In this document: one piece after another, positions 1-64,000 of the stretch
Numbering within the stretch: position 1 is the stretch's first letter
Layout: each line of letters starts with the position of its first letter
Source of the DNA: Spirochaetia bacterium
GTDB taxonomy: Bacteria; Spirochaetota; Spirochaetia; UBA9216
Reading direction: 5' to 3'
DNA length: 64,000 bases
Assembly: GCA_963675665.1 (NCBI GenBank)
Contig: OY776510.1
Span: forward strand, 4,832,001 to 4,896,000
The notes under the pieces: model-generated
What the model saw: only the letters and a program-made list of their open reading frames with translations
Database searches by the model: none
What the model was told of the DNA's origin: nothing
Translations under genes and position numbers: made by a program

Positions 1-557
1 ATATTCATATGGTAGGTATCCATCTGAACAAACATGTTGTCAGGATCAACCTTTCGTACAATATAAGCAGCCTGTTCAAGGGTATTAATGAAATTTGATT
101 CATACCTGTTCACGGGCTCAATCCCCAGTTTAATTCCGGCTTTAACGGCTTTTTCGGCCAATCTTCCGTAAGAATCTATTACCCGGGCCAAAGCTCCCTT
201 GTCAGGAAGCGTCAAATAACGATGCAGTGCGGAGTATGTGACTCCGCCTAAAACGGAAGCACCCATATCTCTTGTAATATAGATAGCGTCTTCAACAAAC
301 TGTTCGCCCCTTTTGGCTGTTTCAATGTCAGTACTGGAAATATCCGATTCAGTATTCAATGCCATCCCTGCCGTTACTCCAATTCCTGTCTTTTCGGCAA
401 TCTCTGCAGTCATTTCTGCATCTGTTGTTGACGGATCAAAAATACAGACTTCAATAATATCAAATCCTATTTCCGCTGCTTTTCCCATTGCAATCTCAGC
501 ATTCGCTCTTGTCCAATCCGGCACAAGCACCAGATTATGTATTCCAATTTTATTCAT
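1..557 (-). CDS. Sugar phosphate isomerase/epimerase, D-psicose/D-tagatose/L-ribulose 3-epimerase family (runs off the window edge)
   Basis: Manual translation: MNKIGIHNLVLVPDW...GFDIIEV...LEPVNRYESNFINT...QMDTYHMNI, the ketose 3-epimerase motifs. Absent from the ORF track because there is no stop in the window. Confidence 0.85.
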   Translation of the reverse strand, partial: MNKIGIHNLVLVPDWTRANAEIAMGKAAEIGFDIIEVCIFDPSTTDAEMTAEIAEKTGIGVTAGMALNTESDISSTDIETAKRGEQFVEDAIYITRDMGASVLGGVTYSALHRYLTLPDKGALARVIDSYGRLAEKAVKAGIKLGIEPVNRYESNFINTLEQAAYIVRKVDPDNMFVQMDTYHMN

Positions 558-574
558 ATCAACTCCCACCTGAT

Positions 575-1591
575 TTATCTTGATTTGTTTTTCCCTATAA
601 TTTCGCGGATTGTTCTTCCCCAGATATCAATTGCAACTGCAATCAGAATTATTCCCCCGATTGTCAATGACTGCATTGAAGTGGAGACCGCGTTCAGATT
701 AAGACCGTTTTGGACTACTACAATAATCAGCGCTCCAAGCAAAGTAGAAAATACCCTTCCCTTTCCTCCGGAGAGACTTGTTCCGCCGACAATTGCTGCA
801 GCGATTGCCTGTAATTCAAGTCCGGTACCGTAATTCGGAGAACCTGAGTTCAGCCTGGCAGCAAGTAATATTGCGCCTACAGTAGAACAAAGTCCGGCAA
901 TAACAAACGAAAGAAATCTTACTTTTTTCACGCCAATTCCGGACAGATTGGCGGCTGAATCATTTCCTCCGACTGCATATATTTCTCTGCCAGATTTTGT
1001 ATAATTCATTACAATAATGAAAAAAGCATATAAAATGATTACATATATCAACGGCAACGGAAGACCGGCAAGTTTCCCGTAGAACAGCTGCCCAAGCTGG
1101 GTAGATAATGAAAAAACCGGTGTTCCGTCGCCAATAGTTAATGCCAACCCTTTAAACCCGCTTAAAGCCGCAAGCGTTACAATAAATGCAGGTATTCTGA
1201 CATAAGCAACCAGAAATCCGTTGAAAGCCCCAAGTCCGGCGCCGAAAAGAAGCACCAGAGGAATGGAAATCCATAAACTAAGACCTTGCAGCTTAACCAG
1301 GGCGGCAAGGCTCATTGTAAGAAATGCAACCATCGACCCGGGACTAAGATCAATCCCGCCCGCCAGAATTACTATTGTCGATCCTATTGCTACAATAGAC
1401 AGTATACTTACCTGCAAAGAAATGTTACGAAAATTTGTCCAATCAAGAAACGACGGGGTTGTAACTGACAGCACAATGCCTAAAACAATAAGAGCCAGCA
1501 ACGGTCCGATAAAATCCGCTTTACCTATCTTTTCAAGAATTGTTTCATTTTCTTTTATCTTTTTCTCAAGAACCGGTTCTGCAACGTTCAT
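575..1591 (-). CDS. Sugar ABC transporter permease (RbsC-like)
   Basis: Hydrophobic; GGIDLSPGS, GREIYAVGGN..AA.LSGI, IAAAIVGGTSLSGG motifs. Confidence 0.93.
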   Translation of the reverse strand: MNVAEPVLEKKIKENETILEKIGKADFIGPLLALIVLGIVLSVTTPSFLDWTNFRNISLQVSILSIVAIGSTIVILAGGIDLSPGSMVAFLTMSLAALVKLQGLSLWISIPLVLLFGAGLGAFNGFLVAYVRIPAFIVTLAALSGFKGLALTIGDGTPVFSLSTQLGQLFYGKLAGLPLPLIYVIILYAFFIIVMNYTKSGREIYAVGGNDSAANLSGIGVKKVRFLSFVIAGLCSTVGAILLAARLNSGSPNYGTGLELQAIAAAIVGGTSLSGGKGRVFSTLLGALIIVVVQNGLNLNAVSTSMQSLTIGGIILIAVAIDIWGRTIREIIGKNKSR

Positions 1592-1622
1592 TCTATTCTC
1601 CTGCTCATGCTATCTTCAGCTG

Positions 1623-2405
1623 CTAAAAAGCAGACCTTATTACGCCGCCTTCACAGCGCTGCGCACTTCCGTTTGCTATCGGGTTTGCAGCAAGTGAAAC
1701 AACGGCTCGTCCGAGGTCTTTCGGGTCAATAAGATGCTGCAGAAGAGAACTCGGCTCGCTTTCGATAAAGTAGTTTTTCAAAACATCTTCTACAGTTGAT
1801 TTTTTCTGATCAGCCATCTCCTGGAAATATGTCTGGACAGAATCAGTGGCCGAGGGGCCAGGCATAAGAGTATTAACCCTGACGTTTGTTCCTTTGGTTA
1901 ACTCGGCAAGTGCCCTTGAAACACCTAGCTGAGCGCTTTTCGACATAGAATAATGGGCCATCCATCCAATCGATTTAACGGCTGCATCACTGGAAATAAA
2001 AACAATCGAACCGGAATCTCTTTTCAACATATCTCTTAAAGCAATCCTGCTTATCCGCACGCCGGTCATGACATTCACATCGAAAAACTCAAACCATCGT
2101 TCATCTTTTATCTCAAAGAAATCAACACTTTCGAAAATTCCTATATTATTTACCAGATATTCAACCGGTCCGAATTCTGATGCAAAAGAATAAAGCTTTT
2201 CGCAATCCTCAATCTTCGTCAAGTCTGCAACAATACCATGCGCTCTTGAACCTATTCCTGCTATTGCCTCATCAATTTTGGATTGGTTTCTTCCGTTAAC
2301 AATGACTATAGCCCCTTCATCATGAAAAGCTCCCGCAATAGCTTTTCCAAGGCCGGAACTGCCTCCGGTTACAATAACTACTTTATTATCCATATTAAAA
2401 TCCAT
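1623..2405 (-). CDS. SDR family oxidoreductase
   Basis: TGGSSGLG, NNIG, YSMSK. Confidence 0.9.
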   Translation of the reverse strand: MDFNMDNKVVIVTGGSSGLGKAIAGAFHDEGAIVIVNGRNQSKIDEAIAGIGSRAHGIVADLTKIEDCEKLYSFASEFGPVEYLVNNIGIFESVDFFEIKDERWFEFFDVNVMTGVRISRIALRDMLKRDSGSIVFISSDAAVKSIGWMAHYSMSKSAQLGVSRALAELTKGTNVRVNTLMPGPSATDSVQTYFQEMADQKKSTVEDVLKNYFIESEPSSLLQHLIDPKDLGRAVVSLAANPIANGSAQRCEGGVIRSAF

Positions 2406-2435
2406 AATATAATCCTCCGTTTACTGGTTTTTTCT

Positions 2436-3965
2436 TCATTTCACCGCTTCAGCGACTTTTTTACTGATGGCATCAGTTGAGGCCTGAACAAGATGTGTAT
2501 GGTTTACTTTTGACGAATCCATAATTTCAACTATTGAGCCGTTTGAAACAATTCCGATTCTATCAGTCATGGCAATAAGTTCGTTATGATCGGAACTGAT
2601 CAGAATTACTGCCCTGCCTTCTTTTGTAAGCATATTTATAAGATTATAAACAGCAATTTTTGCTGCAATATCAATACCCTGTGTAGGTTCATCAAGAATT
2701 ACGACTTTTGAATTAGCAAATAACCAGCGGGCTATTACTATTTTTTGCTGATTACCACCTGAAAGCAGGCTTACAACTTTATTTTCCGCTGATGGAGTTA
2801 TCTGTAATTCTTTGATATATTTTTTGCATACACTGCCTTCAATTCTTTTCTGCAGAATGTTAAAAGACAATAATTTCCTTATAGCTGCCGATGTAATGTT
2901 TGGGCCTCCGGTAAAATTAAAAAACAGTCCATCAGATTTCCTGTTTTCCGGCAGCAATGCAATACCATTGTTTATTGACCTTCTGATTGTGCTGTTGTTT
3001 ACCCTTTTCCCTTCTATATAAACAGCACCGCTTTGAACAGGATCGGCACCAAAGACTGCTCTTGCTATTTCCGTCCTCCCGGAACCGATTACTCCACCCA
3101 GACCGAAAACCTCGCCTTTATAAACTTCAAAACTCACATCCCGCGCACCGCCGCTGCTTGAAATTGAGTCTACAACCAGCATCTTTTCATCTGACACGTT
3201 CCTTACCTTGGGATAGTGTTCTTTTACTTCATCTCCCACCATTTTTTTGACAATATAATCAATATTGAGCGCCGTTTCTTCTGAATTACTTACTACCATA
3301 CCGTCTTTTAAAATAGTAATTGTGTCTACCAGTTCTAAAACTTCATCCAGCCGATGTGAAATATAAAGTATTGCAACACCATGCTCCTTCATTCTTTTTA
3401 AAAGCAAATGCAGTGCTTCAATTTCACCTTGGCCGATGGCAGTAGTCGGTTCGTCCAGAATAAGCAATTTTGCATTTATCGGGATTACCTTGGCAATCTC
3501 CACCAGTTGTTGTTCAGCAACAGATAAATTTTCTACAAGAGCATCAGGAGCTATATCTATTTCTAATTTATGCAGCACTTCAGTTGCTTTTCGCTTCATC
3601 AGTTTCCAGTCAATCAGCCGGCTTCCGCTTTTCCTGCAGGGATTGCCTAAAAAAATGTTCTCTGCAACTGTCAACGTCGGGACAAGGGAAAATTCCTGAT
3701 ATACGGTTGCAATACCCTTCAGTCTGGCCATGGACGGGTTTTCCATCTGGATGCTTTCACCGCTATAGATAATCTGACCGCTGTCGGGTTGATTTACACC
3801 TGATAAAATTTTTATCAGTGTTGATTTTCCGGAACCGTTTTCACCCAAAAGGCCATGGATTTCTCCCGGATAAAGAGACATCGAAATATCATAATTTGCC
3901 CTGACCCCGGGATAGATTTTTGTAATATTCTTTAATTCAACTATAGGAGCAACTTCCCTATCCAT
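2436..3965 (-). CDS. Sugar ABC transporter ATP-binding protein (two NBDs)
   Basis: GENGSGKS, ILDEPT, LSGGNQQK; start moved to MDREVAP at 3965. Confidence 0.93.
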   Translation of the reverse strand: MDREVAPIVELKNITKIYPGVRANYDISMSLYPGEIHGLLGENGSGKSTLIKILSGVNQPDSGQIIYSGESIQMENPSMARLKGIATVYQEFSLVPTLTVAENIFLGNPCRKSGSRLIDWKLMKRKATEVLHKLEIDIAPDALVENLSVAEQQLVEIAKVIPINAKLLILDEPTTAIGQGEIEALHLLLKRMKEHGVAILYISHRLDEVLELVDTITILKDGMVVSNSEETALNIDYIVKKMVGDEVKEHYPKVRNVSDEKMLVVDSISSSGGARDVSFEVYKGEVFGLGGVIGSGRTEIARAVFGADPVQSGAVYIEGKRVNNSTIRRSINNGIALLPENRKSDGLFFNFTGGPNITSAAIRKLLSFNILQKRIEGSVCKKYIKELQITPSAENKVVSLLSGGNQQKIVIARWLFANSKVVILDEPTQGIDIAAKIAVYNLINMLTKEGRAVILISSDHNELIAMTDRIGIVSNGSIVEIMDSSKVNHTHLVQASTDAISKKVAEAVK

Positions 3966-4004
3966 TTCTGAAACTCCGTTAAAATTTGAAAAATCCTGAA
4001 ATAT

Positions 4005-4030
4005 CTCCTGCAGGGAGTTCCCTGCAGGAG
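4005..4030 (-). other. Intercistronic stem-loop after SBP gene
   Basis: CTCCTGCAGGGA-gt-TCCCTGCAGGAG perfect inverted repeat. Confidence 0.75.
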
Positions 4031-4038
4031 CAATATTA

Positions 4039-5130
4039 CTAATACTTTTTTGAGGGCAAAGGATACAGATCCTCCGGCACTTGCAGAATTGCCTTGGCAT
4101 TATCTTTATGTACTATTGTTGTAGGTGTATTTACAAATCCGCCGGTTGTTTTCTTGTTAAGAATATCGATTGCAAAAGCTGCTGCCATTCTTCCCATAAT
4201 TACCGGAGAAGTATTTGTTGTTGCATCCATTCCTCCGGCATAAATATCTTCCAGAGCACCTGTATCACCGTCATAACCGAGGATGAATATATCATCACGG
4301 TCAAGTTCGGTTGCCGCCAGAGCTGCGCCGAGAGCCATATAATCGTTTGCAGCAAAAAGAACTTCAATTTCAGGATGCGCCTGGATTGTATCCATTGCTG
4401 CTGTATTTCCTTTTTCTACGCTCCAGCCGCCGTTGACGCTTGATACTATTTTCCAGTTTGTTCCGTTTACACCGTCGACAAACCCGCCTACTCTTTCAGT
4501 TGAAAGATATCCCGGTTCTCCTTCAAGTACAGCACATTTCCTGGGGCCTGATCCTTTGACTTCCATTGCCCAGTCTGCAAGAGCATGATTTGCCCCACGC
4601 TGATTAACTCCGATTACACCGTGAACAGGAGTCGGAAAATTGGGAATGTCAGAGTTTATGATAATAAATGCCTTTCCGCTGTCTACTGCTTCCTTTACCA
4701 GAGGTGCTAAAGCAAACTCATCAAAGCTGATTAAAATAATTGCATCAACATCTGATCTGGCTGTAACATCCTGAAGCATACTCATCTGACCAGCCAGATC
4801 CGAACCTGAATACGGAGAAAGAATAAATGAATCAAGCATATCGTTTGTTTCAGTTATATCTTTAATCCCTTCAAAAAGAGCCAGATGATAATTGAATTCC
4901 GTTCCCATCGGCAGATAAGCTATATTAATCTTGCCTCCGTCATATGCTATCGTATCAAGCGCAGCCTGAGCACCATCCTGCAAAGGAGTCGGAGCCGGAT
5001 AATTCTGAGACACTTCAATCGGACCTGTTGAAACATCTCCCGCCTTTCCTGTTTCCTGCGCTCCGTTCGCCATAAGAACTGCAGGAAGCAGCAGCAAACC
5101 GATAACCAAAATAATACTTAAACGCTTCAT
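4039..5130 (-). CDS. Sugar ABC transporter substrate-binding protein
   Basis: Signal peptide then ANGAQE; periplasmic binding protein type 1 motifs ANDYMALGA, GYDG. Confidence 0.92.
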   Translation of the reverse strand: MKRLSIILVIGLLLLPAVLMANGAQETGKAGDVSTGPIEVSQNYPAPTPLQDGAQAALDTIAYDGGKINIAYLPMGTEFNYHLALFEGIKDITETNDMLDSFILSPYSGSDLAGQMSMLQDVTARSDVDAIILISFDEFALAPLVKEAVDSGKAFIIINSDIPNFPTPVHGVIGVNQRGANHALADWAMEVKGSGPRKCAVLEGEPGYLSTERVGGFVDGVNGTNWKIVSSVNGGWSVEKGNTAAMDTIQAHPEIEVLFAANDYMALGAALAATELDRDDIFILGYDGDTGALEDIYAGGMDATTNTSPVIMGRMAAAFAIDILNKKTTGGFVNTPTTIVHKDNAKAILQVPEDLYPLPSKKY

Positions 5131-5280
5131 ATATTCCTCCTATACCGCGTTTTCATGCAGACACACCTTTAGTATGGTGTTCTGCTGTTGGACAACACCT
5201 ATAAATCAGATTTTTAATATTTATTATTTTTAAAATCTTTTACTTTTGCCTTGCCGTCAGGAAAAGCATAATACCGTAAA

Positions 5281-6075
5281 TTACAATACAGTCCTAATAA
5301 GCCCGCCGTCGCACCTGATTGCTGCCCCGTTTGTTGCAACAGCCAGCGGACTGCAAAGATAAGCTATTAAAGATGCAATCTCCATAGGCTCAATCAGCCT
5401 TTGTATCAGAGAGCTTGGTCTTCCGTTCTTAAAGAAATCTTCTATGCATTCTTCAAGCCCCATACCGGCATTTTTCGCAAGCTGCTCAAAAAATACAACA
5501 AGACCTTCTGTTCTTGTCGGACCGGGGAGTACCGAGTTGACCGTAACATTAGTATTTGCAGTAGTTTCCGCCAAACCTCTGGACAGAGCAACTTCCGCAG
5601 TTTTTGTCATACCGTAATGAAGCATATCAGGCGGAATATTCACTGCTGATTCGCTTGCAACAAATACAATTCTTCCCCATTTTTTCTTTTTCATGGCAGG
5701 GAGGTAATTTCTTGCGGTTTTTATACCCGTCATTACATTTACCTCAAACAGCCTCCGCCAATCTTCATCAGGAATATCTTCAAAATCTTTCGGTTCAAAT
5801 ATTCCAAGGCTGTTTACAAGAATGTCGACTTCAGAAACCTGTGCAGTCAATTTCTCCATTCCGGCCATAGTAGTGATATCAGCTGCCACTCCGGAGACTT
5901 CTGCAGCCTTAACTTCTTCCTTTATCTTTTTTACAGCCTTGTCAAGATCTTCCTGTTTTCTTCCGTTCAATATTACAGCACAACCTTCCTGAGCCAGAGT
6001 ATATGCTGCTGCGAATCCGATTCCTTTCGTTGAACCGGTTATCAGTGCTTTCTTTCCTTTAATCTGTAAATCCAT
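5281..6075 (-). CDS. SDR family oxidoreductase
   Basis: TGSTKGIG, YGMTK, VNSVLPGPT; start at MDLQIKGK. Confidence 0.9.
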   Translation of the reverse strand: MDLQIKGKKALITGSTKGIGFAAAYTLAQEGCAVILNGRKQEDLDKAVKKIKEEVKAAEVSGVAADITTMAGMEKLTAQVSEVDILVNSLGIFEPKDFEDIPDEDWRRLFEVNVMTGIKTARNYLPAMKKKKWGRIVFVASESAVNIPPDMLHYGMTKTAEVALSRGLAETTANTNVTVNSVLPGPTRTEGLVVFFEQLAKNAGMGLEECIEDFFKNGRPSSLIQRLIEPMEIASLIAYLCSPLAVATNGAAIRCDGGLIRTVL

Positions 6076-6133
6076 TCTCTTCCCCTTTTTTATCGTATTT
6101 ATCACTACTCATAATTTAAGTGATATTCTCCAT

Positions 6134-7084
6134 CTATTTTACTATCGTTCTGCTGTTTTTATCATGATCACTTGTTGCAAGCGACATTATTATTGCAATT
6201 ATACCCAGAACCGTGACCTGAATATCACGTCCGAGACCAATCATCAGCAATCCGGACTGCATCCAGGTTATTATAATTACCCCAATCACGGTTTTGTGCG
6301 GTCCGCCAACACCTCCCTTGAGAGAAGTACCCCCTGCAACAACCGATGCAAACAAAGGGATCATCATGTTAGAACCCAATTTTACAGACCCTCCGCCAAG
6401 CTGAGCTATATAGAGAATTCCAGCCAGCCCGGCCAGCATACTGCTTAGCATGAAAACAAAAATTCTATGCCGGTCGACATTTATCCCCGAAACAGCAGCC
6501 GCTCTTGCATTCCCCCCTATAGCATAGGTCTTTCTTCCGAACGAAGTTATAAGCGAAAGCAAAGTACAAACGACCCAGATTCCGATAGACCAGTAAAATA
6601 TTGAAGGAAGCCCTCCAATAAATGTTACTGATATCTTCCTGAACTGGTCATTATCTACCATTAATAAGAAACCTTTTGACGCCAAAAGCGCTATCCCGTC
6701 AATTACAACTGAAATACCAAGTGTAGCCATAAATGAGGGCACCTTAAGCTTTGTAAAAATAAAGCCGTTAACAAAGCCTATAAACAGACAGACCGCCAAT
6801 GTAAAAGGAATAACCATCAATCCCATTCTGTTTACGTTCATTACGGAGATAAGAGCTGCCAGTTTCATTACACTGACAACCGAAAAATCAAACGAGCCCA
6901 TCATTATAACCATTGTAAGCCCGCATGCAGCGATTAAAAAATACGACATTGAATACACAAGGGTTATAAGCCCCTGCCCGCTCAAAAATTCAGGATTAAT
7001 CAACTGGAAAACAAGAATAATGATAATCGATACAATAACAGGCATCATGTTTTTCATGTTTATACTTCTTTTAAATTCAATCAT
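6134..7084 (-). CDS. Sugar ABC transporter permease
   Basis: GSFDFS, GRKTYAIGGN, VVAGGTSLKGG. Confidence 0.9.
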   Translation of the reverse strand: MIEFKRSINMKNMMPVIVSIIIILVFQLINPEFLSGQGLITLVYSMSYFLIAACGLTMVIMMGSFDFSVVSVMKLAALISVMNVNRMGLMVIPFTLAVCLFIGFVNGFIFTKLKVPSFMATLGISVVIDGIALLASKGFLLMVDNDQFRKISVTFIGGLPSIFYWSIGIWVVCTLLSLITSFGRKTYAIGGNARAAAVSGINVDRHRIFVFMLSSMLAGLAGILYIAQLGGGSVKLGSNMMIPLFASVVAGGTSLKGGVGGPHKTVIGVIIITWMQSGLLMIGLGRDIQVTVLGIIAIIMSLATSDHDKNSRTIVK

Positions 7085-8055
7085 GTTATCAATACTCCTT
7101 TCATTTGTTTTCCCTTGGAACTGAGGATAATTGATCCTATAAGAATAATTCCTACGATAAGATCGATAAGCTCAGGCCTGATGGGAGAAAGATGCAGTCC
7201 ACGATATAAAATTGAAAAAGTAATCACTCCCAGAATTGTCCGCTGAGGTCCTCCGCTTCCGCCCACCAAAGGAGTTCCGCCGAGGATTATTGCAACCAGC
7301 GGCCTTATTGTATTATTAAGATTAAATTCAACGCCTACAGATCCTCCGAGATGCTGAAAAAGAATCATCGAGCCTACTCCGGAGAATGTACCGCTTAATA
7401 TAAAAGCCAGCATCTTATACTTTTCAACTTTTATACCAGAAAGCCTGGCGCCTTCTTCATTAGAACCTATAGCATAAAAATAAACCCCGATTTTTGTTTT
7501 AAGAATAAGAAACACCGCGACAACTATGACTGGTATCGCCAATAGAAACGGAGTTGGAATTCTGGGGATTAGCCGCGCAGTGATAAAACCAAAACCGTCA
7601 ACCTTGCGCGGATAACCTCCGGCAAGAAAAACAGTAAACCCATAGAAAGTAATCAGTACGCTTAAAGTCAGAATAAACGACGGCATTCTGCCTTTTGTGT
7701 GAATAAGTCCGATTATAAATCCGGTTAAAATCCCTACAACCGGAAATATCAACAAGGCCACCGGTCCTATCACAGGTTCCAGTTTCCAGAGGAAAACACT
7801 CCCCAACATCCATATTCCAATAAACGAAAGGTCCATGGAACCAAGTATCATTACAATTGAAGGACCTATTGCGAACAGCATCAAAGTAACAAACTGACGA
7901 AGGGTCGCCGTCATATTTATAGGCGAAAGGAACTGCTTGGTATACAGAATTGAGAAAACAGCAAACAGCAAAACCATAATGATTATGACAGGATAATTCT
8001 TTATCAACTGTTCAAGGATTTTATAAAATTTCTTGTCTTTCCCGATGTCTATCAT
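7081..8055 (-). CDS. Sugar ABC transporter permease
   Basis: GSMDLS, YAIGSNEEGARLSGI, IILGGT. Confidence 0.9.
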   Translation of the reverse strand: MIDIGKDKKFYKILEQLIKNYPVIIIMVLLFAVFSILYTKQFLSPINMTATLRQFVTLMLFAIGPSIVMILGSMDLSFIGIWMLGSVFLWKLEPVIGPVALLIFPVVGILTGFIIGLIHTKGRMPSFILTLSVLITFYGFTVFLAGGYPRKVDGFGFITARLIPRIPTPFLLAIPVIVVAVFLILKTKIGVYFYAIGSNEEGARLSGIKVEKYKMLAFILSGTFSGVGSMILFQHLGGSVGVEFNLNNTIRPLVAIILGGTPLVGGSGGPQRTILGVITFSILYRGLHLSPIRPELIDLIVGIILIGSIILSSKGKQMKGVLIT

Positions 8056-9587
8056 ATCTCCAACACCTCTTCCAATTCTTCAGCAGGAATCAGTCTCTGA
8101 ACTTCACCTTCCTTGAGCATCAGGATTTTGTCGCAGAGCATTGTATATTCTGAAACATCATCACTTACAAGTATCATTCCTGTACCGCAGTTTTTAAGTT
8201 CAAGTACTGTATCATATATATCTTCCCGTGCGCCGACATCTATACCTACCGTAGGATCTTCAAGAAGAAGCAGCGCTGAATTTTGTTCAAACCATTTTCC
8301 CACAGTAACTTTTTGCTTGTTTCCCCCGCTGAGCGTCTCAACTATAGTGTTAACATTATTCGCCTTAATACGCAGCTTCTTGAATATCCTTTCAGCCATT
8401 TCCTGTTCCCGACCGAAATTGATTATCGGGATAATTTTTGAAACAACATCAAGAATGTTCAGTATTGAGATGTTCTTTGATATTGACCAGTCATAAAAAA
8501 GTTCGTTGCTCATATCTCCTGAACAATACCCTATTCCACGGGAAAGCCTTATATGAGCTGCCTCTTTGCAGGGGATAGTCCGATCCATTACTTTCAGCGA
8601 ACCTTCCTCGAAATAATTTAAACCGGCTATCGCTTTAATTATCTCACTCTTTCCGGATCCAGCCGGGCCGAAGATTCCGATGCATTCGCCTCTTTTAATA
8701 TCAAATGAAATATTATAAAATTCGCCTTTTTTGGTTAAATTTTCAGCCTCAAGTATAACCTTTTCACAACCTGAACTTTTTTTCATTCTGGCTTTATTTC
8801 TATGCTCTATTACATCTTTCCCGACTATCGCTTTTGCCAGCTCTTCCTCTGTAAGCTTTTCCTTTGTCATATCATAATGCCCGACCCTTTTCCCGTCGCG
8901 AAGCACAATAAGCCTGTCAACACATTCCCGAATCTCCTGCATAATATGAGTAACAAAGATGAATGATGTGTTTGTTTTCATTGCAGTAATATCTTTTAGC
9001 AGGACTTTACGCTCTTCAATTGTTAAAGGAGAAGTGGGTTCATCCATGATAATTACAGATCCTCTTGACGGATCATCCTGTTCAAGCCTTACGCTTAGTA
9101 CCGCTTTTGCAATTTCTATCATTTTCTGTACCGACAATGGAAGTTCGTACAGGTAATCATCTATTTTACAGTTTATATTAAATTCTTTAATTATTTCGGC
9201 AGCATTAGCTTTCATTCTGCCTATCTGCAAACCGGTTCGTCCGGAATACTTTTCTTCATTACCAAGAAATAGAAACTGGTAAACCTTCAATGAGGGAATA
9301 ACTCCTTTTTCCTGATAAACTATCGAAATACCTTTCTGAGCAGCTTCTTTTGGACTTGCCGGAAAAGAAACATTTTCCCCGTTGTATTCCCAAACACCTT
9401 CGTCAGGGACATGTATACCTACAAGGGTTTTCATAAGAGTTGTTTTACCTGCCCCGTTTTCCCCCACAACCCCAACAATTTCATTTCTGAAAACATTTAA
9501 TCCTACATCGTCGAGTGCATGGACTACACCCCCGAATGTTTTTGAAACATTTTTTACACTTAATATTGGGGTATTAATCTCATCCAT
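8052..9587 (-). CDS. Sugar ABC transporter ATP-binding protein (divergent)
   Basis: GENGAGKT, IMDEPT, LSGGNKQK. Confidence 0.9.
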   Translation of the reverse strand: MDEINTPILSVKNVSKTFGGVVHALDDVGLNVFRNEIVGVVGENGAGKTTLMKTLVGIHVPDEGVWEYNGENVSFPASPKEAAQKGISIVYQEKGVIPSLKVYQFLFLGNEEKYSGRTGLQIGRMKANAAEIIKEFNINCKIDDYLYELPLSVQKMIEIAKAVLSVRLEQDDPSRGSVIIMDEPTSPLTIEERKVLLKDITAMKTNTSFIFVTHIMQEIRECVDRLIVLRDGKRVGHYDMTKEKLTEEELAKAIVGKDVIEHRNKARMKKSSGCEKVILEAENLTKKGEFYNISFDIKRGECIGIFGPAGSGKSEIIKAIAGLNYFEEGSLKVMDRTIPCKEAAHIRLSRGIGYCSGDMSNELFYDWSISKNISILNILDVVSKIIPIINFGREQEMAERIFKKLRIKANNVNTIVETLSGGNKQKVTVGKWFEQNSALLLLEDPTVGIDVGAREDIYDTVLELKNCGTGMILVSDDVSEYTMLCDKILMLKEGEVQRLIPAEELEEVLEI

Positions 9588-9637
9588 ATTCAATTACCCT
9601 CCGGGTATAAAACCTCAAACTTGTTTATACTTGTTAC

Positions 9638-9661
9638 CGGAACCGGCTGTTGCCGGTTCCG
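9638..9661 (-). other. Intercistronic stem-loop after SBP gene
   Basis: CGGAACCGGC-tgtt-GCCGGTTCCG. Confidence 0.7.
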
Positions 9662-9689
9662 ATATATTTTTTTAGATCAAATTACTTCG

Positions 9690-11102
9690 TTATTTCCATA
9701 CCGGGTCTAATTTAATTTCCGCCGGGAATTTCTTTGAATATTCCAAAGCTGCTTCTCTCGAAGTCATCCAGCTTATATCAAGGAAATATTCATGGAGCGC
9801 TGCTACATGAGCTCTTAAAGCTTCCTTGCTGCCGAATTTCTCGGTCATTGCAGGGAAATAATAGTCATGCGAACCAAGATATGTTCCACCTCCGGCATGG
9901 CGATCGTATTTAAGACCGAGTTCTTCACATTTGGCTTTTGACAGAAGCCTGAAATCATAAGGATAGTCTCCGCCGTCTTCGATTTTCATTAAAATCTGTT
10001 CCAGATTGTCTTTCAGCGGCCCGGTATTAAAACTTGGATGATCCGCAATACCTGCGGCTTCTGCAAGTTTTTCCAGTTCTCCCGGTCTTCCATATAGGTC
10101 CAGAGTTCCTGTCTGAAGCATTTCTTCTGATTCCGGATACCATGCGCCTACACACATATCGTATAACATCGGGACAAGCCGTCCGCCGAAATACGGAATT
10201 GCGAAACCTGATGTACACAGGAAGTTACCATCAAGTATTTCCTCGGCTGTTGTCATTTCCATGTCGCGAGCTGCTGAATATGGTCCAATATTAACACCTC
10301 GATCCTTAAGAGCATTGAGCGCTCCCATAGATATGGAATCATTTGCTCCCCATAGACCTTCATAATCAGTTCTTACGGACAATGCAGCTTCAGCAGCAGC
10401 CCGGCCGCCTTCATAGCCCCACTCGCCGTACTGGAAACCCATCAGTTTCATTTCAGGATAATTCATTAAAGCCTGATAAACTCCAAGGTTTATATATACT
10501 GTTGAAACAGTTGCTGCAGACTTGCTGCCCTGATTGATAAGGATATTTGATTTTCCATCCTCTTTCATTTTTTCCATAAGACATGTCAAAGGAATAAATG
10601 TCTGCTCATCTGAAAAAGGAGTGTTGTCAATTACCCAACGCGGACCAAAATCGCCGGGCATAATATCACCGGTGTATCCGAAATAGGTAGCCAAAAAGAC
10701 ATTATTATCATTGGCAATCTGGGTAAGTTCAGGAATTACCGACATATCCGGAACATTAAGGATTATTGCCTTTGCACCTGAGGCTATCATACTTTCGGCA
10801 ATCTCTATCCATTCGGATTGAGTACTTGCTACAGCACCTTTAAATTCAAGCCCCATCTGGTTACAAGCCTGCTCGATTGCCTGATATACCATAATGGCAT
10901 ATTCCTGTCCCAGGTGCCAGGTGATATGACCTATCAGAAAACTGTCTCCCGGCTCCGCATTTTTGTACTTCTGGGCCAACTCAGCCCTTGTAAGACTTGC
11001 ATCTTCTGCTGCATTCGATTCCTGCTGACCTCCGGCAAATATCATGCCGGCACATAAAACAACCAGGACGGTGAACAAACAGACCTTCATCCATTTCTTC
11101 AT
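9690..11102 (-). CDS. Sugar ABC substrate-binding protein with C-terminal extension
   Basis: Signal peptide plus AGGQQE; GANDSISMGA motif; 470 aa. Confidence 0.82.
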   Translation of the reverse strand: MKKWMKVCLFTVLVVLCAGMIFAGGQQESNAAEDASLTRAELAQKYKNAEPGDSFLIGHITWHLGQEYAIMVYQAIEQACNQMGLEFKGAVASTQSEWIEIAESMIASGAKAIILNVPDMSVIPELTQIANDNNVFLATYFGYTGDIMPGDFGPRWVIDNTPFSDEQTFIPLTCLMEKMKEDGKSNILINQGSKSAATVSTVYINLGVYQALMNYPEMKLMGFQYGEWGYEGGRAAAEAALSVRTDYEGLWGANDSISMGALNALKDRGVNIGPYSAARDMEMTTAEEILDGNFLCTSGFAIPYFGGRLVPMLYDMCVGAWYPESEEMLQTGTLDLYGRPGELEKLAEAAGIADHPSFNTGPLKDNLEQILMKIEDGGDYPYDFRLLSKAKCEELGLKYDRHAGGGTYLGSHDYYFPAMTEKFGSKEALRAHVAALHEYFLDISWMTSREAALEYSKKFPAEIKLDPVWK

Positions 11103-11222
11103 AATAGAACCTCCAATATTTTTTAACTGTTCATTACCCGTAATGTCTGACTAATAAGCGCTCTTCAAACATCCGTATCCTGCACAGTCGTTTGTATTTA
11201 AAATTGCAGACAAAACAATCTC

Positions 11223-11238
11223 TGCAATTTTCATACCA
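11223..11238 (-). promoter_or_regulatory. sigma54 -24/-12 promoter
   Basis: Minus strand TGGTATGAAAATTGCA (GG-N10-GC), about 120 bp upstream of the SBP start. Confidence 0.72.
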
Positions 11239-11405
11239 CCTTCTGTCATGGAAATAAATATAAAATCTTATTCAAATTCATTTTATAAAATAAGATTTTA
11301 TATGATTTTTGTGCGGATCTTTCCACAACTAAACCATATCCAGTAATGAAACCCATATTTGAGCCCCCCGAAGATTAAGCCGAAGGGCCTGCAAATACGG
11401 AATAT

Positions 11406-11441
11406 TTTACAGATCTGTAAACTTCTTTACAGATCTGTTAC
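11406..11441. promoter_or_regulatory. Tandem putative enhancer boxes (TTACA-N4-TGTAA)
   Basis: Perfect palindrome TTTACAGATCTGTAAA at 11406-11421; second copy TTTACAGATCTGTTAC 20 bp further. Confidence 0.72.
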
Positions 11442-11445
11442 AACA

Positions 11446-12225
11446 CTAAAGAAGCGTCTCCGGATCAACAACAGTCAGTCCGTACCGGCAGACAATCTCC
11501 ATACATTTAGCAAGCGGAGAAACAACCTCTGACGGATCATGCGCATCTGTACTGCAGACAGCCTGAACATCGTACTCCGAAGCCGTTTCCCAGAAGGAAT
11601 CGTATGGATATTTTTTATCCACCCCCAATTCAGTTCTTATATCAGTGCTGCTGAATCCGTTTCCGTTTATTTCCACAGGCACCCGCAAAGATTCAGCGGC
11701 AGCAAGAATATCTCTTGCGCAGGCTTTTGCATTTGAATCCCATGACTGATACCCCTGCATGAACAAATCCGGATGCGCAATAAAAAGAAAATACCCGCTC
11801 TCCATCATAGCTGTCTGGTTTTCTGCATATGCAACAAGATGCTGAACCGTAGAAACATCATCAACAAAGACCCAATCTCCCCTGAAAGGCACCCAGTGTT
11901 CTGCCCCAATCAGAAAATCAAACCTGCTGTTTTTAAATATATTTTCATCAAGATATTGTAAAAGACTTTCCGAGTACTCACATTCCAGTCCGGCATAAAG
12001 GCGCATATCAGGATTTTTCTTTCTGCTCTCATCAATAGCATCCAGATACTGTTCAAGTTCATCTATCCGCATTCTGTGTTCGGACCACCTCCCGGGAGGT
12101 AAGGGCGCATGATCAGCAAAACCCAGGATATCCGCACCCTCCGCCTTTGCCGCAGACACATAGTCTTCAACATCTCCTTTGCAATGATTGCATCTGAATG
12201 TATGGGTATGAAAATTTGGCAACAT
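11446..12225 (-). CDS. PHP-domain hydrolase, histidinol-phosphatase (HisK/HisJ) family
   Basis: HTHT, ADHAP, AHPD, TDAH metal-binding motifs. Confidence 0.88.
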   Translation of the reverse strand: MLPNFHTHTFRCNHCKGDVEDYVSAAKAEGADILGFADHAPLPPGRWSEHRMRIDELEQYLDAIDESRKKNPDMRLYAGLECEYSESLLQYLDENIFKNSRFDFLIGAEHWVPFRGDWVFVDDVSTVQHLVAYAENQTAMMESGYFLFIAHPDLFMQGYQSWDSNAKACARDILAAAESLRVPVEINGNGFSSTDIRTELGVDKKYPYDSFWETASEYDVQAVCSTDAHDPSEVVSPLAKCMEIVCRYGLTVVDPETLL

Positions 12226-12242
12226 ATTCTCCCCGGGTTTCC

Positions 12243-13307
12243 TTATGCATTAAAAAAAAGAATTTTGTTATAAGCAAACTCTCTGTTTTTTAACCGATCA
12301 AACACCAGCGGAGCCTGCTCCATCGGAAACCTGTGGCTGATTAATGCCTTAAGGTTCAACAATCCCGACGCCAGATACTCCAGTATGCTTCTCCATTCGA
12401 CACCTGGAAACGGTGCGGAATAACTGTTCCATGAACCAACCATGGATAATTCTCCGCGAACCATCATCTCAAAACTTTCTGCAGGAATATTGATATCTTT
12501 ATGAGCTGTTCCGAGAAAAAGAACCCTGCCCAAATTTGCACCGGCCCTGAAACATTGCTCCTGGGTAATCGGCGATCCGGCAGTCTCTATCACCACATCA
12601 GCCATATTACCTCCGGTCAACTCTTTCAGGATTTTCACAGGATCATCCTTCATCGAATTTATAATATAATCAGCACCGATTCCTTTTGCTTCACTCAGTT
12701 TCCCTTCTACAACATCTACTGCAGCTATCTTTGTTGCGCCCATAATTCGGGCAAGCTGTATAGCAATCTGGCCGATTGGACCGCAACCCAAAACAGCAAC
12801 AAAATCACCCGGATTAATTCCGACCTTCTTCATCCCGTGAAGAGTTACTGCTGCCGGCTCTACAATTGCGCCTTCATCAAAACTGACTTCATCAGGCATC
12901 ACAAGTATATTCCTCTCGGGCACAATCACATATTCGGTAAAAGCTCCGTCCCGTCTTGAACCTATAAAATCGTAATTTACACATTGCCCGTAATTTCCTT
13001 TGGCACAATTGGCGCAATTCATACACGGAATCATCGGCGCAACTACAACCCTGCTGCCGGGAATCACTGTGGTAACGGCTTCGCCGGCATCTTCCACTAC
13101 TCCGCTGAATTCATGCCCCGGAATAGTGGGAAAGTGATAAGTCCCCTTAAAAAGCACCCGGTCAAGATCAGAACCGCAAATTCCAGCCGATTTTATACGA
13201 ACAAGAACATCATTGCTGTTCTTTATTTCAGGCTTGTCTACCTGAACATACCTGAGATCCCCGGGAGCGAACAAGGTTGCACTATTCATTTTATCCATAT
13301 CATCCAC
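12243..13307 (-). CDS. Zn-dependent dehydrogenase, galactitol-1-phosphate 5-dehydrogenase-like
   Basis: GICGSD, GHEFSG, CxxCxxC, GCGPIG, GSWNSYSAPFPG.EW; true start may be a few codons downstream. Confidence 0.85.
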   Translation of the reverse strand: MDDMDKMNSATLFAPGDLRYVQVDKPEIKNSNDVLVRIKSAGICGSDLDRVLFKGTYHFPTIPGHEFSGVVEDAGEAVTTVIPGSRVVVAPMIPCMNCANCAKGNYGQCVNYDFIGSRRDGAFTEYVIVPERNILVMPDEVSFDEGAIVEPAAVTLHGMKKVGINPGDFVAVLGCGPIGQIAIQLARIMGATKIAAVDVVEGKLSEAKGIGADYIINSMKDDPVKILKELTGGNMADVVIETAGSPITQEQCFRAGANLGRVLFLGTAHKDINIPAESFEMMVRGELSMVGSWNSYSAPFPGVEWRSILEYLASGLLNLKALISHRFPMEQAPLVFDRLKNREFAYNKILFFNA

Positions 13308-14363
13308 CTATTCGTTACCTATCAAAACCTTCAGGCCCTGCCCGCTCAGGGCAAATTCAAATGCCTCCGCCGCCTGCTCGATTGGAAATTTTCGGCTTAC
13401 CAGCCCCTTTACATCAACACGGTCGGACGACACTATCTTTATGGCCTTTTCCACATCTTCGAGATTGGAGCCTGTTGTGCCGAGAACGGTCAATTCTTTG
13501 TAATGAATAAGATTTGTGTTGAGATTGACAATTTCTTTACCTTTGGGCATTCCGCCGAAGAAATTAACGCGACCGTGTACACCTGCAATTTCAAGAGCCG
13601 ACTGTTGAAGCTCCGGAACGCTGTTGGCTGTTATTACAATATCAGCGCCTTTACCGTCTGTCATTTTCCTGACAGCATCTTCAAGGTCTTCTTCTGATGA
13701 GTTGATATAACAGTCGGCAACCCCAAATGCGCTTGCTTCCTCCAGCCGTTTTTTGTTTATATCAACAATTGCCACATTGGTAGAACCCGCAAGCCTGTTT
13801 ATCATTGCATGCATAATTCCAATCGGTCCCGATCCTACGACTACTACACTTTCTCCCGGCTTTGTATCAAGATGTTTATAACTGTTATAACAGCATGAGA
13901 ACGGTTCACAAAGTGCCGCCTCATTATATGAAAGGCTGTCCGGGATAGGCAGGAGGTTTCCCATTTTTATAGCTTGTGCCGGAACCTTCATATATTCCTG
14001 AAAACCACCGTCCCAGCTTATTCCGAAGGCTTCATAGGTATAGCACAATTGGTTATAACCTTGCCTGCACATTTCACAGACGCCGCAACCTACATTCGGC
14101 GGCACTACAATTCGCATTCCTACTGAAAAACGACTGACATTTTTACCGATCTCGACTATTTCTCCGGCTATCTCATGCCCTAAAACCCTCTTGCTTCCTT
14201 CCGGAATCTTAAAATGTCCAAACTTGTATATTCTTAAATCGGTTCCGCAAATCGCCGTTGCTTTAACCTTTATCAATATTTCATTGTCATCGATTTCGGG
14301 AATACTAACATCTTCAACCCGAATATCTTTGATCCCGCAGTAAAACGCTGCTTTCATCATCAC
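13308..14363 (-). CDS. Zn-dependent polyol dehydrogenase (L-iditol 2-dehydrogenase-like)
   Basis: ICGTD, GHE, CGVCEMC, GSGPIG, FFGG.P. Confidence 0.85.
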   Translation of the reverse strand: MMMKAAFYCGIKDIRVEDVSIPEIDDNEILIKVKATAICGTDLRIYKFGHFKIPEGSKRVLGHEIAGEIVEIGKNVSRFSVGMRIVVPPNVGCGVCEMCRQGYNQLCYTYEAFGISWDGGFQEYMKVPAQAIKMGNLLPIPDSLSYNEAALCEPFSCCYNSYKHLDTKPGESVVVVGSGPIGIMHAMINRLAGSTNVAIVDINKKRLEEASAFGVADCYINSSEEDLEDAVRKMTDGKGADIVITANSVPELQQSALEIAGVHGRVNFFGGMPKGKEIVNLNTNLIHYKELTVLGTTGSNLEDVEKAIKIVSSDRVDVKGLVSRKFPIEQAAEAFEFALSGQGLKVLIGNE

Positions 14364-14401
14364 TCCAATACAAAATCTTCAATTATATAGGTCAATTATC
14401 A

Positions 14402-15898
14402 TTATGACTCTATCCAGTTAGTAGTCCTGCCTACAGCCTTTATCCAGCCGGAGTAAAGCTCTTTAAGCTTATCTGCACTCATTTCTTCCTTAAATTTCTT
14501 GTCGAGGTCGAATCCTTTAACAATCTCGTCCTTTCCCGCCCAGAAACCAACCGCCAGACCTGCAAGATATGCAGCTCCACGTACGGTAGATTCAATTATC
14601 TTCGGACGTATTACCGGAATCCCCAGTATTGCCGATTGGAACTCCATTAAGAAATCATTTGCACACGCACCGCCGTCTACCTTCAGTTCAGTAGTGGCAA
14701 TCCCGGAATCATTCTCCATACAGATAATTACGTCCTTTATCTGATAAGCAATCGACTCCAGCGTTGCCCTGATAATATGATTGCGGTTTGCTCCCCGCGT
14801 AAGCCCAAGCAGGCCGCCCCGTGCGTACTGGTCCCAGTACGGCGCCGACAATCCGGTAAACGCCGGAACAAAATAAACCCCGTTGGTATCATTTACCTTT
14901 CTGGCAGCCGCTTCGGAGTCTTCGGCTTTCCCGATCAGTTTAAGCTCATCCCTGAGCCACTGAACCGCAGAGCCTACAGTATACAAAAGCCCTTCAAGAG
15001 CATATTCAACCTTTCCGTCCAGGCCCCAGGCTATTGTTGTGAGCAATCCGTTTTTGGAAGGCATCGGTTTAACACCGGTATTCATTACGAGAGAACCGCC
15101 GGTACCGTATGTGGCTTTCGTCATACCGGGCTCAAAACAGGTTTGACCGAAAAGAGCGCCCTGCTGATCGCCGATGGAGGAAGCAACCGGGATCTTCTGA
15201 CCGAAAAAAACCTCCGGGTCGGTAGTACCGTAGACTTCGCTCGAAGAGCGGACTTCAGGCAGCATTGAATCAGGAATTCCCAGCGCGTCAAGCATTGTCC
15301 TGTCCCATTCAAGCGATTTTATATTGAAAAGGAGAGTTCTGGACGCATTGGAATAATCCGTAACATGTACTTTCCCGCCTGTTATTTTATAGATCAACCA
15401 GCTGTCAATCGTACCGAACATAAGTTCGCCGTTTTCAGCCTTTTTCCGTGCGCCTTCAACATTATCAAGAAGCCACTTTATTTTCGTACCGGAAAAATAC
15501 GCATCTATAAGAAGACCGGTGTTCTCTTTTACATAATCATCAAGGCCTTCAGCTTTGAGATCTTCACATATAGCGGAGGTCCGCCGGTCCTGCCAAACCA
15601 AAGCATTATAAACGGGCAATCCTGTTGATTTCTCCCAAACTACCGTTGTTTCCCTCTGGTTGGTAATTCCGATTGCGGCTATATCACTGAACGAAGCGTT
15701 CGCCTTGCTCATGGCTTCAGTTACCGTCTTTAACTGAGCGTCGAGAATCTCCATCGCATCATGCTCAACATATCCGGGTTTTGGGAAAATTTGTTTGAAA
15801 GGACAGTAATCAAGCGATACAATTTCTCCTTTCGCATCAAACAGCACCGTTCTTACGCCGGTAGTTCCCGAATCAAAGGCCATAACATATTTCGACAT
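14402..15898 (-). CDS. glpK: Glycerol kinase-like FGGY kinase
   Basis: [34 protein letters not shown]; substrate may differ (see findings). Confidence 0.8.
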
Positions 15899-15921
15899 CT
15901 CTTCCTCCTCAATATCTGCGG

Positions 15922-16749
15922 TTAAACTTCCATTCCGTATCGATGTATCTTGTGCGTCGGATAAAGCGATACTGTAGGTATTGTAACATCAGGCGTTCGT
16001 GTTGCAACATAAAGGGTAATATCAGCTACATTTTCTACATCTATACAGCTTGAGTGAATTCCCTCTTTCAATTCCTTTTCGTCAAGCCATCCGTCGATAT
16101 AAGCCTCAACATCCTTTCCGTCTTTTCCCATCTTGTAAAAACCTTTATCAATTATCTCCGTCATCGGCGTCTTGACATGGGAAGGATTAATAACCGTCAC
16201 TCCGATTTTTTTATCTTTTCCTTCCAGCAGAATATTTTTACTCAAGCCAAGCATTCCATGTTTTGAAGCTCGGTACGGACTGTGTCCCGGACAGGATGCA
16301 ACTTTCGTAGACGACGAACCCATATTCATTATTCTTCCGCCGCTTTCCTGTTTTTCCATTATTCTGAAAGCTTCCCTGCAGCACAGAAACACACCTGTCA
16401 GATTGGGTCCGAGCGTTTTATTCCAGTCTTCAAGCGTTGTCTGGCTGATGGGCGGAGACAACGAATCTCTCCCGGCACTGTTAACCAGCAAATCAAGTTT
16501 CCCGTATTTTTCTATCGCTTTATGAAAAAAGGCTTCTACTTCACTTTCGCTGCAGACATCAGCTGTTATGCTGAAACAATCAGCTCCTGTTGCGGAAATT
16601 TCAGCAGTAACCCTGGCAAGATTATCTTCATCAATATCCACCAGTAGTAATTTTGCACCGTGTTCAGCAAATTTTACAGCTACAGCTTCGCCTATACCCG
16701 AGGCTGCCCCTGTAATAATGCCTACCTTGCCTTCTAATTGCTTATCCAT
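15922..16749 (-). CDS. SDR family oxidoreductase (probably NAD-dependent)
   Basis: TGAASGIG, Asp after beta2, NSAG, YRASK. Confidence 0.88.
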
Positions 16750-16880
16750 ATCATCCTCGCATATCTTATTGTGTCATGATTATATAGAATTTAATTTTAT
16801 TTGTCAATATTAAAATAATATTTTATTTTATTTTATTGACGTAATTTTCAGTTCATTGTATTAATATAGTGAGGTTAAAA

Positions 16881-17780
16881 ATGAAATCAAGTGTACTGGG
16901 AAAGATAAGCCGCGAACTTCCATATATGAATCCGGCTCTGTATAAAATCGGAAACTACATTCTGAAAAATCCTGATATAGTTAAAAGTAAAACCATAAAG
17001 GATCTCGCAATTGACTGTGAGGTTGCAGAATCCACAATTACACGTTTTGTAAAGGAAATCGGTTTTACAAACTACCGCGAGCTTAAATATGCCCTGGTTG
17101 AAAATCTTATTATCAAGGAACAGATCGCAGACAACACCGAAAATAAATTTGAATATGTGTATGAAAACATAACCGCAGATGATAATTACGATGAAATAAT
17201 CAGAAAAATTACCAATAAAAACATCAACACTCTGAGCCAAACCCAGGAAATGATTCATACGGATAAAATTGAGCAGGCTGTCGGGATGATTGAAAAGGCT
17301 GAAACACTGATTTTCTCCTGCATGGGATCTTCAGTAATTGCAGCCCAGGAAGCTCAAATGAGATTCACCCGCGCCGGGAAGCAAACCATTCTCAACAGGG
17401 ACGAGAGCATTCAGCTTATGAATGCATCAATCAGCAATGAAACAAACCTGCTAATCGGACTCAGCAATTCCGGAAAGACAAAGGTTGTTATTGACTCCCT
17501 CCGAATAGCGAAACAGAATAACACCCCTACTATTGCCATCACTTCCTTTGAAAATTCTCCTATCTGCAGCCATGCTGATCTTGTTCTTTTCACGTCAACC
17601 AAAACTGCAGAAGTGCCGACAGCTTTCGACTGGGAATCCACTACCTCAAAATTCTCCCAGATCCTCTTAATCGATATTCTTTATGCATGTTATGCAATCA
17701 GGAATTTCGAAACGACAAAAATGAATATGGATAAAAGCTACAAAGCGCTTATCAATACCAGAAAATCTCCGCTTCTGTAA
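16881..17780 (+). CDS. MurR/RpiR family transcriptional regulator
   Basis: N-terminal HTH (VAESTITRFVKEIGF), SIS domain (SNSGKT); divergent from the SDR-kinase operon. Confidence 0.92.
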   Translation: MKSSVLGKISRELPYMNPALYKIGNYILKNPDIVKSKTIKDLAIDCEVAESTITRFVKEIGFTNYRELKYALVENLIIKEQIADNTENKFEYVYENITADDNYDEIIRKITNKNINTLSQTQEMIHTDKIEQAVGMIEKAETLIFSCMGSSVIAAQEAQMRFTRAGKQTILNRDESIQLMNASISNETNLLIGLSNSGKTKVVIDSLRIAKQNNTPTIAITSFENSPICSHADLVLFTSTKTAEVPTAFDWESTTSKFSQILLIDILYACYAIRNFETTKMNMDKSYKALINTRKSPLL

Positions 17781-17831
17781 TATCCCTGGTATACAAAAGC
17801 GTTTTAAAACCACAGGTCTAACCCTTTGGTT

Positions 17832-18848
17832 TTAAATCTTTCCAAGGGCCTTCTGTTTGCGGAGGATTAAATATCCATCAACGCTGACTACAAGCATCAG
17901 GATTGCCCCGACAACAACATACTGCCAGGTTGATTTAATCTCAAAAAGATTGAACATGTTAATGATCAGAGACATACAAACTACTCCGCCGAGAGTGCCT
18001 GCCGCCGAGCCTCTTCCTCCCGTCAGACTGGCCCCTCCGAGAATACAGCTTATTATTGCTGTTACATTAACACCTTCTCCCAAATACCTGTTTGCCTGCT
18101 CAAACCTTGCAACCGAGAGAATTCCGGACAGGGCACAGAGAACACCTGTAAATATATAAGTCAACATTAAAATTCTGTCCGTATTAAACCCCATAAGGTC
18201 GGCAGCCTCTCTGTTATCTCCCGTAAGATACAGTTTTCTGCCTGCAGGCGAGTAACGAAGAAAAAGCGTTATCCCTACAGCCAGAACAACCATAACAAGA
18301 AACATATAATATACGCCGAAAACTCTCCCGCCCAACCACACAAAGGATTGTGGAAGCTCAACTGCAGTCTGATACTCAGCCTGGCCCTTATGGCTTCCGG
18401 CAAAAACGACCATAGCTATACCCTGAGCTATTCCCATAGTGCCTATAGTTGCTATTAGCGGATTAATTTTCAGAACAGCCACCAAAAATCCGTTAACTGT
18501 GCCGACAACTGCTCCGACAAGAAGCCCGGCCAGTATGACAACGCCTACAGGCAGCTCAAATTTAAACAGCCATGAAGTTATTATTCCGCTGAGGACCATA
18601 ATTGCTCCTACCGATAAATCAAATACGCCGCAGATGAGAAGAAGAACCATCCCGAATGCAACAATAGCTACGGGAGCGATACTTGTCTGAAGAGAAAAAA
18701 GATTATCCATGTTCCAGAAAAAATCACTTCCGACAGATAAAATAATCACCAGCAAAGCACAGAATAAAATTGTAATGGCACCGTTCTTTTCCAGCAATTT
18801 CCTTAATCCGGAAATTTTATTACTACCGTTAAAAATTATAAAATTCAT
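17832..18848 (-). CDS. Sugar ABC transporter permease
   Basis: GVFDLSVG, GRKLYLTGDN, ILGGASLTGG. Confidence 0.9.
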   Translation of the reverse strand: MNFIIFNGSNKISGLRKLLEKNGAITILFCALLVIILSVGSDFFWNMDNLFSLQTSIAPVAIVAFGMVLLLICGVFDLSVGAIMVLSGIITSWLFKFELPVGVVILAGLLVGAVVGTVNGFLVAVLKINPLIATIGTMGIAQGIAMVVFAGSHKGQAEYQTAVELPQSFVWLGGRVFGVYYMFLVMVVLAVGITLFLRYSPAGRKLYLTGDNREAADLMGFNTDRILMLTYIFTGVLCALSGILSVARFEQANRYLGEGVNVTAIISCILGGASLTGGRGSAAGTLGGVVCMSLIINMFNLFEIKSTWQYVVVGAILMLVVSVDGYLILRKQKALGKI

Positions 18849-18852
18849 ATTG

Positions 18853-19824
18853 TTACACCTTTCCCCGATTCAGTCTGGCATCAACAAATACTGCGGCAAT
18901 GAGAATAACTCCGAGCAGGACCTGCTGATAATAAGGATCGACTCCGTAAATAATCATTCCGTTCTGGACTATTGAAAGCAGCAGCAATCCCAGAGCTGAT
19001 CGCAGAATACTCCCCCGGCCGCCGTTAAGGCTGGCACCGCCTATAACAGCTGCAGTTACCATGGTAAATTCAAGATTTAACCCGGTTGTAGGATAAGCAT
19101 GGGTTATTCTGGAAGTTGCAAGAATTCCACCGATTCCGGCCGAAGCCGCAGAGACAGCAAAAATGATTGCTTTTATCTTTTTCGTTTTTATCCCGTAGAT
19201 TCTGGCAGTATCCTGATTATATCCAATGTAGAAAAACTGCCTGAATATTGACGACCTGTAGAGCAGGATCTCCAATACTATTACCAGCAAAACAAAAATA
19301 ATTACAGTCCAGTGGATCTCACCAATCCTGAATTTAATAAGCTTCCTGTAAGCGGTTGGAAATATTTGCGCTCCAAGTACTGATGTCAGGATGGAAGTTA
19401 AACCCCGCAGGACGCTCATCATTCCGATTGTGATTATCATTGACAACACCCTGAACCTGACGACAAGAAACCCGTTAATAAGTCCGATAAATGCCATAAC
19501 AGCTACAGCCAGCAGAAAACTGATAAAAAACGGGATACCGAAAACACTCACGAAAATTCCCAGAAGTGCACCGGCAAAACCATAGGCGGAACCTACAGAC
19601 ATATCGATTTCGCCCATTATAATCAGGTAGGTAAAACCAATCAGAGCAAAAAACTGGATAGATACTCCGAAAAGAATTGAATATATATTGTTATAGCTGA
19701 AAAATGTATCGGTTGTTAAACTCAAAATTATTACCAGGGCAACAATTAAAATAACAATCGTATAATTACTGATATTCGGTAATCTGTATTTTAAGGATCC
19801 TGTTCTTGGTATATCCTGATTCAT
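18853..19824 (-). CDS. Sugar ABC transporter permease
   Basis: GEIDMSVGS, VIGGASLNGG; start at MNQDIP after GAGGAG. Confidence 0.9.
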   Translation of the reverse strand: MNQDIPRTGSLKYRLPNISNYTIVILIVALVIILSLTTDTFFSYNNIYSILFGVSIQFFALIGFTYLIIMGEIDMSVGSAYGFAGALLGIFVSVFGIPFFISFLLAVAVMAFIGLINGFLVVRFRVLSMIITIGMMSVLRGLTSILTSVLGAQIFPTAYRKLIKFRIGEIHWTVIIFVLLVIVLEILLYRSSIFRQFFYIGYNQDTARIYGIKTKKIKAIIFAVSAASAGIGGILATSRITHAYPTTGLNLEFTMVTAAVIGGASLNGGRGSILRSALGLLLLSIVQNGMIIYGVDPYYQQVLLGVILIAAVFVDARLNRGKV

Positions 19825-19837
19825 TACTTTATACTCC

Positions 19838-21358
19838 TCACACCACATCTCCGCCGCCTGCTGCATAAGTCATTATTGTGCTCTCATCAATATCTTTACC
19901 GACAACTTCCCCGGATATTCTGTTGTTCTTCATAACTACAATACGATCAGACAAACTGATTAGCTCAGGAAGCTCCGAACTGAATATAATAATTCCTACG
20001 CCCTTTTTTACAGTTTCCAGAAGCAGTTTATGTATTTCCGCCTTTGCTCCAACATCAATACCCCTGGTAGGTTCATTGACGATGAGTAAATCAGGTTCGG
20101 CAGCCAGACAGATACTTAACATAACCTTCTGCTGATTGCCCCCGCTTAAATTCCTCGGATGGGTTTTTGCCGACGGGATTACAATAGACAGGTGCTTTAT
20201 GAACTTCCTGCTGATTTCCTTGAGTTTTCTGAAATCAATAAAAGAAAAAAAGGATATCTTCTTAAATACAGCTAATCCGATATTGTCTGAAGCCGGCATA
20301 TCCAGAAGAAGTCCGGCAAGTTTCCGGTTGGTATTAAGATAAAGAATTTTATTCTCTATCATTCTGCTCGGCATTACTTTTTCCAATTTCGCTTTTCTGA
20401 AAAATATATCGCCGCTGTCTTTATCGCCCAATCCGTATATAATTCTGGACAGCATTACAGTGCCTGATCCCTCAAGTCCAAAAATACCGAGAATCTCTCC
20501 CTTGCTCAGGCTGAAGCTTACATCGTTCAACGCATTCTCTTTACATATGTTTTTGGCTTCAAACAAAACATTTTTTTCTACTGCCGAATAGACCTTGTTA
20601 CGATATAACGTACTGCTCAGGTCTCTTCCGACCATACTGTTGATCAGCAAATCTTCCGTCATGTTTCCATCATTCAATAAAGTGTTTATATATTCGCCGT
20701 CTCTTAAAATCGTAACACTGTCTGATATTTCAAGAATCTCCTTCAGGCGATGAGAGATATACAGAATTGTCTCTCCTTCATCGCGAAGCCTCTTCAGAAT
20801 AATCATCAGCTTGGCGGTTTCCTCATCATTCAACCCGCTTGTAGGCTCATCGAGAAGAAGAACAGAATGCCTGGCGCTTATACAACGCAATATCTCTATC
20901 ATCTGTTGAATATCCAGAGTCAGGTTTCTCATCAGCTGTTCGGGCCGGACACTTTTTAAATCAAACATATCCAGACGTTTTTGAGCTTCAAGGTTCAGTT
21001 TCTTCCAGTTAACCCCATTCAGATTTGTCCGGTATTCATTCCAGGGAAATATATTTTCAGCAACCGTCATATTCTCAAATACAGCAAGTTCCTGATGAAC
21101 CATTTGGATTCCTCTGCTTCTGGCATGAAGCGGGGAATAATATTGTATCACTTCACCATCAAGCTCTATCTGTCCGGAATCAGGCTCCTGTTCACCCATT
21201 ATTATTTTAACAAGTGTACTCTTTCCTGCTCCATTCTCTCCAAGTATTGTATGGATTTCACCTTTTTTTACAGAAAAGGAAACATCCTTCAATGCCCGTA
21301 CAGCTCCATAGCTTTTTGAAATGCCCGATATCTTTAAATAGTTTTCTTCTCTGCTCAT
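19838..21358 (-). CDS. Sugar ABC transporter ATP-binding protein
   Basis: GENGAGKS, LLDEPT, LSGGNQQK. Confidence 0.93.
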   Translation of the reverse strand: MSREENYLKISGISKSYGAVRALKDVSFSVKKGEIHTILGENGAGKSTLVKIIMGEQEPDSGQIELDGEVIQYYSPLHARSRGIQMVHQELAVFENMTVAENIFPWNEYRTNLNGVNWKKLNLEAQKRLDMFDLKSVRPEQLMRNLTLDIQQMIEILRCISARHSVLLLDEPTSGLNDEETAKLMIILKRLRDEGETILYISHRLKEILEISDSVTILRDGEYINTLLNDGNMTEDLLINSMVGRDLSSTLYRNKVYSAVEKNVLFEAKNICKENALNDVSFSLSKGEILGIFGLEGSGTVMLSRIIYGLGDKDSGDIFFRKAKLEKVMPSRMIENKILYLNTNRKLAGLLLDMPASDNIGLAVFKKISFFSFIDFRKLKEISRKFIKHLSIVIPSAKTHPRNLSGGNQQKVMLSICLAAEPDLLIVNEPTRGIDVGAKAEIHKLLLETVKKGVGIIIFSSELPELISLSDRIVVMKNNRISGEVVGKDIDESTIMTYAAGGGDVV

Positions 21359-21374
21359 CCCTTCCCCGCTTTTT

Positions 21375-21412
21375 TAAAACAGCCCGAAGTTCTTACACTT
21401 CGGGCTGTTTTA
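21375..21412 (-). other. Intercistronic stem-loop after SBP gene
   Basis: 16-bp stem TAAAACAGCCCGAAGT/ACTTCGGGCTGTTTTA. Confidence 0.75.
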
Positions 21413-21428
21413 CAACTTTGACTGAGTT

Positions 21429-22478
21429 CTAGTGATACAGTTTGGTGTTATACGTGTCCATCCTGTCGTGCATAAAATGCTCAACATTGGATTTATCAAT
21501 TGTAACTGATCCGTTATACATAAGCTGCGGCATAACTTCAAAGCCTGAGGCCGCATTGTTGCCGGAAACAGGTACATCTGAAAACCCTTTGGTATTCCAG
21601 AGTTCAAGAAGACCAATTGCAAGATATGCCTGCATGGCTGTTTTATTTATAATCGTTGCTGTAACATAACCCGCATCAATATATTCGAGCGTTGCATCTT
21701 CACGGTCATGAGTGATAACAGTAAGCGAACCCGGCTCGATTCCAAGTTCTTCCATCGCCGCGCCTATACCAGGAGCAGAAGACGAGTCAAGTCCTACATA
21801 ACCCTGCAAATCCTTGAAGTTATTGAATGCCGATTTTGCACCGTCTATTGAAACTTCAGTATTTGCTTTGTCATCAACTCTTGTCACGACCTTCCAGCTG
21901 GAATTCTCAGTCAGATAATCCATAAAACCTGCAAGCTTCGCTTCAGTATTGGATGCGCCCCAGTTGCCCTGCACAACAAGATTTCCGGCAGTTCCGGCCC
22001 GTGCAATTAATTCTATTGCGGTATCTACGCCGCACTGATAATTATCCAGACCGACAAACGCATTTACCCCAGAATCCGGCACAATTGCTTCTATTGCTAT
22101 TACCGGTATTCCCTGGGCCCTGGCCGTTTTTATCGCCGGAACCATTGAAGGGTCCCAAAGACAGCACACTATCCCGTCGGGCTTTTTTGCGATTACCTGT
22201 TCAAAAGCCTGTGCTGCAGCTGCAGTGTCCCAGCCGTCCGGACCCATTTTAATAATTTCCACACCGAACTGCTCGGCTGCATACTTAAATCCGAGATGCT
22301 GGTCATAGATATAAGGATGCCCCATAAGCGGAGCAACATAATAGTAAACCCGCTGCTCTTCTGTTGCCGCGGGAGCAGCAACTTCCTGTTGAACTGTTGC
22401 CGTCTCTTTTCCGCATCCGGAAAAAACAGCAAGAACAGACATAACAATCATTAATACCACGATGCCTTTCTTCATCAT
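21429..22478 (-). CDS. Sugar ABC substrate-binding lipoprotein
   Basis: Lipobox FSGC; type 1 PBP features; start MMKKG after GGAGGAG. Confidence 0.9.
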   Translation of the reverse strand: MMKKGIVVLMIVMSVLAVFSGCGKETATVQQEVAAPAATEEQRVYYYVAPLMGHPYIYDQHLGFKYAAEQFGVEIIKMGPDGWDTAAAAQAFEQVIAKKPDGIVCCLWDPSMVPAIKTARAQGIPVIAIEAIVPDSGVNAFVGLDNYQCGVDTAIELIARAGTAGNLVVQGNWGASNTEAKLAGFMDYLTENSSWKVVTRVDDKANTEVSIDGAKSAFNNFKDLQGYVGLDSSSAPGIGAAMEELGIEPGSLTVITHDREDATLEYIDAGYVTATIINKTAMQAYLAIGLLELWNTKGFSDVPVSGNNAASGFEVMPQLMYNGSVTIDKSNVEHFMHDRMDTYNTKLYH

Positions 22479-22620
22479 ACAAACTCCTCCATCTTTTTCT
22501 GGAATATATTTTTTCACCGGAACCCCGGTGTTATTCCAATGAATATTAAGTCATGAAGTTTTTTGACAATTATCAGGAAAATAATTATTTACATTGTTCC
22601 GTCAAAAATACTTCAGATCG

Positions 22621-22917
22621 TCAGATATCTACTTTTTTAAGTTTGATTACCTCTATATCTTTTCGCCCCAGCTTCAAAGTGTTGTATTTATTTGAAAACT
22701 CAACCGAATGCGGTGAATTCAGATGCGTTTCAAACGCTTCTTCATTTTCATATACTTCATAAAAAATGAATGTTGACGCATCATCTTCCTTTTCATGCAT
22801 TATGAAATGAACATTTCCGGGTTCTTTCATAGTGTTTCGGCCAAGCTCAATCAACAATTTTTTCAGCTCTGCACTTTTATCTTCTTTTCCGTAAACATAC
22901 GCTATCAGATAAACCAT
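22621..22917 (-). CDS. ABM-domain protein (putative quinol monooxygenase/LsrG-like)
   Basis: EPGN...FIFYEVY...AFETHLNSPH. Confidence 0.85.
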   Translation of the reverse strand: MVYLIAYVYGKEDKSAELKKLLIELGRNTMKEPGNVHFIMHEKEDDASTFIFYEVYENEEAFETHLNSPHSVEFSNKYNTLKLGRKDIEVIKLKKVDI

Positions 22918-23011
22918 CGTTTCCTCCAAAAAATCAGGTTATATTATTTTATTTGTCATTTAAAAATTATATTTTATTTTACATCTTCATTATCAACTGT
23001 AATTCGGAAAC

Positions 23012-23965
23012 CTAACGTGTTCCAATCAAACACTCTTTTCTTCTGAATAACGTAATTGCTTTATCCTTTATTTTTTCTGCAGTAAGACCGTATTCTTTTT
23101 TCAGATAATCAACATCTCCAACCTGCCCGAAACGATCTTCAACACCGACGCGCAACATCGGAACGGGAAAATTTTCCGCAAGAACCTCGGCTACAGCCGA
23201 ACCCAGACCATTAATAACCTGGTGGTTCTCACAAGTCACTATTGCTCCGGTCTTCTCCGCATATTTAACGATAATTTCACCGTCTATCGGTTTAATCGTA
23301 TGCATATCAATTACCGCCGCAGAGATTCCTTCTTTTTCAAGCCCGGCCGCAGCTGATAATGCTTCCGGAACCATAATCGTTCCGCTTGCTATTAAAGTCA
23401 CATCCGACCCGTCTCTTATCAATTTGCCTTTGCCCAATTCAAAGTTCTCGCCTTCGGCATACACGGCGGGACCGGACTTTCTGTTCAGCCGCATATAGCT
23501 CGATCCCTTACGGTCTTTTGCCTGGGGAATCAATTCTTTCAGCGACACTATATCGCAGGGTTCAAAGACTACCAGACCGGGAATATTCCTCATCAAACCC
23601 ACATCTTCAAACGGCATATGCGTACCGCCGTTAAGGGCGGCAAGAATACCCGGATCGGAACCCACAAGGTTAACATTCTGCTGAGCATAGTTTGCCGACA
23701 GAAAGAACTGATCATAAGCACGGCGGGCAGCAAAACAGGCAAATGTAGAGGCAAAGGGAATCTTCCCCGCAACAGATAATCCGGAAGCTATTCCTATCAT
23801 ATTGGCTTCGGCAACCCCGCAGTTAATCGTCCGTTCAGGGAAAGCCTCCTTAAAGGGGGTGGTTCCAGTTGCTCTCATCAAGTCGGCTTCCAGAAGCACA
23901 ATTCTTTTATCTTTCTCCGCAAGCTCTATCAACAACTCCGCAAACGCGGCCCTCATTTCTTTCAT
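23012..23965 (-). CDS. Transketolase, C-terminal subunit (split)
   Basis: GVAEANM, NGGTH, TIKPID, ENH...GLG. Confidence 0.92.
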   Translation of the reverse strand: MKEMRAAFAELLIELAEKDKRIVLLEADLMRATGTTPFKEAFPERTINCGVAEANMIGIASGLSVAGKIPFASTFACFAARRAYDQFFLSANYAQQNVNLVGSDPGILAALNGGTHMPFEDVGLMRNIPGLVVFEPCDIVSLKELIPQAKDRKGSSYMRLNRKSGPAVYAEGENFELGKGKLIRDGSDVTLIASGTIMVPEALSAAAGLEKEGISAAVIDMHTIKPIDGEIIVKYAEKTGAIVTCENHQVINGLGSAVAEVLAENFPVPMLRVGVEDRFGQVGDVDYLKKEYGLTAEKIKDKAITLFRRKECLIGTR

Positions 23966-24804
23966 TATGCATACTCCTTATCAAGCACGGCTATAGCCTG
24001 TTCCGCTGCTGTTATATCGAACTTCATATTATGACTTTCTACCTTTCCTTCTCCCGGAGCAAAACCCTTTGCCTTTACGGTATCCAGAATAATCATGGAA
24101 GGCCTGCTGGTTTCCGCTTTTGCATTCAGTATTGCCCGATCAATATCATTGAAATTATGACCGTCCACCCGCTGAACATACCAGCCGAACGACAACCATT
24201 TGGATGTGATATCGGAAATATCCATTACTTCGTACATATAACCGTCAAGTTCCATCTTGTTATAGTCGGTGAACGCTATAAGATTGCCCAATTTGAATTG
24301 GGCCGCAGACATTGCCGCTTCCCAAATCTGACCTTCATTACTTTCTCCGTCTCCAATAATTGAATATATTGTATTCCCGTACCCGCTCATCCTGTCACCA
24401 AGGGCTAACCCGACAGAACAGGAAAATCCCTGCCCCAGAGACCCTGTTGTCATATCAATACCGGGCGTCAAATTCATGTCGCAATGACTGGGAAGACGTG
24501 AGCCGCCGAGGTTCAGCGTATCAAGCCATTGTCCGGGGAAATATCCAAGGTCAGCCAGAATACTGTACAGTGCGGGACCGGCATGCCCCTTCGACAGAAC
24601 AAGCTTGTCCCTGTCCGGCTTCTTCGGATCATCCACATCAATATTCATATGACGGTAATATAACAGCGTCAGCGCATCGACTATCGACATGGCGCCTCCG
24701 ATATGCCCGACACCTATCTTTCCCATCGACATTATTGTCATCTTGCGTATCTCTTTTGCCTTGATTTTAAGTTCAGATACTTTCTCATCCGTCAGTCTTT
24801 TCAT
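23965..24804 (-). CDS. Transketolase, N-terminal subunit (split)
   Basis: GHIGG, LSKGHA, TGSLGQG, TPP motif GDGE..EG..WEA. Confidence 0.92.
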   Translation of the reverse strand: MKRLTDEKVSELKIKAKEIRKMTIMSMGKIGVGHIGGAMSIVDALTLLYYRHMNIDVDDPKKPDRDKLVLSKGHAGPALYSILADLGYFPGQWLDTLNLGGSRLPSHCDMNLTPGIDMTTGSLGQGFSCSVGLALGDRMSGYGNTIYSIIGDGESNEGQIWEAAMSAAQFKLGNLIAFTDYNKMELDGYMYEVMDISDITSKWLSFGWYVQRVDGHNFNDIDRAILNAKAETSRPSMIILDTVKAKGFAPGEGKVESHNMKFDITAAEQAIAVLDKEYA

Positions 24805-24889
24805 AACTTCTAACTCCAATTCAGCTTATAAGAATTCAACAATTTACCGGGGTAATTATAAAAATCAGTAATTTTTACATGAATCCCTG

Positions 24890-25912
24890 TTAACTCACTT
24901 TTATTACGGGCTTTATCAAACTGGTCTTCCCTCCGGCCAATTCTGTAAATATTGCGGGGCATTCATCGAGAAAGTGACTGCTGACAATTCCGTGTATATT
25001 CACCTTTCCTGAAGAAAGCATATTTACAGCGCAATCAAAATCAACCGGTTCATATACACGGGTTCCGACAATCGAAAGTTCGGCAAAATTTACCCTTCGC
25101 ATATCAATTGAACTTTCGCCTTTTGCAATACCGACCTGCACAACGGTTCCGCGGATTCTCGTGTTATCAACAGCAGTCTGATAGCCGGAATTGGTTCCGG
25201 ATACCTCAAAACTGATATCAGGGCCTATGCCCTTGAATTTTTTCCTGATACAGTCAGCCATATCAACACTCCCGGGTGAAACTGCGTCTATTCCGTGACT
25301 TTTAAGCAATGCCAGCCTTGCCTCGTTTATTTCCGAAACAAGAATTCTGTTCACACCGCAGTTACGGAGAATTTCCGCCATTAATATGCCTATTGGCCCC
25401 CCGCCGATTACCAGAACATTATCACCCGGTTTAAAACCGGAGATTCTGATATCGTGAACAGCAACCGCGCACGGTTCCACTATACCTCCAATTTCAGGCG
25501 CAATCCCGTCAGGAAGGCGATGCAGTTTCGAAGCTTTAACCGCAACATATTCTGCAAAACCCCCGTTTACATCAACTCCTATAAGTTTCAGGTCCTTACA
25601 GACATGCGGAAAACCGTTTAAGCACGCAAAGCATTTACCACAGGACAGCAGAGCATCGGCAGCGACAAAATCACCTGCATTAAAGCCTTTGACATTTCTG
25701 CCCCTTTCCGTGATTACTCCGCAAAATTCATGGCCCAGGGCCATTGGGGGCACAGCCCTGATTTTATCAAACAAACCTTTGTAGATAGCCAAATCAGTAC
25801 CGCACACCCCTGTAGCCACAATTTTCAGCAGTACTTCATCATCCTGCATTACCGGCATTGGAAGTTCGGCAACTTCCATCTTTTCTGCTCCGGTCCAAAC
25901 CGCTGCTTTCAT
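24890..25912 (-). CDS. Zn-dependent alcohol/polyol dehydrogenase
   Basis: GVCGTD, GHE, CGKCFAC, GGGPIG. Confidence 0.88.
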   Translation of the reverse strand: MKAAVWTGAEKMEVAELPMPVMQDDEVLLKIVATGVCGTDLAIYKGLFDKIRAVPPMALGHEFCGVITERGRNVKGFNAGDFVAADALLSCGKCFACLNGFPHVCKDLKLIGVDVNGGFAEYVAVKASKLHRLPDGIAPEIGGIVEPCAVAVHDIRISGFKPGDNVLVIGGGPIGILMAEILRNCGVNRILVSEINEARLALLKSHGIDAVSPGSVDMADCIRKKFKGIGPDISFEVSGTNSGYQTAVDNTRIRGTVVQVGIAKGESSIDMRRVNFAELSIVGTRVYEPVDFDCAVNMLSSGKVNIHGIVSSHFLDECPAIFTELAGGKTSLIKPVIKVS

Positions 25913-25922
25913 GATCTACACC

Positions 25923-27089
25923 TTACAAACATTTATTATACAAAGCCCTGATTTCCTGCTCTGATGCAACGCGCGGGTGATTCCGAACATTAACCCCGTA
26001 ACCGTTCATTGCTACTTCTACAGCCTTATCTATATCTGCTTCCTTAAGCCCGATTTCCGAAAATGTGATATTCCCGCCGACATAATCGAGAAATCTTTCT
26101 ATAAGAAGAACGCTTTTTTCAGCTTTTTCATAAAGCGGCAATCCTGACACGGAAGGATCGATGCATTCGGCAAGCTGTCCGAATTTTTCAAAGTTGCTCA
26201 TATAACTGAATTCAATCACTTTCGCCAGGCATGCTGCTATGGAAGCCCCGTGCGGAGCATCGGCAATTCCGCCGACGGGCTGCCCGAGAGCGTGAGGCAG
26301 ACCTACTCCGGCATGACCGATTGCTACTCCTCCGAGAGCGCTCCCCCATGCCATGGCCTTGCGTGCTTCAAGATTCCCGCCGTTTGAAACAGCTTCGGGC
26401 AGGTTTCGGGTAATTATCCTTATCCCCTCTTTGGCAACCATGTCGCTGAAAGGAGTTGCGGCATTTCCGATAAAAGCTTCCAGACAGTGAGAAAGCGCGT
26501 CTATTCCTGTAAGTGCCGTAAGTTTTGGCGGAAGCGTTATCATAAGCTCAGCATCAATAACTGCATAATCCGGAAATATCCTGTTGCTGATGATAGTTCC
26601 CTTTTCATGTTTTTCAGGATTGCTTATTACAGAATAATGTGTAGCCTCAGTCCCTGTTCCGGAGGTAGTCGGGATGACAATGATAGGCAGAACTTTTCCT
26701 ATTTTGTTTGACGGTCGGTCTTCACGATCGATAAAATCCCACGAACCGCCTTCATTCTCAGCCATTACAGCAATGGCCTTGCCTGTATCAATAGCGCTGC
26801 CGCCCCCGACTGCAAGCACGGAATCGCAACGGTTCTTTTTACAGACCTCAGCACCCTCGTCTATTTCCAGACAGCTAGGATTGGGCTTTACCCTGGAATA
26901 AATTGTTGTCTCAATATTGTCCTTACTCAGCAGCAATTCCAGTTCTGCAATAAGTCCGTTCTCAACAAAAAAAGGATCCGACACAAGAAAGCATCTCTTT
27001 CCAAAAGGTTTTATGTACTTGGCTAACTCCCGGTACCCCCCCGCCTTAACGATCAGTTCGCCCGGAAGCTGACATGAAAAATCAATCAT
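25923..27089 (-). CDS. Iron-containing alcohol dehydrogenase
   Basis: GGGSAID, PTTSGTGTE, DALSH, HALG, HG. Confidence 0.9.
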   Translation of the reverse strand: MIDFSCQLPGELIVKAGGYRELAKYIKPFGKRCFLVSDPFFVENGLIAELELLLSKDNIETTIYSRVKPNPSCLEIDEGAEVCKKNRCDSVLAVGGGSAIDTGKAIAVMAENEGGSWDFIDREDRPSNKIGKVLPIIVIPTTSGTGTEATHYSVISNPEKHEKGTIISNRIFPDYAVIDAELMITLPPKLTALTGIDALSHCLEAFIGNAATPFSDMVAKEGIRIITRNLPEAVSNGGNLEARKAMAWGSALGGVAIGHAGVGLPHALGQPVGGIADAPHGASIAACLAKVIEFSYMSNFEKFGQLAECIDPSVSGLPLYEKAEKSVLLIERFLDYVGGNITFSEIGLKEADIDKAVEVAMNGYGVNVRNHPRVASEQEIRALYNKCL

Positions 27090-27104
27090 GGTTTTCTCCT
27101 CGTC

Positions 27105-28253
27105 TTATAATCCGGCAAGCCCGCTCTTGTAATCCCTGCCTATCTTCTCTGCAGTCAGAATTGCGGCACGCATCTCATGAAACTCTATCAGGAACGGTTC
27201 CGTATGTGAGGTCTGGGCCGGAGCACAGGCTCCGCCGGCAATGGTATCGAGCTCTTCCTCCGTGATATCGCCTACTTTCAGATCCTCGAATGTTACCGGC
27301 AGGCCTACACTAATACAGAATTCAACAACCTCTTCAATTTCATCCTTGTCGGCACCTTCAAGAACAAGCATTACGATCGTTCCGAAAGCTACATATTCTC
27401 CATGAAACATATGCTCCCTGCCGCTCAGTTCACTAAACCCGCCGTAAACAGCATGTGCCGTGCTTACGCCGTTACTCTCAAAACCGATACCGCTCATAAG
27501 AGAATTGGCTTCAACTATTCTGTTAAGCGCTTTGGTAACCACATTATTGTCGCAGGCCATTTTTGCCTGAACACCGCATTCAAGCAGAACTTCATAACAG
27601 AGCTCGGCAATGGCCATGGAAGTTTTTGTCGCCTTGGTGCCGGCTGAACCGTCACCGCCCATTCCGCCGCCTGCTATTCCGAGGAAATTATCCCGGTATG
27701 CATTTACACATGTCCGTGCTTCAAAATATGTCGAAAGTGCGTCGCCCATTCCGGCAACAAGCAGGCGTGAAGGCCCGCGGGCAATAATGTCCGTATCAAC
27801 AAGAACTACATCAGGGCTGCGTTCAAAGAAGATTACGTCCTCCTGAGAACCATCTTCCCTGTAGATTACCGAAAGAGCGCTTGTCGGAGCATCATTCGAA
27901 ACAATTGTAGGAACAATACATATCGGCATTTTCACTTCGTTAGCTGCAGCTTTGGCAACATCCAGAACCTTACCGCCCCCTAGAGCAATAACTCCGTCGC
28001 TTTCAGTTTCTTTTATTACTGAAACAACCCTTGAGATTTCCTGTCGCGTAACTTCTCCGTTGAAAACAACGTATTCCAGCTTTACTCCGGTACCTTCAAA
28101 ACTTTTCTCGAGTTCTGCCTGAAGACTTTCTTTTCTTCCCTTGCTGGTTACAACCACCAGCGATTTTCCAAACCATTTGATATATTGGTAAATCCTCTCC
28201 AATTCTTTATAGCCCTGGATGTATCTCCCGGGTGAAGCAAACATTTGCGTCAT
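27105..28253 (-). CDS. gldA: Glycerol dehydrogenase
   Basis: SPGRYIQG, GGGK.LD, DAPTSALSVIY, GMGDALST.FEA, GFES.G...AH, HGE.VAFG. Confidence 0.85.
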   Translation of the reverse strand: MTQMFASPGRYIQGYKELERIYQYIKWFGKSLVVVTSKGRKESLQAELEKSFEGTGVKLEYVVFNGEVTRQEISRVVSVIKETESDGVIALGGGKVLDVAKAAANEVKMPICIVPTIVSNDAPTSALSVIYREDGSQEDVIFFERSPDVVLVDTDIIARGPSRLLVAGMGDALSTYFEARTCVNAYRDNFLGIAGGGMGGDGSAGTKATKTSMAIAELCYEVLLECGVQAKMACDNNVVTKALNRIVEANSLMSGIGFESNGVSTAHAVYGGFSELSGREHMFHGEYVAFGTIVMLVLEGADKDEIEEVVEFCISVGLPVTFEDLKVGDITEEELDTIAGGACAPAQTSHTEPFLIEFHEMRAAILTAEKIGRDYKSGLAGL

Positions 28254-28347
28254 ATGCCTTCCTCCAATTTGTTATATTCCATACTTTGTATTGTATACAC
28301 TTTAAAAAGTGTAATACCTAACCGTTTTCAAAGTACATGCAACTAAA

Positions 28348-28364
28348 TGCAACATTCATGCCAA
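28348..28364 (-). promoter_or_regulatory. sigma54 -24/-12 promoter of the gldA operon
   Basis: TTGGCATGAATGTTGCA. Confidence 0.85.
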
Positions 28365-28469
28365 AAATAATTTTACTGCTGTTCCCAATTAAAAGACCTG
28401 ATAATCAGGCCTTTTCCCGCTGAAAAGACAGATTCTTTTGAATTCCTGCAATTTTTAATTAAAAGAAAA

Positions 28470-28522
28470 TGTAAAACCTGTTACAGATTTGTAAATAGAA
28501 GTGTAACAAAAGAATTGTTACA
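28470..28522. promoter_or_regulatory. Putative enhancer boxes
   Basis: TTACAGATTTGTAA at 28481-28494 plus flanking TGTAAC/GTTACA half-sites. Confidence 0.68.
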
Positions 28523-28545
28523 ACTACTGTCTGAATATCCCGTTC

Positions 28546-28577
28546 AAAAAAATCAGGGCTGCATTTACATGCAGCCC
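28546..28577 (-). terminator. Rho-independent terminator
   Basis: GGGCTGCAT/ATGCAGCCC stem followed by a T-run on the minus strand. Confidence 0.75.
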
Positions 28578-28597
28578 CGGTGAATAAAGTATGCAGA

Positions 28598-29620
28598 TTA
28601 CTTTTTCATTTTCTTTTCGCGCCAGGTGTCGAAGGATACTACAACTACAATTACAATACCCAGAATAACCTTCTGCCAGAACGGAGTTACGTTGGTAAGA
28701 TCAAGACCGTTATTGAGTACCCCGATTGTAATGATACCAATAACGGTGCCGCCGATACTGCCTATTCCGCCGACAAGGCTTGTTCCGCCCAGAGCTACAG
28801 CCGTTATTGCAAGGAGTTCCATGCCGCTGCCCATAATTGCATTTGCTCCGCCGAGTCTTCCCACCATAACCAGACTGCCCAGAGCACAACAGAACCCGCA
28901 GAGACCGTAAACAATAACTTTTATTTTCTCAACCTTGATTCCGCTTACCCTGGCAGCTTCGGGGTTTCCTCCGACTGCATAGATATTTACGCCGAGAGTT
29001 GTATGATTAAGCATTATCCAAATCAGAGCTGCAACGCCGGCAAATACAAATACAGAAACCGGAACAACTCCTACAGTTCCGCTTCCAAGTACCAGCAGTA
29101 TATCCGGAAGACCCGAGATCGGGATTCCTCCTGAAATAAACAACGCCAATCCGCTTACAGCTGTCATGGTTCCCAGCGTGGCAATAAAATCCTGAATTTT
29201 AAATCTGGTTATTACCAACCCGTTTACAATTCCGATAAGAGTGCCCATTCCCAGGCTGGCGGTTACAGAAAGCCATGGAGGAAACCCAAGCTTGGTGGAT
29301 GTAACCGCAATTAAACATCCGCAGGCGGCCATTACGGAACCGACCGACAAATCAATACCGGCTGTAAGAATTACCAGGGTCTCTCCCAGGGCCATTATTC
29401 CGAGAACAGAAGACTGCCTGATAATATTCAGCAGATTGCTTGTTTTCAAAAACATCGGACTGGCAACCGACATGAATATAAACAGAAAAAGCAAAATCAG
29501 GACCGGACTGCTTTTCTGCATAAAGCTTGATAATTTACCCCGCCCTTCCTTTTCTTCTGCACAACCTTCAACATCGGAAATTTTATTCTCTTCCATTTTT
29601 AACACTTTATCTTTAACCAT
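28598..29620 (-). CDS. Sugar ABC transporter permease (RbsC-like)
   Basis: AGIDLSVGS, YAVGGNPEAARVSGI, LGGTSLVGG. Confidence 0.93.
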   Translation of the reverse strand: MVKDKVLKMEENKISDVEGCAEEKEGRGKLSSFMQKSSPVLILLFLFIFMSVASPMFLKTSNLLNIIRQSSVLGIMALGETLVILTAGIDLSVGSVMAACGCLIAVTSTKLGFPPWLSVTASLGMGTLIGIVNGLVITRFKIQDFIATLGTMTAVSGLALFISGGIPISGLPDILLVLGSGTVGVVPVSVFVFAGVAALIWIMLNHTTLGVNIYAVGGNPEAARVSGIKVEKIKVIVYGLCGFCCALGSLVMVGRLGGANAIMGSGMELLAITAVALGGTSLVGGIGSIGGTVIGIITIGVLNNGLDLTNVTPFWQKVILGIVIVVVVSFDTWREKKMKK

Positions 29621-29622
29621 AT

Positions 29623-31116
29623 TTATGCTCCTGCAGCCTTTCTAACAATTTCTTCCTGTGAAGTATTACCGGTTTTAAATTTACCCGTTATGCACCCTTT
29701 TTTCATAACAAGTATGTTATCCGAGATACCCAGCAGTTCCGGCATGTCTGATGAAACCAGTATTACAGAACCGCCGTTTCTGGTTATCTGGTTAATTATT
29801 TTATAAACTTCGACCTTGGCGCCTACATCTACACCACGGGTCGGATCATCCATAAAAAATACCTGTGTTTCATTACACAGCCATTTTGCCAGTGCAATTT
29901 TCTGCTGATTACCGCCGCTCAATGTGGAAAGGTTATGCTCCAAATCAGCCGTTTTATCCAGTCTCAGTTCTGCGGCAAGTTCTCCGGCAATCGACAGTTC
30001 CTTTTTCCGGTTTCTGATCCCACCTCTGCTGAAGGTTGCAGGTGATGAAATAATTATATTTTTTAAAATTGTCATGTTTGCAAAAAGACCTTCGCGCCTG
30101 TCTTTTGTTACAAGCCCGAATTTCTTATTAATCATATAAGTCGGAGATTTGCATTCCAGTACGGTATTTCCGAAATTAACGCTCCCTTTTTTAATTTTTT
30201 CAAGTCCGAACATAGCTTTTAAAAGTTCGGTTCGCCCGGAACCCACAAGGCCGGCAATTCCAAGAACTTCACCTTTTCTCAGATCAAAATTTATATCATA
30301 AAAGTGTTTATTATCGGAAAGATCGTTAACACTGAATATAATTTCTTCGGTGACATTATATTCTTTCGGATATTGCTCATCGAGTTTTCGGCCTACCATC
30401 ATTTCAACAAGCTCATCCTCATTTGTTTCTTCAACTGTATTAACCGTCCCGACCGAACTTCCGTCACGTAGCACTGTAACCCTGTCGCCTATATTAAATA
30501 CCTCGGACATTTTATGTGTGATGTATATGAATGATACGCCGTCCGATTTAAGTTTATTAATTACCGAAAACAACTTTTCGGTTTCAGATCCTGTAAGAGC
30601 GGATGTGGGTTCATCAAGAATAACCAGACGCGCATCTCTTGAGGTGGCCCTGATTATTTCAACAAGCTGCTGGATACCGAGATCATACTCTGAAACCCTT
30701 TTTGAAACATCTATCTCAATTTCAAGTTCCATGAAAACACGTTTTACATAATTCTCGGCCCTTTTCCAGTCTATAAACGGTGAAGCGCCGATCCTGGGCA
30801 TCCTGCCAATCCATATATTTTCAAAAACGCTTCTTTCTTTAAGTAAAGTCAATTCCTGATATACCATACCTATTCCCAAATCCAGGGAATCTGAAGGTCT
30901 TTTTATATTAACTTCCTGATCATGCCAGAATATACTGCCGCAGTCCGGTTGATGCACTCCTGAAAGAATTTTCATCAGTGTAGATTTACCTGCTCCATTC
31001 TCCCCAAGAAGTACATGGACTTCACCTTTCATTACTGAAAAATCAACACCGTTAAGCGCATGTACTCCCTGAAACTGTTTTCTTATATCGTGCATTCGAA
31101 GAATTTCACTACCCAT
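29623..31116 (-). CDS. Sugar ABC transporter ATP-binding protein
   Basis: GENGAGKS, ILDEPT, LSGGNQQK. Confidence 0.93.
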   Translation of the reverse strand: MGSEILRMHDIRKQFQGVHALNGVDFSVMKGEVHVLLGENGAGKSTLMKILSGVHQPDCGSIFWHDQEVNIKRPSDSLDLGIGMVYQELTLLKERSVFENIWIGRMPRIGASPFIDWKRAENYVKRVFMELEIEIDVSKRVSEYDLGIQQLVEIIRATSRDARLVILDEPTSALTGSETEKLFSVINKLKSDGVSFIYITHKMSEVFNIGDRVTVLRDGSSVGTVNTVEETNEDELVEMMVGRKLDEQYPKEYNVTEEIIFSVNDLSDNKHFYDINFDLRKGEVLGIAGLVGSGRTELLKAMFGLEKIKKGSVNFGNTVLECKSPTYMINKKFGLVTKDRREGLFANMTILKNIIISSPATFSRGGIRNRKKELSIAGELAAELRLDKTADLEHNLSTLSGGNQQKIALAKWLCNETQVFFMDDPTRGVDVGAKVEVYKIINQITRNGGSVILVSSDMPELLGISDNILVMKKGCITGKFKTGNTSQEEIVRKAAGA

Positions 31117-31136
31117 TATAATACCCCATATTAATT

Positions 31137-31165
31137 TGCGGGCCTGCCTGACAGGCAGGCCCGCA
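31137..31165 (-). other. Intercistronic stem-loop after SBP gene
   Basis: TGCGGGCCTGCCTG-a-CAGGCAGGCCCGCA. Confidence 0.75.
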
Positions 31166-31172
31166 GAAATAA

Positions 31173-32306
31173 CTATCTTCCTGCCTTGTACTCGTCTATA
31201 ATGCTCTTCCAGTCAATATCTGAAAGATAAGGCTCCGGATAGAACATATCGGCATTTACCTTGTATTCCGTCCTCGGGCGGATATCAAATACAGCAGGCG
31301 CCTCAAGGTTAAGGGCAAGCCTTGTTCCGAATTCAACTCCGTACCATCCCCATTCCGGGAATCCGTGCCATGTTTCTGCAAGAATATTGCCTTTCCTTAT
31401 AAGATCAACACTTTCCGGAGTTCCGTCATTAGTAAGAACAAGAACGTCGTCCCTGCCCATGTTCTTAACAGCTATTGAAACACCAATTCCCATCTCGGCA
31501 CAGGATGCCCATATGGCATCAAGCTCCTGGTTTGCCTGAAGAATATTTTCTCCGGCCGCAACTGCCGGTTGTCTTTGCCAGTCAGCATTAAGAGAAGACT
31601 TGATATCTATGTTCGGATAATTATCAACTACAGAATGGAAACCGTTCATCCTTTCAATATCATAAAAACTGCCGGGAACGCCGCCCACCAGGGCGATCTT
31701 TCCCGAGATGGAATTCTTATCAACATCTTTATAAATGTCTTCCCACCATGCAAGGTCAAGATAATCTTTATCGGAAATATTTACTTTTTCGCCGGCACCA
31801 AGCACACCGGGACCGCCCAAAGCATCCAGCATTGCGTAACCGGAAACAGCTGCACAAACCTGGTTATCAAAACCGATAAATGTATCAACCTCAACACCTT
31901 CAATCGGTTTAAGAAGATTTACTACAATCAATGGTATACCGGCTTTGTTTACCTGCTTCAGGGCGGGAATTATTGCCGCGACATCAGAAGGTGAAAGAAT
32001 AATTACATCTACTTCACTCTGAATCAGGTTCTCAATTACCGATACCTGATCTGTAACATTTTTATGTGCGGAACCGACCCTGGTTATCAATTCAATATCT
32101 ATTCCATGTGCCTTTGCATCTTCAACTGCCATTTCCATGAAATTTGTAGCTGTCTGATAAACACCTGTTATTGTAGGAGGAGCCCAGCCAATCTTGACAA
32201 CCGGCAAACCGGACTCACTCAGCCTGGCCTCCTGCTGGCCGTTTGCGAAAGTTGCTGAAACCAGAATCAGTCCCAGAACCAACATCAGAAAAACCTTTTT
32301 TCTCAC
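31173..32306 (-). CDS. Sugar ABC substrate-binding protein
   Basis: GTG start at 32306 after AAGGAG gives a signal peptide plus ANGQQE; type 1 PBP. Confidence 0.88.
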   Translation of the reverse strand: MRKKVFLMLVLGLILVSATFANGQQEARLSESGLPVVKIGWAPPTITGVYQTATNFMEMAVEDAKAHGIDIELITRVGSAHKNVTDQVSVIENLIQSEVDVIILSPSDVAAIIPALKQVNKAGIPLIVVNLLKPIEGVEVDTFIGFDNQVCAAVSGYAMLDALGGPGVLGAGEKVNISDKDYLDLAWWEDIYKDVDKNSISGKIALVGGVPGSFYDIERMNGFHSVVDNYPNIDIKSSLNADWQRQPAVAAGENILQANQELDAIWASCAEMGIGVSIAVKNMGRDDVLVLTNDGTPESVDLIRKGNILAETWHGFPEWGWYGVEFGTRLALNLEAPAVFDIRPRTEYKVNADMFYPEPYLSDIDWKSIIDEYKAGR

Positions 32307-32340
32307 TTTTGTCTCCTTAAAAATTAGTTGATAGACTAAA

Positions 32341-32357
32341 AGCAGTAACCATGCCAA
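32341..32357 (-). promoter_or_regulatory. sigma54 -24/-12 promoter
   Basis: TTGGCATGGTTACTGCT (GG-N10-GC), 35 bp upstream of the GTG start. Confidence 0.8.
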
Positions 32358-32516
32358 AATTGCAGTAACAATTAAATTATTAAAGATCCGCCGAAAATTT
32401 ACCGCTGGATCATATTTAAACAGTAAATCATTATGAAAATACCTAATTTCTATTTGACAATCTTTAAAAAGTAAAACAATAATCATAAATAACGCGATAT
32501 ACATCAGCATAAACAC

Positions 32517-32554
32517 ATTACAGTTATGTAAACAGATTGTAACAGTTCTGTAAA
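32517..32554. promoter_or_regulatory. Tandem putative enhancer boxes
   Basis: ATTACAGTTATGTAAA and GTAACAGTTCTGTAAA, 22 bp apart. Confidence 0.68.
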
Positions 32555-32583
32555 ACTGAATCAAATAAATTTGGAGAATCGTT

Positions 32584-33942
32584 TTGGGCCTAAATATTCT
32601 AATAGTTGATGATCAAAAAAAGCATAATCAGACTCTTGCCCGCAGTCTTAAACTGAGAGGTAATGAAACATACAGCTGTGCCAACAGCGAACAGGCTTAT
32701 AACGTACTTAAGAAAAACAAAATTGACTATATTCTCCTTGATATAATGCTTGATAATGAAGACGGTATTTCATTGATACCGAATTTCATAAATACGGCCC
32801 CGGAATCAAAAATAATCATGATTACAGCATACGGAACAATATCATCAGCAGTTAAAGCCCTGAAACTCGGAGCTGAAGACTATATTCAAAAGCCGATTGA
32901 TATCGAACATCTGGTTTGCATGCTGCAGTCAAACACTATCAGGAAATCAGGTAAAAAAAATAATTCCGGCACTATGGAAAACTGCGGCATCATAACCAAG
33001 AACAGGCAGATGCTTTCGGTCATTGAAAAAGCCAAACTATATGCATCATCAGATTTACCGGCCTTGATTATAGGAGAAAGCGGCACGGGAAAAGAACTGC
33101 TTGCGGACCTCATCCATGCCAATTCTTCATACTCCGAAAAAGCAATGCATAAAATAAATTCATCTGCATTCTCCGAATCACTTCTTGAAAGTGAACTGTT
33201 CGGACACGAGGAGGGGTCTTTTACCGGAGCGAAATCAACTCACAAGGGTATTTTTGAACGGGCAAACCACAGCAGCCTCTTTATGGACGAGATAGGAGAT
33301 ATGCCCCTTTCTCTGCAGGCAAAAATTCTCAGAACAATACAGAATCATGAAATTCTCAGACTTGGCGGGAAAGACACCATAAAAATTAATGTAAGATTTA
33401 TCGCCGCTACAAACAAGGATCTGTATACACTGGTCCATCAGAACCTGTTCAGACAGGATCTATACTACCGGCTTAACACAGGCATATTCAGACTGCCGCC
33501 CTTAAGAGAGAGAAAGGAAGATATCCCCGACCTGGTTAAATTCTTTATCGCTTCAAAGAAACAGAAATTTCATGATGCTGTCGAATTGGACGACAGTGTT
33601 ATCAACTTTTTTCTGGATTACGACTGGCCCGGAAATGTCCGGGAACTCCAGAGCGTAATATTCTATGCAGATGCAATCTGCCGTGACGGGAAAATCAGAA
33701 AAGAACACCTTCCTGAATATATCCTGTCGGAACTGAGCCCGTCAGTCTGTAACGGGTTGAGCTTTCAGGCGGAATATGATGACAGGGATGAAAAGACAGT
33801 AATCGAAAAAACACTTAAGGAAATGAACTACATCAAAAAAGATGTGGCTTTTAAACTCGGGATAAGCCGTCCGACACTTTACAGAAAGATGGAGAAATAC
33901 AATATCAACGGGCAAAAGCAAGATGAAACTTCTGTCATTTGA
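32584..33942 (+). CDS. sigma54-dependent response regulator (NtrC family: REC-AAA+-Fis HTH)
   Basis: VDD/LLD/KP receiver residues, GESGTGKE, ESELFGH..GSFTGA, WPGNVREL, LGISRPTLYRK. Confidence 0.95.
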   Translation: MGLNILIVDDQKKHNQTLARSLKLRGNETYSCANSEQAYNVLKKNKIDYILLDIMLDNEDGISLIPNFINTAPESKIIMITAYGTISSAVKALKLGAEDYIQKPIDIEHLVCMLQSNTIRKSGKKNNSGTMENCGIITKNRQMLSVIEKAKLYASSDLPALIIGESGTGKELLADLIHANSSYSEKAMHKINSSAFSESLLESELFGHEEGSFTGAKSTHKGIFERANHSSLFMDEIGDMPLSLQAKILRTIQNHEILRLGGKDTIKINVRFIAATNKDLYTLVHQNLFRQDLYYRLNTGIFRLPPLRERKEDIPDLVKFFIASKKQKFHDAVELDDSVINFFLDYDWPGNVRELQSVIFYADAICRDGKIRKEHLPEYILSELSPSVCNGLSFQAEYDDRDEKTVIEKTLKEMNYIKKDVAFKLGISRPTLYRKMEKYNINGQKQDETSVI

Positions 33943-35740
33943 GAATATCAGCTATTATCAGAACCATAAAGAAATATTAAATAATATATCCTTCTCTATC
34001 GGACCCGGAGATATTCAGGTTATACTTGGCGATAATAACTCAGGCCGTTCAATTCTGGCCCTGCTGTTATCAGGAAGAGCAAAACCGACATCCGGAGTAA
34101 TCAGATATAAAGGAAAACCTTATAAATCTTTTTCCATAACCGAAGCCAAGAAAAATGCAATAGAAATATGTACTACCGAGCTGAATCTTGTAGAATCCAT
34201 GAGCGTAGAAAAGAATCTGTTTATCGGAATTCAAAACCGGAAACTGCTTCAATTTTACAGCAACGCCTCATTCCATAAAAAAATAAACTCCTTTCTTGCT
34301 CATTATGATTTCAAAATCAATTCAAATCAGAAAGTAGCGGAGCTTGACATCTCGCAAAAGGCTGTAGTCAAGCTGCTGCAATGTATTTATTACAAACCCG
34401 AATTGCTTGTAATTGACGAACTGTTTTCGCTGATGTCTCACGACGACAGAAAAAAAGCGCTTCCAATCCTGAAAGAACTGAGAGAAAGCGGATGCTCCAT
34501 TTTGTATCTCACCCAGAGTATCGAAGGCATACTGGGAATTGCCGGGAAAGTGCGGATAATAAGAAAAGGTGAAATTGTATTCACTGAAGACTCCGAAAAC
34601 CTTGATGAAATTAATCTTGCTTCAATACTCTATTCCCAGGAAAGCGAAGACCAGGAGAATTCGCTATCCAACAGCGATTTTATGCAATACCTGAAATACA
34701 ACCAGGCGATATTAAGGGATTTACCGGTTAACCTCCTGGTGTTTGATCAGGATCATAAACTGAGGTTGTGCAACAAGGCGGCATCTGACTTCCTTGCAAA
34801 CGAAGAACTGAAAACAGATGTTTTCAAAATAATCAAGAACAGGGGAAACGATATCCCGATTGTGTTAACCGCGCTGGCTTCCAGAAAAGATGAAATCTTA
34901 TACAACATACCGGTCGAAGTAAATAATAAATCTTTTGTTACAAACCTTATCTTTTCGCCGGTTTTTAATAATAATATCTATATCGGCAAGATCATGATAA
35001 TTGACGACATAACACAGCAGCACAAACTGCGTGAATCTATAACACAAACCGAGAAATTTTCGTCAATCGGGCTTTTAACTTCGGGCGTTGCACATGAAAT
35101 CAACCATCCGCTGGGAATAATAGCGAATACTGTTGATTATCTCAAATCACTTAAAACAACGGATAAAATCAAATTTGAGATTGAAAGCATTGAAGATGAA
35201 GTAAAATCAATCAGTTATATCATCGGAAATCTGAAAGAATTTGCCAGTGATAATATTACCAAAACAGATTATTTTGATATTAATGATTTAATCAGAAAAG
35301 TATTACAGATAATGAGATTTTACTGCAGAGAAAACAATGCTGAAATAATTCTGGACGCTTTTCCCAGCAGCATCTTCGTAAAACTTAACCCAACCGATTT
35401 CAAGCATGTTCTGATTAATATAATAAAGAACAGTATTCAGGCCATGTCCGCATCCAAAAAAATCATTATCAAAACCGATCTGCTCTTATCCAGTACTGAA
35501 GCAAAAACAATTGTAACAATTACGGATAACGGTCCGGGAATAAGCGCCGAAGATCCTAACGATGTATTTTTACCGTTTTACTCTACAAAAAGGGAAATCG
35601 GCGAAGGTATGGGGCTGGGACTGTATCTTACATATAAAATGGTACTATCAATGAACGGCAATATAAATGTTAAGAATTTGCCGGGAGAAGGCTGCAGATT
35701 CTCAATCGAATTGCCTGTCAGCCATCCGCCCGGATATTAG
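33923..35740 (+). CDS. Soluble histidine kinase with N-terminal degenerate ABC-ATPase domain, PAS-like domain, HisKA and HATPase
   Basis: ILNNISFSI..G....ILGDNNSGRS, PELLVIDE; DDIT; AHEINHPL, NIIKNS, DNGPGI, PFYSTK, GMGLGL; no TM segment seen. Confidence 0.88.
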   Translation: MKLLSFENISYYQNHKEILNNISFSIGPGDIQVILGDNNSGRSILALLLSGRAKPTSGVIRYKGKPYKSFSITEAKKNAIEICTTELNLVESMSVEKNLFIGIQNRKLLQFYSNASFHKKINSFLAHYDFKINSNQKVAELDISQKAVVKLLQCIYYKPELLVIDELFSLMSHDDRKKALPILKELRESGCSILYLTQSIEGILGIAGKVRIIRKGEIVFTEDSENLDEINLASILYSQESEDQENSLSNSDFMQYLKYNQAILRDLPVNLLVFDQDHKLRLCNKAASDFLANEELKTDVFKIIKNRGNDIPIVLTALASRKDEILYNIPVEVNNKSFVTNLIFSPVFNNNIYIGKIMIIDDITQQHKLRESITQTEKFSSIGLLTSGVAHEINHPLGIIANTVDYLKSLKTTDKIKFEIESIEDEVKSISYIIGNLKEFASDNITKTDYFDINDLIRKVLQIMRFYCRENNAEIILDAFPSSIFVKLNPTDFKHVLINIIKNSIQAMSASKKIIIKTDLLLSSTEAKTIVTITDNGPGISAEDPNDVFLPFYSTKREIGEGMGLGLYLTYKMVLSMNGNINVKNLPGEGCRFSIELPVSHPPGY

Positions 35741-35742
35741 AA

Positions 35743-36603
35743 TCAAAATAGACTTTTTATAAAACTGCAGGCTTTTTCTGCATCCTCATCAAGATTATGC
35801 CCCGGGACCAGCTCACGGTGAAGACTTACCGATTCAGCTACCCCGCCGCCGGGGATTACAAAGGGCTCGAACACAATATAACCCTTGTATTGTATCTCTT
35901 TTATTGCTTTTATTATCTCCTCCCACGGAACATGGCCGGAGCCGGGGACTTTACGATTACTTTCTCCGAAATGGATATGACCAACCCAGTTTCCTGATGT
36001 TCTGATAGCTTCGGCAATACTGTCTTCTTCTATGTTCATATGAAAAGTGTCAAGCAGGAGTTTACAATTACTGCTTCCGACCCTTTCGCAGAATTCAACG
36101 CCCTCTTCAGCTGTGTTAATTAAAAAATGTTCAAAACGGTTGAGAACTTCCAGATTTACAGTAATATTTAAATCTTCCGCATAATTCATCAACTCTTTGA
36201 CGCTTTTAACAGATATATCAAGTATCTCCTCTTTACCTGCGCCCCTGCCTGATAAAAATCCGGGCCAGCATGAATATGTGATGCCGCCTAATCTGTCAAT
36301 ACCGCAGGCATTTAAAGCCATGTAAACTTTCCTGAAATAATCCATTCCTGCTTTTCTGATATTTTGATCAGTTGATGCAATATCATATTCCGGAGCTGTT
36401 CCGATACATGCCGACAAAGCAACGCCTGTTCTCTCTGCTTCTTCTTTCAAAAAGGCCTTTTCCTTATCAGTAAATGAGATTAAACAATCTGCATTCACTT
36501 CCAGGACATCAAATCCAAGAGTTTTAACTTTTTCCAGATATGAGAAGAAATCACATGTCCAGTCTTTTTCCCAATATGCATAATAAATACCTATTTTGTT
36601 CAT
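35743..36603 (-). CDS. D-psicose/D-tagatose 3-epimerase family
   Basis: IGIYYAYW, EVLNRFE, DTFHMNIEE, GHIH.GE.NR..PG, EPF. Confidence 0.9.
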   Translation of the reverse strand: MNKIGIYYAYWEKDWTCDFFSYLEKVKTLGFDVLEVNADCLISFTDKEKAFLKEEAERTGVALSACIGTAPEYDIASTDQNIRKAGMDYFRKVYMALNACGIDRLGGITYSCWPGFLSGRGAGKEEILDISVKSVKELMNYAEDLNITVNLEVLNRFEHFLINTAEEGVEFCERVGSSNCKLLLDTFHMNIEEDSIAEAIRTSGNWVGHIHFGESNRKVPGSGHVPWEEIIKAIKEIQYKGYIVFEPFVIPGGGVAESVSLHRELVPGHNLDEDAEKACSFIKSLF

Positions 36604-36615
36604 TTTGCTCTCCTG

Positions 36616-37065
36616 TTAAAAATAAATAATTTTCTCCAAACTCATAATCTTTCGATCTGCAGTTTCCGTACCCTCATTAAATACAATCTGAAGTGATGCC
36701 GATTCTCCGTTCGTTGCAGCCGGATGATAATGCCAGATTCCCGGCCTGATTATGACGGAATCACCGCAAACCAGATGGAAAACCGCAATTTCCTTCAGAT
36801 CAGCTGATACCGGAAGCAATACCTCTCCGTCAAGAACCGTCATCAACTCAAAACTATCGCTGTGCTGCTCCAGTTCAGTCAACTCTCTGTTCCGCTGAAA
36901 AACCCTGAGAAACCCAACGCTTATTATCTTTTCGGAAAGGGCAATATTACCCCAGTAAACCATTTCATCCGATTCAAAAACAGGACAACTTTGTTGTGCC
37001 TGAATTATTTTTCCGAACGGACTAAAATCTCCGGCAGAGAGGTTCCTGATAATTACATCACCCAT
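36616..37065 (-). CDS. Ureidoglycolate lyase-like cupin
   Basis: FSPFG, LEQH..S.E, PGIWH. Confidence 0.7.
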   Translation of the reverse strand: MGDVIIRNLSAGDFSPFGKIIQAQQSCPVFESDEMVYWGNIALSEKIISVGFLRVFQRNRELTELEQHSDSFELMTVLDGEVLLPVSADLKEIAVFHLVCGDSVIIRPGIWHYHPAATNGESASLQIVFNEGTETADRKIMSLEKIIYF

Positions 37066-37462
37066 TGAGCCGCTCGCAGAATTCCAGTTCAACCCCGCTG
37101 GGATCTTTTATCAGAATTATTTTTACGCCCAAATTTGGAACATCTGTCACTGGAAGCGTGATTTCAAACCCGGCACTTTCTATCTTTCCCGCCAGATCGT
37201 TCAGGTTGTCCGTCCAAAATGCAGCATGACGGAATATTCCGCCGTCGTCAGCCCTGGTAGTAATATTCCTGTTGCTGCCGAAATAATCTATCAACTCCAG
37301 CCTTACGCTGCCGCCGGGAATTTCATAATAGGTAATCTCATGATCGCCCATATTGACGACTTCAATCTTATTAAAGCCCAGGATGCTCTCATAAAAATGA
37401 CAACTCTTTTTTATATCTGTGACATTAATTGTCACATGATTTAAAGTAATATTCATACTCAT
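37058..37462 (-). CDS. VOC/glyoxalase family protein
   Basis: NHV.I.V.D...S..FY...LG, LELI, H.AF, DPSG..LEF. Confidence 0.88.
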   Translation of the reverse strand: MSMNITLNHVTINVTDIKKSCHFYESILGFNKIEVVNMGDHEITYYEIPGGSVRLELIDYFGSNRNITTRADDGGIFRHAAFWTDNLNDLAGKIESAGFEITLPVTDVPNLGVKIILIKDPSGVELEFCERLNG

Positions 37463-37469
37463 TCCAGCC

Positions 37470-38261
37470 TTAGATATGACGGATTACACCGGCATCGATC
37501 AGAACAGTATTACCGTTTATACCCGGATTAGCCGCAGTGTTAACAACAGAACGGGCAACCTCCTCAACATCAAGGAATCGTTGCAGAAGAGAATCCGAAT
37601 CATTTCCGGTTTTAAAGTATTCTTCCTTCTGTTCTTCAACAGAAATATTATTCTGGTTTGCAAGCGATTCCATATAAGCGGCAACGCCGTCAGTCCAGGT
37701 TGTTACCGGACAAACACTGTTCACAGTAACATTTGTGCCTTTTGTAAGTTCGGCCAGGGCCCGGCTCATTCCTATTATTGCAGCTTTTGTGGTTGAGTAA
37801 GGCACCAGATCTCCATTCGGACGCAGCCCCGCTTCGCTCGAGATATTTACAATATCGCCGCTGTTGCGTTTCAACATCTTCGGAAGAACCAGCCTGCACA
37901 ATCTCATTGCAGCCATGACGTTCATTTCCCAATACCTGTACCAGTCCTCGTCCGTACTCTCCTCAAAAGGAACAACAGGATATATTCCGAGGTTATTTAC
38001 CAGAATATCTATTCCTTTTCCGTCGTCGGCTTCATCTACCAGTCTTTTACAGTCATCTATACTGGTCAAATCAGCAACAGAGCCGGTTACACCGGAATAT
38101 TTTAACGAAAGCTCCGATACAGTTTTCTCGACTTCATCCTTAAAGCAGCTATTAATGACAACAGTTGCTTCTTCTTTTAAAAATTCTTCAGCGATCCCCT
38201 TTCCGATACCGGAAGTGGATCCCGTTACAAGAATCTTTTTGCCTTTCAGCCTTAAATCCAT
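37470..38261 (-). CDS. SDR family oxidoreductase
   Basis: TGSTSGIG, NNLG, YSTTK. Confidence 0.9.
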   Translation of the reverse strand: MDLRLKGKKILVTGSTSGIGKGIAEEFLKEEATVVINSCFKDEVEKTVSELSLKYSGVTGSVADLTSIDDCKRLVDEADDGKGIDILVNNLGIYPVVPFEESTDEDWYRYWEMNVMAAMRLCRLVLPKMLKRNSGDIVNISSEAGLRPNGDLVPYSTTKAAIIGMSRALAELTKGTNVTVNSVCPVTTWTDGVAAYMESLANQNNISVEEQKEEYFKTGNDSDSLLQRFLDVEEVARSVVNTAANPGINGNTVLIDAGVIRHI

Positions 38262-38297
38262 CTGAAATCTCCTTATAATTTACAATGCAGAAGATAT

Positions 38298-38314
38298 TGC
38301 AATATATGTGCCAA
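38298..38314 (-). promoter_or_regulatory. sigma54 -24/-12 promoter
   Basis: TTGGCACATATATTGCA, an exact TGGCAC-N5-TTGCA match. Confidence 0.88.
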
Positions 38315-38395
38315 TTGTTTATCCGCCAATTTTCAGCATCAATCAGGTATTTTCTGAACAATTTGATATTGTTGCTGTAAAGAAATCCTGATTTT

Positions 38396-38411
38396 GTTAC
38401 AAATCTGTAAC
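38396..38411. promoter_or_regulatory. Putative enhancer box
   Basis: GTTACAAATCTGTAAC. Confidence 0.68.
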
Positions 38412-38449
38412 TGAAATAATGTAACAGACAGGCAACAAACAGATTTATT

Positions 38450-38478
38450 TTGACATAGCCAAATTCGTATTGTATACT
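38450..38478 (+). promoter_or_regulatory. sigma70 promoter of aor
   Basis: TTGACA-17-TATACT. Confidence 0.72.
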
Positions 38479-38515
38479 TTGTAAAATATATGTTATAAGG
38501 ATTATGGAGACTAAC

Positions 38516-40345
38516 ATGAAAACAAAAGGATATATGGGCAAGATCGCCAGGGTTGATCTGTCACGAAAAAAAATCGAGATTATTGAACTTGATGATGCGT
38601 TCGCACGTAAATATATTGGGGGCTCCGGTTTCGGAGCAAAATTTCTTTATGATGAAACAGGGCCGGAAACCGATCCTCTCGGACCGGACAATCTGCTAAT
38701 CTTTGCAACAGGCCCGGTAACCGGAACAAAAGCATTTAATTCGGACAGATTCGAGGTAATTACAAAATCGCCCAAATCAGGAATGTACGGCGAAGCAAAC
38801 TGCGGAGGCAGATGGGGCAGCAGATTTAAAAAGTGCGGATTTGACGCCCTTGTGATTAAAGGCTGCTCGGATAAACCTGTATACCTGGATATTTCCGACG
38901 GAGAAATCAGCATAAACGATGCCTCGGATCTGTGGGGACTGGACACCTTTAAAACACATTCCAATCTCAAGGAAAAAAACGGAGCTAAATCGGAAGTTGC
39001 ATGTATCGGTCCATCCGGAGAAATGATGATGCCCATTGCGGCAATAATAGCAGACGGACGCCACGGGAGGGCAGCCGGTCGTTCGGGAGTAGGCGCCGTA
39101 ATGGGATCCAAGAAGCTAAAAGCTGTCGTTGTAAACGGAACCCGGGAAATAGAAACAGCTGATGTCGACCTTATCACATCAACAAATAAAGCAGTTCTTC
39201 CGACAATGAGGACTGATGCAAAAGCTTTAACAGAAGCAGGCACAGCCTGCTCGCTTGATCTTTTCGAAGAAATCGGAAATCTGCCGATCAAAAACTGGTA
39301 CCAGGGCAACTGGCAGCCGGCGGTTGATAATCTCACCGGCTATGCGTCGATAGCAAAAACCAAAGTAAAAGACTACGGCTGCGGAAACTGCCCTATTCGC
39401 TGCGGCAAGGTTACCCTGACAAAGGGCGGCGAATACGACGGGGTTGATGTTGCAGCGCCCGAGTATGAAACCGTAGCCCTGATGGGGTCAAACTGCCTGA
39501 TAGATGATTATGATACAATCGTTAAGCAGAACGAAATCTGCAATGCATACGGTGTGGACACAATTGCGGCGGGAAACATCATTGCCTTTGCAATGGAAGC
39601 ATACGAACGCGGGATACTGACCGATGAACATACCGGAGGTATGGATCTGAGCTTCGGCAATGTCGATTCAGCAAAAAAACTTCTTGAAACAGTAGTAAAA
39701 AAGGAAGGCTTTCTCGGAGATCTTTTTAAAACGGGAATCAGGGATGCCGCAAAAAAACTGGGTAAAAACTCTGAAGAATTTGCGTTAAACGTCAAGAACC
39801 AGGAAATACCGGCACATGACCCCCGCGCCAATTTTTCACTGGCAATAAACTATGCGACCTCAAACCGCGGGGCCTGCCACCTGACATTCAGCCAGGACTA
39901 TGAAGAGGGAAATGTTCCCAAACTGGGCGCGCCAGATCAAAAGGGCAGATTCTCGCCAGACAAAGCTGTTTATTCCGCCAGAATGCAGGACTGGGCAACA
40001 ATGTTTGATTCTCTGTGTTTATGCAAATTCGCACGTTACGGAGGGGTTATGATCGACGAATGCCTGAATTACCTGAACGGATCAACCGGCTGGGATTTTA
40101 CTGCCGAGGAATTCATTCAGGCTGGCGAAAGGCTTTTTAATCTAAAACGCATGTATAATGTCCGGCACGGGGCATCCAGAAAGGACGATCAGCTTCCGCT
40201 TCGGATGCAGACGCACAGGCGCGGAGGAGGAACAAATGAACTTCCGCCGTTTAACATCATGCTTAACGAGTATTACCAGGCCAGGGGCTGGGACGACATG
40301 GGAATACCGCATGAAGAAAAACTGAAAGAGCTCCAACTGAAATAA
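38516..40345 (+). CDS. aor: Aldehyde:ferredoxin oxidoreductase family (W/Mo-pterin, 4Fe-4S)
   Basis: YIGG.G.G, KSP.SG, GRSGVGAVMGSK.LKA, CGNCPIRC, PEYET, RGACH, DSLCLC. Confidence 0.9.
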   Translation: MKTKGYMGKIARVDLSRKKIEIIELDDAFARKYIGGSGFGAKFLYDETGPETDPLGPDNLLIFATGPVTGTKAFNSDRFEVITKSPKSGMYGEANCGGRWGSRFKKCGFDALVIKGCSDKPVYLDISDGEISINDASDLWGLDTFKTHSNLKEKNGAKSEVACIGPSGEMMMPIAAIIADGRHGRAAGRSGVGAVMGSKKLKAVVVNGTREIETADVDLITSTNKAVLPTMRTDAKALTEAGTACSLDLFEEIGNLPIKNWYQGNWQPAVDNLTGYASIAKTKVKDYGCGNCPIRCGKVTLTKGGEYDGVDVAAPEYETVALMGSNCLIDDYDTIVKQNEICNAYGVDTIAAGNIIAFAMEAYERGILTDEHTGGMDLSFGNVDSAKKLLETVVKKEGFLGDLFKTGIRDAAKKLGKNSEEFALNVKNQEIPAHDPRANFSLAINYATSNRGACHLTFSQDYEEGNVPKLGAPDQKGRFSPDKAVYSARMQDWATMFDSLCLCKFARYGGVMIDECLNYLNGSTGWDFTAEEFIQAGERLFNLKRMYNVRHGASRKDDQLPLRMQTHRRGGGTNELPPFNIMLNEYYQARGWDDMGIPHEEKLKELQLK

Positions 40346-40352
40346 TTCCGGT

Positions 40353-41315
40353 TTAACAGAAACCGGCCGCAACAGTATTTGTTCCGGCCGGTTTCGAATC
40401 AAACTTAATTTCGTAAGCGAAATTTAATTTTCTGTAATAATCTAGTTCGATAAAATCGGTAGGTCTGACTTCTCCATCATCCATCTCAAAATAATTTATT
40501 TCTGCTAATTTCAATAGCTTATAAATAAATTGGGAACAAAAAAGAATATTAGGTTTTGCCGAGAACTTTAAAATCAAGCCAAGTATATTATATGCATTTC
40601 CAGCCTTATTAATATCAGATACTTTATCAATCATTAAATGCTTTCTTTTTCCGGGTACTGCTAATTTATAAATAATTAGTGAGGCATCTTTTTTCCTGTT
40701 AAACCATTCAATCCTCTCATGATTAAGTCCCGGAGGATAAAGATGATCTCCTCCATTATAACTAATAATAGTTTCAAGATTCGAATCAAATGAAATTGAA
40801 ATATGATTATAGATTTTTTTGGTAAATATGGATATCACTTCGCTTGCAGCGCTCCCGGTATTCGATAATACAATATATATATTCTCATCATTAACTGTAT
40901 CATATGCTTTTTTAAAATATTCATCAGATAAGGAATTTTTGTTTATATATTTGAATGAATTGTGTCTGGGTAAATCTTTTAGTATTTCAAAAATAACACC
41001 ATATGTAATCTTTTCTTTAATTTTCTTTAAATGGTCAATATGATTACTGATATTTTTTTCATACCCGATAGTCGCTGTATAATTTGTTCTATTCCTGTCA
41101 TCAACAGCAGAAAACATAAACTGTTCCATAAAAAATGGACTGAAAACAATTATTGCGCCGATCATTCTGAAAAAAACAAAGAATCCGGCAGAATTGTCTG
41201 CAGCAAATATGATTATAGTATTTAAAACGAATCCAAATACTAATATTCCGGTATAAATAAAAATTGCATAAATTTTATGCTTACGGTCATCTCCTTTTAA
41301 TAACATATATACCAC
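40353..41315 (-). CDS. Membrane-anchored hypothetical protein, possibly a permuted papain-like (NlpC/P60) domain
   Basis: Two N-terminal TM segments; His-before-Cys motifs YNHISIS ... FCSQFI; AT-rich. Confidence 0.55.
   Translation of the reverse strand: MVYMLLKGDDRKHKIYAIFIYTGILVFGFVLNTIIIFAADNSAGFFVFFRMIGAIIVFSPFFMEQFMFSAVDDRNRTNYTATIGYEKNISNHIDHLKKIKEKITYGVIFEILKDLPRHNSFKYINKNSLSDEYFKKAYDTVNDENIYIVLSNTGSAASEVISIFTKKIYNHISISFDSNLETIISYNGGDHLYPPGLNHERIEWFNRKKDASLIIYKLAVPGKRKHLMIDKVSDINKAGNAYNILGLILKFSAKPNILFCSQFIYKLLKLAEINYFEMDDGEVRPTDFIELDYYRKLNFAYEIKFDSKPAGTNTVAAGFC
40359..40395. terminator. Bidirectional terminator-like hairpin; left copy of the 23-bp direct repeat
   Basis: GAAACCGGCCG...CGGCCGGTTTC between convergent genes. 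Confidence 0.7.
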
Positions 41316-41362
41316 CTTTAAAATATCATATTAAATAATCTTTTACAGTTTTCATTTCATAC

Positions 41363-42364
41363 TTATTTGCTGCTGAAATTAACGTTTTCAACTTTCCGGC
41401 GTCGATAAACAAAGTAATATACGGATAAAGGCCACCAGGAAAGTGCGAAGATAGGATATACTGCCCAAACAGTGCCCGGTGACGCTATAAGATTCGTCGC
41501 AATAAACAGGAATGAGGTCAGGACCGTTCCAAAGAGTGAAAAATGCAGTTCTTTTGCCCGTTTTGGAGCAAGAACTGCCATAGGCCACCATAAAATTCCA
41601 TAAACAGGGTATATCGCCCACGGAAATCCTTTAAAAATGAAGAGGTTCAGCACTGTATAATAAACAATACCGGAAAGGCTGCAGAGCATCGTAATACCCG
41701 GTTTGCCCAGGCTTTTTTTCAGAAAAACAGAGACAGGCCACATAAGAACCGGATAATATGCAAACAACGCCCACGGCACCCCAGAAGATCGTACGAAGTT
41801 TTCAAAACTCAGGAAAACCAGAAGAAACAATGCTCCCGCAATCGAATACCCCCTTCTCATCCTGTGTTCCTGAAAAAACAGGCCCAGAGGCCACCACATA
41901 ACAGCAATAGCCGGATAATAAAACCAGATATCCGACGGAGAAAAAGTGAAATTTAAAATCAGGGCAAATACAATCACCGTGAGGCTTCCTGTAACAGAAA
42001 AGGCTTTTTTGTGTTGTTTGCCCCAGAACATCATAACAGGCCACCAGAGAATAGCGAAAGAAGGATATAGGAACCAGGGATAACCCCATGAAGTCAGATA
42101 ATTGACCGTTACCAGCAGAACAATAGTTAGCAGACTCCCCACAAGCGAAAGCAGTTTCCCGGTATACCCTGAATACGGACCGAAGATAAGCGCCAGGGGC
42201 CACCAGAGGATAGCGTATGAAGGGAAAATAAACCAGGGGAATTTCCCCCCGACAGTAAAATTGATGAATACAAAGAACAGAATCGTGATACCGCTGCCCA
42301 CAATAGAAAAGCCAATTCCGGACTTTTTGCTTTTAATATCTTGCTTATTCATCGTTTTCGTCAC
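41363..42364 (-). CDS. Polytopic membrane protein with six W-x-x-(Y/F)P...WWP repeats
   Basis: Roughly 50-aa repeated two-helix units visible in the translation. Confidence 0.8.
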   Translation of the reverse strand: MTKTMNKQDIKSKKSGIGFSIVGSGITILFFVFINFTVGGKFPWFIFPSYAILWWPLALIFGPYSGYTGKLLSLVGSLLTIVLLVTVNYLTSWGYPWFLYPSFAILWWPVMMFWGKQHKKAFSVTGSLTVIVFALILNFTFSPSDIWFYYPAIAVMWWPLGLFFQEHRMRRGYSIAGALFLLVFLSFENFVRSSGVPWALFAYYPVLMWPVSVFLKKSLGKPGITMLCSLSGIVYYTVLNLFIFKGFPWAIYPVYGILWWPMAVLAPKRAKELHFSLFGTVLTSFLFIATNLIASPGTVWAVYPIFALSWWPLSVYYFVYRRRKVENVNFSSK

Positions 42365-42944
42365 CCCCGGACTCTTTGCTGCGCATATGGTTAAAAATCA
42401 TTGCCAGCGGCCACCAGAGCAAACCGAAAGCCGGATAAACAAACCAGATCGTATTGGGACTGAAATAATAATTGGTAAATATCAGGAGGGCCATAACCAG
42501 TAAATAACTGCTGATCGAAAACGGAAGACCAAAAGATTTATTATATTTGAAATGTCTCCATCTGAAAAACTGCACTATAGGCCACCAGAGAACCGCAAAT
42601 ACAGGATAAACAAACCAGATTATATACGGTGTATAGTATAAATTGATAAACACAAAAAATGCAGAGGTAAGGATTACACCCCATATTGAAAATGCGAGCG
42701 CGAGTGCCAGTTTCTTGCTTTTTTCTGTTCTCGTTCCGCTTTCCAGTTCTTTCTTCAATTCTTCTATATCGCCGAAATCCTCCATCGCAGCTTTCATGGC
42801 CTCATCTTCAGTCTGTCCCTGTGCCACAAGATCAGAGACCTTGTCCGAAAAATCCTGTATAATTTCCTGGACAATTTCCTGCTTGCGGCTGCTTTCAGGG
42901 ATTTTTTCAAAAAGACTGTTTATGCTTCTTTCAATTTTGTTCAT
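42345..42944 (-). CDS. HAAS/permease-prefix domain membrane protein
   Basis: EI..D..DKV.DL...G..E.EA...A..DFGD, then two WFVYP..WWP units. Confidence 0.82.
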   Translation of the reverse strand: MNKIERSINSLFEKIPESSRKQEIVQEIIQDFSDKVSDLVAQGQTEDEAMKAAMEDFGDIEELKKELESGTRTEKSKKLALALAFSIWGVILTSAFFVFINLYYTPYIIWFVYPVFAVLWWPIVQFFRWRHFKYNKSFGLPFSISSYLLVMALLIFTNYYFSPNTIWFVYPAFGLLWWPLAMIFNHMRSKESGGDENDE

Positions 42945-43276
42945 TCTATACCCTCCATAAAAATATCAATAATAGCCCGCGCATTGTACCAGTTGCGGAT
43001 CTCTTCCTTCAGATATGCCGTTCCCAGACTGGTAATTTTGTAATAACGGCGGCGACTTCCAAGCGAAACATCCCCGAGATAGGTTTTAATCAGTTGCTTT
43101 TTAACCAGACGCTGGAAGACTGCATACATGCTGGCTTCCTTGATCTTGAATTCACCATTGGTCCGATTAGTAATTTCATTGGAGATCTCATAACCATAAC
43201 GATCCTTTTCAGAAATCAGCCTGAGAATAATCGCGTCCAGATGCCCTCGAATAATATCACTGCTAATCAATGGCAT
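42941..43276 (-). CDS. PadR family transcriptional regulator
   Basis: IRGHLD.IIL..I...DRYGYEI, RRRYYKIT..G; start after GGAGGT. Confidence 0.92.
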   Translation of the reverse strand: MPLISSDIIRGHLDAIILRLISEKDRYGYEISNEITNRTNGEFKIKEASMYAVFQRLVKKQLIKTYLGDVSLGSRRRYYKITSLGTAYLKEEIRNWYNARAIIDIFMEGIE

Positions 43277-43316
43277 ACCTCCTTTAATAAATTCTTCTGC
43301 AATTACACCACACAGT

Positions 43317-43393
43317 GTACTGTCTCTCAGAGTACTGCCTGTCAGTACTCTATCTGACATAGTTATAATAATTCAAATTGTTATGTCTGTCAA
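43317..43393 (-). promoter_or_regulatory. sigma70 promoter and palindromic operator of the padR operon
   Basis: TTGACA-17-TATTAT (43393-43365); AGAGTACTG-N5-CAGTACTCT at 43329-43351. Confidence 0.7.
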
Positions 43394-43507
43394 AGTAATT
43401 TTAAAAAAAAGGCTAAAAAAATAAGAAAAAAAGCAATTCCGGGGGTTCCAGGTGAATGATGATGCCTGTCACGGATAGAATCGCAGGCGAAGACCGCAGA
43501 AAATCAG

Positions 43508-43530
43508 CCGGCCGCAACAGTATTTGTTCC
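43508..43530. repeat. Right copy of the 23-bp direct repeat (inside a terminator-like hairpin)
   Basis: CCGGCCGCAACAGTATTTGTTCC, identical to 40363-40385. Confidence 0.85.
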
Positions 43531-43552
43531 AACCGGCTGTTCATCAATGGAG

Positions 43553-44674
43553 CTACCGTTTTTCTTTATAATATCTTTTTATCTGTTTTGAGATATCTTT
43601 CCAGTGCTTCTGGTCTTTACCCTGGGCATGCTCTTCCTGTTTACGCTTCAGATAATCCAGCTCCCGCTTTAAATCAAGATAATTTTCAAACCGGCGGTAT
43701 TCAAGATCACCCGAAACAAGCGCATTCTGGACTGCACATCCCGGCTCGCCCTGATGAGAACAGTCGCTGAAACGGCAATTGACGGCAAACTCCGCAATAT
43801 CGCTGAACGCATCATCCGCGCTGTCCGAATCAGCCCACAACTGCAGCTCCCGCATCCCCGGGCTGTCAACCATCAGCAGTCCGGAACCAAGGCTGAACAG
43901 TTCGCGATGGGTTGTAGTGTGTCTGCCACGCAAATCAGCTTCTCTCTGGCTTCCGGTTTTCTGCAAAACTGCCCCCGCGAGAGCATTTATCAGTGTTGAT
44001 TTTCCTACACCGGATGGACCGACCAGAGCAATAGTACTGCCTTTTTCAAGTCCGGAGGTAAGCTCTTCAAGACCTTCACCGCTTGCAGCACTGACAAGCT
44101 TTATATCCACACCCGGCGCTGATGATTCTGCAGTTAAAACAGCCGCTTCACGTTCACTTTTCGAACACAGATCAGCTTTATTAAGAACCACAATCGGAAG
44201 GGCTCCGCTGTTCCAGGCCACAGTCAGGTAACGTTCCAGCCCTGCAGCCGTAAAATTTCGCCCTCCGTTTATTGCAAAAACAAGAAAAACAACATCAATG
44301 TTTGCCGCAATGATCTGTTCTTCTGTTTTTATACCTGCCGATTTGCGCGAAAAACAGCTTCTGCGGCTGAAAACCCATTCGATAATTGCAATACCGTTAG
44401 TGATGCCGCTTTCATTCTTTTCTCCGCGCCAGGAAACCCAGTCACCGACAGCGGGGTAATCAGAAGGCATCACGGCACGGTATCTGAAAGCACCGCTGAC
44501 TTCTGCATCAATAAAACTCCCTGCTGAAACGATAAGGTACCTGCCGCGGTTCTCTCTGACTACACGGCCGAACATCAGGTCTTCTGCCGAACATCTATCA
44601 AGTTCATCCTTCTGCGGCAGGATCCCCCATTCCGAACTTTTTCCATCAGGATCAATATATATTTTATTTGTCAT
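43553..44674 (-). CDS. rsgA: Ribosome small subunit-dependent GTPase A
   Basis: AVGDWV, AANID, NKAD, GPSGVGKSTL, GRHTTT, DSPG, CRFSDCSH..EPGC. Confidence 0.92.
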   Translation of the reverse strand: MTNKIYIDPDGKSSEWGILPQKDELDRCSAEDLMFGRVVRENRGRYLIVSAGSFIDAEVSGAFRYRAVMPSDYPAVGDWVSWRGEKNESGITNGIAIIEWVFSRRSCFSRKSAGIKTEEQIIAANIDVVFLVFAINGGRNFTAAGLERYLTVAWNSGALPIVVLNKADLCSKSEREAAVLTAESSAPGVDIKLVSAASGEGLEELTSGLEKGSTIALVGPSGVGKSTLINALAGAVLQKTGSQREADLRGRHTTTHRELFSLGSGLLMVDSPGMRELQLWADSDSADDAFSDIAEFAVNCRFSDCSHQGEPGCAVQNALVSGDLEYRRFENYLDLKRELDYLKRKQEEHAQGKDQKHWKDISKQIKRYYKEKR

Positions 44675-45042
44675 CCGATTTTCTCCAGTGTTTTCTCCGC
44701 CGGAAAAGGCAGCATGGTCAGCGGCTTTGCAGCCAGCATAAAAAGCAGTTTGTCATTATCATCAGCGGCAATACGATTTGTTCTGATAAATCCGCATTTT
44801 CTGCAGCGGTGAATAACGGCCCATTCACCTGAAGGTTTAACCCATACCGATATGGGTTCCATTTCGCCCCTGCAGCCGCAACGCCTGTCTCCGCTTCGGA
44901 GATCAACATGCATGCTCCATAAACATTTGGGACAATGATTTCGCTGCCTGCCGCCGTACTCAACCGGCGCTACAGTATTGCCGCATCGGCTGCAGATAAA
45001 AGTGTCATTATTTGTATTAATGTTATGCCTGTTTCTGGACAT
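44671..45042 (-). CDS. RNHCP domain protein
   Basis: F.C..CG...RNHCP.CLWS.HVD...GDR...C.G.M. Confidence 0.92.
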   Translation of the reverse strand: MSRNRHNINTNNDTFICSRCGNTVAPVEYGGRQRNHCPKCLWSMHVDLRSGDRRCGCRGEMEPISVWVKPSGEWAVIHRCRKCGFIRTNRIAADDNDKLLFMLAAKPLTMLPFPAEKTLEKIG

Positions 45043-45317
45043 AATTATCCCTTAAGTAAAATAATTACCGGCTGAATACCGATTTGTATAATCAGGAATA
45101 GATGCCCTGTTCTTAAAAAATATCTACGAGATTTTCTGTGAGGATTGATCGGAAAAATGCTTTTTTAGATTATATGAAACGATTGAAAAGTATTATTTCC
45201 GGCAGCCCTGAACAGGAACATCCCTTAATACAAAATTCAACATTAACGCCTCCTTGTAAATTTACGGTTAACTGACTATAAGCGATAAATGGTAATTTGA
45301 CAAGACAAACTACGAAA

Positions 45318-47216
45318 ATCGAGTAGGCAGAAATCAATAAATTTCTGCCTCTCACACCACCGTACGTACCGTTCGGTATACGGCGGTTCAACCAAATAGA
45401 CTGTGGTACCTCAAATCAAGTACCACCCGATCAGCCTCCATGCGTTTCGTATGGAGTTTCTTGTAGAAATCCAGAGCATCTAACAACCCAAAGTGATTAT
45501 GAATTATATCGTTCTTCAACAGAGGATTCATAACACCGGCCATTTTCCAATAAGAGTTGCTTCCAAGTTTCCAATGGCTCAGAACAGAATCACTAACGCC
45601 TAATTGTCTCAAACGATGTTTTCTATTCCTTCCGGTTTTCCACTGTTTCCAAAGATATTGGCGAATGCGTCTTCTTGTCCACTCCACCAACCTTTCGAGG
45701 TAGTTTTTCATGGAGCTTCTTGCGAAGTATCCTATCCATCCTCTGAACATGCTGTTAAGCTCTTTAATAACCGTTTCAATCTTTACTCCTCTGTTACGTC
45801 GGGTAATTAGTCTGATACGGTCTTCGAGCTTCTTAAGTTTCTTCTTTTGAGGATAGACTATTCCTAATATTTCCTGTTTCCCGTAGGTCAAGAAGGTGAA
45901 TCCGAGGAAGGAAGAGCCCGCGGCTTTTCGCGCCTCTGTCTTTTCCATATTCACTTTAAGTTTTAATTTTCGCTCAAGATAGCTTTTCACACTATCTCTC
46001 ACCCGGTAAGAAGACCTCTTGCTCTTTGTGAAGATGTTACAGTCATCTGCGTACCTGACAAAACGTAATCCCCGCTTTTCCAATTCCTTGTCATACGGGG
46101 TTAGATAAATATTTGACAGTAGTGGAGACAGCGGTCCCCCCTGAGGTGTTCCCAAGGCTGTGGCCATCATACTTCCATCCGTCATCACTCCGCTTTTTAA
46201 GAATACGTAGATGAGCCTCCTGATGTCCTTATCGTCCATGTGTTTGTCTATCAAACTCATTAGGATGTCATGGTTTACAGTGTCGAAGAACTTGGATAAA
46301 TCCAAATCAACTACATGGGTGTATCCTTCGGACATGTAGGTCTGGGCGAGTCGAACCGCATCTTCTGCGCTTCTGTTCGGTCGAAACCCAAAACTAAAGT
46401 CGCTGAAAGTCGGTTCAAACACCGGAGTTAAAACCTGAACCATAGCCTGTTGGATTACACGGTCTATTACCGTGGGGATCCCCAGAAGTCGTACGCCCCC
46501 GTTGTCTTTTGGTATTTCTACTCGCAGTACTGGTTTTGGTTTGTACTTCCTGCTCAAAATCTGCCTGCATATTTCAGGATAGTTCGCCTCGAAGTATTTC
46601 GGGAGTTCTTCTACTCCCATTCCATCCACTCCACAGGCACCTTTATTTGCCATCACCTTTCTGACAGCTTCCTGAATATTTGCAGGGGAAATCAGTTGTT
46701 CGCATAGATTGGTATTCGGTATTAACTTGTCGTCCTTTCTCATGTGTTCCTTTCTACTCTGAATTATCCCCTGTGAAGACTTTTTTTTTCGTCGTTCGGA
46801 TTATCAGGTAGGCCTTTCCGCTTTGAAAGGTATTTGATTGTTCAGCCCTTCATGATGTTTCCTCATCACTACTATGGCTTCTGCTGACTTCTCATGGCAA
46901 GCTTTACTCCGTCTATAATAAGCGATATTGCAGCCTAAGACGTCCATGAGACCTCCCCCGTTAAGGATAATGACTTTCCTTCCATGTAACCGCCACATTT
47001 ACTTCATCAGTTGTAGTGCGGATTTCGTCACTTTTAGCAAACTCGTCCACTGATAAAGCCTTATATGTGATTTCTGTTCGTCGGTTCGGAAATTTGCCTC
47101 ATGCTTCCTTCAGACCCAGCCTCACGACTACGCCCTTGCTGTCAGCTAACAGTTTCTTTAACACTACCACCTGTAACGGACTCTCACCGTCAAGTCATTA
47201 CCCATGCAGGGCAAAC
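45318..47216 (-). mobile_element. Group II intron, class IIC
   Basis: 5' end GTTTGCCCTGCATGGG; short DV GAACCGCCGTATACCGAACGGTACGTACGGTGGTG with CGC triad; DVI ending CTACTCGAT; inserted directly after a terminator. Confidence 0.92.
45388..46743 (-). CDS. ltrA: Group II intron reverse transcriptase/maturase without endonuclease domain
   Basis: GVDG, R.LGIP..DR..QQA, S.GFRP.RS, DLSKFFD, GTPQGGPLSPLL, RYADD, domain X GW..YF. Confidence 0.95.
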   Translation of the reverse strand: MRKDDKLIPNTNLCEQLISPANIQEAVRKVMANKGACGVDGMGVEELPKYFEANYPEICRQILSRKYKPKPVLRVEIPKDNGGVRLLGIPTVIDRVIQQAMVQVLTPVFEPTFSDFSFGFRPNRSAEDAVRLAQTYMSEGYTHVVDLDLSKFFDTVNHDILMSLIDKHMDDKDIRRLIYVFLKSGVMTDGSMMATALGTPQGGPLSPLLSNIYLTPYDKELEKRGLRFVRYADDCNIFTKSKRSSYRVRDSVKSYLERKLKLKVNMEKTEARKAAGSSFLGFTFLTYGKQEILGIVYPQKKKLKKLEDRIRLITRRNRGVKIETVIKELNSMFRGWIGYFARSSMKNYLERLVEWTRRRIRQYLWKQWKTGRNRKHRLRQLGVSDSVLSHWKLGSNSYWKMAGVMNPLLKNDIIHNHFGLLDALDFYKKLHTKRMEADRVVLDLRYHSLFG

Positions 47217-47247
47217 TAAAAAAGGGCTGCCAACATTGGGCAGCCCT
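47217..47247 (-). terminator. Rho-independent terminator (intron target site)
   Basis: AGGGCTGCC-N7-GGCAGCCCT-TTTTTA. Confidence 0.88.
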
Positions 47248-47268
47248 GCTATCATTTTCGATCCCTGA

Positions 47269-49392
47269 TCAGAAGTGAAATTCGTAATAATCGTAGTCGT
47301 AACTTTGAGAATCATAACTGCTGATCCAGGAAAAAAGCGGATTTAAAGCTCCCGACAGAACCGTAGCATCGCTCATGGTGTCATTATTCTCATAATTGTC
47401 GTCGCTTCTCAGAGCATTTGGTATATAGATCGTATTAATTTCATCAATATAGGATGGCACAATTCTCCATGTACAGGATGTATTGTCAGCATCGGAATAT
47501 AAGAGAACTCCATGATCTTCATCATAGGGAATACTAATATTCATAACTCCATATACATATGGTCCGCTGTAATAGTCATTCAACCACTCAATGTCAGCAA
47601 TTTGGGACCAAAGAGTTTCATAATAACGAAAGTACTGCGTGTATCTATCTTCCGACGTCGCTTTATTCGGAAGACAGACCAGAATTCTGGCATTCAGATT
47701 ACCGCCGTCATCAACAACAACAAATGCAGGACTGTCGGAAGGATCCTCGGGAATATTATTGTCCTCATCCGTTTCAGCAACTGCATCTCCGCTGTCGACA
47801 ACTGCATAAACTGTGTAGAACCCGCCGTTTTCGCCGTCAGGAAAGATGGCATCGTAGGTTACAAGCTTTTTACCCGGCGCCAGGTCATCGGTTACGGTTG
47901 TTGAACCAAGTTCTATATCATCCGGAGCAGAAGGATTCAGACCTGCATTGGGACTTGCGTAGAACGATATTGTAAAATCTGTGGTTACTGTATCGCTGCC
48001 GCTGTTTTTAATAGCAACCGATACCGGCACTGTTCCGCCGTCGGCGTCCGCCAGGCTTTGGGTTAATGATGTGCTGATATAGGAAACTTCCAGGTCTATG
48101 TCCTTGCTGACAATATCCAGATTTACCGTACCTGTGTCCGGCTCATCATCCCATTCGGTAAGACTTCCGGTGATTGCGGCGCCTATATCATATGAGCCCT
48201 CCGTCATTGATGCCGGGTACACCGAACCGTCGCCGGCTACGGCATAGAGAACAATCTCGTTACCGTTTCCGCTGCCGTCGACGTCCCACGGCACGGCAGG
48301 GCATGAAGCCGCGGCCCAGGTGTGAAGCACGGTATCATCCGCGGCAATGTATTCGCCGTCGGCAACAGTATCGTAGTAAAGAACTACACTGTATGCATTT
48401 GCAGCCGCTGCGGCATAACCGTCATTTGAAATCGTAACCGCGGCCTCAACCGCACCCCCGGCCAATGCGTAACCGGGCAGATCTACTGCGGAAATCCATA
48501 AATCGGGTTGAGCGGTCCCTGAATACAGCCAAAATGAATCTGTTCCGCCCTCGTTGATCTCGGTGATGGCATCATCGGGATCAACCGTGGCTCTTAAAAG
48601 ATCCGACCAGTCGTCGACATCAGCCTCGGCAACAGTTTCATCCGTCGCCATATTGGCAATGCTCGGCATGGTAATATCTGCCGTGCCGGTAACAAAGGCA
48701 TTCGGATACAGGGCCGCAGCCAGAACAACCGATGCCGTGCCGAATTCCGTATATGTTCCCAAGATATCCACTTCAAAGCTTACGGCTATGGTCGTGCCTT
48801 CGCCAAGGACCTTGTTTCCGGCATTTGTGATTTTAAACCATACCGGGAAAACAGATCCCGCGACTCTATAGACGGACGGCGGGTTAATGAAATTAATTTC
48901 AAGGTCCGCTTCATTTGTCGCTCCTACTATCAACTGGACAACAGAGATATTAAGAAGTTTTCCGTTTATTTCAACGGCAGGATCCCCCGCAGTGGCTTCA
49001 AACGACGCAAAGAGGTAAATCGGAACGGGATCGGCAACCGGAGTTCCCGCAGGAACATCAAGCTCAATAACAGTCTCAGAACCAGCCGCGATACTCCTGG
49101 TACCTGCCGCGATGTTATCACCCTCGGTGGACAGATCGTAATCACTGCTGATTGTAAAACTTACCTCGTAACTCCCTTCGGAAGAATTACTGTGCTGATC
49201 ATTTATGTAAACCGGAACATATATTTTACCGGCCACTGCTGTCCTGACTGATGATATTCCTTCTGCAGGGCTGAAGACGCCAAGGGATATCATCATGTCG
49301 GAAGGCAGGTCGCTGTTCAGCACCCCGGGGCATCCGGTAAAGACCAGCGCCGCGAGCAGAACAGCCGCTATTATTAATATTTTCTTAAACAT
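47269..49392 (-). CDS. Acidic surface lipoprotein with CARDB/Ig-like repeats
   Basis: Lipobox FTGC; three DL.(I/V)...(T/S/K)N.G units, VD..D...E..E motifs. Confidence 0.75.
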   Translation of the reverse strand: MFKKILIIAAVLLAALVFTGCPGVLNSDLPSDMMISLGVFSPAEGISSVRTAVAGKIYVPVYINDQHSNSSEGSYEVSFTISSDYDLSTEGDNIAAGTRSIAAGSETVIELDVPAGTPVADPVPIYLFASFEATAGDPAVEINGKLLNISVVQLIVGATNEADLEINFINPPSVYRVAGSVFPVWFKITNAGNKVLGEGTTIAVSFEVDILGTYTEFGTASVVLAAALYPNAFVTGTADITMPSIANMATDETVAEADVDDWSDLLRATVDPDDAITEINEGGTDSFWLYSGTAQPDLWISAVDLPGYALAGGAVEAAVTISNDGYAAAAANAYSVVLYYDTVADGEYIAADDTVLHTWAAASCPAVPWDVDGSGNGNEIVLYAVAGDGSVYPASMTEGSYDIGAAITGSLTEWDDEPDTGTVNLDIVSKDIDLEVSYISTSLTQSLADADGGTVPVSVAIKNSGSDTVTTDFTISFYASPNAGLNPSAPDDIELGSTTVTDDLAPGKKLVTYDAIFPDGENGGFYTVYAVVDSGDAVAETDEDNNIPEDPSDSPAFVVVDDGGNLNARILVCLPNKATSEDRYTQYFRYYETLWSQIADIEWLNDYYSGPYVYGVMNISIPYDEDHGVLLYSDADNTSCTWRIVPSYIDEINTIYIPNALRSDDNYENNDTMSDATVLSGALNPLFSWISSYDSQSYDYDYYEFHF

Positions 49393-49401
49393 AAGGGCCC
49401 C

Positions 49402-51156
49402 CTAATATTTCATAATGCCCATAACGGTAAAATCATCAATTTCTATTGAATCTCCGGTTGCAAGTATGTCAATCGAAAAATTATCGGATATTTTCAGTTC
49501 AGCTCCGAATTCCCCGTTTGAATTGAAATCGAAATCACCGCTGAAACTTGTATCGGGTTCGCTGTAGTTATCAAAACCGTCTTTCTGCCTGATAGTGTAA
49601 CTGTTATCCGCGTTCAGATTATCTGTGAACTGTTCATATATGAGTAAGTTATTGCCGGTTTCGAGCGAGCTTGTTGTTGCCATTGTGAATACAGCCTGCA
49701 CAGAATAACCGGCGCGAAAAGTCATCAGCTCATTTGCTCTCCACTCCGCGCTTACAGGAAGGGTAAGCTCAATTTCAGTAGTATAATTATTGTTTTTAAC
49801 TTCCCAGCCGCTCTCGGTATACAGCGTATCAGTGTCTCCGGCGTCGGCATAACTGCCGTTCCCGTTATTATCGGACTGTGTCCAGGTTGTTCTGGCCTGT
49901 GTTCTTGTATCATTTTTTATATCAAGAGAGACGGCAAGCGACGGTACCGCCGTTACCGTTGCATTATCTGCCGGTCTGAAGATTTTTTGTACCCCGCCCC
50001 CGACTTTGGTATACATATAAAGCCTGGGCTTCAGGGTTGTTACGGTTGAGGTAATTTCACGACCGGTTTCGGGATTCGCCTCGTCGGCATCGTTGTAATT
50101 GATATCAGTTATACTGTGAACTGTTTGAAGAGTTCCCATCGGGAAATCAAATCCGATATCAAACGGTACAACAACAGTAAAGCCGTCCATCGGAAGCTCG
50201 GTTATTGAACCTATGCCTGTTCCGATAGTGGAAAGGTACGCAGGAGCAGCGGTATCCATATCAAACGACGGCTGGTATGTCCAGTCATAATAATACTGTC
50301 CGCTGTATTCCTCTATCGAATCGGTATCGCGCACGGTGTCGTCAACTCCGGTACCGATATTGTAATCCGTAGTTGTTATTTCATATATGTTTCCTATTCT
50401 AAGGTTATTTGCGGACAAACCCAGCGAAACTTTGGTAACAAAATCCTGGGTATTCATACCGAATTCCAGATCAAGGGCTATATCGTTTTCATTGTTGGAC
50501 AAAAGTTTGTTTACCGTTTCGATTCGCTGACCTTTAGCAGTCAGGCTTGCTTCCGTAGGGGCAGCCGTATTGGAATAGGTATTTGTGTAATCAACATTAT
50601 GCGTATCATGCGAGTGCAGTGAAAAAAGTAATTGAACTGCTCCGGCCATACCTTCGGCTAAACTAAAAATTGAATGAGCAAGCAAATCATGATCATGAGT
50701 TGTATTTTTAATATTGTCAAAAACGTCTTCATAAATAAAATCGTACCTTCCGGTCGCCTGATTATAGGTATCATAAGTCAGTTCGATATTCTGAAAATCG
50801 TCTTCTGTTTTCTCGGTGTCTTCGCCGCCTACTTCGGAAATATCGATATCCGTCCAGGTCCTGTAATCCATCATAAAACCCAGCGTATCGCTTACAGCCC
50901 ATCCGGCGCGAAGTCCTTCTATCTGAAGGGGGTCGTCCGCACCGAACTGCTGACCGCTGTTGTCAAGGGCGAAAAACAGGGTCATCCCCTCCAGCAGGCC
51001 GGCATAGGCCGGGTTCATCAGGTAATCATACTGGTTCATACTGTTTCCGTAAGATGATATATTCGTATTTGAACCGGTAGTCGTTATGACTTCCTGTGAA
51101 AAAACAGCAAATGTCAAACACATCGTTAGAATAAGTAAAAATAATATTCTTTTCAT
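49402..51156 (-). CDS. Secreted protein, probable outer-membrane beta-barrel
   Basis: Signal peptide, early NPA motif, T/D/N-rich amphipathic strands, C-terminal Tyr. Confidence 0.6.
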   Translation of the reverse strand: MKRILFLLILTMCLTFAVFSQEVITTTGSNTNISSYGNSMNQYDYLMNPAYAGLLEGMTLFFALDNSGQQFGADDPLQIEGLRAGWAVSDTLGFMMDYRTWTDIDISEVGGEDTEKTEDDFQNIELTYDTYNQATGRYDFIYEDVFDNIKNTTHDHDLLAHSIFSLAEGMAGAVQLLFSLHSHDTHNVDYTNTYSNTAAPTEASLTAKGQRIETVNKLLSNNENDIALDLEFGMNTQDFVTKVSLGLSANNLRIGNIYEITTTDYNIGTGVDDTVRDTDSIEEYSGQYYYDWTYQPSFDMDTAAPAYLSTIGTGIGSITELPMDGFTVVVPFDIGFDFPMGTLQTVHSITDINYNDADEANPETGREITSTVTTLKPRLYMYTKVGGGVQKIFRPADNATVTAVPSLAVSLDIKNDTRTQARTTWTQSDNNGNGSYADAGDTDTLYTESGWEVKNNNYTTEIELTLPVSAEWRANELMTFRAGYSVQAVFTMATTSSLETGNNLLIYEQFTDNLNADNSYTIRQKDGFDNYSEPDTSFSGDFDFNSNGEFGAELKISDNFSIDILATGDSIEIDDFTVMGIMKY

Positions 51157-51283
51157 ATTCTCTCCATAGTATATTTAATTCTTAACCTTTTAATTATAAC
51201 ACCGTTTCAAATTTTCCGAATGAATTTTGCAGCTTGGAAATATGAAAACCCGATATATTTTTCTATTATCATATTGTCTGACA

Positions 51284-51312
51284 TTGACAATATCTGATAT
51301 TAGTATTATACT
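51284..51312 (+). promoter_or_regulatory. sigma70 promoter
   Basis: TTGACA-17-TATACT. Confidence 0.72.
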
Positions 51313-51341
51313 ATAGGCAAAAATAAGCAAAGGAGACATTA

Positions 51342-52418
51342 ATGGAATATAAAAGCCCTTTACATGAAACTGTAGAAACAACAGTTACCGATGTATGGAA
51401 TGATTCATGTTCTGTAGAAGAATTAGCATATTCAATTGAGAACGGCGCAACAGGAGCAACAACCAATCCGATAATAGTCGGAAACGTGCTGAAAAAGGAG
51501 ATGCATCTCTGGGAAGACCGGATCAGGGAACTTGTTAAAGAGATGCCGGAAGCTTCCGAGATTGATATCGCATGGAAGCTGAATGAAGAAATGGCGATCA
51601 AGGGAGCGGAAATGCTCAAACCTGTGTTCGACAAACATGACGGCATGAAGGGCCGAATAAGCATTCAGACGAATGCCCAGGATTACCGAAACTGGAAAAA
51701 AATGGCGGAGCAGGCAATCCATTTCAATACGCTTGCCGAGAACATGCAGGTAAAAATGCCGGTAACCGCCGCAGGCGTTAAGGCAATTGAAGAAGCCACA
51801 GCTGCCGGAGTAAATGTCAACGCTACAGTCAGCTTTACGGTTCCTCAGGCGCTTGCAGTTGCAGAAGCGGTAGAAAGAGGCCTCAAGAGACGCGAAGCTG
51901 ATGGCAAAGATATTTCGAAGATGACCCCTGTATGTACTATTATGGTCGGGCGAATGGACGACTGGCTGAAAGTAATACAAAAGAAAGAGAACATTGCCGT
52001 TACACCCGGCGTTATAGACTGGGCCGGAGTAGCAGTTTTCAAAAATGCCTACAGGATCTATAAGGAACGCGGATACAAAACAAGACTTCTCGCGGCCGCA
52101 TACAGAAACCATCTTCAGTGGAGCGAGTTCATCGGCGGCGATGTTGTTCTGACAATACCGTATTCGTGGCAGAAAAGATTCAACGCTTCGGACGTTGAAG
52201 TAAAAGAAAGAATGGATAATCCCGTAGATCCTGCAATCATTGATGAGCTTAAGAAAAAATTCCCTGACTTTATCAGAGGGTATGAAGCAGACGGAATGAA
52301 GCCGGAAGAATTTGAGCATTATGGTGCAACACAAAGAACACTCCGGGGTTTTATAGCCGGGTATACAGATCTATTAAGCGTTATAAGGGACTTCATGGTT
52401 CCTAATCCGGACGTATAA
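51342..52418 (+). CDS. tal: Transaldolase family protein
   Basis: WNDS, GATTNP, VKMP (Schiff-base Lys), NAT, MVGR.DD. Confidence 0.85.
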   Translation: MEYKSPLHETVETTVTDVWNDSCSVEELAYSIENGATGATTNPIIVGNVLKKEMHLWEDRIRELVKEMPEASEIDIAWKLNEEMAIKGAEMLKPVFDKHDGMKGRISIQTNAQDYRNWKKMAEQAIHFNTLAENMQVKMPVTAAGVKAIEEATAAGVNVNATVSFTVPQALAVAEAVERGLKRREADGKDISKMTPVCTIMVGRMDDWLKVIQKKENIAVTPGVIDWAGVAVFKNAYRIYKERGYKTRLLAAAYRNHLQWSEFIGGDVVLTIPYSWQKRFNASDVEVKERMDNPVDPAIIDELKKKFPDFIRGYEADGMKPEEFEHYGATQRTLRGFIAGYTDLLSVIRDFMVPNPDV

Positions 52419-52510
52419 GTTCGACAGATGAAGTATTTTTGACCTGTCAATAATACTTTAGAAAGAGAGTAGAAAATAAAGATTTTCTACCCTCCTTTCT
52501 CTTCCTTGTT

Positions 52511-52540
52511 TCCCCGCTGAAAGCCGCAGCGGGGATTTTT
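52511..52540 (+). terminator. Rho-independent terminator
   Basis: TCCCCGCTG/CAGCGGGGA plus TTTTT. Confidence 0.72.
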
Positions 52541-52589
52541 AATATCAGGAGACCCTGATAACCCCAATCCGGGTTATTGAAAAACCATT

Positions 52590-53594
52590 CTATTTGATTC
52601 TTGATTCTGTCCGCCATGGATCAGCATTTGTTCCAAGGATCTTTTTTACAGAACTGGTGGCGTTTTCAAGTTTTTCTGCTAATTCATCAGAGATTGTTAC
52701 TGCCATTGCTTCGGCATTTCTCAGCATCTGGCCAGGATTCCTGGCACCTGCTATAACTGCTGTAACTTCAGGTTTGTGAAGTAACCAGGATATCGCCGCA
52801 TCTCCCAATGAGATATCACTTTCTTTACAAATCACTCTTAAATCATCCAGAGCCTTAAATACTTCAAGCTCACAACCGGGTTCGTCATGAACAGTCCCGG
52901 GACGATCTTTTGAATAGAATCTAAGCCTTGCACGTTCTTCACTGACATCTTCCGGTTTGCTGAATTTGCCGGTAAGCAGCCCCTGTGCAAGCGGGCTGTA
53001 TGCAAGAATTCCAATCTGATTCTTCCTGCAGCATGCAGCTATCTCATATTCTACTGCCCTGAAGAGCAGACTGTAACATAACTGATTGGAGACTATTTCA
53101 GTAGATTCAATAGCTTCGGAAAGCTGACTACAACCGTGATTACAAACACCAATAGCACGTACCTTTCCTGCTGTTTTCAGTTGCTCCATCATTTTCAGGG
53201 TTTCTTCAATAGAGATCTCCGGATTAAGCCAATGCGTCTGCAATAAATCAATATAGTCAGTCTTCAGGCGCCTGAGAGACCCTTCGACAGCTTCAGTTAC
53301 CCCGGCAGCCGACATATGAGTGGTCCATATCTTGGTGGCAATAACTGCATTATTTCTTCGGCCTTCAAGTCCTTTACCTAAAACCTCTTCTGAATATCCT
53401 TCAGAATAGAATTCGGCAGTATCAAAAGTATTAATCCCGCAATCTATTGCTGCGCTGATTGTGTCAATTGATTCTTTCTCCTCCTGAGCACCCCAGGTAT
53501 ATCCGCCGCCTATTCCCCAACATCCCATGATGATGGGTGATACTTTTACATCGCTGTTGCCGAGCTTGATTAATCCATTCTTTATTGTCTTCAT
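52590..53594 (-). CDS. Aldo/keto reductase
   Basis: GCWGIGG, FDTAEFY, ATK, SLRRLKTDYIDL, YSPLAQGLLTGK. Confidence 0.93.
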   Translation of the reverse strand: MKTIKNGLIKLGNSDVKVSPIIMGCWGIGGGYTWGAQEEKESIDTISAAIDCGINTFDTAEFYSEGYSEEVLGKGLEGRRNNAVIATKIWTTHMSAAGVTEAVEGSLRRLKTDYIDLLQTHWLNPEISIEETLKMMEQLKTAGKVRAIGVCNHGCSQLSEAIESTEIVSNQLCYSLLFRAVEYEIAACCRKNQIGILAYSPLAQGLLTGKFSKPEDVSEERARLRFYSKDRPGTVHDEPGCELEVFKALDDLRVICKESDISLGDAAISWLLHKPEVTAVIAGARNPGQMLRNAEAMAVTISDELAEKLENATSSVKKILGTNADPWRTESRIK

Positions 53595-53655
53595 TTATTC
53601 TCCTATAAAAAGTCAACCACAAGCTAAAAATATAAGCTTATGATCTGGTCGGATA

Positions 53656-54768
53656 TCAACCGACCATTACAGCTTCCCATGCTGCTGCCTGCATTTCCCT
53701 GTATTCTTTTCTAAAAGCCATTTTCATCGGATCAAACGGCTCTCTGGTTTTTAAAATTGTATATACCAAAGTGCTCATCTTGCGGGCGGCAGCTATTACA
53801 CTCTTACCCGAGCCTTTCTGCTTCTTCATCGCTGCATACTTCGTCATTATTCGGTACGTCCCGGTCTTCTTTTGCATACGAACCATTCCCATCACCATCT
53901 GTACGAAGGCTGTCCTCAGTTCTACAGGCCCACGCTTTGTTATATGTCCATGATGTATTGTCATATTTGAGTTCTGCACCCATGGCACAAGCCCGGCGTT
54001 TGCTGCATATTTCTTCGCACTATCATATCTGCCGATATCGTCTGTATAGGCTCTTACTGTTGCTGCTGTTATTAGACCCACGCCTGGTATTGTCTGCAGA
54101 AGCTCAACATCTTCATCGTCCTCCACAAGCTCAGCCAAAACCTTTTCAAGCTGCTTGACTTGCGATGCCTGATTATCTATCATATCCAGTAACGGTATTA
54201 CCGTTTTGGCAGCGCTTCCGTAAAAGTCGTGGTCCTCGAGACCGTTCAGGATTCGCTGCCTTTCTTTTTTACTCTGCAGCTGTCCGCGTTTGGTCTCTAT
54301 TCCATAACCAAGTAATAAGCCATGCACCTGGTTCTTTAACGACACAACAGATTTTACCAGTATCGACCTGGATTTCAGCACCCTTCGAATATCCTCACTC
54401 TCTTGGGAACATAATATCGATTCAGGCAGCATGTCTTTCTCAAGAAACTCCGCCAGGGTGCGTGCATCATGTTTGTCTGTCTTTTTTACAGATTCATTCA
54501 CTACCTTGAATTTCAAAGTATTCACTACAACCACTTCGACTCCAGCCTTTAACAGTTTATTGCGGAAATAACGGGCATTCCCGGTTGTTTCCACCGCTGC
54601 TCTCAACTCATATTCCTCTTCACAATATTCATCCAGCATTTTCAGAAATGCTCCATAACCATTTCCGCTGGTCGGATACATTCCCAATTGATCAATTTTT
54701 CGGTCTTCACTTAAAAGGCATACTGTAAACTGCGTTTTGTGAAGATCCACGCCAATACTCATCTTCAT
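53656..54768 (-). CDS. IS110 family transposase/recombinase
   Basis: GVDLHK, VETTG, KTDKHDA, TIPGVG, GLVP...NS, A.ARK. Confidence 0.95.
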   Translation of the reverse strand: MKMSIGVDLHKTQFTVCLLSEDRKIDQLGMYPTSGNGYGAFLKMLDEYCEEEYELRAAVETTGNARYFRNKLLKAGVEVVVVNTLKFKVVNESVKKTDKHDARTLAEFLEKDMLPESILCSQESEDIRRVLKSRSILVKSVVSLKNQVHGLLLGYGIETKRGQLQSKKERQRILNGLEDHDFYGSAAKTVIPLLDMIDNQASQVKQLEKVLAELVEDDEDVELLQTIPGVGLITAATVRAYTDDIGRYDSAKKYAANAGLVPWVQNSNMTIHHGHITKRGPVELRTAFVQMVMGMVRMQKKTGTYRIMTKYAAMKKQKGSGKSVIAAARKMSTLVYTILKTREPFDPMKMAFRKEYREMQAAAWEAVMVG

Positions 54769-54803
54769 GTTCTATCTCCAATAGTTTGAAGCAGTGCCTA
54801 TAC

Positions 54804-54956
54804 GGTGAATTGTTCCATTCTCCTATCCGGTCTCGCAGACCATTGAATGTTTCGGTTACGGCTCTTCAATCTCCTAAACGGTCTCGCGGACCAGTAAAAA
54901 TGTCGAACAGTAACCTTACTGCCTCAATTAAAGTTAAGGCAGTATATCAATTCACC
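54804..54956 (-). ncRNA. Putative bridge RNA (IS110 guide RNA)
   Basis: Closing stem 54804-54812/54948-54956; 5' hairpin 54917-54944; two isomorphic loops around GGTC-N5-GACC whose flanks match the target and donor junctions. Confidence 0.8.
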
Positions 54957-54988
54957 AGCTCATGAAGACTTTTTATCATTCCTCCTAA

Positions 54989-55726
54989 TTAGTCAAACAG
55001 CAATCCGCCATTTAAATCTATAATTTCTCCGGTAATAAATCCGGATAATTCGTCCGCAAGAAATCTTACGACATGAGCGAATTCTTCCGGTTCACAAAAT
55101 CTGTGTACCGGTATTTTATTCAGAACCTGTTGCTTTTCTTCCTCAGTCAACTGCTCTGTAACCATTGGGGTTTTTATATATGCCGGTGAAATACCGTTTA
55201 CAGTAATTCCTTCGCCGGCAAGTTCCGCAGCTAATGAAAAAGTCAGCGAAGAAACACCTCCCTTGGAAGTTGAATAAGCTGTTCCGGCAGTTATTCCACC
55301 GCTCTTGGCGGCAAGTGAAGATGTATTTATTATTCTTCCCCACCCTTTTCTTTTCATTCCCGGTATTACAGCTTTTGCTGTAAAGAACATTCCGTTAAGA
55401 TTGATATTAATAACCTGCTCCCATTCTGAAACTTCTGTCGTCTGAGATTTGTTTTTTGACAGGATCCCGGCATTATTCACAAGAATATCAATGTCCCCCC
55501 ATTTCTTTTCAATAAATTGTACAGCTTCATCAACATCAGCGGCGTTGCTTACATCGAACGCTACAGCCATAGTTTTCCCGTTATAATCGGCGGCCAGTGC
55601 ATCCAGCTTCCGCTGATCGATATCCGCCATTACTACGCGACAACCTTCATTGACTAACATCTCCGTCACCGCCTTTCCCATAATTCCGGCTGCTCCTGTA
55701 ACCAGTGCCGTTTTGTCTCCAATCAT
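54989..55726 (-). CDS. SDR family oxidoreductase (FabG-like)
   Basis: TGAAGIMG, NNAG, YSTSK, FITGE. Confidence 0.9.
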   Translation of the reverse strand: MIGDKTALVTGAAGIMGKAVTEMLVNEGCRVVMADIDQRKLDALAADYNGKTMAVAFDVSNAADVDEAVQFIEKKWGDIDILVNNAGILSKNKSQTTEVSEWEQVININLNGMFFTAKAVIPGMKRKGWGRIINTSSLAAKSGGITAGTAYSTSKGGVSSLTFSLAAELAGEGITVNGISPAYIKTPMVTEQLTEEEKQQVLNKIPVHRFCEPEEFAHVVRFLADELSGFITGEIIDLNGGLLFD

Positions 55727-55744
55727 CCTGATTCCTCCGTTTCG

Positions 55745-56518
55745 TCAGGCTGCTGTCCAGCCGCCGTCTACATATAAAATCTGTCCTGTTATAAACTCTG
55801 CACAAGGTGAGCAAAGGAAGGCAACCGCAGATGCTATATCGCAAAGCTCAGCAAGCCTTTTTTTTGGGATTCTTCCAAGTACCCACTCTCGACTCTTCGA
55901 ATCATCAAGTATTGATTTATTCATCATGGTTGCGGCAAATGTAGGTGCAACTGCATTAACCGATATGTTTTCCTCTGCCCATTCAATTGCAAGAGATTTG
56001 GTCATCATGTTAACCGCCCCTTTACTCGGTGCATATGCCATATCACCTGCACGTCCCTGTAAACCCCGTACCGATGAAAAATTTACAATTCTGCCCTTTT
56101 TTCGCTCGAGCATTATCCTGCCGGCCTGCTGACACATTAGAAAGGTACCTTTAAGATTTACATTCATGACAAAATCCCATTTCTCTTCCGGAAAACTTAC
56201 CGAGGGTTCCAGATGAGAGACTCCGGCACAGTTTACAAGATTATCTATGCAACCATATTTATCAGCAGCGGCATCTATACATGCTGCAGCATCAACTTTT
56301 CTGGTGATATCACATACGACCGGAAAAACCTCAATTCCTTCAGATTTCAACTTTTCTTCTGCGAGCTTCAGTGCATTCCTGTTCAAATCCACAATAACTA
56401 TCCTGCTGCCGAGCCCGCCAAGAGCCATTGCTGTTTCCAAACCCAGACCACCCCCACCTCCCGTAATTACGGAAACTGTATTTTCTATTCCATACATGTC
56501 TTTAAGATTATATTCCAT
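55745..56518 (-). CDS. SDR, gluconate 5-dehydrogenase/KduD-like
   Basis: TGGGGGLG, NCAG, YAPSK, LAIEWA, VDGG; start after GGAG. Confidence 0.82.
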   Translation of the reverse strand: MEYNLKDMYGIENTVSVITGGGGGLGLETAMALGGLGSRIVIVDLNRNALKLAEEKLKSEGIEVFPVVCDITRKVDAAACIDAAADKYGCIDNLVNCAGVSHLEPSVSFPEEKWDFVMNVNLKGTFLMCQQAGRIMLERKKGRIVNFSSVRGLQGRAGDMAYAPSKGAVNMMTKSLAIEWAEENISVNAVAPTFAATMMNKSILDDSKSREWVLGRIPKKRLAELCDIASAVAFLCSPCAEFITGQILYVDGGWTAA

Positions 56519-56529
56519 ATTTAGCTCCA

Positions 56530-56570
56530 TGTTTGATATTTAGAATACATTTAAATTTTCTATATGTCAA
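56530..56570 (-). promoter_or_regulatory. sigma70 promoter with overlapping putative IclR operator
   Basis: TTGACA-17-TATTCT; TATTCTAAATATCAAACA. Confidence 0.78.
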
Positions 56571-56654
56571 TAGTGATTTTATATTTAGATTATTCGTTGC
56601 CTTATCCTGAAAAATGAGGGATAATAGTGATACAAATTTTTCAAGGAGTTCTCA

Positions 56655-57431
56655 ATGTCCGAAAGCAAATATAACGTACCTAATCTTGAGCGAGCCCTTA
56701 AAATGATAGAATTCCTATCAAAGCAACCTAAATCTTTCGGGATTTCCGAAATAGCCGATCACCTTTCTTATCCCAAAAACAGCGTATTCAGAATTCTTAA
56801 AACTCTGGTAAACCAGGGATATATGATTGAAAACAGCAATCAGTATCAGCTCAGTACAAAATTTCTGGCTGTAGGTTACAACGCACTCGGAGAATCCAAT
56901 CTCACGGGTAAAGCAACTGATTCGATGATAGAACTTCGTAATGAATCTCATGAAACAGTAATATTGGGAAAGATTACAGGTTCTGAAGGTGTTGTTCTTG
57001 ATGTTATTCTTAGTGATGAGCCGGTAAAATTCGTTATTGATGTCGGTCATCATTTTAAATTACATACTTCAGCCCCCGGAAAAGCCATACTTGCTTATAC
57101 CGCAGAAGAAGAACGGCATAAAATCATCGAGGGAATAGATTTTATTGTATATAACGAAAATACGATAAAAGACCGTTTTCAATTTGAAGAAGAATTAAAA
57201 AGGGTCAGGGAAAAAGGATACGGAGTAGATCAGGGCGAAAAAATAATCGGTCTGCATTGTCTGGCCGCACCTATATTTAATTACCAGAAACAGCCTATCG
57301 CCGCCATATGGATAACCGGACCGTCTTTCCGAATGCCTGTTGAGCGTTTTGATGAGTACGGTGCAATGGTTAAAAAGTATGCATACCGGATTTCCTCGCA
57401 GTTTGGTTATGATCAGGTGATTCATGAATAA
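56655..57431 (+). CDS. IclR family transcriptional regulator
   Basis: VP.LERAL..., K.SVFRIL.TL, H.SAPGKA.LA, C.AAPIF. Confidence 0.93.
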   Translation: MSESKYNVPNLERALKMIEFLSKQPKSFGISEIADHLSYPKNSVFRILKTLVNQGYMIENSNQYQLSTKFLAVGYNALGESNLTGKATDSMIELRNESHETVILGKITGSEGVVLDVILSDEPVKFVIDVGHHFKLHTSAPGKAILAYTAEEERHKIIEGIDFIVYNENTIKDRFQFEEELKRVREKGYGVDQGEKIIGLHCLAAPIFNYQKQPIAAIWITGPSFRMPVERFDEYGAMVKKYAYRISSQFGYDQVIHE

Positions 57432-57440
57432 CGTATTTTG

Positions 57441-57520
57441 TTCTAAATATGTAATAGTATTCTAAATATAAACTTTATCTTGACAAATACAATTACAAAC
57501 GTTATTCTAAATATCAAACA
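57441..57520 (+). promoter_or_regulatory. sigma70 promoter of dctPQM with repeated putative IclR boxes
   Basis: TTGACA(57480)-17-TATTCT; TTCTAAATAT three times. Confidence 0.78.
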
Positions 57521-57535
57521 CTAAGGAGGCGAAAA

Positions 57536-58531
57536 ATGAAAAGCCCTAAAATATCAATTATTTTGATGGTCATGCTATTTTTAACCACAGCACTTTATGC
57601 CGGCGGCCAGCAGGAACCCGGAGATGTAAAAACAATAGAGCTCAGGTATGCAACAGTACATCCTGCTTCATATCCAAACGGTATCGCAGCAACAGCATTT
57701 GCTGAAGAAGTAGAAAAGCAGACTGAAGGCCGGGTAAAAGTAACCGTCTATTACGCAGGAGAACTTGGCGACCAGAAGAGCTATATTGAACAGTGTCAGA
57801 TGGGAACTCTTGATTTTGGAGATACAAGCGCATCACCAATGGTATCATTCGTTCCGGAGATGGGAGTTCTCTCCATGCCTTTCCTTTATGAAAGCCGCGA
57901 ACAGAAATGGGAAGTGCTCGGATCTGAAATCGGACAGGAACTTCTTGCAACCTGTGAAAATGCAGATCTTTATGGTGTATGCTTTTTTGAAGCCGGCGCC
58001 CGATCCTATTATGCAAAAACCCCGATTAGAACGATGGAAGATCTGCAGGGACTGAAAATCAGGGTAATGCAGAGCCAGGTTTGTATCGACCAGGTTAATG
58101 CAATGGGAGCTTCAGCTGTACCCATGGCTTTCAGCGAAATCTACAGTGCTATTCAGTCCGGTGTAATTGATGGAAACGAATGTAACCATCCTACATACCT
58201 TTCACAGAGCCATTATGAGGTTTGTCCTTACTTCACCTTTGACGAACATGTACAAATCCCTGATATGCTTATAGCAAGTAAAATTTCATTAGACAAGCTT
58301 AACCCAAAAGACAGGGAAATCGTTCTTGGAATCGGAAGAGACTTGTGGAAAACACAACTCAAAGCCTATGAAGACAACGAGCAGGTTGCCTACGATACTC
58401 TGGTAGAAAAAGGTATTGAGTTTATTACACTTCCTCAGTCTGAAATCGATAAACTCAGGGCATCAGTTGCTCCGGTTTACGACAAATACGAAGCCGAGTA
58501 CGGCGTATGGGTAGGCAAGATTAAAAACTAA
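57536..58531 (+). CDS. dctP: TRAP transporter substrate-binding protein
   Basis: AGGQQE; GLKIRV, M.FSE.YSA.Q.GVIDG.E. Confidence 0.92.
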   Translation: MKSPKISIILMVMLFLTTALYAGGQQEPGDVKTIELRYATVHPASYPNGIAATAFAEEVEKQTEGRVKVTVYYAGELGDQKSYIEQCQMGTLDFGDTSASPMVSFVPEMGVLSMPFLYESREQKWEVLGSEIGQELLATCENADLYGVCFFEAGARSYYAKTPIRTMEDLQGLKIRVMQSQVCIDQVNAMGASAVPMAFSEIYSAIQSGVIDGNECNHPTYLSQSHYEVCPYFTFDEHVQIPDMLIASKISLDKLNPKDREIVLGIGRDLWKTQLKAYEDNEQVAYDTLVEKGIEFITLPQSEIDKLRASVAPVYDKYEAEYGVWVGKIKN

Positions 58532-58545
58532 TTTTCTGAACATGT

Positions 58546-58577
58546 CGCTTCAGCAGATTCTGCAATCTGCTGAGGCG
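58546..58577 (+). other. Intercistronic stem-loop after dctP
   Basis: CGCTTCAGCAGATT/AATCTGCTGAGGCG. Confidence 0.7.
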
Positions 58578-58595
58578 TTTTTTAAGGAGGCGATC

Positions 58596-59126
58596 ATGAA
58601 GGCGCTCGTAACCTTCTACCGCTGGCTTAATCATTTTATCGAAAAGCTGGCATTGGTTTTAATTGTTATTATCACATCCGTAACAATGTACCGCGTTATC
58701 ATGCGGTTTTTTTTTAACTCTACCCCGTCCTGGACTGAAGAGTTCACTTGTATTCTGATTATCTGGATTGCTCTTTTAGGACTGGCAATCGGAGTCAGAG
58801 AAAAACTGCATCTCAGTATTACCCTGTTTTATGACAAATTGCCGAAAACGGCTCAAAAGGTTCTCAGCGCAGTAATATACATCGGTCAATTTATTCTGGG
58901 TATTTATTTTGTGACAGAGGGAATAAGTATTTCCATACGCCAATCCAGCGCGACAATGTCCGTTGTTAAACTGCACCCGTTTACTGATCAATTAATGCCG
59001 AACAGCATTCTTTATCTCGGTCTGCCTGTAACGGGCGCATTGATTCTTATTTATACTATCATACAGATTTTTGATAAAAAAGATGTATTCAAGATCACAT
59101 CGCTGGATACGGAGGATTTTCACTAA
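58596..59126 (+). CDS. dctQ: TRAP transporter small permease
   Basis: R.FF...SWTEE..., H..I; start after AGGAGG. Confidence 0.9.
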   Translation: MKALVTFYRWLNHFIEKLALVLIVIITSVTMYRVIMRFFFNSTPSWTEEFTCILIIWIALLGLAIGVREKLHLSITLFYDKLPKTAQKVLSAVIYIGQFILGIYFVTEGISISIRQSSATMSVVKLHPFTDQLMPNSILYLGLPVTGALILIYTIIQIFDKKDVFKITSLDTEDFH

Positions 59127-60409
59127 TGGCTATAGCAATATTACTCGGCTCATTCTTTTTAATGTTGATAATCCGCATGCCCATCGCAATTTCGCTTGCC
59201 CTCTCTTCGGTATTTACAGCTATGTATATGGGGATACCGGTCGCATCTGTGTTGCAGAGGATGGTCAACGGCGTTAACAAGGTGTCGCTTCTGGCTGTCC
59301 CGTTCTTTATTTTTGCAGGGCAGCTGATGGGTGCAGGCGGTATTTCCAGACGGCTTGTTGATCTTTCAAACGTGCTGGTCGGTCGTTTCAGGGGAGGCCT
59401 AGCACAGGTTAATATACTGACAAGTATGTTTTTTGGGGGTATTTCAGGCTCTTCAGTCGCCGACACATCTTCAATCGGAGCAATTATGATACCGATGATG
59501 AAAAAAGACGGCTACGACGCCGACTTTGCAACCTCGGTAACCATCTCAAGCTCAACACAGGGGATATTGATTCCGCCGAGCCATAACATGATTATATACG
59601 CACTGGCAGCCGGAGTTAATATCTCTGTGGGCATGATGTTTATCGGCGGTTTAATACCGGGAATAGTGCTTGGCGTCAGCATGATGATCCTTACATGGTT
59701 TATATCCATGAAGCGAAAATATCCCAAGGGCGGAAAAATCGGCCTGAAAGATTCAATCATAATAATAAAAGATGCAATTCTCGGCCTTCTTACCCCTGTG
59801 ATCATTGTTGGCGGCGTAATTACAGGTGTTTTTACTGCTACGGAATCCGCTGCAATTGCATGTTTCTGGTCATTCATCGTTTCGTTCTTCATTTACAGAG
59901 AGGTGCCGATTAGCGAGTTTTCGCCAATCTTAAAACGCACCTTCAAAACACTGATTATCGTATTGCCTGTAATAGCAGCGGCAAACGCTTTCGGCTTTAT
60001 GCTGGCGTACCTCAGATTACCCAAAATAGCGTCAGAATTCCTGCTGGGCCTTACAGCAAACAAATATCTTATTCTGCTGATCATGAACCTTATCCTGCTG
60101 GTTCTCGGCATGATAATGGATATGGCCCCGCTGATTATGATATGCACGCCTATTCTGTTGCCGGTAGCGATGGGAGTAGGACTTCACCCGGTACATTTCG
60201 GTATTGTAATGATGCTGAATCTTGCAATCGGTCTTATCACTCCTCCGGTCGGAGTAACACTATTTGTAGGAAGTTCAATCGGAAAGAGTTCGATAGAAAA
60301 AGTATCAAAAGCGAACCTGCCGTTTTATATTCTGATGTTCGGCGTACTGCTTCTTATAACCTATATCCCGCCGATTGTAATGTTTCTGCCTAATCTTCTG
60401 ATGGGTTAG
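59126..60409 (+). CDS. dctM: TRAP transporter large permease
   Basis: LLAVPFF, GISGSS.AD, LIPPS, TATES, TPPVG. Confidence 0.95.
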   Translation: MAIAILLGSFFLMLIIRMPIAISLALSSVFTAMYMGIPVASVLQRMVNGVNKVSLLAVPFFIFAGQLMGAGGISRRLVDLSNVLVGRFRGGLAQVNILTSMFFGGISGSSVADTSSIGAIMIPMMKKDGYDADFATSVTISSSTQGILIPPSHNMIIYALAAGVNISVGMMFIGGLIPGIVLGVSMMILTWFISMKRKYPKGGKIGLKDSIIIIKDAILGLLTPVIIVGGVITGVFTATESAAIACFWSFIVSFFIYREVPISEFSPILKRTFKTLIIVLPVIAAANAFGFMLAYLRLPKIASEFLLGLTANKYLILLIMNLILLVLGMIMDMAPLIMICTPILLPVAMGVGLHPVHFGIVMMLNLAIGLITPPVGVTLFVGSSIGKSSIEKVSKANLPFYILMFGVLLLITYIPPIVMFLPNLLMG

Positions 60410-60428
60410 AAGAAACCGAACTTGATAC

Positions 60429-60468
60429 ACAGGGCCGTTCAGAACCGAAATGTTTTGAACAGCCCTGT
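60429..60468. terminator. Hairpin between convergent genes
   Basis: ACAGGGCCGTTCAGAAC/GTTTTGAACAGCCCTGT. Confidence 0.65.
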
Positions 60469-60471
60469 CGG

Positions 60472-61845
60472 TTAAAACATTGCCTTAATTAATGCAGCTG
60501 CCTGGCGCTGACGTCCCCAACCGCTTTTAATCAAAGCATCGCCGGTTGCATTAATAATCGGATAGGCAATTGGAGATGAAGTAAGAAGCGGATGTGTTCC
60601 AAGCTGGAGCGTATCTATTTCAGTATCTGTAAAACCTTTTTGCACCATAACCGAAAGGATATTAATCATCTCGCCTACACTTTTCCCTCCGGAAACCTGG
60701 GCGCCGAGAAGGGTATGCGAATTAGCCGAAAAAAGAAGTTTTACCTTCAGCATCGCAGCATCCTTAATTTTCCCGGGGTGTCTGTCCGGGGCATTTGCAA
60801 CTCCGGTTACATAATTAAAACCAAGTTTGACAGCCTGGGTTTCCGTCAGGCCGGTAGCGCCGATTGACAGATCTCCAAAGCTTGTAGAGAAAGTGCCCAA
60901 TGTTCCCTTGAATCCCCTGATAAGATTCAGTTCATACAAATTTGAACCTGCAAGACGCCCTTCAGCCATTGCAGTGGAAGCAAGCATTAGGCTTACCTGA
61001 ATTCTTGAAAAATATTCCCGCTTTACAGCACAATCACCTACTGCAAAAACACCTTCTTCAGATGTTCGCATATATTCATCCGTTTTGATAAATCCATTTT
61101 GAATTTCAACACCAAGTTTTTCCGCAAGCTCAATGTTCGGATCGTATCCGATAGCAAAGATCACCAGATCTGATTTTACTGTTGTTCCGTCGCCCAGAAC
61201 GACTCCTGTAACAGAACTTTCTCCTGTAAGTCTCTGTATTGAAGTTCCGCTTAAAACCCTGGCTCCCATTTTTTCCATTTCGCCGATAGCCTGTTCGCAG
61301 AACTCCGGATCAAAAGCAGCACGGAGGATACGGCTTCTACAGCATATGGTAACATTCTTGCCCAGTTTTAATATTTCATCAGCTATTTCAAGTCCAATAA
61401 ATCCGCCGCCTATGATAAAAATATTTTCAGCTTCAGCAATCTTTTCTTTCATCTCAGTAAGGAAGTCAAATTTCTTATGTATTACCATCACGCCTTTTAA
61501 TCCGGAACCGTCAATTTCCGGAACCTTCGGTCGTGATCCTGTTGCAAGAACAAGCTTGTCAAAATTGACGTTCTCTCCGGATTCCGTTACAGCTGTTCTC
61601 CCGTCAAAACCGTTTACTTTATCAACAACAATTGAAATATTGTCGTCGACAAGCCCCTTATCCGGCAGGATATTGTGCTCAACCTTTTCGAGTGATGAAA
61701 TGACATAGGGTATTCCGCACGGTATAACCGATACCGGATCACTTCGGATTAAAGTGATTTTCTTTTCCGGGTAAGTATGCGCGGCAGATCTTGCACACGC
61801 AAAGCCCGCAGGCCCTCCTCCGATTATTAATACATCGGTATTCAT
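60472..61845 (-). CDS. FAD-dependent NADH oxidase/CoA-disulfide reductase family
   Basis: GGGPAG, PCGIPY (redox Cys), GGGFIG.E, AVGD, HP. Confidence 0.88.
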   Translation of the reverse strand: MNTDVLIIGGGPAGFACARSAAHTYPEKKITLIRSDPVSVIPCGIPYVISSLEKVEHNILPDKGLVDDNISIVVDKVNGFDGRTAVTESGENVNFDKLVLATGSRPKVPEIDGSGLKGVMVIHKKFDFLTEMKEKIAEAENIFIIGGGFIGLEIADEILKLGKNVTICCRSRILRAAFDPEFCEQAIGEMEKMGARVLSGTSIQRLTGESSVTGVVLGDGTTVKSDLVIFAIGYDPNIELAEKLGVEIQNGFIKTDEYMRTSEEGVFAVGDCAVKREYFSRIQVSLMLASTAMAEGRLAGSNLYELNLIRGFKGTLGTFSTSFGDLSIGATGLTETQAVKLGFNYVTGVANAPDRHPGKIKDAAMLKVKLLFSANSHTLLGAQVSGGKSVGEMINILSVMVQKGFTDTEIDTLQLGTHPLLTSSPIAYPIINATGDALIKSGWGRQRQAAALIKAMF

Positions 61846-62200
61846 AAGACTCTCCTCCCCCTCCAAAGTTCCGGGGTATATTTAAAGAACTTCTTTAGGG
61901 ATTTCTAATTTTATTACATTTACATATTATATTACGAGTTCCGCAGTAGAACAAGCCTGAAATTCATTTATCCTCTGTTACAGGACTGTTATAGAATGAA
62001 TTTCGTAGATTTAATTGGTAATCAGTACAGTCTCCGGGATGAAAGACCGTTTCTCAGGAATATGAATCTCCGTTGGTATAGTAGGGTAAACAGGAAAAAA
62101 CAGCATATATAAAATAAAAGCGCTACGCTTACAAGAATCCTTTTCATACAATCCCCTGTCGTCAATTCAACACTTTTAAAGAAACAAAATATCACCGGGG

Positions 62201-63670
62201 TTAAAGCAGCGGAGCAATAATCCTGAATAATGAATTTCTGAGTTTTGCCGGAAAGCTTAAATTTTCACAATCTTCAAGACTGATCTTCCTGCAATTCAAC
62301 AGGTCCTCATCGAAAACTCTTTTAAGAACCATGGCCCTTGCTGTATCATAAATCACCGCATTAACTTCATAATGAAGCTGAAAACTTCGTATATCCATAT
62401 TGCAGGTGCCGGTAGTAGCAATCTTCCCGTCGGCTATTAGAAATTTGCTGTGATAAAAGCCTTCCTGATATTGATAAAACTCCACCCCGGATTCAATCAG
62501 TCTTTCATAATAGGTATGAGCTACCCAGAAAGGGACCCATTTATCCGGAGGTGAACCGGCCATTATGACCCTGACCCTGACTCCTGCCAGGGAGGCTGTA
62601 ATCAGGGCTTCTTCAATAGCCACATCAATTACAAAATAAGGACTGGCTATAAGTATTTCCTCATTTGCATTGCTTATCATATTGAAATACAGATCCTTCA
62701 GGCTGTGCCAGTCGGAATCAGGCCCGCTTGTAACTATCTGAACAGGAAGATTATCAAAACTTTCTTTCGATGCAATAATATAGTCTTTTTCATTCTGAAT
62801 CTTCCCGCCGCTGTTCTCCCAATCTGCAAGAAATACAGCCTGAAGAAGACTGACAGTATCGCCGTTCAGTCTCATATGCGTATCACGCCAGGACTTGAAT
62901 CTTTTGCCTCCGTCAATATATTCACTGCCTATATTCATTCCCCCACTGTATGCTGTTTTTCCGTCGACAACGACTATTTTCCGGTGGTTACAGTAATTTA
63001 AAAGCCATCCGCTTAAAGGGTTGAGCGGATCCAGGAAATATCTTATCAGGACACCTGCTTTCCTCAGGCTTCTTTTATACTTCAGGCTCATCATTCGGTA
63101 ACACCCTACCCCGTCGAAGAGCAACCTTATTTCAACACCTTCAGAAGCCTTTCTGATCAGCACCTTCCTGATTCTTTCACCGAGCGCGTCGGACCGCCAG
63201 ATAAAGTATTCCATGTGAATTGAACGTTCGGCTTTTTCCAGATCATTTATCAAATCATTGAACAACTCTTCTCCATTACTATAAAATGAAATAAGGTTAT
63301 TCATAGTCATGATTGCTCCGCTGCTTTTAAGAAGCATTCGGATATTCTTTACTGCATCATTTTCATATTCCGGCGGTATATTCTTTAAAAACAGCTGCTG
63401 CCGCTGTATCAGCTCGCCGAGATTGTCCTTAAACAGGCGTTCCGGAATATGTTTGACTATTTTCCGCTTTTTCCAGTTTACGCCATTCAGAAAATAGAAA
63501 GGGATTCCTAGTACCGGCAGGAAATACAGTATAAGCAGCATGGAAATGGACCAGGCAGGGTCCCGGTTGTCAAGAAGAATTCTTATAGTTATTGCTATAA
63601 CTATCAAATAGAAGACAATGTTAAGGTAGTAGCCGAATGAAAAGCGTGCAAAAAAAGGAAGCATCGGCAT
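62201..63670 (-). CDS. cls: Cardiolipin synthase
   Basis: Two N-terminal TMs, two HKD motifs (HRKIVVVD, HSKFLIAD). Confidence 0.93.
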   Translation of the reverse strand: MPMLPFFARFSFGYYLNIVFYLIVIAITIRILLDNRDPAWSISMLLILYFLPVLGIPFYFLNGVNWKKRKIVKHIPERLFKDNLGELIQRQQLFLKNIPPEYENDAVKNIRMLLKSSGAIMTMNNLISFYSNGEELFNDLINDLEKAERSIHMEYFIWRSDALGERIRKVLIRKASEGVEIRLLFDGVGCYRMMSLKYKRSLRKAGVLIRYFLDPLNPLSGWLLNYCNHRKIVVVDGKTAYSGGMNIGSEYIDGGKRFKSWRDTHMRLNGDTVSLLQAVFLADWENSGGKIQNEKDYIIASKESFDNLPVQIVTSGPDSDWHSLKDLYFNMISNANEEILIASPYFVIDVAIEEALITASLAGVRVRVIMAGSPPDKWVPFWVAHTYYERLIESGVEFYQYQEGFYHSKFLIADGKIATTGTCNMDIRSFQLHYEVNAVIYDTARAMVLKRVFDEDLLNCRKISLEDCENLSFPAKLRNSLFRIIAPLL

Positions 63671-63676
63671 ATCTGA

Positions 63677-64000
63677 CTAATCCGCCCAGTTTAGAGTTTT
63701 ATCTACAGCTTTGTTCCAGAGGCCATATTTCTCAATACGTTTTTCAGCTTTTATTTCCGGCAGCCATCGGCAATCTTCACTCCAGTGTTTTTTTAACTGG
63801 TCCGTATTTTTCCAGAACCCGCACGACAGGCCGGCGGCATATGCCGCCCCCAGGGCTGTAGTTTCGGTAACAGCAGGCCGGACCACCGGAACATCAAGCA
63901 TATCTGCCTGAAACTGCATCAGCATGTTATTGGCGGTCATACCTCCGTCTACCTTCAGAGACGATATTGAAATGCCGGCGTCTTTTTCCATTGCGTCAAA
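63677..64000 (-). CDS. glpK: Glycerol kinase, C-terminal part (start lies outside the window)
   Basis: LKVDGG...N..LMQFQAD.L...V.RP...ETTALGAAYAAGL..GFW...W.KAV. Confidence 0.85.
   Translation of the reverse strand, partial: FDAMEKDAGISISSLKVDGGMTANNMLMQFQADMLDVPVVRPAVTETTALGAAYAAGLSCGFWKNTDQLKKHWSEDCRWLPEIKAEKRIEKYGLWNKAVDKTLNWAD

Follow-up and report, generated by a model that had tools for sequence, protein, structure and literature searches.

A soluble histidine kinase family with a fused CUT2-type ABC ATPase domain, encoded with a sigma54 response regulator opposite sugar importer operons

In the maltose system of E. coli (MalK-MalT), a transporter NBD takes a direct part in gene regulation by transporter activity: MalK uses its C-terminal regulatory domain to sequester the transcription factor, with neither a phosphorelay nor a gene fusion. 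In the Pho system, PhoU carries the state of the importer from the NBD (PstB) to the kinase's cytoplasmic PAS domain. BceS, an intramembrane-sensing kinase, makes contact with the permease via membrane helices; BceAB is an exporter-like system of the FtsX type, and the Bce regulator is of the OmpR type. Both AtoS and ZraS are membrane-bound and have periplasmic sensors. Published accounts describe sensing through an ABC transporter by the kinase of the BceS-BceAB modules of Firmicutes (PMC9169098, PMC3023708), and signalling of the state of an ABC importer to a kinase by PstSCAB-PhoU-PhoR (PMC5775613).

The window, that is, the whole stretch of 64,000 nucleotides analysed here (positions 4,832,001 to 4,896,000 of contig OY776510.1, assembly GCA_963675665.1, Spirochaetia bacterium), carried two ORFs within 32584-35740, a regulator gene and a kinase gene overlapping by 20 nt (Table 1). 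The pair was divergent from a sugar ABC operon, as a preliminary description of this DNA had stated; this CUT2 operon consisted of a binding protein, a two-NBD ATPase and one permease. The regulator, with start codon TTG, comprised REC (Response_reg, 6.3e-25), AAA+ (Sigma54_activat with GSFTGA, 1.9e-61), AAA_lid_14 and HTH_8 (6.9e-10) domains in Pfam; its nearest NCBIfam model was AtoC (6.1e-106), at 355 bits and thus below the 714-bit cut-off. The binding protein probably starts at the GTG at 32306, judged by the preceding AAGGAGA ribosome-binding site and the signal-peptide-like N-terminus that follows. The N-domain of the operon's ATPase had the Walker A Lys, the Q-loop, Walker B DE and the H-loop, with DLGIQQ as signature; the C-domain had a Walker A Arg and LSGGNQQ, and lacked the catalytic Glu and the H-loop His. 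The catabolic genes downstream encoded two Fe-type and one Zn-type alcohol dehydrogenases, a split transketolase (N and C) and an ABM monooxygenase-like protein, and probably form a pathway for an imported polyol or sugar.

Table 1. Positions, strands and supporting evidence of the features in the window.
Feature	Position	Strand	Basis
Catabolic genes downstream of the permease, same strand	22621..28253	-	Pfam
Second candidate sigma54 promoter, TGGCATGAATGTTGC, between permease and dehydrogenase genes	28349..28363	-	1 mismatch
Only CUT2 permease gene of the divergent operon (BPD_transp_2), candidate docking partner	28598..29620	-	Pfam 4.4e-41
Complete CUT2 ATPase, two NBDs	29623..31116	-	Pfam 2x ABC_tran, 1.1e-51
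Periplasmic sugar-binding protein (Peripla_BP_4)	31173..32306	-	Pfam 1.6e-45
Candidate sigma54 -24/-12 promoter, TGGCATGGTTACTGC, ~36 nt upstream of the corrected binding-protein start	32342..32356	-	Motif match
Sigma54-dependent response regulator, 452 aa	32584..33942	+	ORF, Pfam
Soluble histidine kinase, 605 aa, order NBD-like, PAS, DHp (HisKA), CA (HATPase_c)	33923..35740	+	Pfam, NCBIfam, AlphaFold2
NBD-like input domain, residues 1-240	33923..34642	+	Pfam, NCBIfam, model, Foldseek
PAS domain, residues 249-362	34667..35008	+	Model secondary structure
DHp/HisKA helical hairpin, residues 364-441	35012..35245	+	Pfam, model helices 364-409 and 414-441
Catalytic ATP-binding domain HATPase_c, residues 449-598	35267..35716	+	Pfam, conservation
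SDR, glyoxalase, cupin, xylose-isomerase-like TIM operon	38261 down to 35743	-	Pfam; end adjoins kinase gene
Sigma54 -24/-12 match, TGGCACATATATTGC, upstream of the SDR/glyoxalase/cupin/TIM operon	38299..38313	-	0 mismatches

The kinase had been described as joining an NBD-like N-terminus to PAS-like, HisKA and HATPase segments with no transmembrane helix, and Pfam, NCBIfam and the AlphaFold2 model (mean pLDDT 88.9) together confirmed this domain order. Pfam placed ABC_tran at residues 19-167 (6.6e-17), HisKA at 384-442 and HATPase_c at 490-600 (2.8e-20). Residues 253-601 matched AtoS (7.4e-56), far below its cut-off (190 vs 646 bits). No membrane-helix-like stretch was present in the kinase, the top 19-residue Kyte-Doolittle mean being 1.26 vs 2.63 in the neighbouring permease. 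A conserved N-cap helix (FxxxLKYNxAILxxLP) preceded the PAS domain, and PAS_4 was detected by Pfam in paralogs and relatives; with Foldseek on the model, the PAS-DHp-CA part matched YF1 (4gcz) and LOV-kinase chimeras. The phospho-acceptor H391 (codon 35093-35095), in the H-box AHEINHPL, was invariant across 136 family sequences, as were N503, D535, G537, G539, G564 and G566 of the CA domain, in which the Asn, Asp and Gly positions were intact.

Kinase residues 2-250 matched only the N-terminal half of CUT2 ATPases in NCBIfam (YtfR, 1.1e-32; AlsA, XylG, AraG, MglA and RbsA; E 1e-32 to 3e-28), all far below the cut-offs. The N-terminus was confidently predicted to fold as an ABC NBD, as first proposed: pLDDT exceeded 95 across most of it, and Foldseek aligned it with LptB (4p33_A; TM 0.88, rmsd 2.9 A) and the NBD of MacB (5lj9_B; TM 0.81). 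Chains of MetN, MalK-like proteins, FbpC and PotA aligned over 366-412 columns, exceeding the ~240-residue NBD; these matches may extend onto the C-terminal regulatory domain that hangs below importer NBDs, in which case the topology would allow a kinase dimer beneath the permease. In the tree, 24 kinase NBDs formed one clade (SH-aLRT 99) nested within the ATPase N-domains, and the ATPase C-domains formed a separate clade (SH-aLRT 99); by this placement, the kinase NBD has a single origin, in the N-terminal NBD of CUT2 (RbsA-type) ATPases.

The sensor had been described as a dead ATPase, which applied to the window copy and not to the family. In the window copy, Walker A was GDNNSGRS (residues 36-43, R42 replacing Lys), the Q-loop position was T85-E86 with the Gln missing, the signature position was LDISQK, and the H-loop was YLTQ (residues 195-198, Q198 replacing His); Walker B LLVIDE was retained (residues 161-166). 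Among the 136 family members, 130 kept the Walker A Lys, and the window copy was the sole Arg; Walker B Asp was retained in 130, the catalytic Glu in 119, the Q-loop Gln in 103 and the H-loop His in 88. As aligned, a dead NBD is thus a trait of the window copy alone. The 70 CUT2 ATPases of the genome were strictly asymmetric, with Lys in 70/70 and LSGG in 0/70 N-domains, and Arg in 48/70 and LSGG in 68/70 C-domains. The degenerate signature of the kinase NBD is therefore inherited rather than decayed, since no CUT2 N-domain of the genome has LSGG. The kinase family lost the D-loop (P167, T168), signature residues and E86 beside the Q-loop, all conserved in ATPases, and also E175, E202 and further ATPase-invariant residues; by this comparison, not all transporter-type constraints persist in the kinase NBD.

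The fusion was real and conserved, and not an artefact of assembly. Contigs of an independent assembly covered both genes co-linearly without indels, neither assembly had a stop, and the genome carried eight full-length paralogs. In a library of 1.84 billion proteins, at least 126 of the best 149 non-self cluster representatives were full-length (580-660 aa), with scores at the end of these 149 still at 315 bits; among the matches listed, those of 580-660 aa covered essentially the whole profile in one stretch, and all five representatives scanned carried ABC_tran, HisKA and HATPase_c. Other genomes contributed 17 full-length loci in three phyla (Spirochaetota, KSB3/Moduliflexota and a Planctomycetota MAG), and 17 of 41 genomes in this class, the source genome counted, had a member of the family. 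The window kinase had no ortholog above 34% identity in five related genomes. Its degenerate NBD motifs were identical in a second strain, from which the NBD region differed by 8 synonymous and 2 conservative non-synonymous changes (two strains; dN/dS ~0.07; binomial p vs neutrality 1.7e-4), indicating purifying selection on the window copy's NBD despite its degenerate motifs.

The regulator was directly upstream of the kinase in 8/8 loci of this genome and in 16/17 foreign loci, the remaining one (L027) beginning at a contig end without upstream DNA. CUT2 genes adjoined the kinase in 7/8 own loci and in 13/15 foreign loci with enough flanking DNA, giving a CUT2 partner operon in 20/23 informative loci overall. 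The target operon of paralog 6 encoded dehydrogenases and a glycyl radical enzyme; within 25 kb of this paralog there was neither a CUT2 permease nor a CUT2 binding protein nor a two-NBD ATPase, and CUT2 genes were absent near foreign loci L021 and L029. A single permease gene was present in 6/6 CUT2 operons divergent to a kinase in the genome, so that the membrane part of these transporters should be a homodimer; of the remaining 64 CUT2 ATPase loci, one permease gene was present in 27 cases, two in 32 and none in 5 (Fisher p 0.024, overstated because paralogs are not independent). Two permease genes occurred in 4/12 adjacent transporters of foreign genomes.

The four candidate sigma54 promoters and six permeases reported for the window were all recovered, by motif match and as BPD_transp_2 genes in Pfam, respectively. 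The four -24/-12 sites upstream of operons (38299, 32342, 28349 and 11224) were all on the minus strand. The window-wide count of -24/-12 matches was not above chance (40 observed vs 47 expected); the placement of the sites, and not their number, carries weight. In the corresponding intergenic region, the target strand carried an element in 7/8 own and 9/11 foreign loci, and the other strand in 0/8 and 1/11, respectively, which supports the proposal that the pair faces a sigma54 promoter of the CUT2 operon, and rpoN was present in the genome. The operon behind the 38299 site may be a further target of the regulator.

The reading preferred here, tentatively and at somewhat less than an even chance, is that the NBD-derived domain docks on its cognate CUT2 transporter, and that the kinase reports the activity of the transporter and switches uptake genes on. 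The soluble kinase and the sigma54 enhancer-binding regulator form a two-component system activating the divergent CUT2 importer and the catabolic genes. The input module of the kinase is the NBD-derived domain, joined via PAS to the kinase core; the protein has no periplasmic or membrane part. The NBD-derived domain would bind the transporter from the cytoplasmic side, where the homodimeric permease has its coupling site, and the kinase dimer would report whether ligand-loaded binding protein is working the transporter. Relative movement of the two NBD-like domains would be passed to PAS and the DHp helices, resulting in autophosphorylation, and from the kinase to the regulator and the sigma54 promoters. 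Since K42R is accompanied by loss of the Q-loop Gln and the H-loop His, the role retained by the window copy is more likely that of a binding surface than of an ATP switch.

Docking on a permease, as the preliminary description had proposed, gained weak support from complex prediction and no specific signal from co-variation. Two copies of the operon's own permease with kinase residues 1-245 scored 0.58 (runs 0.59, 0.57 and 0.58; at least 94% of contacts shared; partner pLDDT at least 77) vs 0.04 for the best control, a verdict of "weak support". The mark for this score was reached by 116/157 solved complexes and 2/215 mismatched pairs; at scores of 0.60 or less, just 18 of the 157 solved complexes passed, along with both passing mismatches. 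Since solved structures include NBD-permease complexes from other ABC families, resemblance alone may account for the pass. Each neighbouring transporter encoded its own complete two-NBD ATPase, so that the kinase would need to compete with it or bind elsewhere, and paralog 6 was without a CUT2 transporter nearby. Architecture, fold, origin, conservation, purifying selection and the wiring of promoters and operons rest on direct results, physical docking and the route of signal transmission on inference.

Across 13 modules, NBD-permease distances (r = 0.57) were no better correlated than those of DHp (0.52), CA (0.53) or the regulator HTH (0.59) with the permease. Mean distance was highest for PAS (2.08), the most divergent kinase part, followed by NBD (1.46), CA (1.30) and DHp (0.99), as expected if ligand specificity is determined by PAS rather than by the NBD. 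In an alternative reading, PAS would bind the sugar or polyol brought in by the importer, or a first catabolite, and thereby switch the kinase, with the NBD accessory (dimerisation, stability or ATP-dependent tuning), the transporter untouched, and the CUT2 link reduced to regulator-target adjacency inherited from the original fusion. Function of paralog 6, L021 and L029 without an adjacent transporter, and soluble PAS kinases such as YF1 as closest structural match of residues 249-600, are consistent with this; it is nevertheless judged rather unlikely, and it leaves unexplained the long retention of the NBD fold in at least 126 representatives and three phyla, the purifying selection on a copy with a degenerate nucleotide site, and the frequency of CUT2 partners.

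The nucleotide-site residues kept by most of the family (Lys, Walker B Asp, Glu and Gln), together with the lost D-loop and signature residues, would also fit an NBD that acts by way of nucleotides, or of the ATPase of the transporter, and not by way of the permease. Such an NBD could be an ATP/ADP-dependent switch; or, as an N-type NBD with Lys and Glu and no LSGGQ, it could pair with an LSGGQ-bearing C-type NBD, to which it would be chemically complementary because CUT2 ATPases are strictly asymmetric, and so sense an idle ATPase, comparable to MalK holding MalT. This was considered improbable. The window copy lacks Lys, Gln and His yet is conserved by selection, the N- and C-domains of CUT2 ATPases are joined in one chain and already paired with each other, the loci scanned had no separate gene for a C-type NBD beside the kinases, and NBD-ATPase distances (r 0.53-0.54; 13 modules) were no better correlated than those of other domains. 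The sole Walker A Arg among 136 sequences, the loss of Gln and His, and the lack of a close ortholog could in turn indicate that the window copy's NBD is an inert relic on its way out, the kinase signalling by PAS alone or constitutively. With so few and conservative non-synonymous changes between strains, a confidently predicted fold and no indel or stop in either assembly, decay of this kind was considered very improbable; an Arg at that position is moreover the normal state of CUT2 C-domains, and C-domains with a Walker A Arg are functional transporter parts.

The literature search found no published description of an NBD-kinase fusion, in agreement with the initial statement that no characterised system of this kind was known. 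The family is large, apparently unstudied and sited beside CUT2-type transporters; new in this analysis are its expansion to eight copies in one genome, a copy that is degenerate like no other in the family yet under purifying selection, the test for co-variation and the transporter-less paralog. The sigma54 output logic is that of AtoS/AtoC and ZraS/ZraR (NtrB/NtrC class), AtoS and AtoC being the nearest named models, but the kinase here carries an NBD, which AtoS and ZraS do not. The source of the input domain is the CUT2 (TC 3.A.1.2) ATPases RbsA, YtfR, AlsA, XylG, AraG and MglA, whose N-domains, like the kinase NBDs, have no LSGGQ; unlike these ATPases, the kinase has one NBD and not two, has lost the D-loop Pro-Thr, E175 and E202, and is fused to PAS-HisKA-HATPase_c. 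As with MalK, a transporter-type NBD is linked to gene regulation, here with a phosphorelay and a gene fusion. As in BceS-BceAB, a kinase that lacks its own ligand-binding sensor would be linked, genetically and functionally, to the ABC transporter whose genes it regulates, transporter activity being the signal; unlike BceS, this kinase is soluble and would make its contact through a captured NBD. The transporter here is a CUT2 importer served by a binding protein, and the regulator belongs to the sigma54 activators. None of the loci scanned showed a PhoU-like gene. The NBD of the Pho system is the working ATPase of the transporter itself, linked non-covalently by an adaptor, whereas the kinase described here carries an additional, fused NBD copy and its transporter retains its own ATPase; the NBD-PAS-kinase order nevertheless resembles a hard-wired form of the PstB-PhoU-PhoR chain.

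The window kinase belongs to a real, conserved and, as far as found, uncharacterised kind of two-component sensor, with an ABC nucleotide-binding domain (NBD) placed in front of a histidine kinase core. Pfam gave a single ABC_tran match (residues 19-167), followed by HisKA (384-442) and HATPase_c (490-600; 2.8e-20). With NCBIfam, residues 2-250 matched the N-terminal halves only of YtfR, AlsA, XylG, AraG, MglA and RbsA (E 1e-32 to 3e-28) and residues 253-601 aligned to AtoS, every score being far under the curated cut-off and no model spanning the whole architecture. The H-box of the DHp domain read AHEINHPL; its H391 and the GHKL residues N503, D535, G537, G539, G564 and G566 were invariant across 136 sequences. 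No membrane-helix-like stretch was present in the kinase (top 19-residue hydropathy mean 1.26 vs. 2.63 in the neighbouring permease), in agreement with the preliminary description, which had it without a transmembrane helix.

The gene directly before it encoded, in order, Response_reg, Sigma54_activat (Pfam E 1.9e-61), AAA_lid_14 and HTH_8 (Fis-type HTH) domains, and its translation contained a GSFTGA loop and GESGTGKE; a receiver domain, an AAA+ domain with a GAFTGA-type loop and a Fis-type HTH place it in the NtrC class. This receiver-domain protein, whose gene overlaps that of the kinase by 20 nt, is the probable partner of the kinase, and the earlier claims that the two genes overlap and that the pair is divergent from a sugar ABC operon, here of the CUT2 (RbsA-type) class, were both borne out.

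Features of the regulator-kinase pair and candidate sigma54 promoter elements in the window
Feature	Position	Strand	Basis
NtrC-class response regulator, 452 aa	32584-33942	+	ORF, Pfam, translation
Soluble kinase, 605 aa, sharing 20 nt with the regulator gene	33923-35740	+	ORF, Pfam
Candidate sigma54 site facing the binding-protein operon	32342-32356	-	motif
Candidate sigma54 site before the dehydrogenase genes	28349	-	motif
Perfect sigma54 -24/-12 match, SDR operon ending beside the kinase	38299-38313	-	motif

The motifs quoted in the preliminary description (GDNNSGRS, T85-E86, LLVIDE, YLTQ and AHEINHPL) were all present as written. The Walker B motif was retained (LLVIDE at 161-166, hhhhDE), and the Walker A motif GDNNSGRS departed from GxxGxGK[ST] by R42. 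The Q-loop and H-loop positions were T85 (in T85-E86) and Q198 (in YLTQ), whereas Gln and His were 100% conserved there in the 70 ATPase N-domains of the same genome, and the D-loop read DELFSL where the ATPases have DEPTSAL. The kinase chain held one NBD instead of the tandem pair.

The AlphaFold2 model, which drew on 136 sequences (mean pLDDT 88.9), predicted an NBD at residues 1-240 (pLDDT mostly >95) and, after a short linker of low confidence, a PAS domain and its N-cap helix (249-362), a DHp hairpin (364-441) of two long helices (364-409 and 414-441) and a catalytic domain (449-598). Foldseek matched the front part, with its RecA-like core and helical subdomain, to the NBDs of LptB, MacB and SmsC (TM 0.80-0.88; LptB best, TM 0.88, rmsd 2.9 A) and the remainder to YF1, a soluble PAS-kinase; PDB sequence matches of the NBD part reached E 5.7e-16. 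The N-terminus is thus predicted to fold as an NBD, as had been proposed, and the NBD-kinase architecture as a whole was confirmed by Pfam, NCBIfam, the model and Foldseek.

An assembly or frameshift artefact was ruled out. Contigs of two runs from another sample and study spanned 32401-35900 unbroken, with 33 substitutions and no indel, and the other-strain protein was 601/605 identical with the same degenerate motifs; eight paralogs and more than a hundred relatives, found also in other genomes, likewise argue against it. Short joints at 33095-33650 (sides of 20-29 letters), considered as deletions, were judged to be conserved AAA+ motifs of other sigma54 activators.

The 5.15-Mb single-contig host genome contained 8 full-length paralogs (28-34% identity). 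Similarity to the window kinase was co-linear over residues 2-600 (28-37% identity) in the 7 other paralogs, in two proteins from a word-index homologue search and in 17 loci of other genomes. An exhaustive profile search over 1.84 billion representative proteins, evaluated on its best 150 matches, gave at least 126 representatives of 580-660 aa (126 of the 149 best non-self matches, with scores still at 315 bits at the end), and the listed matches of that length covered the profile essentially end to end in one stretch. The same Pfam architecture was found in the 5/5 representatives scanned. A word-index homologue search with 8000 candidates scored returned 3 fusion clusters only, an undercount relative to the exhaustive search. 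The 17 foreign loci, all from species-representative genomes and each with a full-length copy, were labelled in their records as KSB3/Moduliflexus/Vecturithrix, various Spirochaetota and a Planctomycetota MAG. Within the same class the family was present in 17/41 genomes, the other carriers having 1-3 copies vs. 8 here; in five related genomes, no ortholog of the window kinase exceeded 34% identity. In the ESM Atlas the kinase fell in a 62-member ABC_tran+HisKA+HATPase_c cluster. Current names of such proteins are merely "histidine kinase" or "ATP-binding protein", and no description of an ABC-NBD fused to a histidine kinase was found in the literature accessible outside subscription journals.

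Some arrangements differed from the common one. A Spirochaetota MAG (L083, CAWGAA010000002.1, 2941-9791) had two regulator-kinase pairs of the family back to back, one adjoining a CUT2 ATPase and permease and the other a binding-protein gene. Two MAGs of Sphaerochaetaceae had, immediately downstream of the kinase, a 364-aa protein (loci L022, 9950-11044, and L023, 9934-11028, both +) that matched the kinase-NBD profile with 115 bits and may be a free single NBD partnering the kinase. Feature neighbours in the ESM Atlas (score 0.84) included clusters of 826-852-aa proteins, most frequent in Actinomycetota, that carry ABC_tran, GAF_2 and HisKA; as a lead only, they suggest that NBD-kinase fusions include a second class, one containing GAF.

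In a tree of 66 NBDs from kinases, ATPase N-domains and ATPase C-domains, the 24 kinase NBDs formed one clade (SH-aLRT 99) nested among the N-domains, and the C-domains a separate clade (99). This monophyly ruled out that each kinase NBD was copied from the neighbouring ATPase. The window copy was sister to that of paralog 4 (95) and their neighbour ATPases were likewise sisters (86), an indication that the module was duplicated as a whole. The CUT2 N-domains of the host genome had the Walker A Lys in 70/70 and LSGG in 0/70, and the C-domains had Arg in 48/70 and LSGG in 68/70. Of the 136 family members, 130 had the Walker A Lys (the window kinase being the sole Arg), 130 the Walker B Asp, 119 the catalytic Glu, 103 the Q-loop Gln and 88 the H-loop His. 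Relative to the 70 ATPase N-domains, the family had lost the D-loop P167 (96% in the ATPases) and T168 (89%), the Gln of the signature, residues E86, E175 and E202 and several invariant positions near the N-terminus, and had gained conserved positions of its own. Because the Walker residues were widely kept and the D-loop and signature residues lost, the family in general looks capable of binding nucleotide but not of forming the canonical hydrolytic sandwich. The description of the NBD as dead therefore held for the window copy (R42, T85, Q198) but not for the family (Lys in 130/136).

In the operon divergent from the regulator-kinase pair, the importer genes comprised those of a binding protein, a complete ATPase with two NBDs and one permease. 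Behind them came genes for three alcohol dehydrogenases (two Fe-type, one Zn-type), a split transketolase and an ABM protein; because of the dehydrogenases and transketolase, the substrate of the operon is inferred to be a rare sugar or a polyol. GTG 32306, with an AAGGAGA site ahead, is the probable start of the binding-protein gene. The N-domain of the neighbour ATPase had the Walker A Lys, Q-loop, DE, H-loop and the signature DLGIQQ; its C-domain had a Walker A Arg and LSGGNQQ, without the catalytic Glu or the H-loop His. By local HMM search, the genome had 70 CUT2 ATPases with two NBDs and 95 permease genes of the CUT2 class, an unusually large complement, and a side count placed an NBD-kinase beside only 8 of its CUT2 systems. 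Elsewhere in the window, an aldehyde:ferredoxin oxidoreductase gene (38504-40345, +; AFOR_N and AFOR_C, E 1e-117) was divergent from the SDR operon, an ORF with RVT_1 and GIIM maturase domains (45388-46743, -) probably marks a group II intron, and three consecutive ORFs (40353-42944, -; 320, 333 and 199 aa) with no Pfam match at E<=1e-5 lay downstream of a PadR-family regulator gene (42941-43360).

The regulator gene stood directly before the kinase gene in 8/8 own and 16/17 foreign loci, the seventeenth beginning at a contig end. A CUT2 operon adjoined the kinase in 7/8 own loci (six divergent, one co-directional) and in 13/15 foreign loci whose flanking sequence was long enough to tell. The sigma54 element TGGCA[CT]-N5-xTGC, scored by strand in the intergenic region, occurred on the target strand in 7/8 own and 9/11 foreign loci and on the opposite strand in 0/8 and 1/11; chance expectation, estimated by the authors from the window-wide match density, was about one region in ten. 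The window-wide number of sigma54-like matches was not above chance, the matches being informative only by their placement in promoter regions. The genome contained rpoN. An upstream sigma54 regulator and a sigma54 promoter facing the neighbouring, mostly CUT2, operon were thus found in most of the loci compared, and, from these sequence patterns, it is well supported that the regulator-kinase pair drives the neighbouring operon through sigma54. At the locus of paralog 6, a perfect sigma54 site faced the operon that this paralog is taken to control, which encodes dehydrogenases together with a glycyl radical enzyme. The loci of paralogs 6 and 7 (L013, G000:C1:4303144-4322913, and L014, G000:C1:1965784-1985583, in the host genome) adjoined Zn-dehydrogenases and PFL-like glycyl radical enzymes (803 and 808 aa), one with an activase; SelB-like elongation factor and SelA genes adjoined the locus of paralog 4 (L011, 4218-7311, at about G000:C1 1947649-1950742).

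The input could enter the kinase in several ways. Docking of the NBD on the permease or transporter is plausible and is put forward tentatively, at somewhat under an even chance. It is favoured by the descent of the kinase NBD from CUT2 NBDs, by a CUT2 neighbour in 20/23 informative loci and by the absence of another obvious sensor in the kinase except PAS. Against it, paralog 6 (none within 25 kb) and the foreign loci L021 and L029 had no CUT2 gene nearby, and every partner transporter encoded its own complete ATPase. The PAS domain was the most divergent domain of the kinase, which also counts against docking and is expected if PAS binds a specific ligand; that PAS senses a ligand in the cytoplasm and the NBD is an accessory is judged somewhat unlikely. 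The window NBD was the most degenerate of the family, yet of its differences from the NBD of the second strain, 8 were synonymous and 2 non-synonymous, both of these conservative (dN/dS ~0.07; binomial p vs. neutrality 1.7e-4, from one strain pair and small numbers). It is not decaying and is under purifying selection, and an inert relic in this copy is very improbable. That selection acts on an NBD with a degenerate nucleotide site suggests a binding surface and favours docking; a nucleotide switch, or a partner of the ATPase, is a doubtful role for the NBD, the Walker residues being widely kept in the family and replaced in part in this copy.

Other evidence on docking came from structure and from the partner operons. 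MetN, MalK-like, FbpC and PotA chains aligned with the kinase model over 366-412 columns in Foldseek, exceeding the NBD length; these matches, which favour docking, may also cover the C-terminal regulatory domain of the importer ATPases, which would be a geometry suited to docking. All divergent partner operons of the genome (6/6) had a single permease gene, implying a symmetric membrane part, like the kinase dimer. The remaining CUT2 loci had one permease gene in 27 cases, two in 32 and none in 5 (Fisher p 0.024, overstated as the paralogs are kin); against docking, 4/12 foreign partner transporters had two permease genes. Permease docking, as proposed in the preliminary description, was tried by complex prediction for the permease at 28598-29620 (two permease copies with kinase residues 1-245, one prediction) and was returned as "weak support" (score 0.58 vs. 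best control 0.04; runs agreeing in >=94% of contacts; partner pLDDT >=77). That mark was reached by 116/157 solved complexes and 2/215 mismatched pairs; at <=0.60, 18 of the 157 solved complexes passed, plus both passing mismatches. NBD-permease complexes of other ABC families have solved structures, and the pass may for that reason reflect likeness only. Mirror-tree comparison of the NBD with permease, ATPase and binding protein in 13 modules gave no NBD-specific signal, the comparison being weak and confounded by shared history. Kinase and regulator domains formed one block (r 0.8-0.9) and transporter parts another (r 0.85), with cross-correlations of 0.3-0.6; the NBD-permease value (r 0.57) was no better than those of DHp (0.52), CA (0.53) and HTH (0.59), a point against docking. 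The mirror-tree outcome is no support for docking and not strong evidence against it.

In a far-reaching version of docking, a kinase dimer would sit on a homodimeric CUT2 permease in place of the RbsA-type ATPase, and a signalling-only complex would consist of the binding protein and two subunits each of permease and kinase. When the ligand-loaded binding protein docks, both N-type NBD-like domains would be moved like tweezers; because LSGGQ was absent from every family member, these domains could not form a hydrolytic ATP sandwich. The PAS domain and DHp helices would turn the tweezer motion into autophosphorylation. External substrate would thereby be measured via the transporter chassis without import, as by a "transceptor" with its motor swapped for a kinase, and every one of the eight paralogs would act as such a receptor for one of the 70 CUT2 systems. 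This full version, with the kinase dimer replacing the ATPase in a signalling-only transceptor, is considered unlikely as it stands.

The captured motor domain has long been kept in several phyla and was multiplied eight-fold in one genome, and the window copy is a natural separation-of-function variant, with the selected fold kept and nucleotide-site residues gone. If docking is true, the system would offer a compact, genetically tractable model for transmembrane relay of binding-protein occupancy in ABC importers, for how NBD-permease specificity is encoded among 70 paralogous systems per cell, and for the conversion of NBD motion into kinase control; an annotation rule for these proteins would follow.

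Transporter-linked signalling is known from Bce, Pho, Mal and Dcu-type co-sensors. In Bce-type modules the kinase senses via its ABC transporter, and in PstSCAB-PhoU-PhoR an adaptor passes the NBD state to the kinase PAS domain; to our knowledge, kinase and transporter motor are separate proteins in the known cases. Bce, PstSCAB-PhoU-PhoR and MalK-MalT are the closest functional analogues, and none has an NBD fused to the kinase. Bce-type modules combine a permease of the BceB/FtsX type with an intramembrane-sensing kinase that has two membrane helices, whereas the window kinase had no membrane helix and the permease was BPD_transp_2, so that the likeness is functional only. By sequence, AtoS/AtoC were nearest to the kinase core and regulator, with scores far under cut-offs. 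With the CUT2 ATPase N-domain the window NBD shared the fold and Walker B but not the Walker A Lys, Q-loop, H-loop, D-loop or tandem NBD. Set beside these systems, the NBD-kinases are transporter-coupled signalling in a novel form, with a motor domain captured as the input of a soluble kinase.

Follow-up and report, generated by a model that had tools for sequence, protein, structure and literature searches.

The window, a stretch of 64,000 nucleotides from a Spirochaetia bacterium, contains an insertion sequence between two host genes on the minus strand, on which all junction, loop and guide sequences are written here (Table 1). A short-chain dehydrogenase gene upstream of the element has its TAA stop codon at 54991-54989, and the ATG at 53594-53592 is the start of a 334-aa aldo/keto reductase (PF00248). 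Due to the position of the dehydrogenase stop codon, the empty site lies within an operon-like gene pair, in agreement with the original prediction of a ribosome binding site (RBS) inside an operon. The left junction joins TAATTAGGAG to GAATGATAAAAAGTC, with AGGAG at 54986-54982 and the first G of the element at 54981. The right junction joins GACTTTTTATAGGAG to AATAAATG, with ATAGGAG at 53606-53600 followed by the reductase ATG. The boundaries are ambiguous by the common AGGAG, as the right end at 53600-53604 is identical to the left flank at 54982-54986. In 15/15 genomic copies, left flank and right end have only this AGGAG in common, with no target duplication beyond it.

The ends carry perfect subterminal inverted repeats of 10 bp (GACTTTTTAT/ATAAAAAGTC), which are separated by 10 bp (AGGAGGAATG) once the element ends are joined. 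A -10-like TAAAAA (54975-54970) is located inside the left repeat ATAAAAAGTC and is preceded by TG (54978-54977). This TG-n-TAAAAA at left-end positions 4-12 and a TTGACT 11 nt from the right end are both conserved in relatives, and almost all related elements end in TTGACTTTTTATAGGAG or a near variant. The non-coding part of the element comprises 213 nt upstream of the transposase gene versus 55 nt downstream.

Table 1. Features of the insertion site, the element and its predicted bridge RNA (positions in the window).
Feature	Position	Strand	Basis or remark
Aldo/keto reductase CDS	52590..53594	minus	PF00248
Right target half: host spacer AATAA and reductase ATG	53592..53599	minus	sequence reading
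Whole insertion sequence	53600..54981	minus	1382 bp; 15 copies, 99.7-100% identity, same ends
Right end ATAGGAG	53600..53606	minus	rebuilds Shine-Dalgarno before host spacer; 15/15 copies and related loci
Right subterminal inverted repeat GACTTTTTAT (53614-53605)	53605..53616	minus	overlaps -35-like TTGACT (53616-53611)
Transposase/recombinase gene, 370 aa	53656..54768	minus	PF01548 and PF02371; NF033542
Structured core of predicted bridge RNA	54804..54956	minus	MFE fold and covariation
Loop-2 (donor) 3′ guide ATAGGAG	54820..54826	minus	identical to right end of the element
Loop-2 inner hairpin GGTCTGCGAGACC	54829..54841	minus	100% paired, compensatory changes
Loop-2 (donor) 5′ guide CATTC	54845..54849	minus	covaries with first 5 nt of the element
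Loop-1 (target) 3′ guide TTAGGAG	54871..54877	minus	covaries with left flank, 26 families
Loop-1 inner hairpin GGTCCGCGAGACC	54880..54892	minus	100% paired in 27 sequences, compensatory changes
Loop-1 (target) 5′ guide CATTTTTAC	54894..54902	minus	CAT nearly invariant in family; suggestive only
Left subterminal inverted repeat ATAAAAAGTC	54967..54976	minus	element positions 5-11 invariant, 27 aligned families
First 5 nt of the element, GAATG	54977..54981	minus	complementary to loop-2 5′ guide CATTC; covaries in 28 families
Left target half: host Shine-Dalgarno TTAGGAG	54982..54988	minus	identical to loop-1 3′ guide

The transposase matches PF01548 (DEDD_Tnp_IS110, N-terminal, E = 9e-18) and PF02371 (Transposase_20, C-terminal, E = 1e-17), both above the gathering scores, as well as NF033542 ("IS110 family RNA-guided transposase") with 216.8 bits at a cut-off of 140. 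The IS621 and ISCro4 chains were matched at E ~ 1e-15. D8, E60, D98, D101 and S267 align with D, E, D, D and S of IGiDvsK/cmE/TDavDA/yeSgs in ISCro4 (9t56), with a weak N-terminal stretch of 7.8 bits; the candidate catalytic motifs IGvD, avE, TDkhDA and the serine of VQNSN thereby stand opposite conserved ISCro4 positions. With both domains and the aligned D-E-D-D and serine residues, the protein can be assigned to the IS110 family on the basis of its sequence.

Predicted bridge RNA and covariation of its guides

The core of the predicted RNA encloses a 5′ hairpin (54943-54918), a target loop (loop 1) and a donor loop (loop 2), and is closed by a 9-bp stem, GGTGAATTG/CAATTCACC (5′ strand 54956-54948, 3′ strand 54812-54804). 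The closing stem and the 5′ hairpin, which had both been proposed originally, are present in the minimum free energy (MFE) fold of -58.7 kcal/mol (z = -4.8), and none of 200 shuffled sequences folded as low. Compensatory changes were found in 22 of the 37 pairs, whereas none of 500 shuffles attained any of the five measures used. In the aligned fold 87% of the cells are paired, compared with 22-45% when slid.

Loop 1 consists of TTTTT (54900-54896), ACT, GGTCCGCGAGACC, GT and TTAGGAG (54877-54871), and loop 2 of CATTC (54849-54845), AAT, GGTCTGCGAGACC, GG and ATAGGAG (54826-54820). The identical spacing that the original prediction had described was found as 5-3-13-2-7 in both loops, and its junctions, loop positions and layout were correct to the base. 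Two loops, each with two guides that flank an inner stem-loop, agree with a bridge RNA. A stem CATTC/GAATG, which closes loop 2 by RNA-RNA pairing in the MFE fold, was rejected because its 3′ middle position varies freely (AATGG, ATTGG, AGTGG, ACTGG) and its 5′ side follows the DNA. A scan of 53400-55200 against Rfam 15 at E <= 1 gave no relevant match; the only hit, an avian hepatitis B virus element, was regarded as chance. By eye, the first of the two bases after each 3′ guide (handshake guides) is always A and the second has no obvious tie to the other partner. When the second base of the linker that precedes the 3′ guide was compared with position -8, likewise by eye, the relation was inconsistent.

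For the target guide, 26 related element families from several phyla with 62 sites were compared. The loop-1 3′ guide and the left flank agree in 7/7 positions at 39 sites, in 6/7 at 21 and in 5/7 at two. The variable positions -7 to -5 reached 69.7 of 78 versus a permuted mean of 50.8, with none of 20,000 permutations as high. Guide and flank change together as TTAGGAG, AAAGGAG, ACAGGAG, TAAGGAG, CAAGGAG and GAAGGAG. For the loop-2 5′ guide and the first 5 nt of the element, 132/140 matches were counted in 28 families versus a permuted mean of 113.6 (0/20,000 permutations as high), with the joint changes CATTC/GAATG, CATAC/GTATG, CGTGC/GCACG and CATGC/GCATG. The covariation of guides and flanks that had been suggested as a check was thus found for the target 3′ guide and the donor 5′ guide.

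The donor 3′ guide ATAGGAG is invariant in every parsed family, and therefore its match to the right end cannot be tested by covariation. At the locus itself, loop 2 corresponds to the donor junction as described before, ATAGGAG being the right end and CATTC being complementary to GAATG. The donor-loop guides thus match the element ends, with covariation of the 5′ guide, which suggests that they read them. Both 3′ guides end in AG; the 5′-strand positions before the inner hairpin vary (AC, AA, AT, GC, GA, TA, TT and others) and match no fixed core.

For the target 5′ strand and the right flank, no covariation and no diagonal of low permutation values was found when the comparison was anchored at the junction. 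Of the loop-1 match proposed originally, TTAGGAG (7/7) stands, whereas the correspondence of TTTTT to AATAA (4/5) is weak on its own because the spacers in this genome are A/T-rich anyway. When anchored at the start codon, the complementarity of the target 5′ guide amounted to 48.6 versus 38.8 +/- 3.2 (p = 0.0016) and peaked only at shift 0; this signal is modest, was obtained in one of several tests, and may in part be due to a base composition common to guide and host. The family L072 alone lacks the CAT of the guide, and it also lacks a nearby ATG. The right-half signal is better explained by a pairing of the near-invariant CAT and the following bases with the start codon and spacer, although this is suggestive only. 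Covariation of the predicted target loop thus appears clear for the 3′ guide and modest for the 5′ guide.

Insertion sites and alternative explanations

Each of the 15 genomic copies comprises 1382 bp, follows [AT][AT]AGGAG, lies 5-7 nt before an ATG in the orientation of the downstream gene and ends in ATAGGAG; the ORF downstream of every copy has at least 93 aa. For related elements from other genomes, 49 right flanks were compared, and 45 of these have an ATG that starts 4-12 nt after the terminal AGGAG. Insertion of other copies and homologues at RBSs, which the original prediction had named as the decisive check, is thereby borne out. After removal of the copies, the genome contains 1,600 matching heptamers, of which only 416 are located at RBS-like places and 1,184 elsewhere. 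The location of all 15 copies at RBS-like places has p = 1.7e-9 under random choice among matching heptamers, and selection against insertions inside genes must contribute to this as well. In 12/15 occupied sites the ATG follows at a spacing of 6 nt, versus 35% in the background (p = 5e-4). At positions +1 to +5, occupied sites have a mean of 3.0 A versus 2.09 in 401 unoccupied RBS sites (Mann-Whitney p = 0.003). The right flanks of the copies are diverse.

Contigs from four runs of this organism contained neither an empty site nor a circle junction, and they break at the element ends; a single "joint" among them turned out to be a miniature element elsewhere in the genome and not a circle. 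A search for an orthologous empty site in 30 relatives did not recover the reductase-gene DNA, except for a chance match of 30 nt.

Taken together, these results point, with a probability of roughly 85%, to an active IS110-family element that recombines under guidance of a bridge RNA and is programmed for translation-initiation regions.

It could be argued that the RNA specifies only a short word that contains AGGAG, that the exclusive location between Shine-Dalgarno (SD) sequence and start codon is made by later selection, and that the loop-1 5′ strand has a structural role and does not act as a guide. Such an explanation fits the junction-anchored test without covariation, the diverse right flanks and the 1,184 heptamers outside RBS-like places, many of which would disrupt a gene if hit. 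It is nevertheless rather unlikely, since the observed concentration of the spacing at 6 nt is not expected from selection that keeps the RBS intact, the CAT is near-invariant with the sole CAT-less family also being without a nearby ATG, and the complementarity anchored at the start codon has its peak at shift 0 and nowhere else. Still further from the observed pattern is the idea that the AGGAG loops imitate SD sequences, either to control translation of the transposase or to titrate ribosomes, while the protein alone picks the target. A consensus SD is exposed single-stranded in both predicted loops and the transposase gene follows directly, but a mimic need not track the non-SD positions -7 to -5 or the first 5 nt of the element, both of which covary, and the layout matches the solved IS621 loops; we regard this explanation as very improbable.

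Another question concerns the preference for TTTTTATAGGAG sites, which might largely stem from "half-match" recombination, the donor loop reading donor-like half-sites such as the right end of another copy or of a miniature element. The genome contains about 17 miniature derivatives with the same ends and target as the full element. An intact one lies directly before 3/15 copies and remnants lie before others. The left flank is ATAGGAG in 9/15 copies, the sequence of the donor guide and unlike the target guide TTAGGAG, and at least three of these nine flanks are right ends of miniature elements. The T content at -12 to -8 is likewise elevated (3.53 versus 1.88 in the background, p = 5e-5), and half-match insertion is reported for IS621. 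On the other hand, TATAGGAG (9/52) and TTTAGGAG (3/22) are used about equally per available RBS site, and flanks in other families follow the target guide and not ATAGGAG, which makes a large share of half-match events unlikely.

Proposed model of RNA-guided insertion before start codons

The element anatomy, the sites of the copies, the covariation of guides and flanks and the RNA fold are direct results, and from these we infer the following course for bridge-RNA-guided insertion. The 213-nt left end would encode an RNA that forms a four-way junction of closing stem, 5′ hairpin, target loop and donor loop and acts in a complex with the transposase. In the donor loop, AUAGGAG matches the right end and CAUUC would pair with the first five bases, so that together they read the joined ends of an excised circle. 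In this circle the joined ends would form a promoter of TTGACT, 17 nt and TG-n-TAAAAA. The target loop has UUAGGAG as its 3′ guide, which matches the host SD, and CAUUUUUAC as its 5′ guide, which is likely to pair with the ATG and the A-rich spacer. Recombination would take place in the common AGGAG; if it proceeds as in IS621, the exact crossover would be at a core AG, which reads CT on the opposite strand. The element lands 5-7 nt before the start codon in co-orientation, and its right end provides a new AGGAG. The proposal that the donor end restores AGGAG holds in that the SD is rebuilt at native spacing; that the downstream gene stays translatable would follow from this.

A more far-reaching reading is put forward tentatively, and we would give it slightly less than even odds. 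Both hallmarks of translation starts may be read by the target guides, the SD by the 3′ guide and the start codon and spacer by the 5′ guide with its CAT. The element would then be a "translation-initiation-region homing" element that restores the SD, is carried along in sense by host operon transcription, mobilises miniatures in trans and uses an IS900-like RNA logic with the body inverted relative to the recombination site. As part of this same tentative reading, natural reprogramming of the 3′ guide would be confined to the three bases that precede GGAG.

The landing of some IS110-family elements between RBS and start codon has been reported since 1997, and an RNA guide is offered here as an explanation. 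SD and start-codon targeting itself is already known from IS900 and IS901; the RNA basis and the widespread clade appear to be undescribed. In the literature search, neither a bridge RNA analysis of IS900 nor a paper tying a bridge RNA guide to SD targeting was found, and the main text of Durrant 2024 (PMC11208160) does not mention ribosome, Shine or RBS. The at least six guide variants with matching flanks represent a natural reprogramming series. The recombinase target would be a class of sites present before a large share of genes, which bears on low-harm spread, and the element may serve as a natural engineering scaffold for placing cargo exactly between SD and start codon. The mixed architecture, with an IS110-like RNA location and IS1111-like ends and guide order, bears on the relation of the two groups.

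Comparison with known systems

According to the IS621 papers (Durrant et al. 2024, PMC11208160; Hiraizumi et al. 2024, PMC11208158), the element shares with IS621 the DEDD/Ser recombinase with the same Pfam architecture and the extended non-coding left end that precedes the gene. The predicted RNA likewise has a 5′ hairpin and two loops, in each of which a small inner hairpin is flanked by two guide segments. The 3′ strands agree position for position: a G-N linker is followed by a 7-nt guide with AG at its end and then by 2 nt. Scarless insertion at a common core is a further similarity, and the promoter predicted here across the joined ends would be another. In contrast to IS621, where LTG and RTG are at 50-58 and 77-80 of the bridge RNA, the guide order is reversed, with the strand-identical "left" guide on the 3′ side here and on the 5′ side in IS621. 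All IS621 guides include the core dinucleotide, whereas the 5′ guides here are without it. The donor guides are located in a four-way multiloop and not in the internal loop of a separate stem, the subterminal inverted repeats have 10 bp and not 2-3 bp, and the target is an SD/start-codon region and not a REP element.

The elements ISEc11, ISKpn4 and ISPa11 of the IS1111 group with seekRNAs (Siddiquee et al. 2024, PMC11187229) likewise have the top-strand complement 5′ of the bottom-strand complement. The perfect subterminal repeat of 10 bp is within the 7-17 bp given by Durrant and one short of the usual 11-13 of Siddiquee. The 10 bp between the joined repeats equal the terminal extensions of 7 bp (left) and 3 bp (right) in these elements (PMC11187229); assigning the AG core to the left end divides AGGAGGAATG into AGG + AGGAATG, and the split depends on that choice. 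Donor-binding bases in the multiloop are described for IS1111 orthologues as well (PMC11208160). Judged by these sequence features, guide order, 10-bp subterminal repeats and multiloop donor guides are IS1111-like and not IS621-like. Unlike in IS1111, the non-coding region is located upstream of the transposase gene and not downstream, with ISMtsp17 being a similar exception (PMC11187229), and the target class differs from that of IS1111.

With regard to the target, the closest likeness is to IS900 and IS901 of Mycobacterium avium, IS110-family elements with a reported insertion point after the SD and before the start codon (Doran 1997 and Inglis 2003, as cited in PMC2942039), as observed here for 15/15 copies and 45/49 right flanks of related elements. 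The IS900 target motif CATGNNNNNNTCTCCTT (CATGN6TCTCCTT), as given in PMC8141618, contains CATG as well as the complement of the SD, and these are also the two landmarks proposed here. Relative to the direction from SD to start, this motif represents the complement, whereas the element described here is co-oriented in 15/15 copies and regenerates the SD. If the motif is given in transposase orientation, IS900 would be antisense to the host gene, with the hed ORF on its complementary strand lined up with the host RBS.

Structure, copies and insertion sites of the element

The original prediction of an IS110 bridge RNA programmed for Shine-Dalgarno (SD) sequences, with the element end rebuilding the ribosome-binding site (RBS), describes a real finding and its interpretation holds, as guides track flanks in relatives and all 15 genomic copies lie at SD sequences. 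Its motifs and coordinates were all correct on re-reading of the sequence. The 370 aa transposase contains the domains PF01548 and PF02371, reaches 216.8 bits against NCBIfam NF033542 'IS110 family RNA-guided transposase' (cut-off 140) and matches the solved ISCro4 and IS621 transposases with an E-value of about 1e-15; D8, E60, D98, D101 and S267 align with conserved ISCro4 residues. The element is an IS110-family bridge-RNA element, hence not a new kind.

It starts with GAATG-ATAAAAAGTC, ends with GACTTTTTAT-AGGAG and has a perfect subterminal inverted repeat of 10 bp with 5 nt outside the repeat at either end. The non-coding ends comprise 213 nt (left) and 55 nt (right). In the left end, a 10-codon ORF (ATG ATA AAA ... 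TGA) begins 2 nt after the upstream host SD; its ATG is not conserved where the left end of a family starts with GCACG. In the host context (window 52590-57431), a divergent regulator of the IclR type precedes two genes for short-chain dehydrogenases and, as the last gene of the set, that for the aldo/keto reductase, which the element cuts off from the rest.

Coordinates of the element, its junctions and two miniature derivatives (window positions, unless the contig of this genome, G000:C1, is named)
Feature	Position	Strand
Stop codon TAA of short-chain dehydrogenase gene	54991-54989	minus
Host TTAGGAG, after the dehydrogenase stop	54988-54982	minus
Element, 1382 bp	54981..53600	minus
10-codon ORF in the left end	54979-54947	minus
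AATAA, then ATG of aldo/keto reductase gene, after the element	ATG at 53594	minus
Miniature element L016	G000:C1:2291895-2292010	
Miniature element L017	G000:C1:3764688-3764802	

The 15 copies in the genome (5.15 Mb, one contig) share 99.7-100% identity. In three sequencing runs of the same organism (X1-X3), the contig word depth across window 53450-55150 is about 16 times higher in the element than in its flanks, which fits 15 copies, depth not being a copy number. All left flanks read [AT][AT]AGGAG (ATAGGAG in nine copies, TTAGGAG in four, AAAGGAG and TAAGGAG in one each), and the right end is ATAGGAG throughout. The gap from the right end to an ATG amounts to 6 nt in 12 copies, 5 nt in two and 7 nt in one, and in every case this ATG opens an ORF of 93-729 aa co-oriented with the transposase gene. 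After in silico removal of the copies, the genome contains 1600 [AT][AT]AGGAG heptamers, of which 416 are RBS-like, i.e., located 4-9 nt upstream of the start of an ORF of at least 80 aa. The location of all 15 copies at RBS-like sites has p = 1.7e-9 under random heptamer use, a figure to which purifying selection must contribute. Copies at non-SD sites were looked for and were absent.

With the SD restored by the element end, the downstream gene would keep an SD at native spacing. No terminator-like sites were found on the sense strand within the element, so that operon transcripts could read through to this gene. Furthermore, the predicted junction of the excised circle, TTTTTATAGGAG followed by GAATGATAAAAAG, would place TTGACT of the right end 17 nt before TAAAAA of the left end, which is preceded by TG at a distance of one base. 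Both hexamers are conserved in relatives, and the predicted promoter fits the junction promoter of IS621 as described in PMC11208160 and PMC11208158.

Fold of the bridge RNA and covariation of its guides

The target loop (loop 1) and the donor loop (loop 2) have an identical layout of a 5-nt segment, 3 nt, a 13-nt hairpin, 2 nt and a 7-nt segment. The 192-nt RNA folds at -58.7 kcal/mol compared to -41.6 +/- 3.6 for shuffles (z = -4.8), and the predicted fold includes a 9-bp closing stem, a 5' hairpin and both inner hairpins. These elements, as well as the outer stem of loop 1, are backed by an alignment of 27 left ends, in which 87% of the cells are paired versus 22-45% with partners slid. Two-sided changes occur in 22 of 37 pairs, and 0/500 shuffles reached any of five measures. 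The entire structure lies within the closing stem, which makes the donor guides junction strands in a four-way multiloop.

A scan of one genome per species yielded 80 related loci with a protein identity of 32-79%, assigned by record title to Spirochaetia, Treponema, Leptospira, Syntrophales, Desulfobacterales, Dehalococcoidales, Dysgonomonadaceae, Gracilibacteria, Clostridia, Victivallales and Lentisphaeria. Of these, 63 were parsed; the other 17 (L078-L089 and L092-L096, from Lentisphaeria, Victivallales and Clostridia), whose RNA is longer with other spacing, were inspected by eye alone. Eight of the 63 loci were excluded for truncation or lack of a parse (L044, L045, L052, L068, L073, L076, L077, L090), leaving 28 families including this genome.

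The 3' guide of loop 1 varies among families, and the left flanks track it. The guide AAAGGAG of a Syntrophales MAG meets AAAGGAG in 8/9 flanks, ACAGGAG of an Oceanispirochaeta MAG in 8/10 and TAAGGAG of Marispirochaeta in 5/6; single loci combine CAAGGAG with CAAGGAG, GAAGGAG with GAAGGAG and, in Leptospira, the guide TTGAGAG with the flank TTTAGAG. Across 62 sites from the 26 families with a flank, the target guide matches the left flank at 7/7 positions in 39, 6/7 in 21 and 5/7 in two. At positions -7 to -5 the score is 69.7 of 78 (permuted mean 50.8), and none of 20000 permutations was as high. Likewise, the 5' guide of loop 2 tracks the first 5 nt of the element (CATTC/GAATG, CATAC/GTATG, CGTGC/GCACG, CATGC/GCATG), scoring 132 of 140 versus 113.6 permuted (0/20000 as high); one or two mismatches occur in six families, two of these at contig ends. 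The 3' guide of loop 2 and the right end are both invariantly ATAGGAG, a match for which covariation is impossible.

Nearly every locus that extends this far has the right end TTGACTTTTTATAGGAG or a close variant of it, and an ATG follows within 4-12 nt in 45/49 right flanks (exceptions L027, L049, L072 and L090). The distant Lentisphaeria type has the ends ATGGTATGATAAATAG...TTTTATCATAGGAG. Among 11 displayed loci of this type, judged by eye, the left end is intact in nine and follows GGAG or AGAG in all of these, and ten have an ATG 5-9 nt past the right end.

Three related loci show rearrangements. In L074 the 3' guide of loop 1 is present twice in the upstream non-coding region (GTGAAGGAGACCGTGAAGGAG). 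Within one Treponemataceae MAG (L068 versus L069), one copy has donor loop, gene and right end but neither the 5' hairpin nor any part of the target loop, and is still located after AAGGAG, a natural target-loop deletion. L046 carries two occurrences of the right-end motif GACTTTTTATAGGAG 3' of the transposase gene, 15 nt from each other, as if the end had been duplicated in tandem or part of a second element had persisted.

Right half of the target and miniature elements

The proposed match of TTTTT in loop 1 to AATAA was unconvincing alone; a signal anchored at the start codon was found instead. With the junction as anchor, no covariation was seen in 23 families between the right flank and the 10 nt that precede the inner hairpin. 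Three findings nonetheless speak for recognition of start codon and spacer. A 6-nt spacing occurs in 12/15 occupied sites versus 35% of 401 unoccupied RBS sites (p = 5e-4), the A count at +1 to +5 is 3.0 versus 2.09 (p = 0.003), and the start codon is ATG in 15/15 versus 81% of the background. The 5' strand opens with CAT, conserved at 90% or more in the 27 aligned left ends; the one family without CAT (L072) is also without a nearby ATG. Anchored at the ATG, the complementarity between the bases after CAT and those before ATG scores 48.6 (permuted 38.8 +/- 3.2, p = 0.0016) and is limited to shift 0, with z <= 1.6 at other shifts. The reverse complement of the 9-nt 5' guide CATTTTTAC reads GTAAAA+ATG, and tallying the twelve 6-nt spacers by eye gives the consensus ATAAAA. 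Recognition of start codon and spacer by this guide, a reading found after other tests had failed, has roughly even odds, a common base composition of guide and host being a possible confounder.

About 17 miniature elements of 100-160 bp were detected in the genome, none of them seen inside the window. They start with GAATGATAAAA, the first bases of the element, end with ...TTTTATAGGAG, similar to its right end, contain a CCGCATCCATGCGG-type hairpin and are likewise flanked by an SD-like word on one side and a spacer plus ATG on the other. A further 222-bp hit of the pattern search looks spurious. One locus carries a tandem triplet (IS-free minus-strand offsets 2170287, 2170388 and 2170489). 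Intact miniatures directly precede 3/15 full copies and remnants precede others, which accounts for a large part of the bias of the left flanks towards ATAGGAG and T-rich sequence. Having neither RNA nor gene, the miniatures would need mobilisation in trans; alternatively, donor-like half-sites may attract insertion, in line with 'half-match' events reported for IS621.

Comparison with IS621, IS1111 and IS900

According to PMC11208160 and PMC11208158, the left guide of IS621 (nt 50-58) is identical to the top strand and includes the CT core; it is followed by an inner hairpin, a G-U linker, a right guide of up to 7 nt ending in AG and two handshake bases. The 3' strands of the element, GT-TTAGGAG-AT and GG-ATAGGAG-AA, fit this template exactly, whereas, in transposase orientation, they correspond to the left side of target and donor and not to the right. 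The recombination site is thus inverted with respect to the body of the element; on the antisense strand, the core would read CT. The core lies outside the 5' guides, given that the two positions preceding the linker T differ between families.

Siddiquee et al. (2024, PMC11187229) describe the subterminal inverted repeats of IS1111 elements as extended by 7 bp and 3 bp, and many IS1111 orthologues have donor-binding bases in a multiloop (Durrant et al., 2024, PMC11208160). The element resembles them in guide order, in its 10-bp repeat and in the 10 bp that separate the repeats upon joining of the ends, whereas the position of its RNA upstream of the gene is that of the IS110 type. The architecture is therefore mixed.

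SD targeting by such elements is not new, the precedent of IS900/IS901 being decades old. Among openly accessible papers, including the main text of Durrant et al., none was found that links SD targeting to the guide of a bridge or seek RNA. Four aspects appear to be undescribed, namely how RNA underlies SD targeting, including a series of naturally reprogrammed guides; the start codon as something the RNA may also read; the regeneration of the SD by the end of a co-oriented element in a widespread clade that mixes IS110 and IS1111 architecture; and the miniature derivatives. For IS900, a 2021 genome study (PMC8141618), which assigns it to the IS110 family, gives the motif CATGNNNNNNTCTCCTT, the complement of SD + spacer + CATG; provided that this motif follows transposase orientation, IS900 would therefore be antisense to its host gene. 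By the IS621 rules, its RNA would carry the guides 5'-CATG... and ...AAGGAGA-3', the same logic with the element body flipped.
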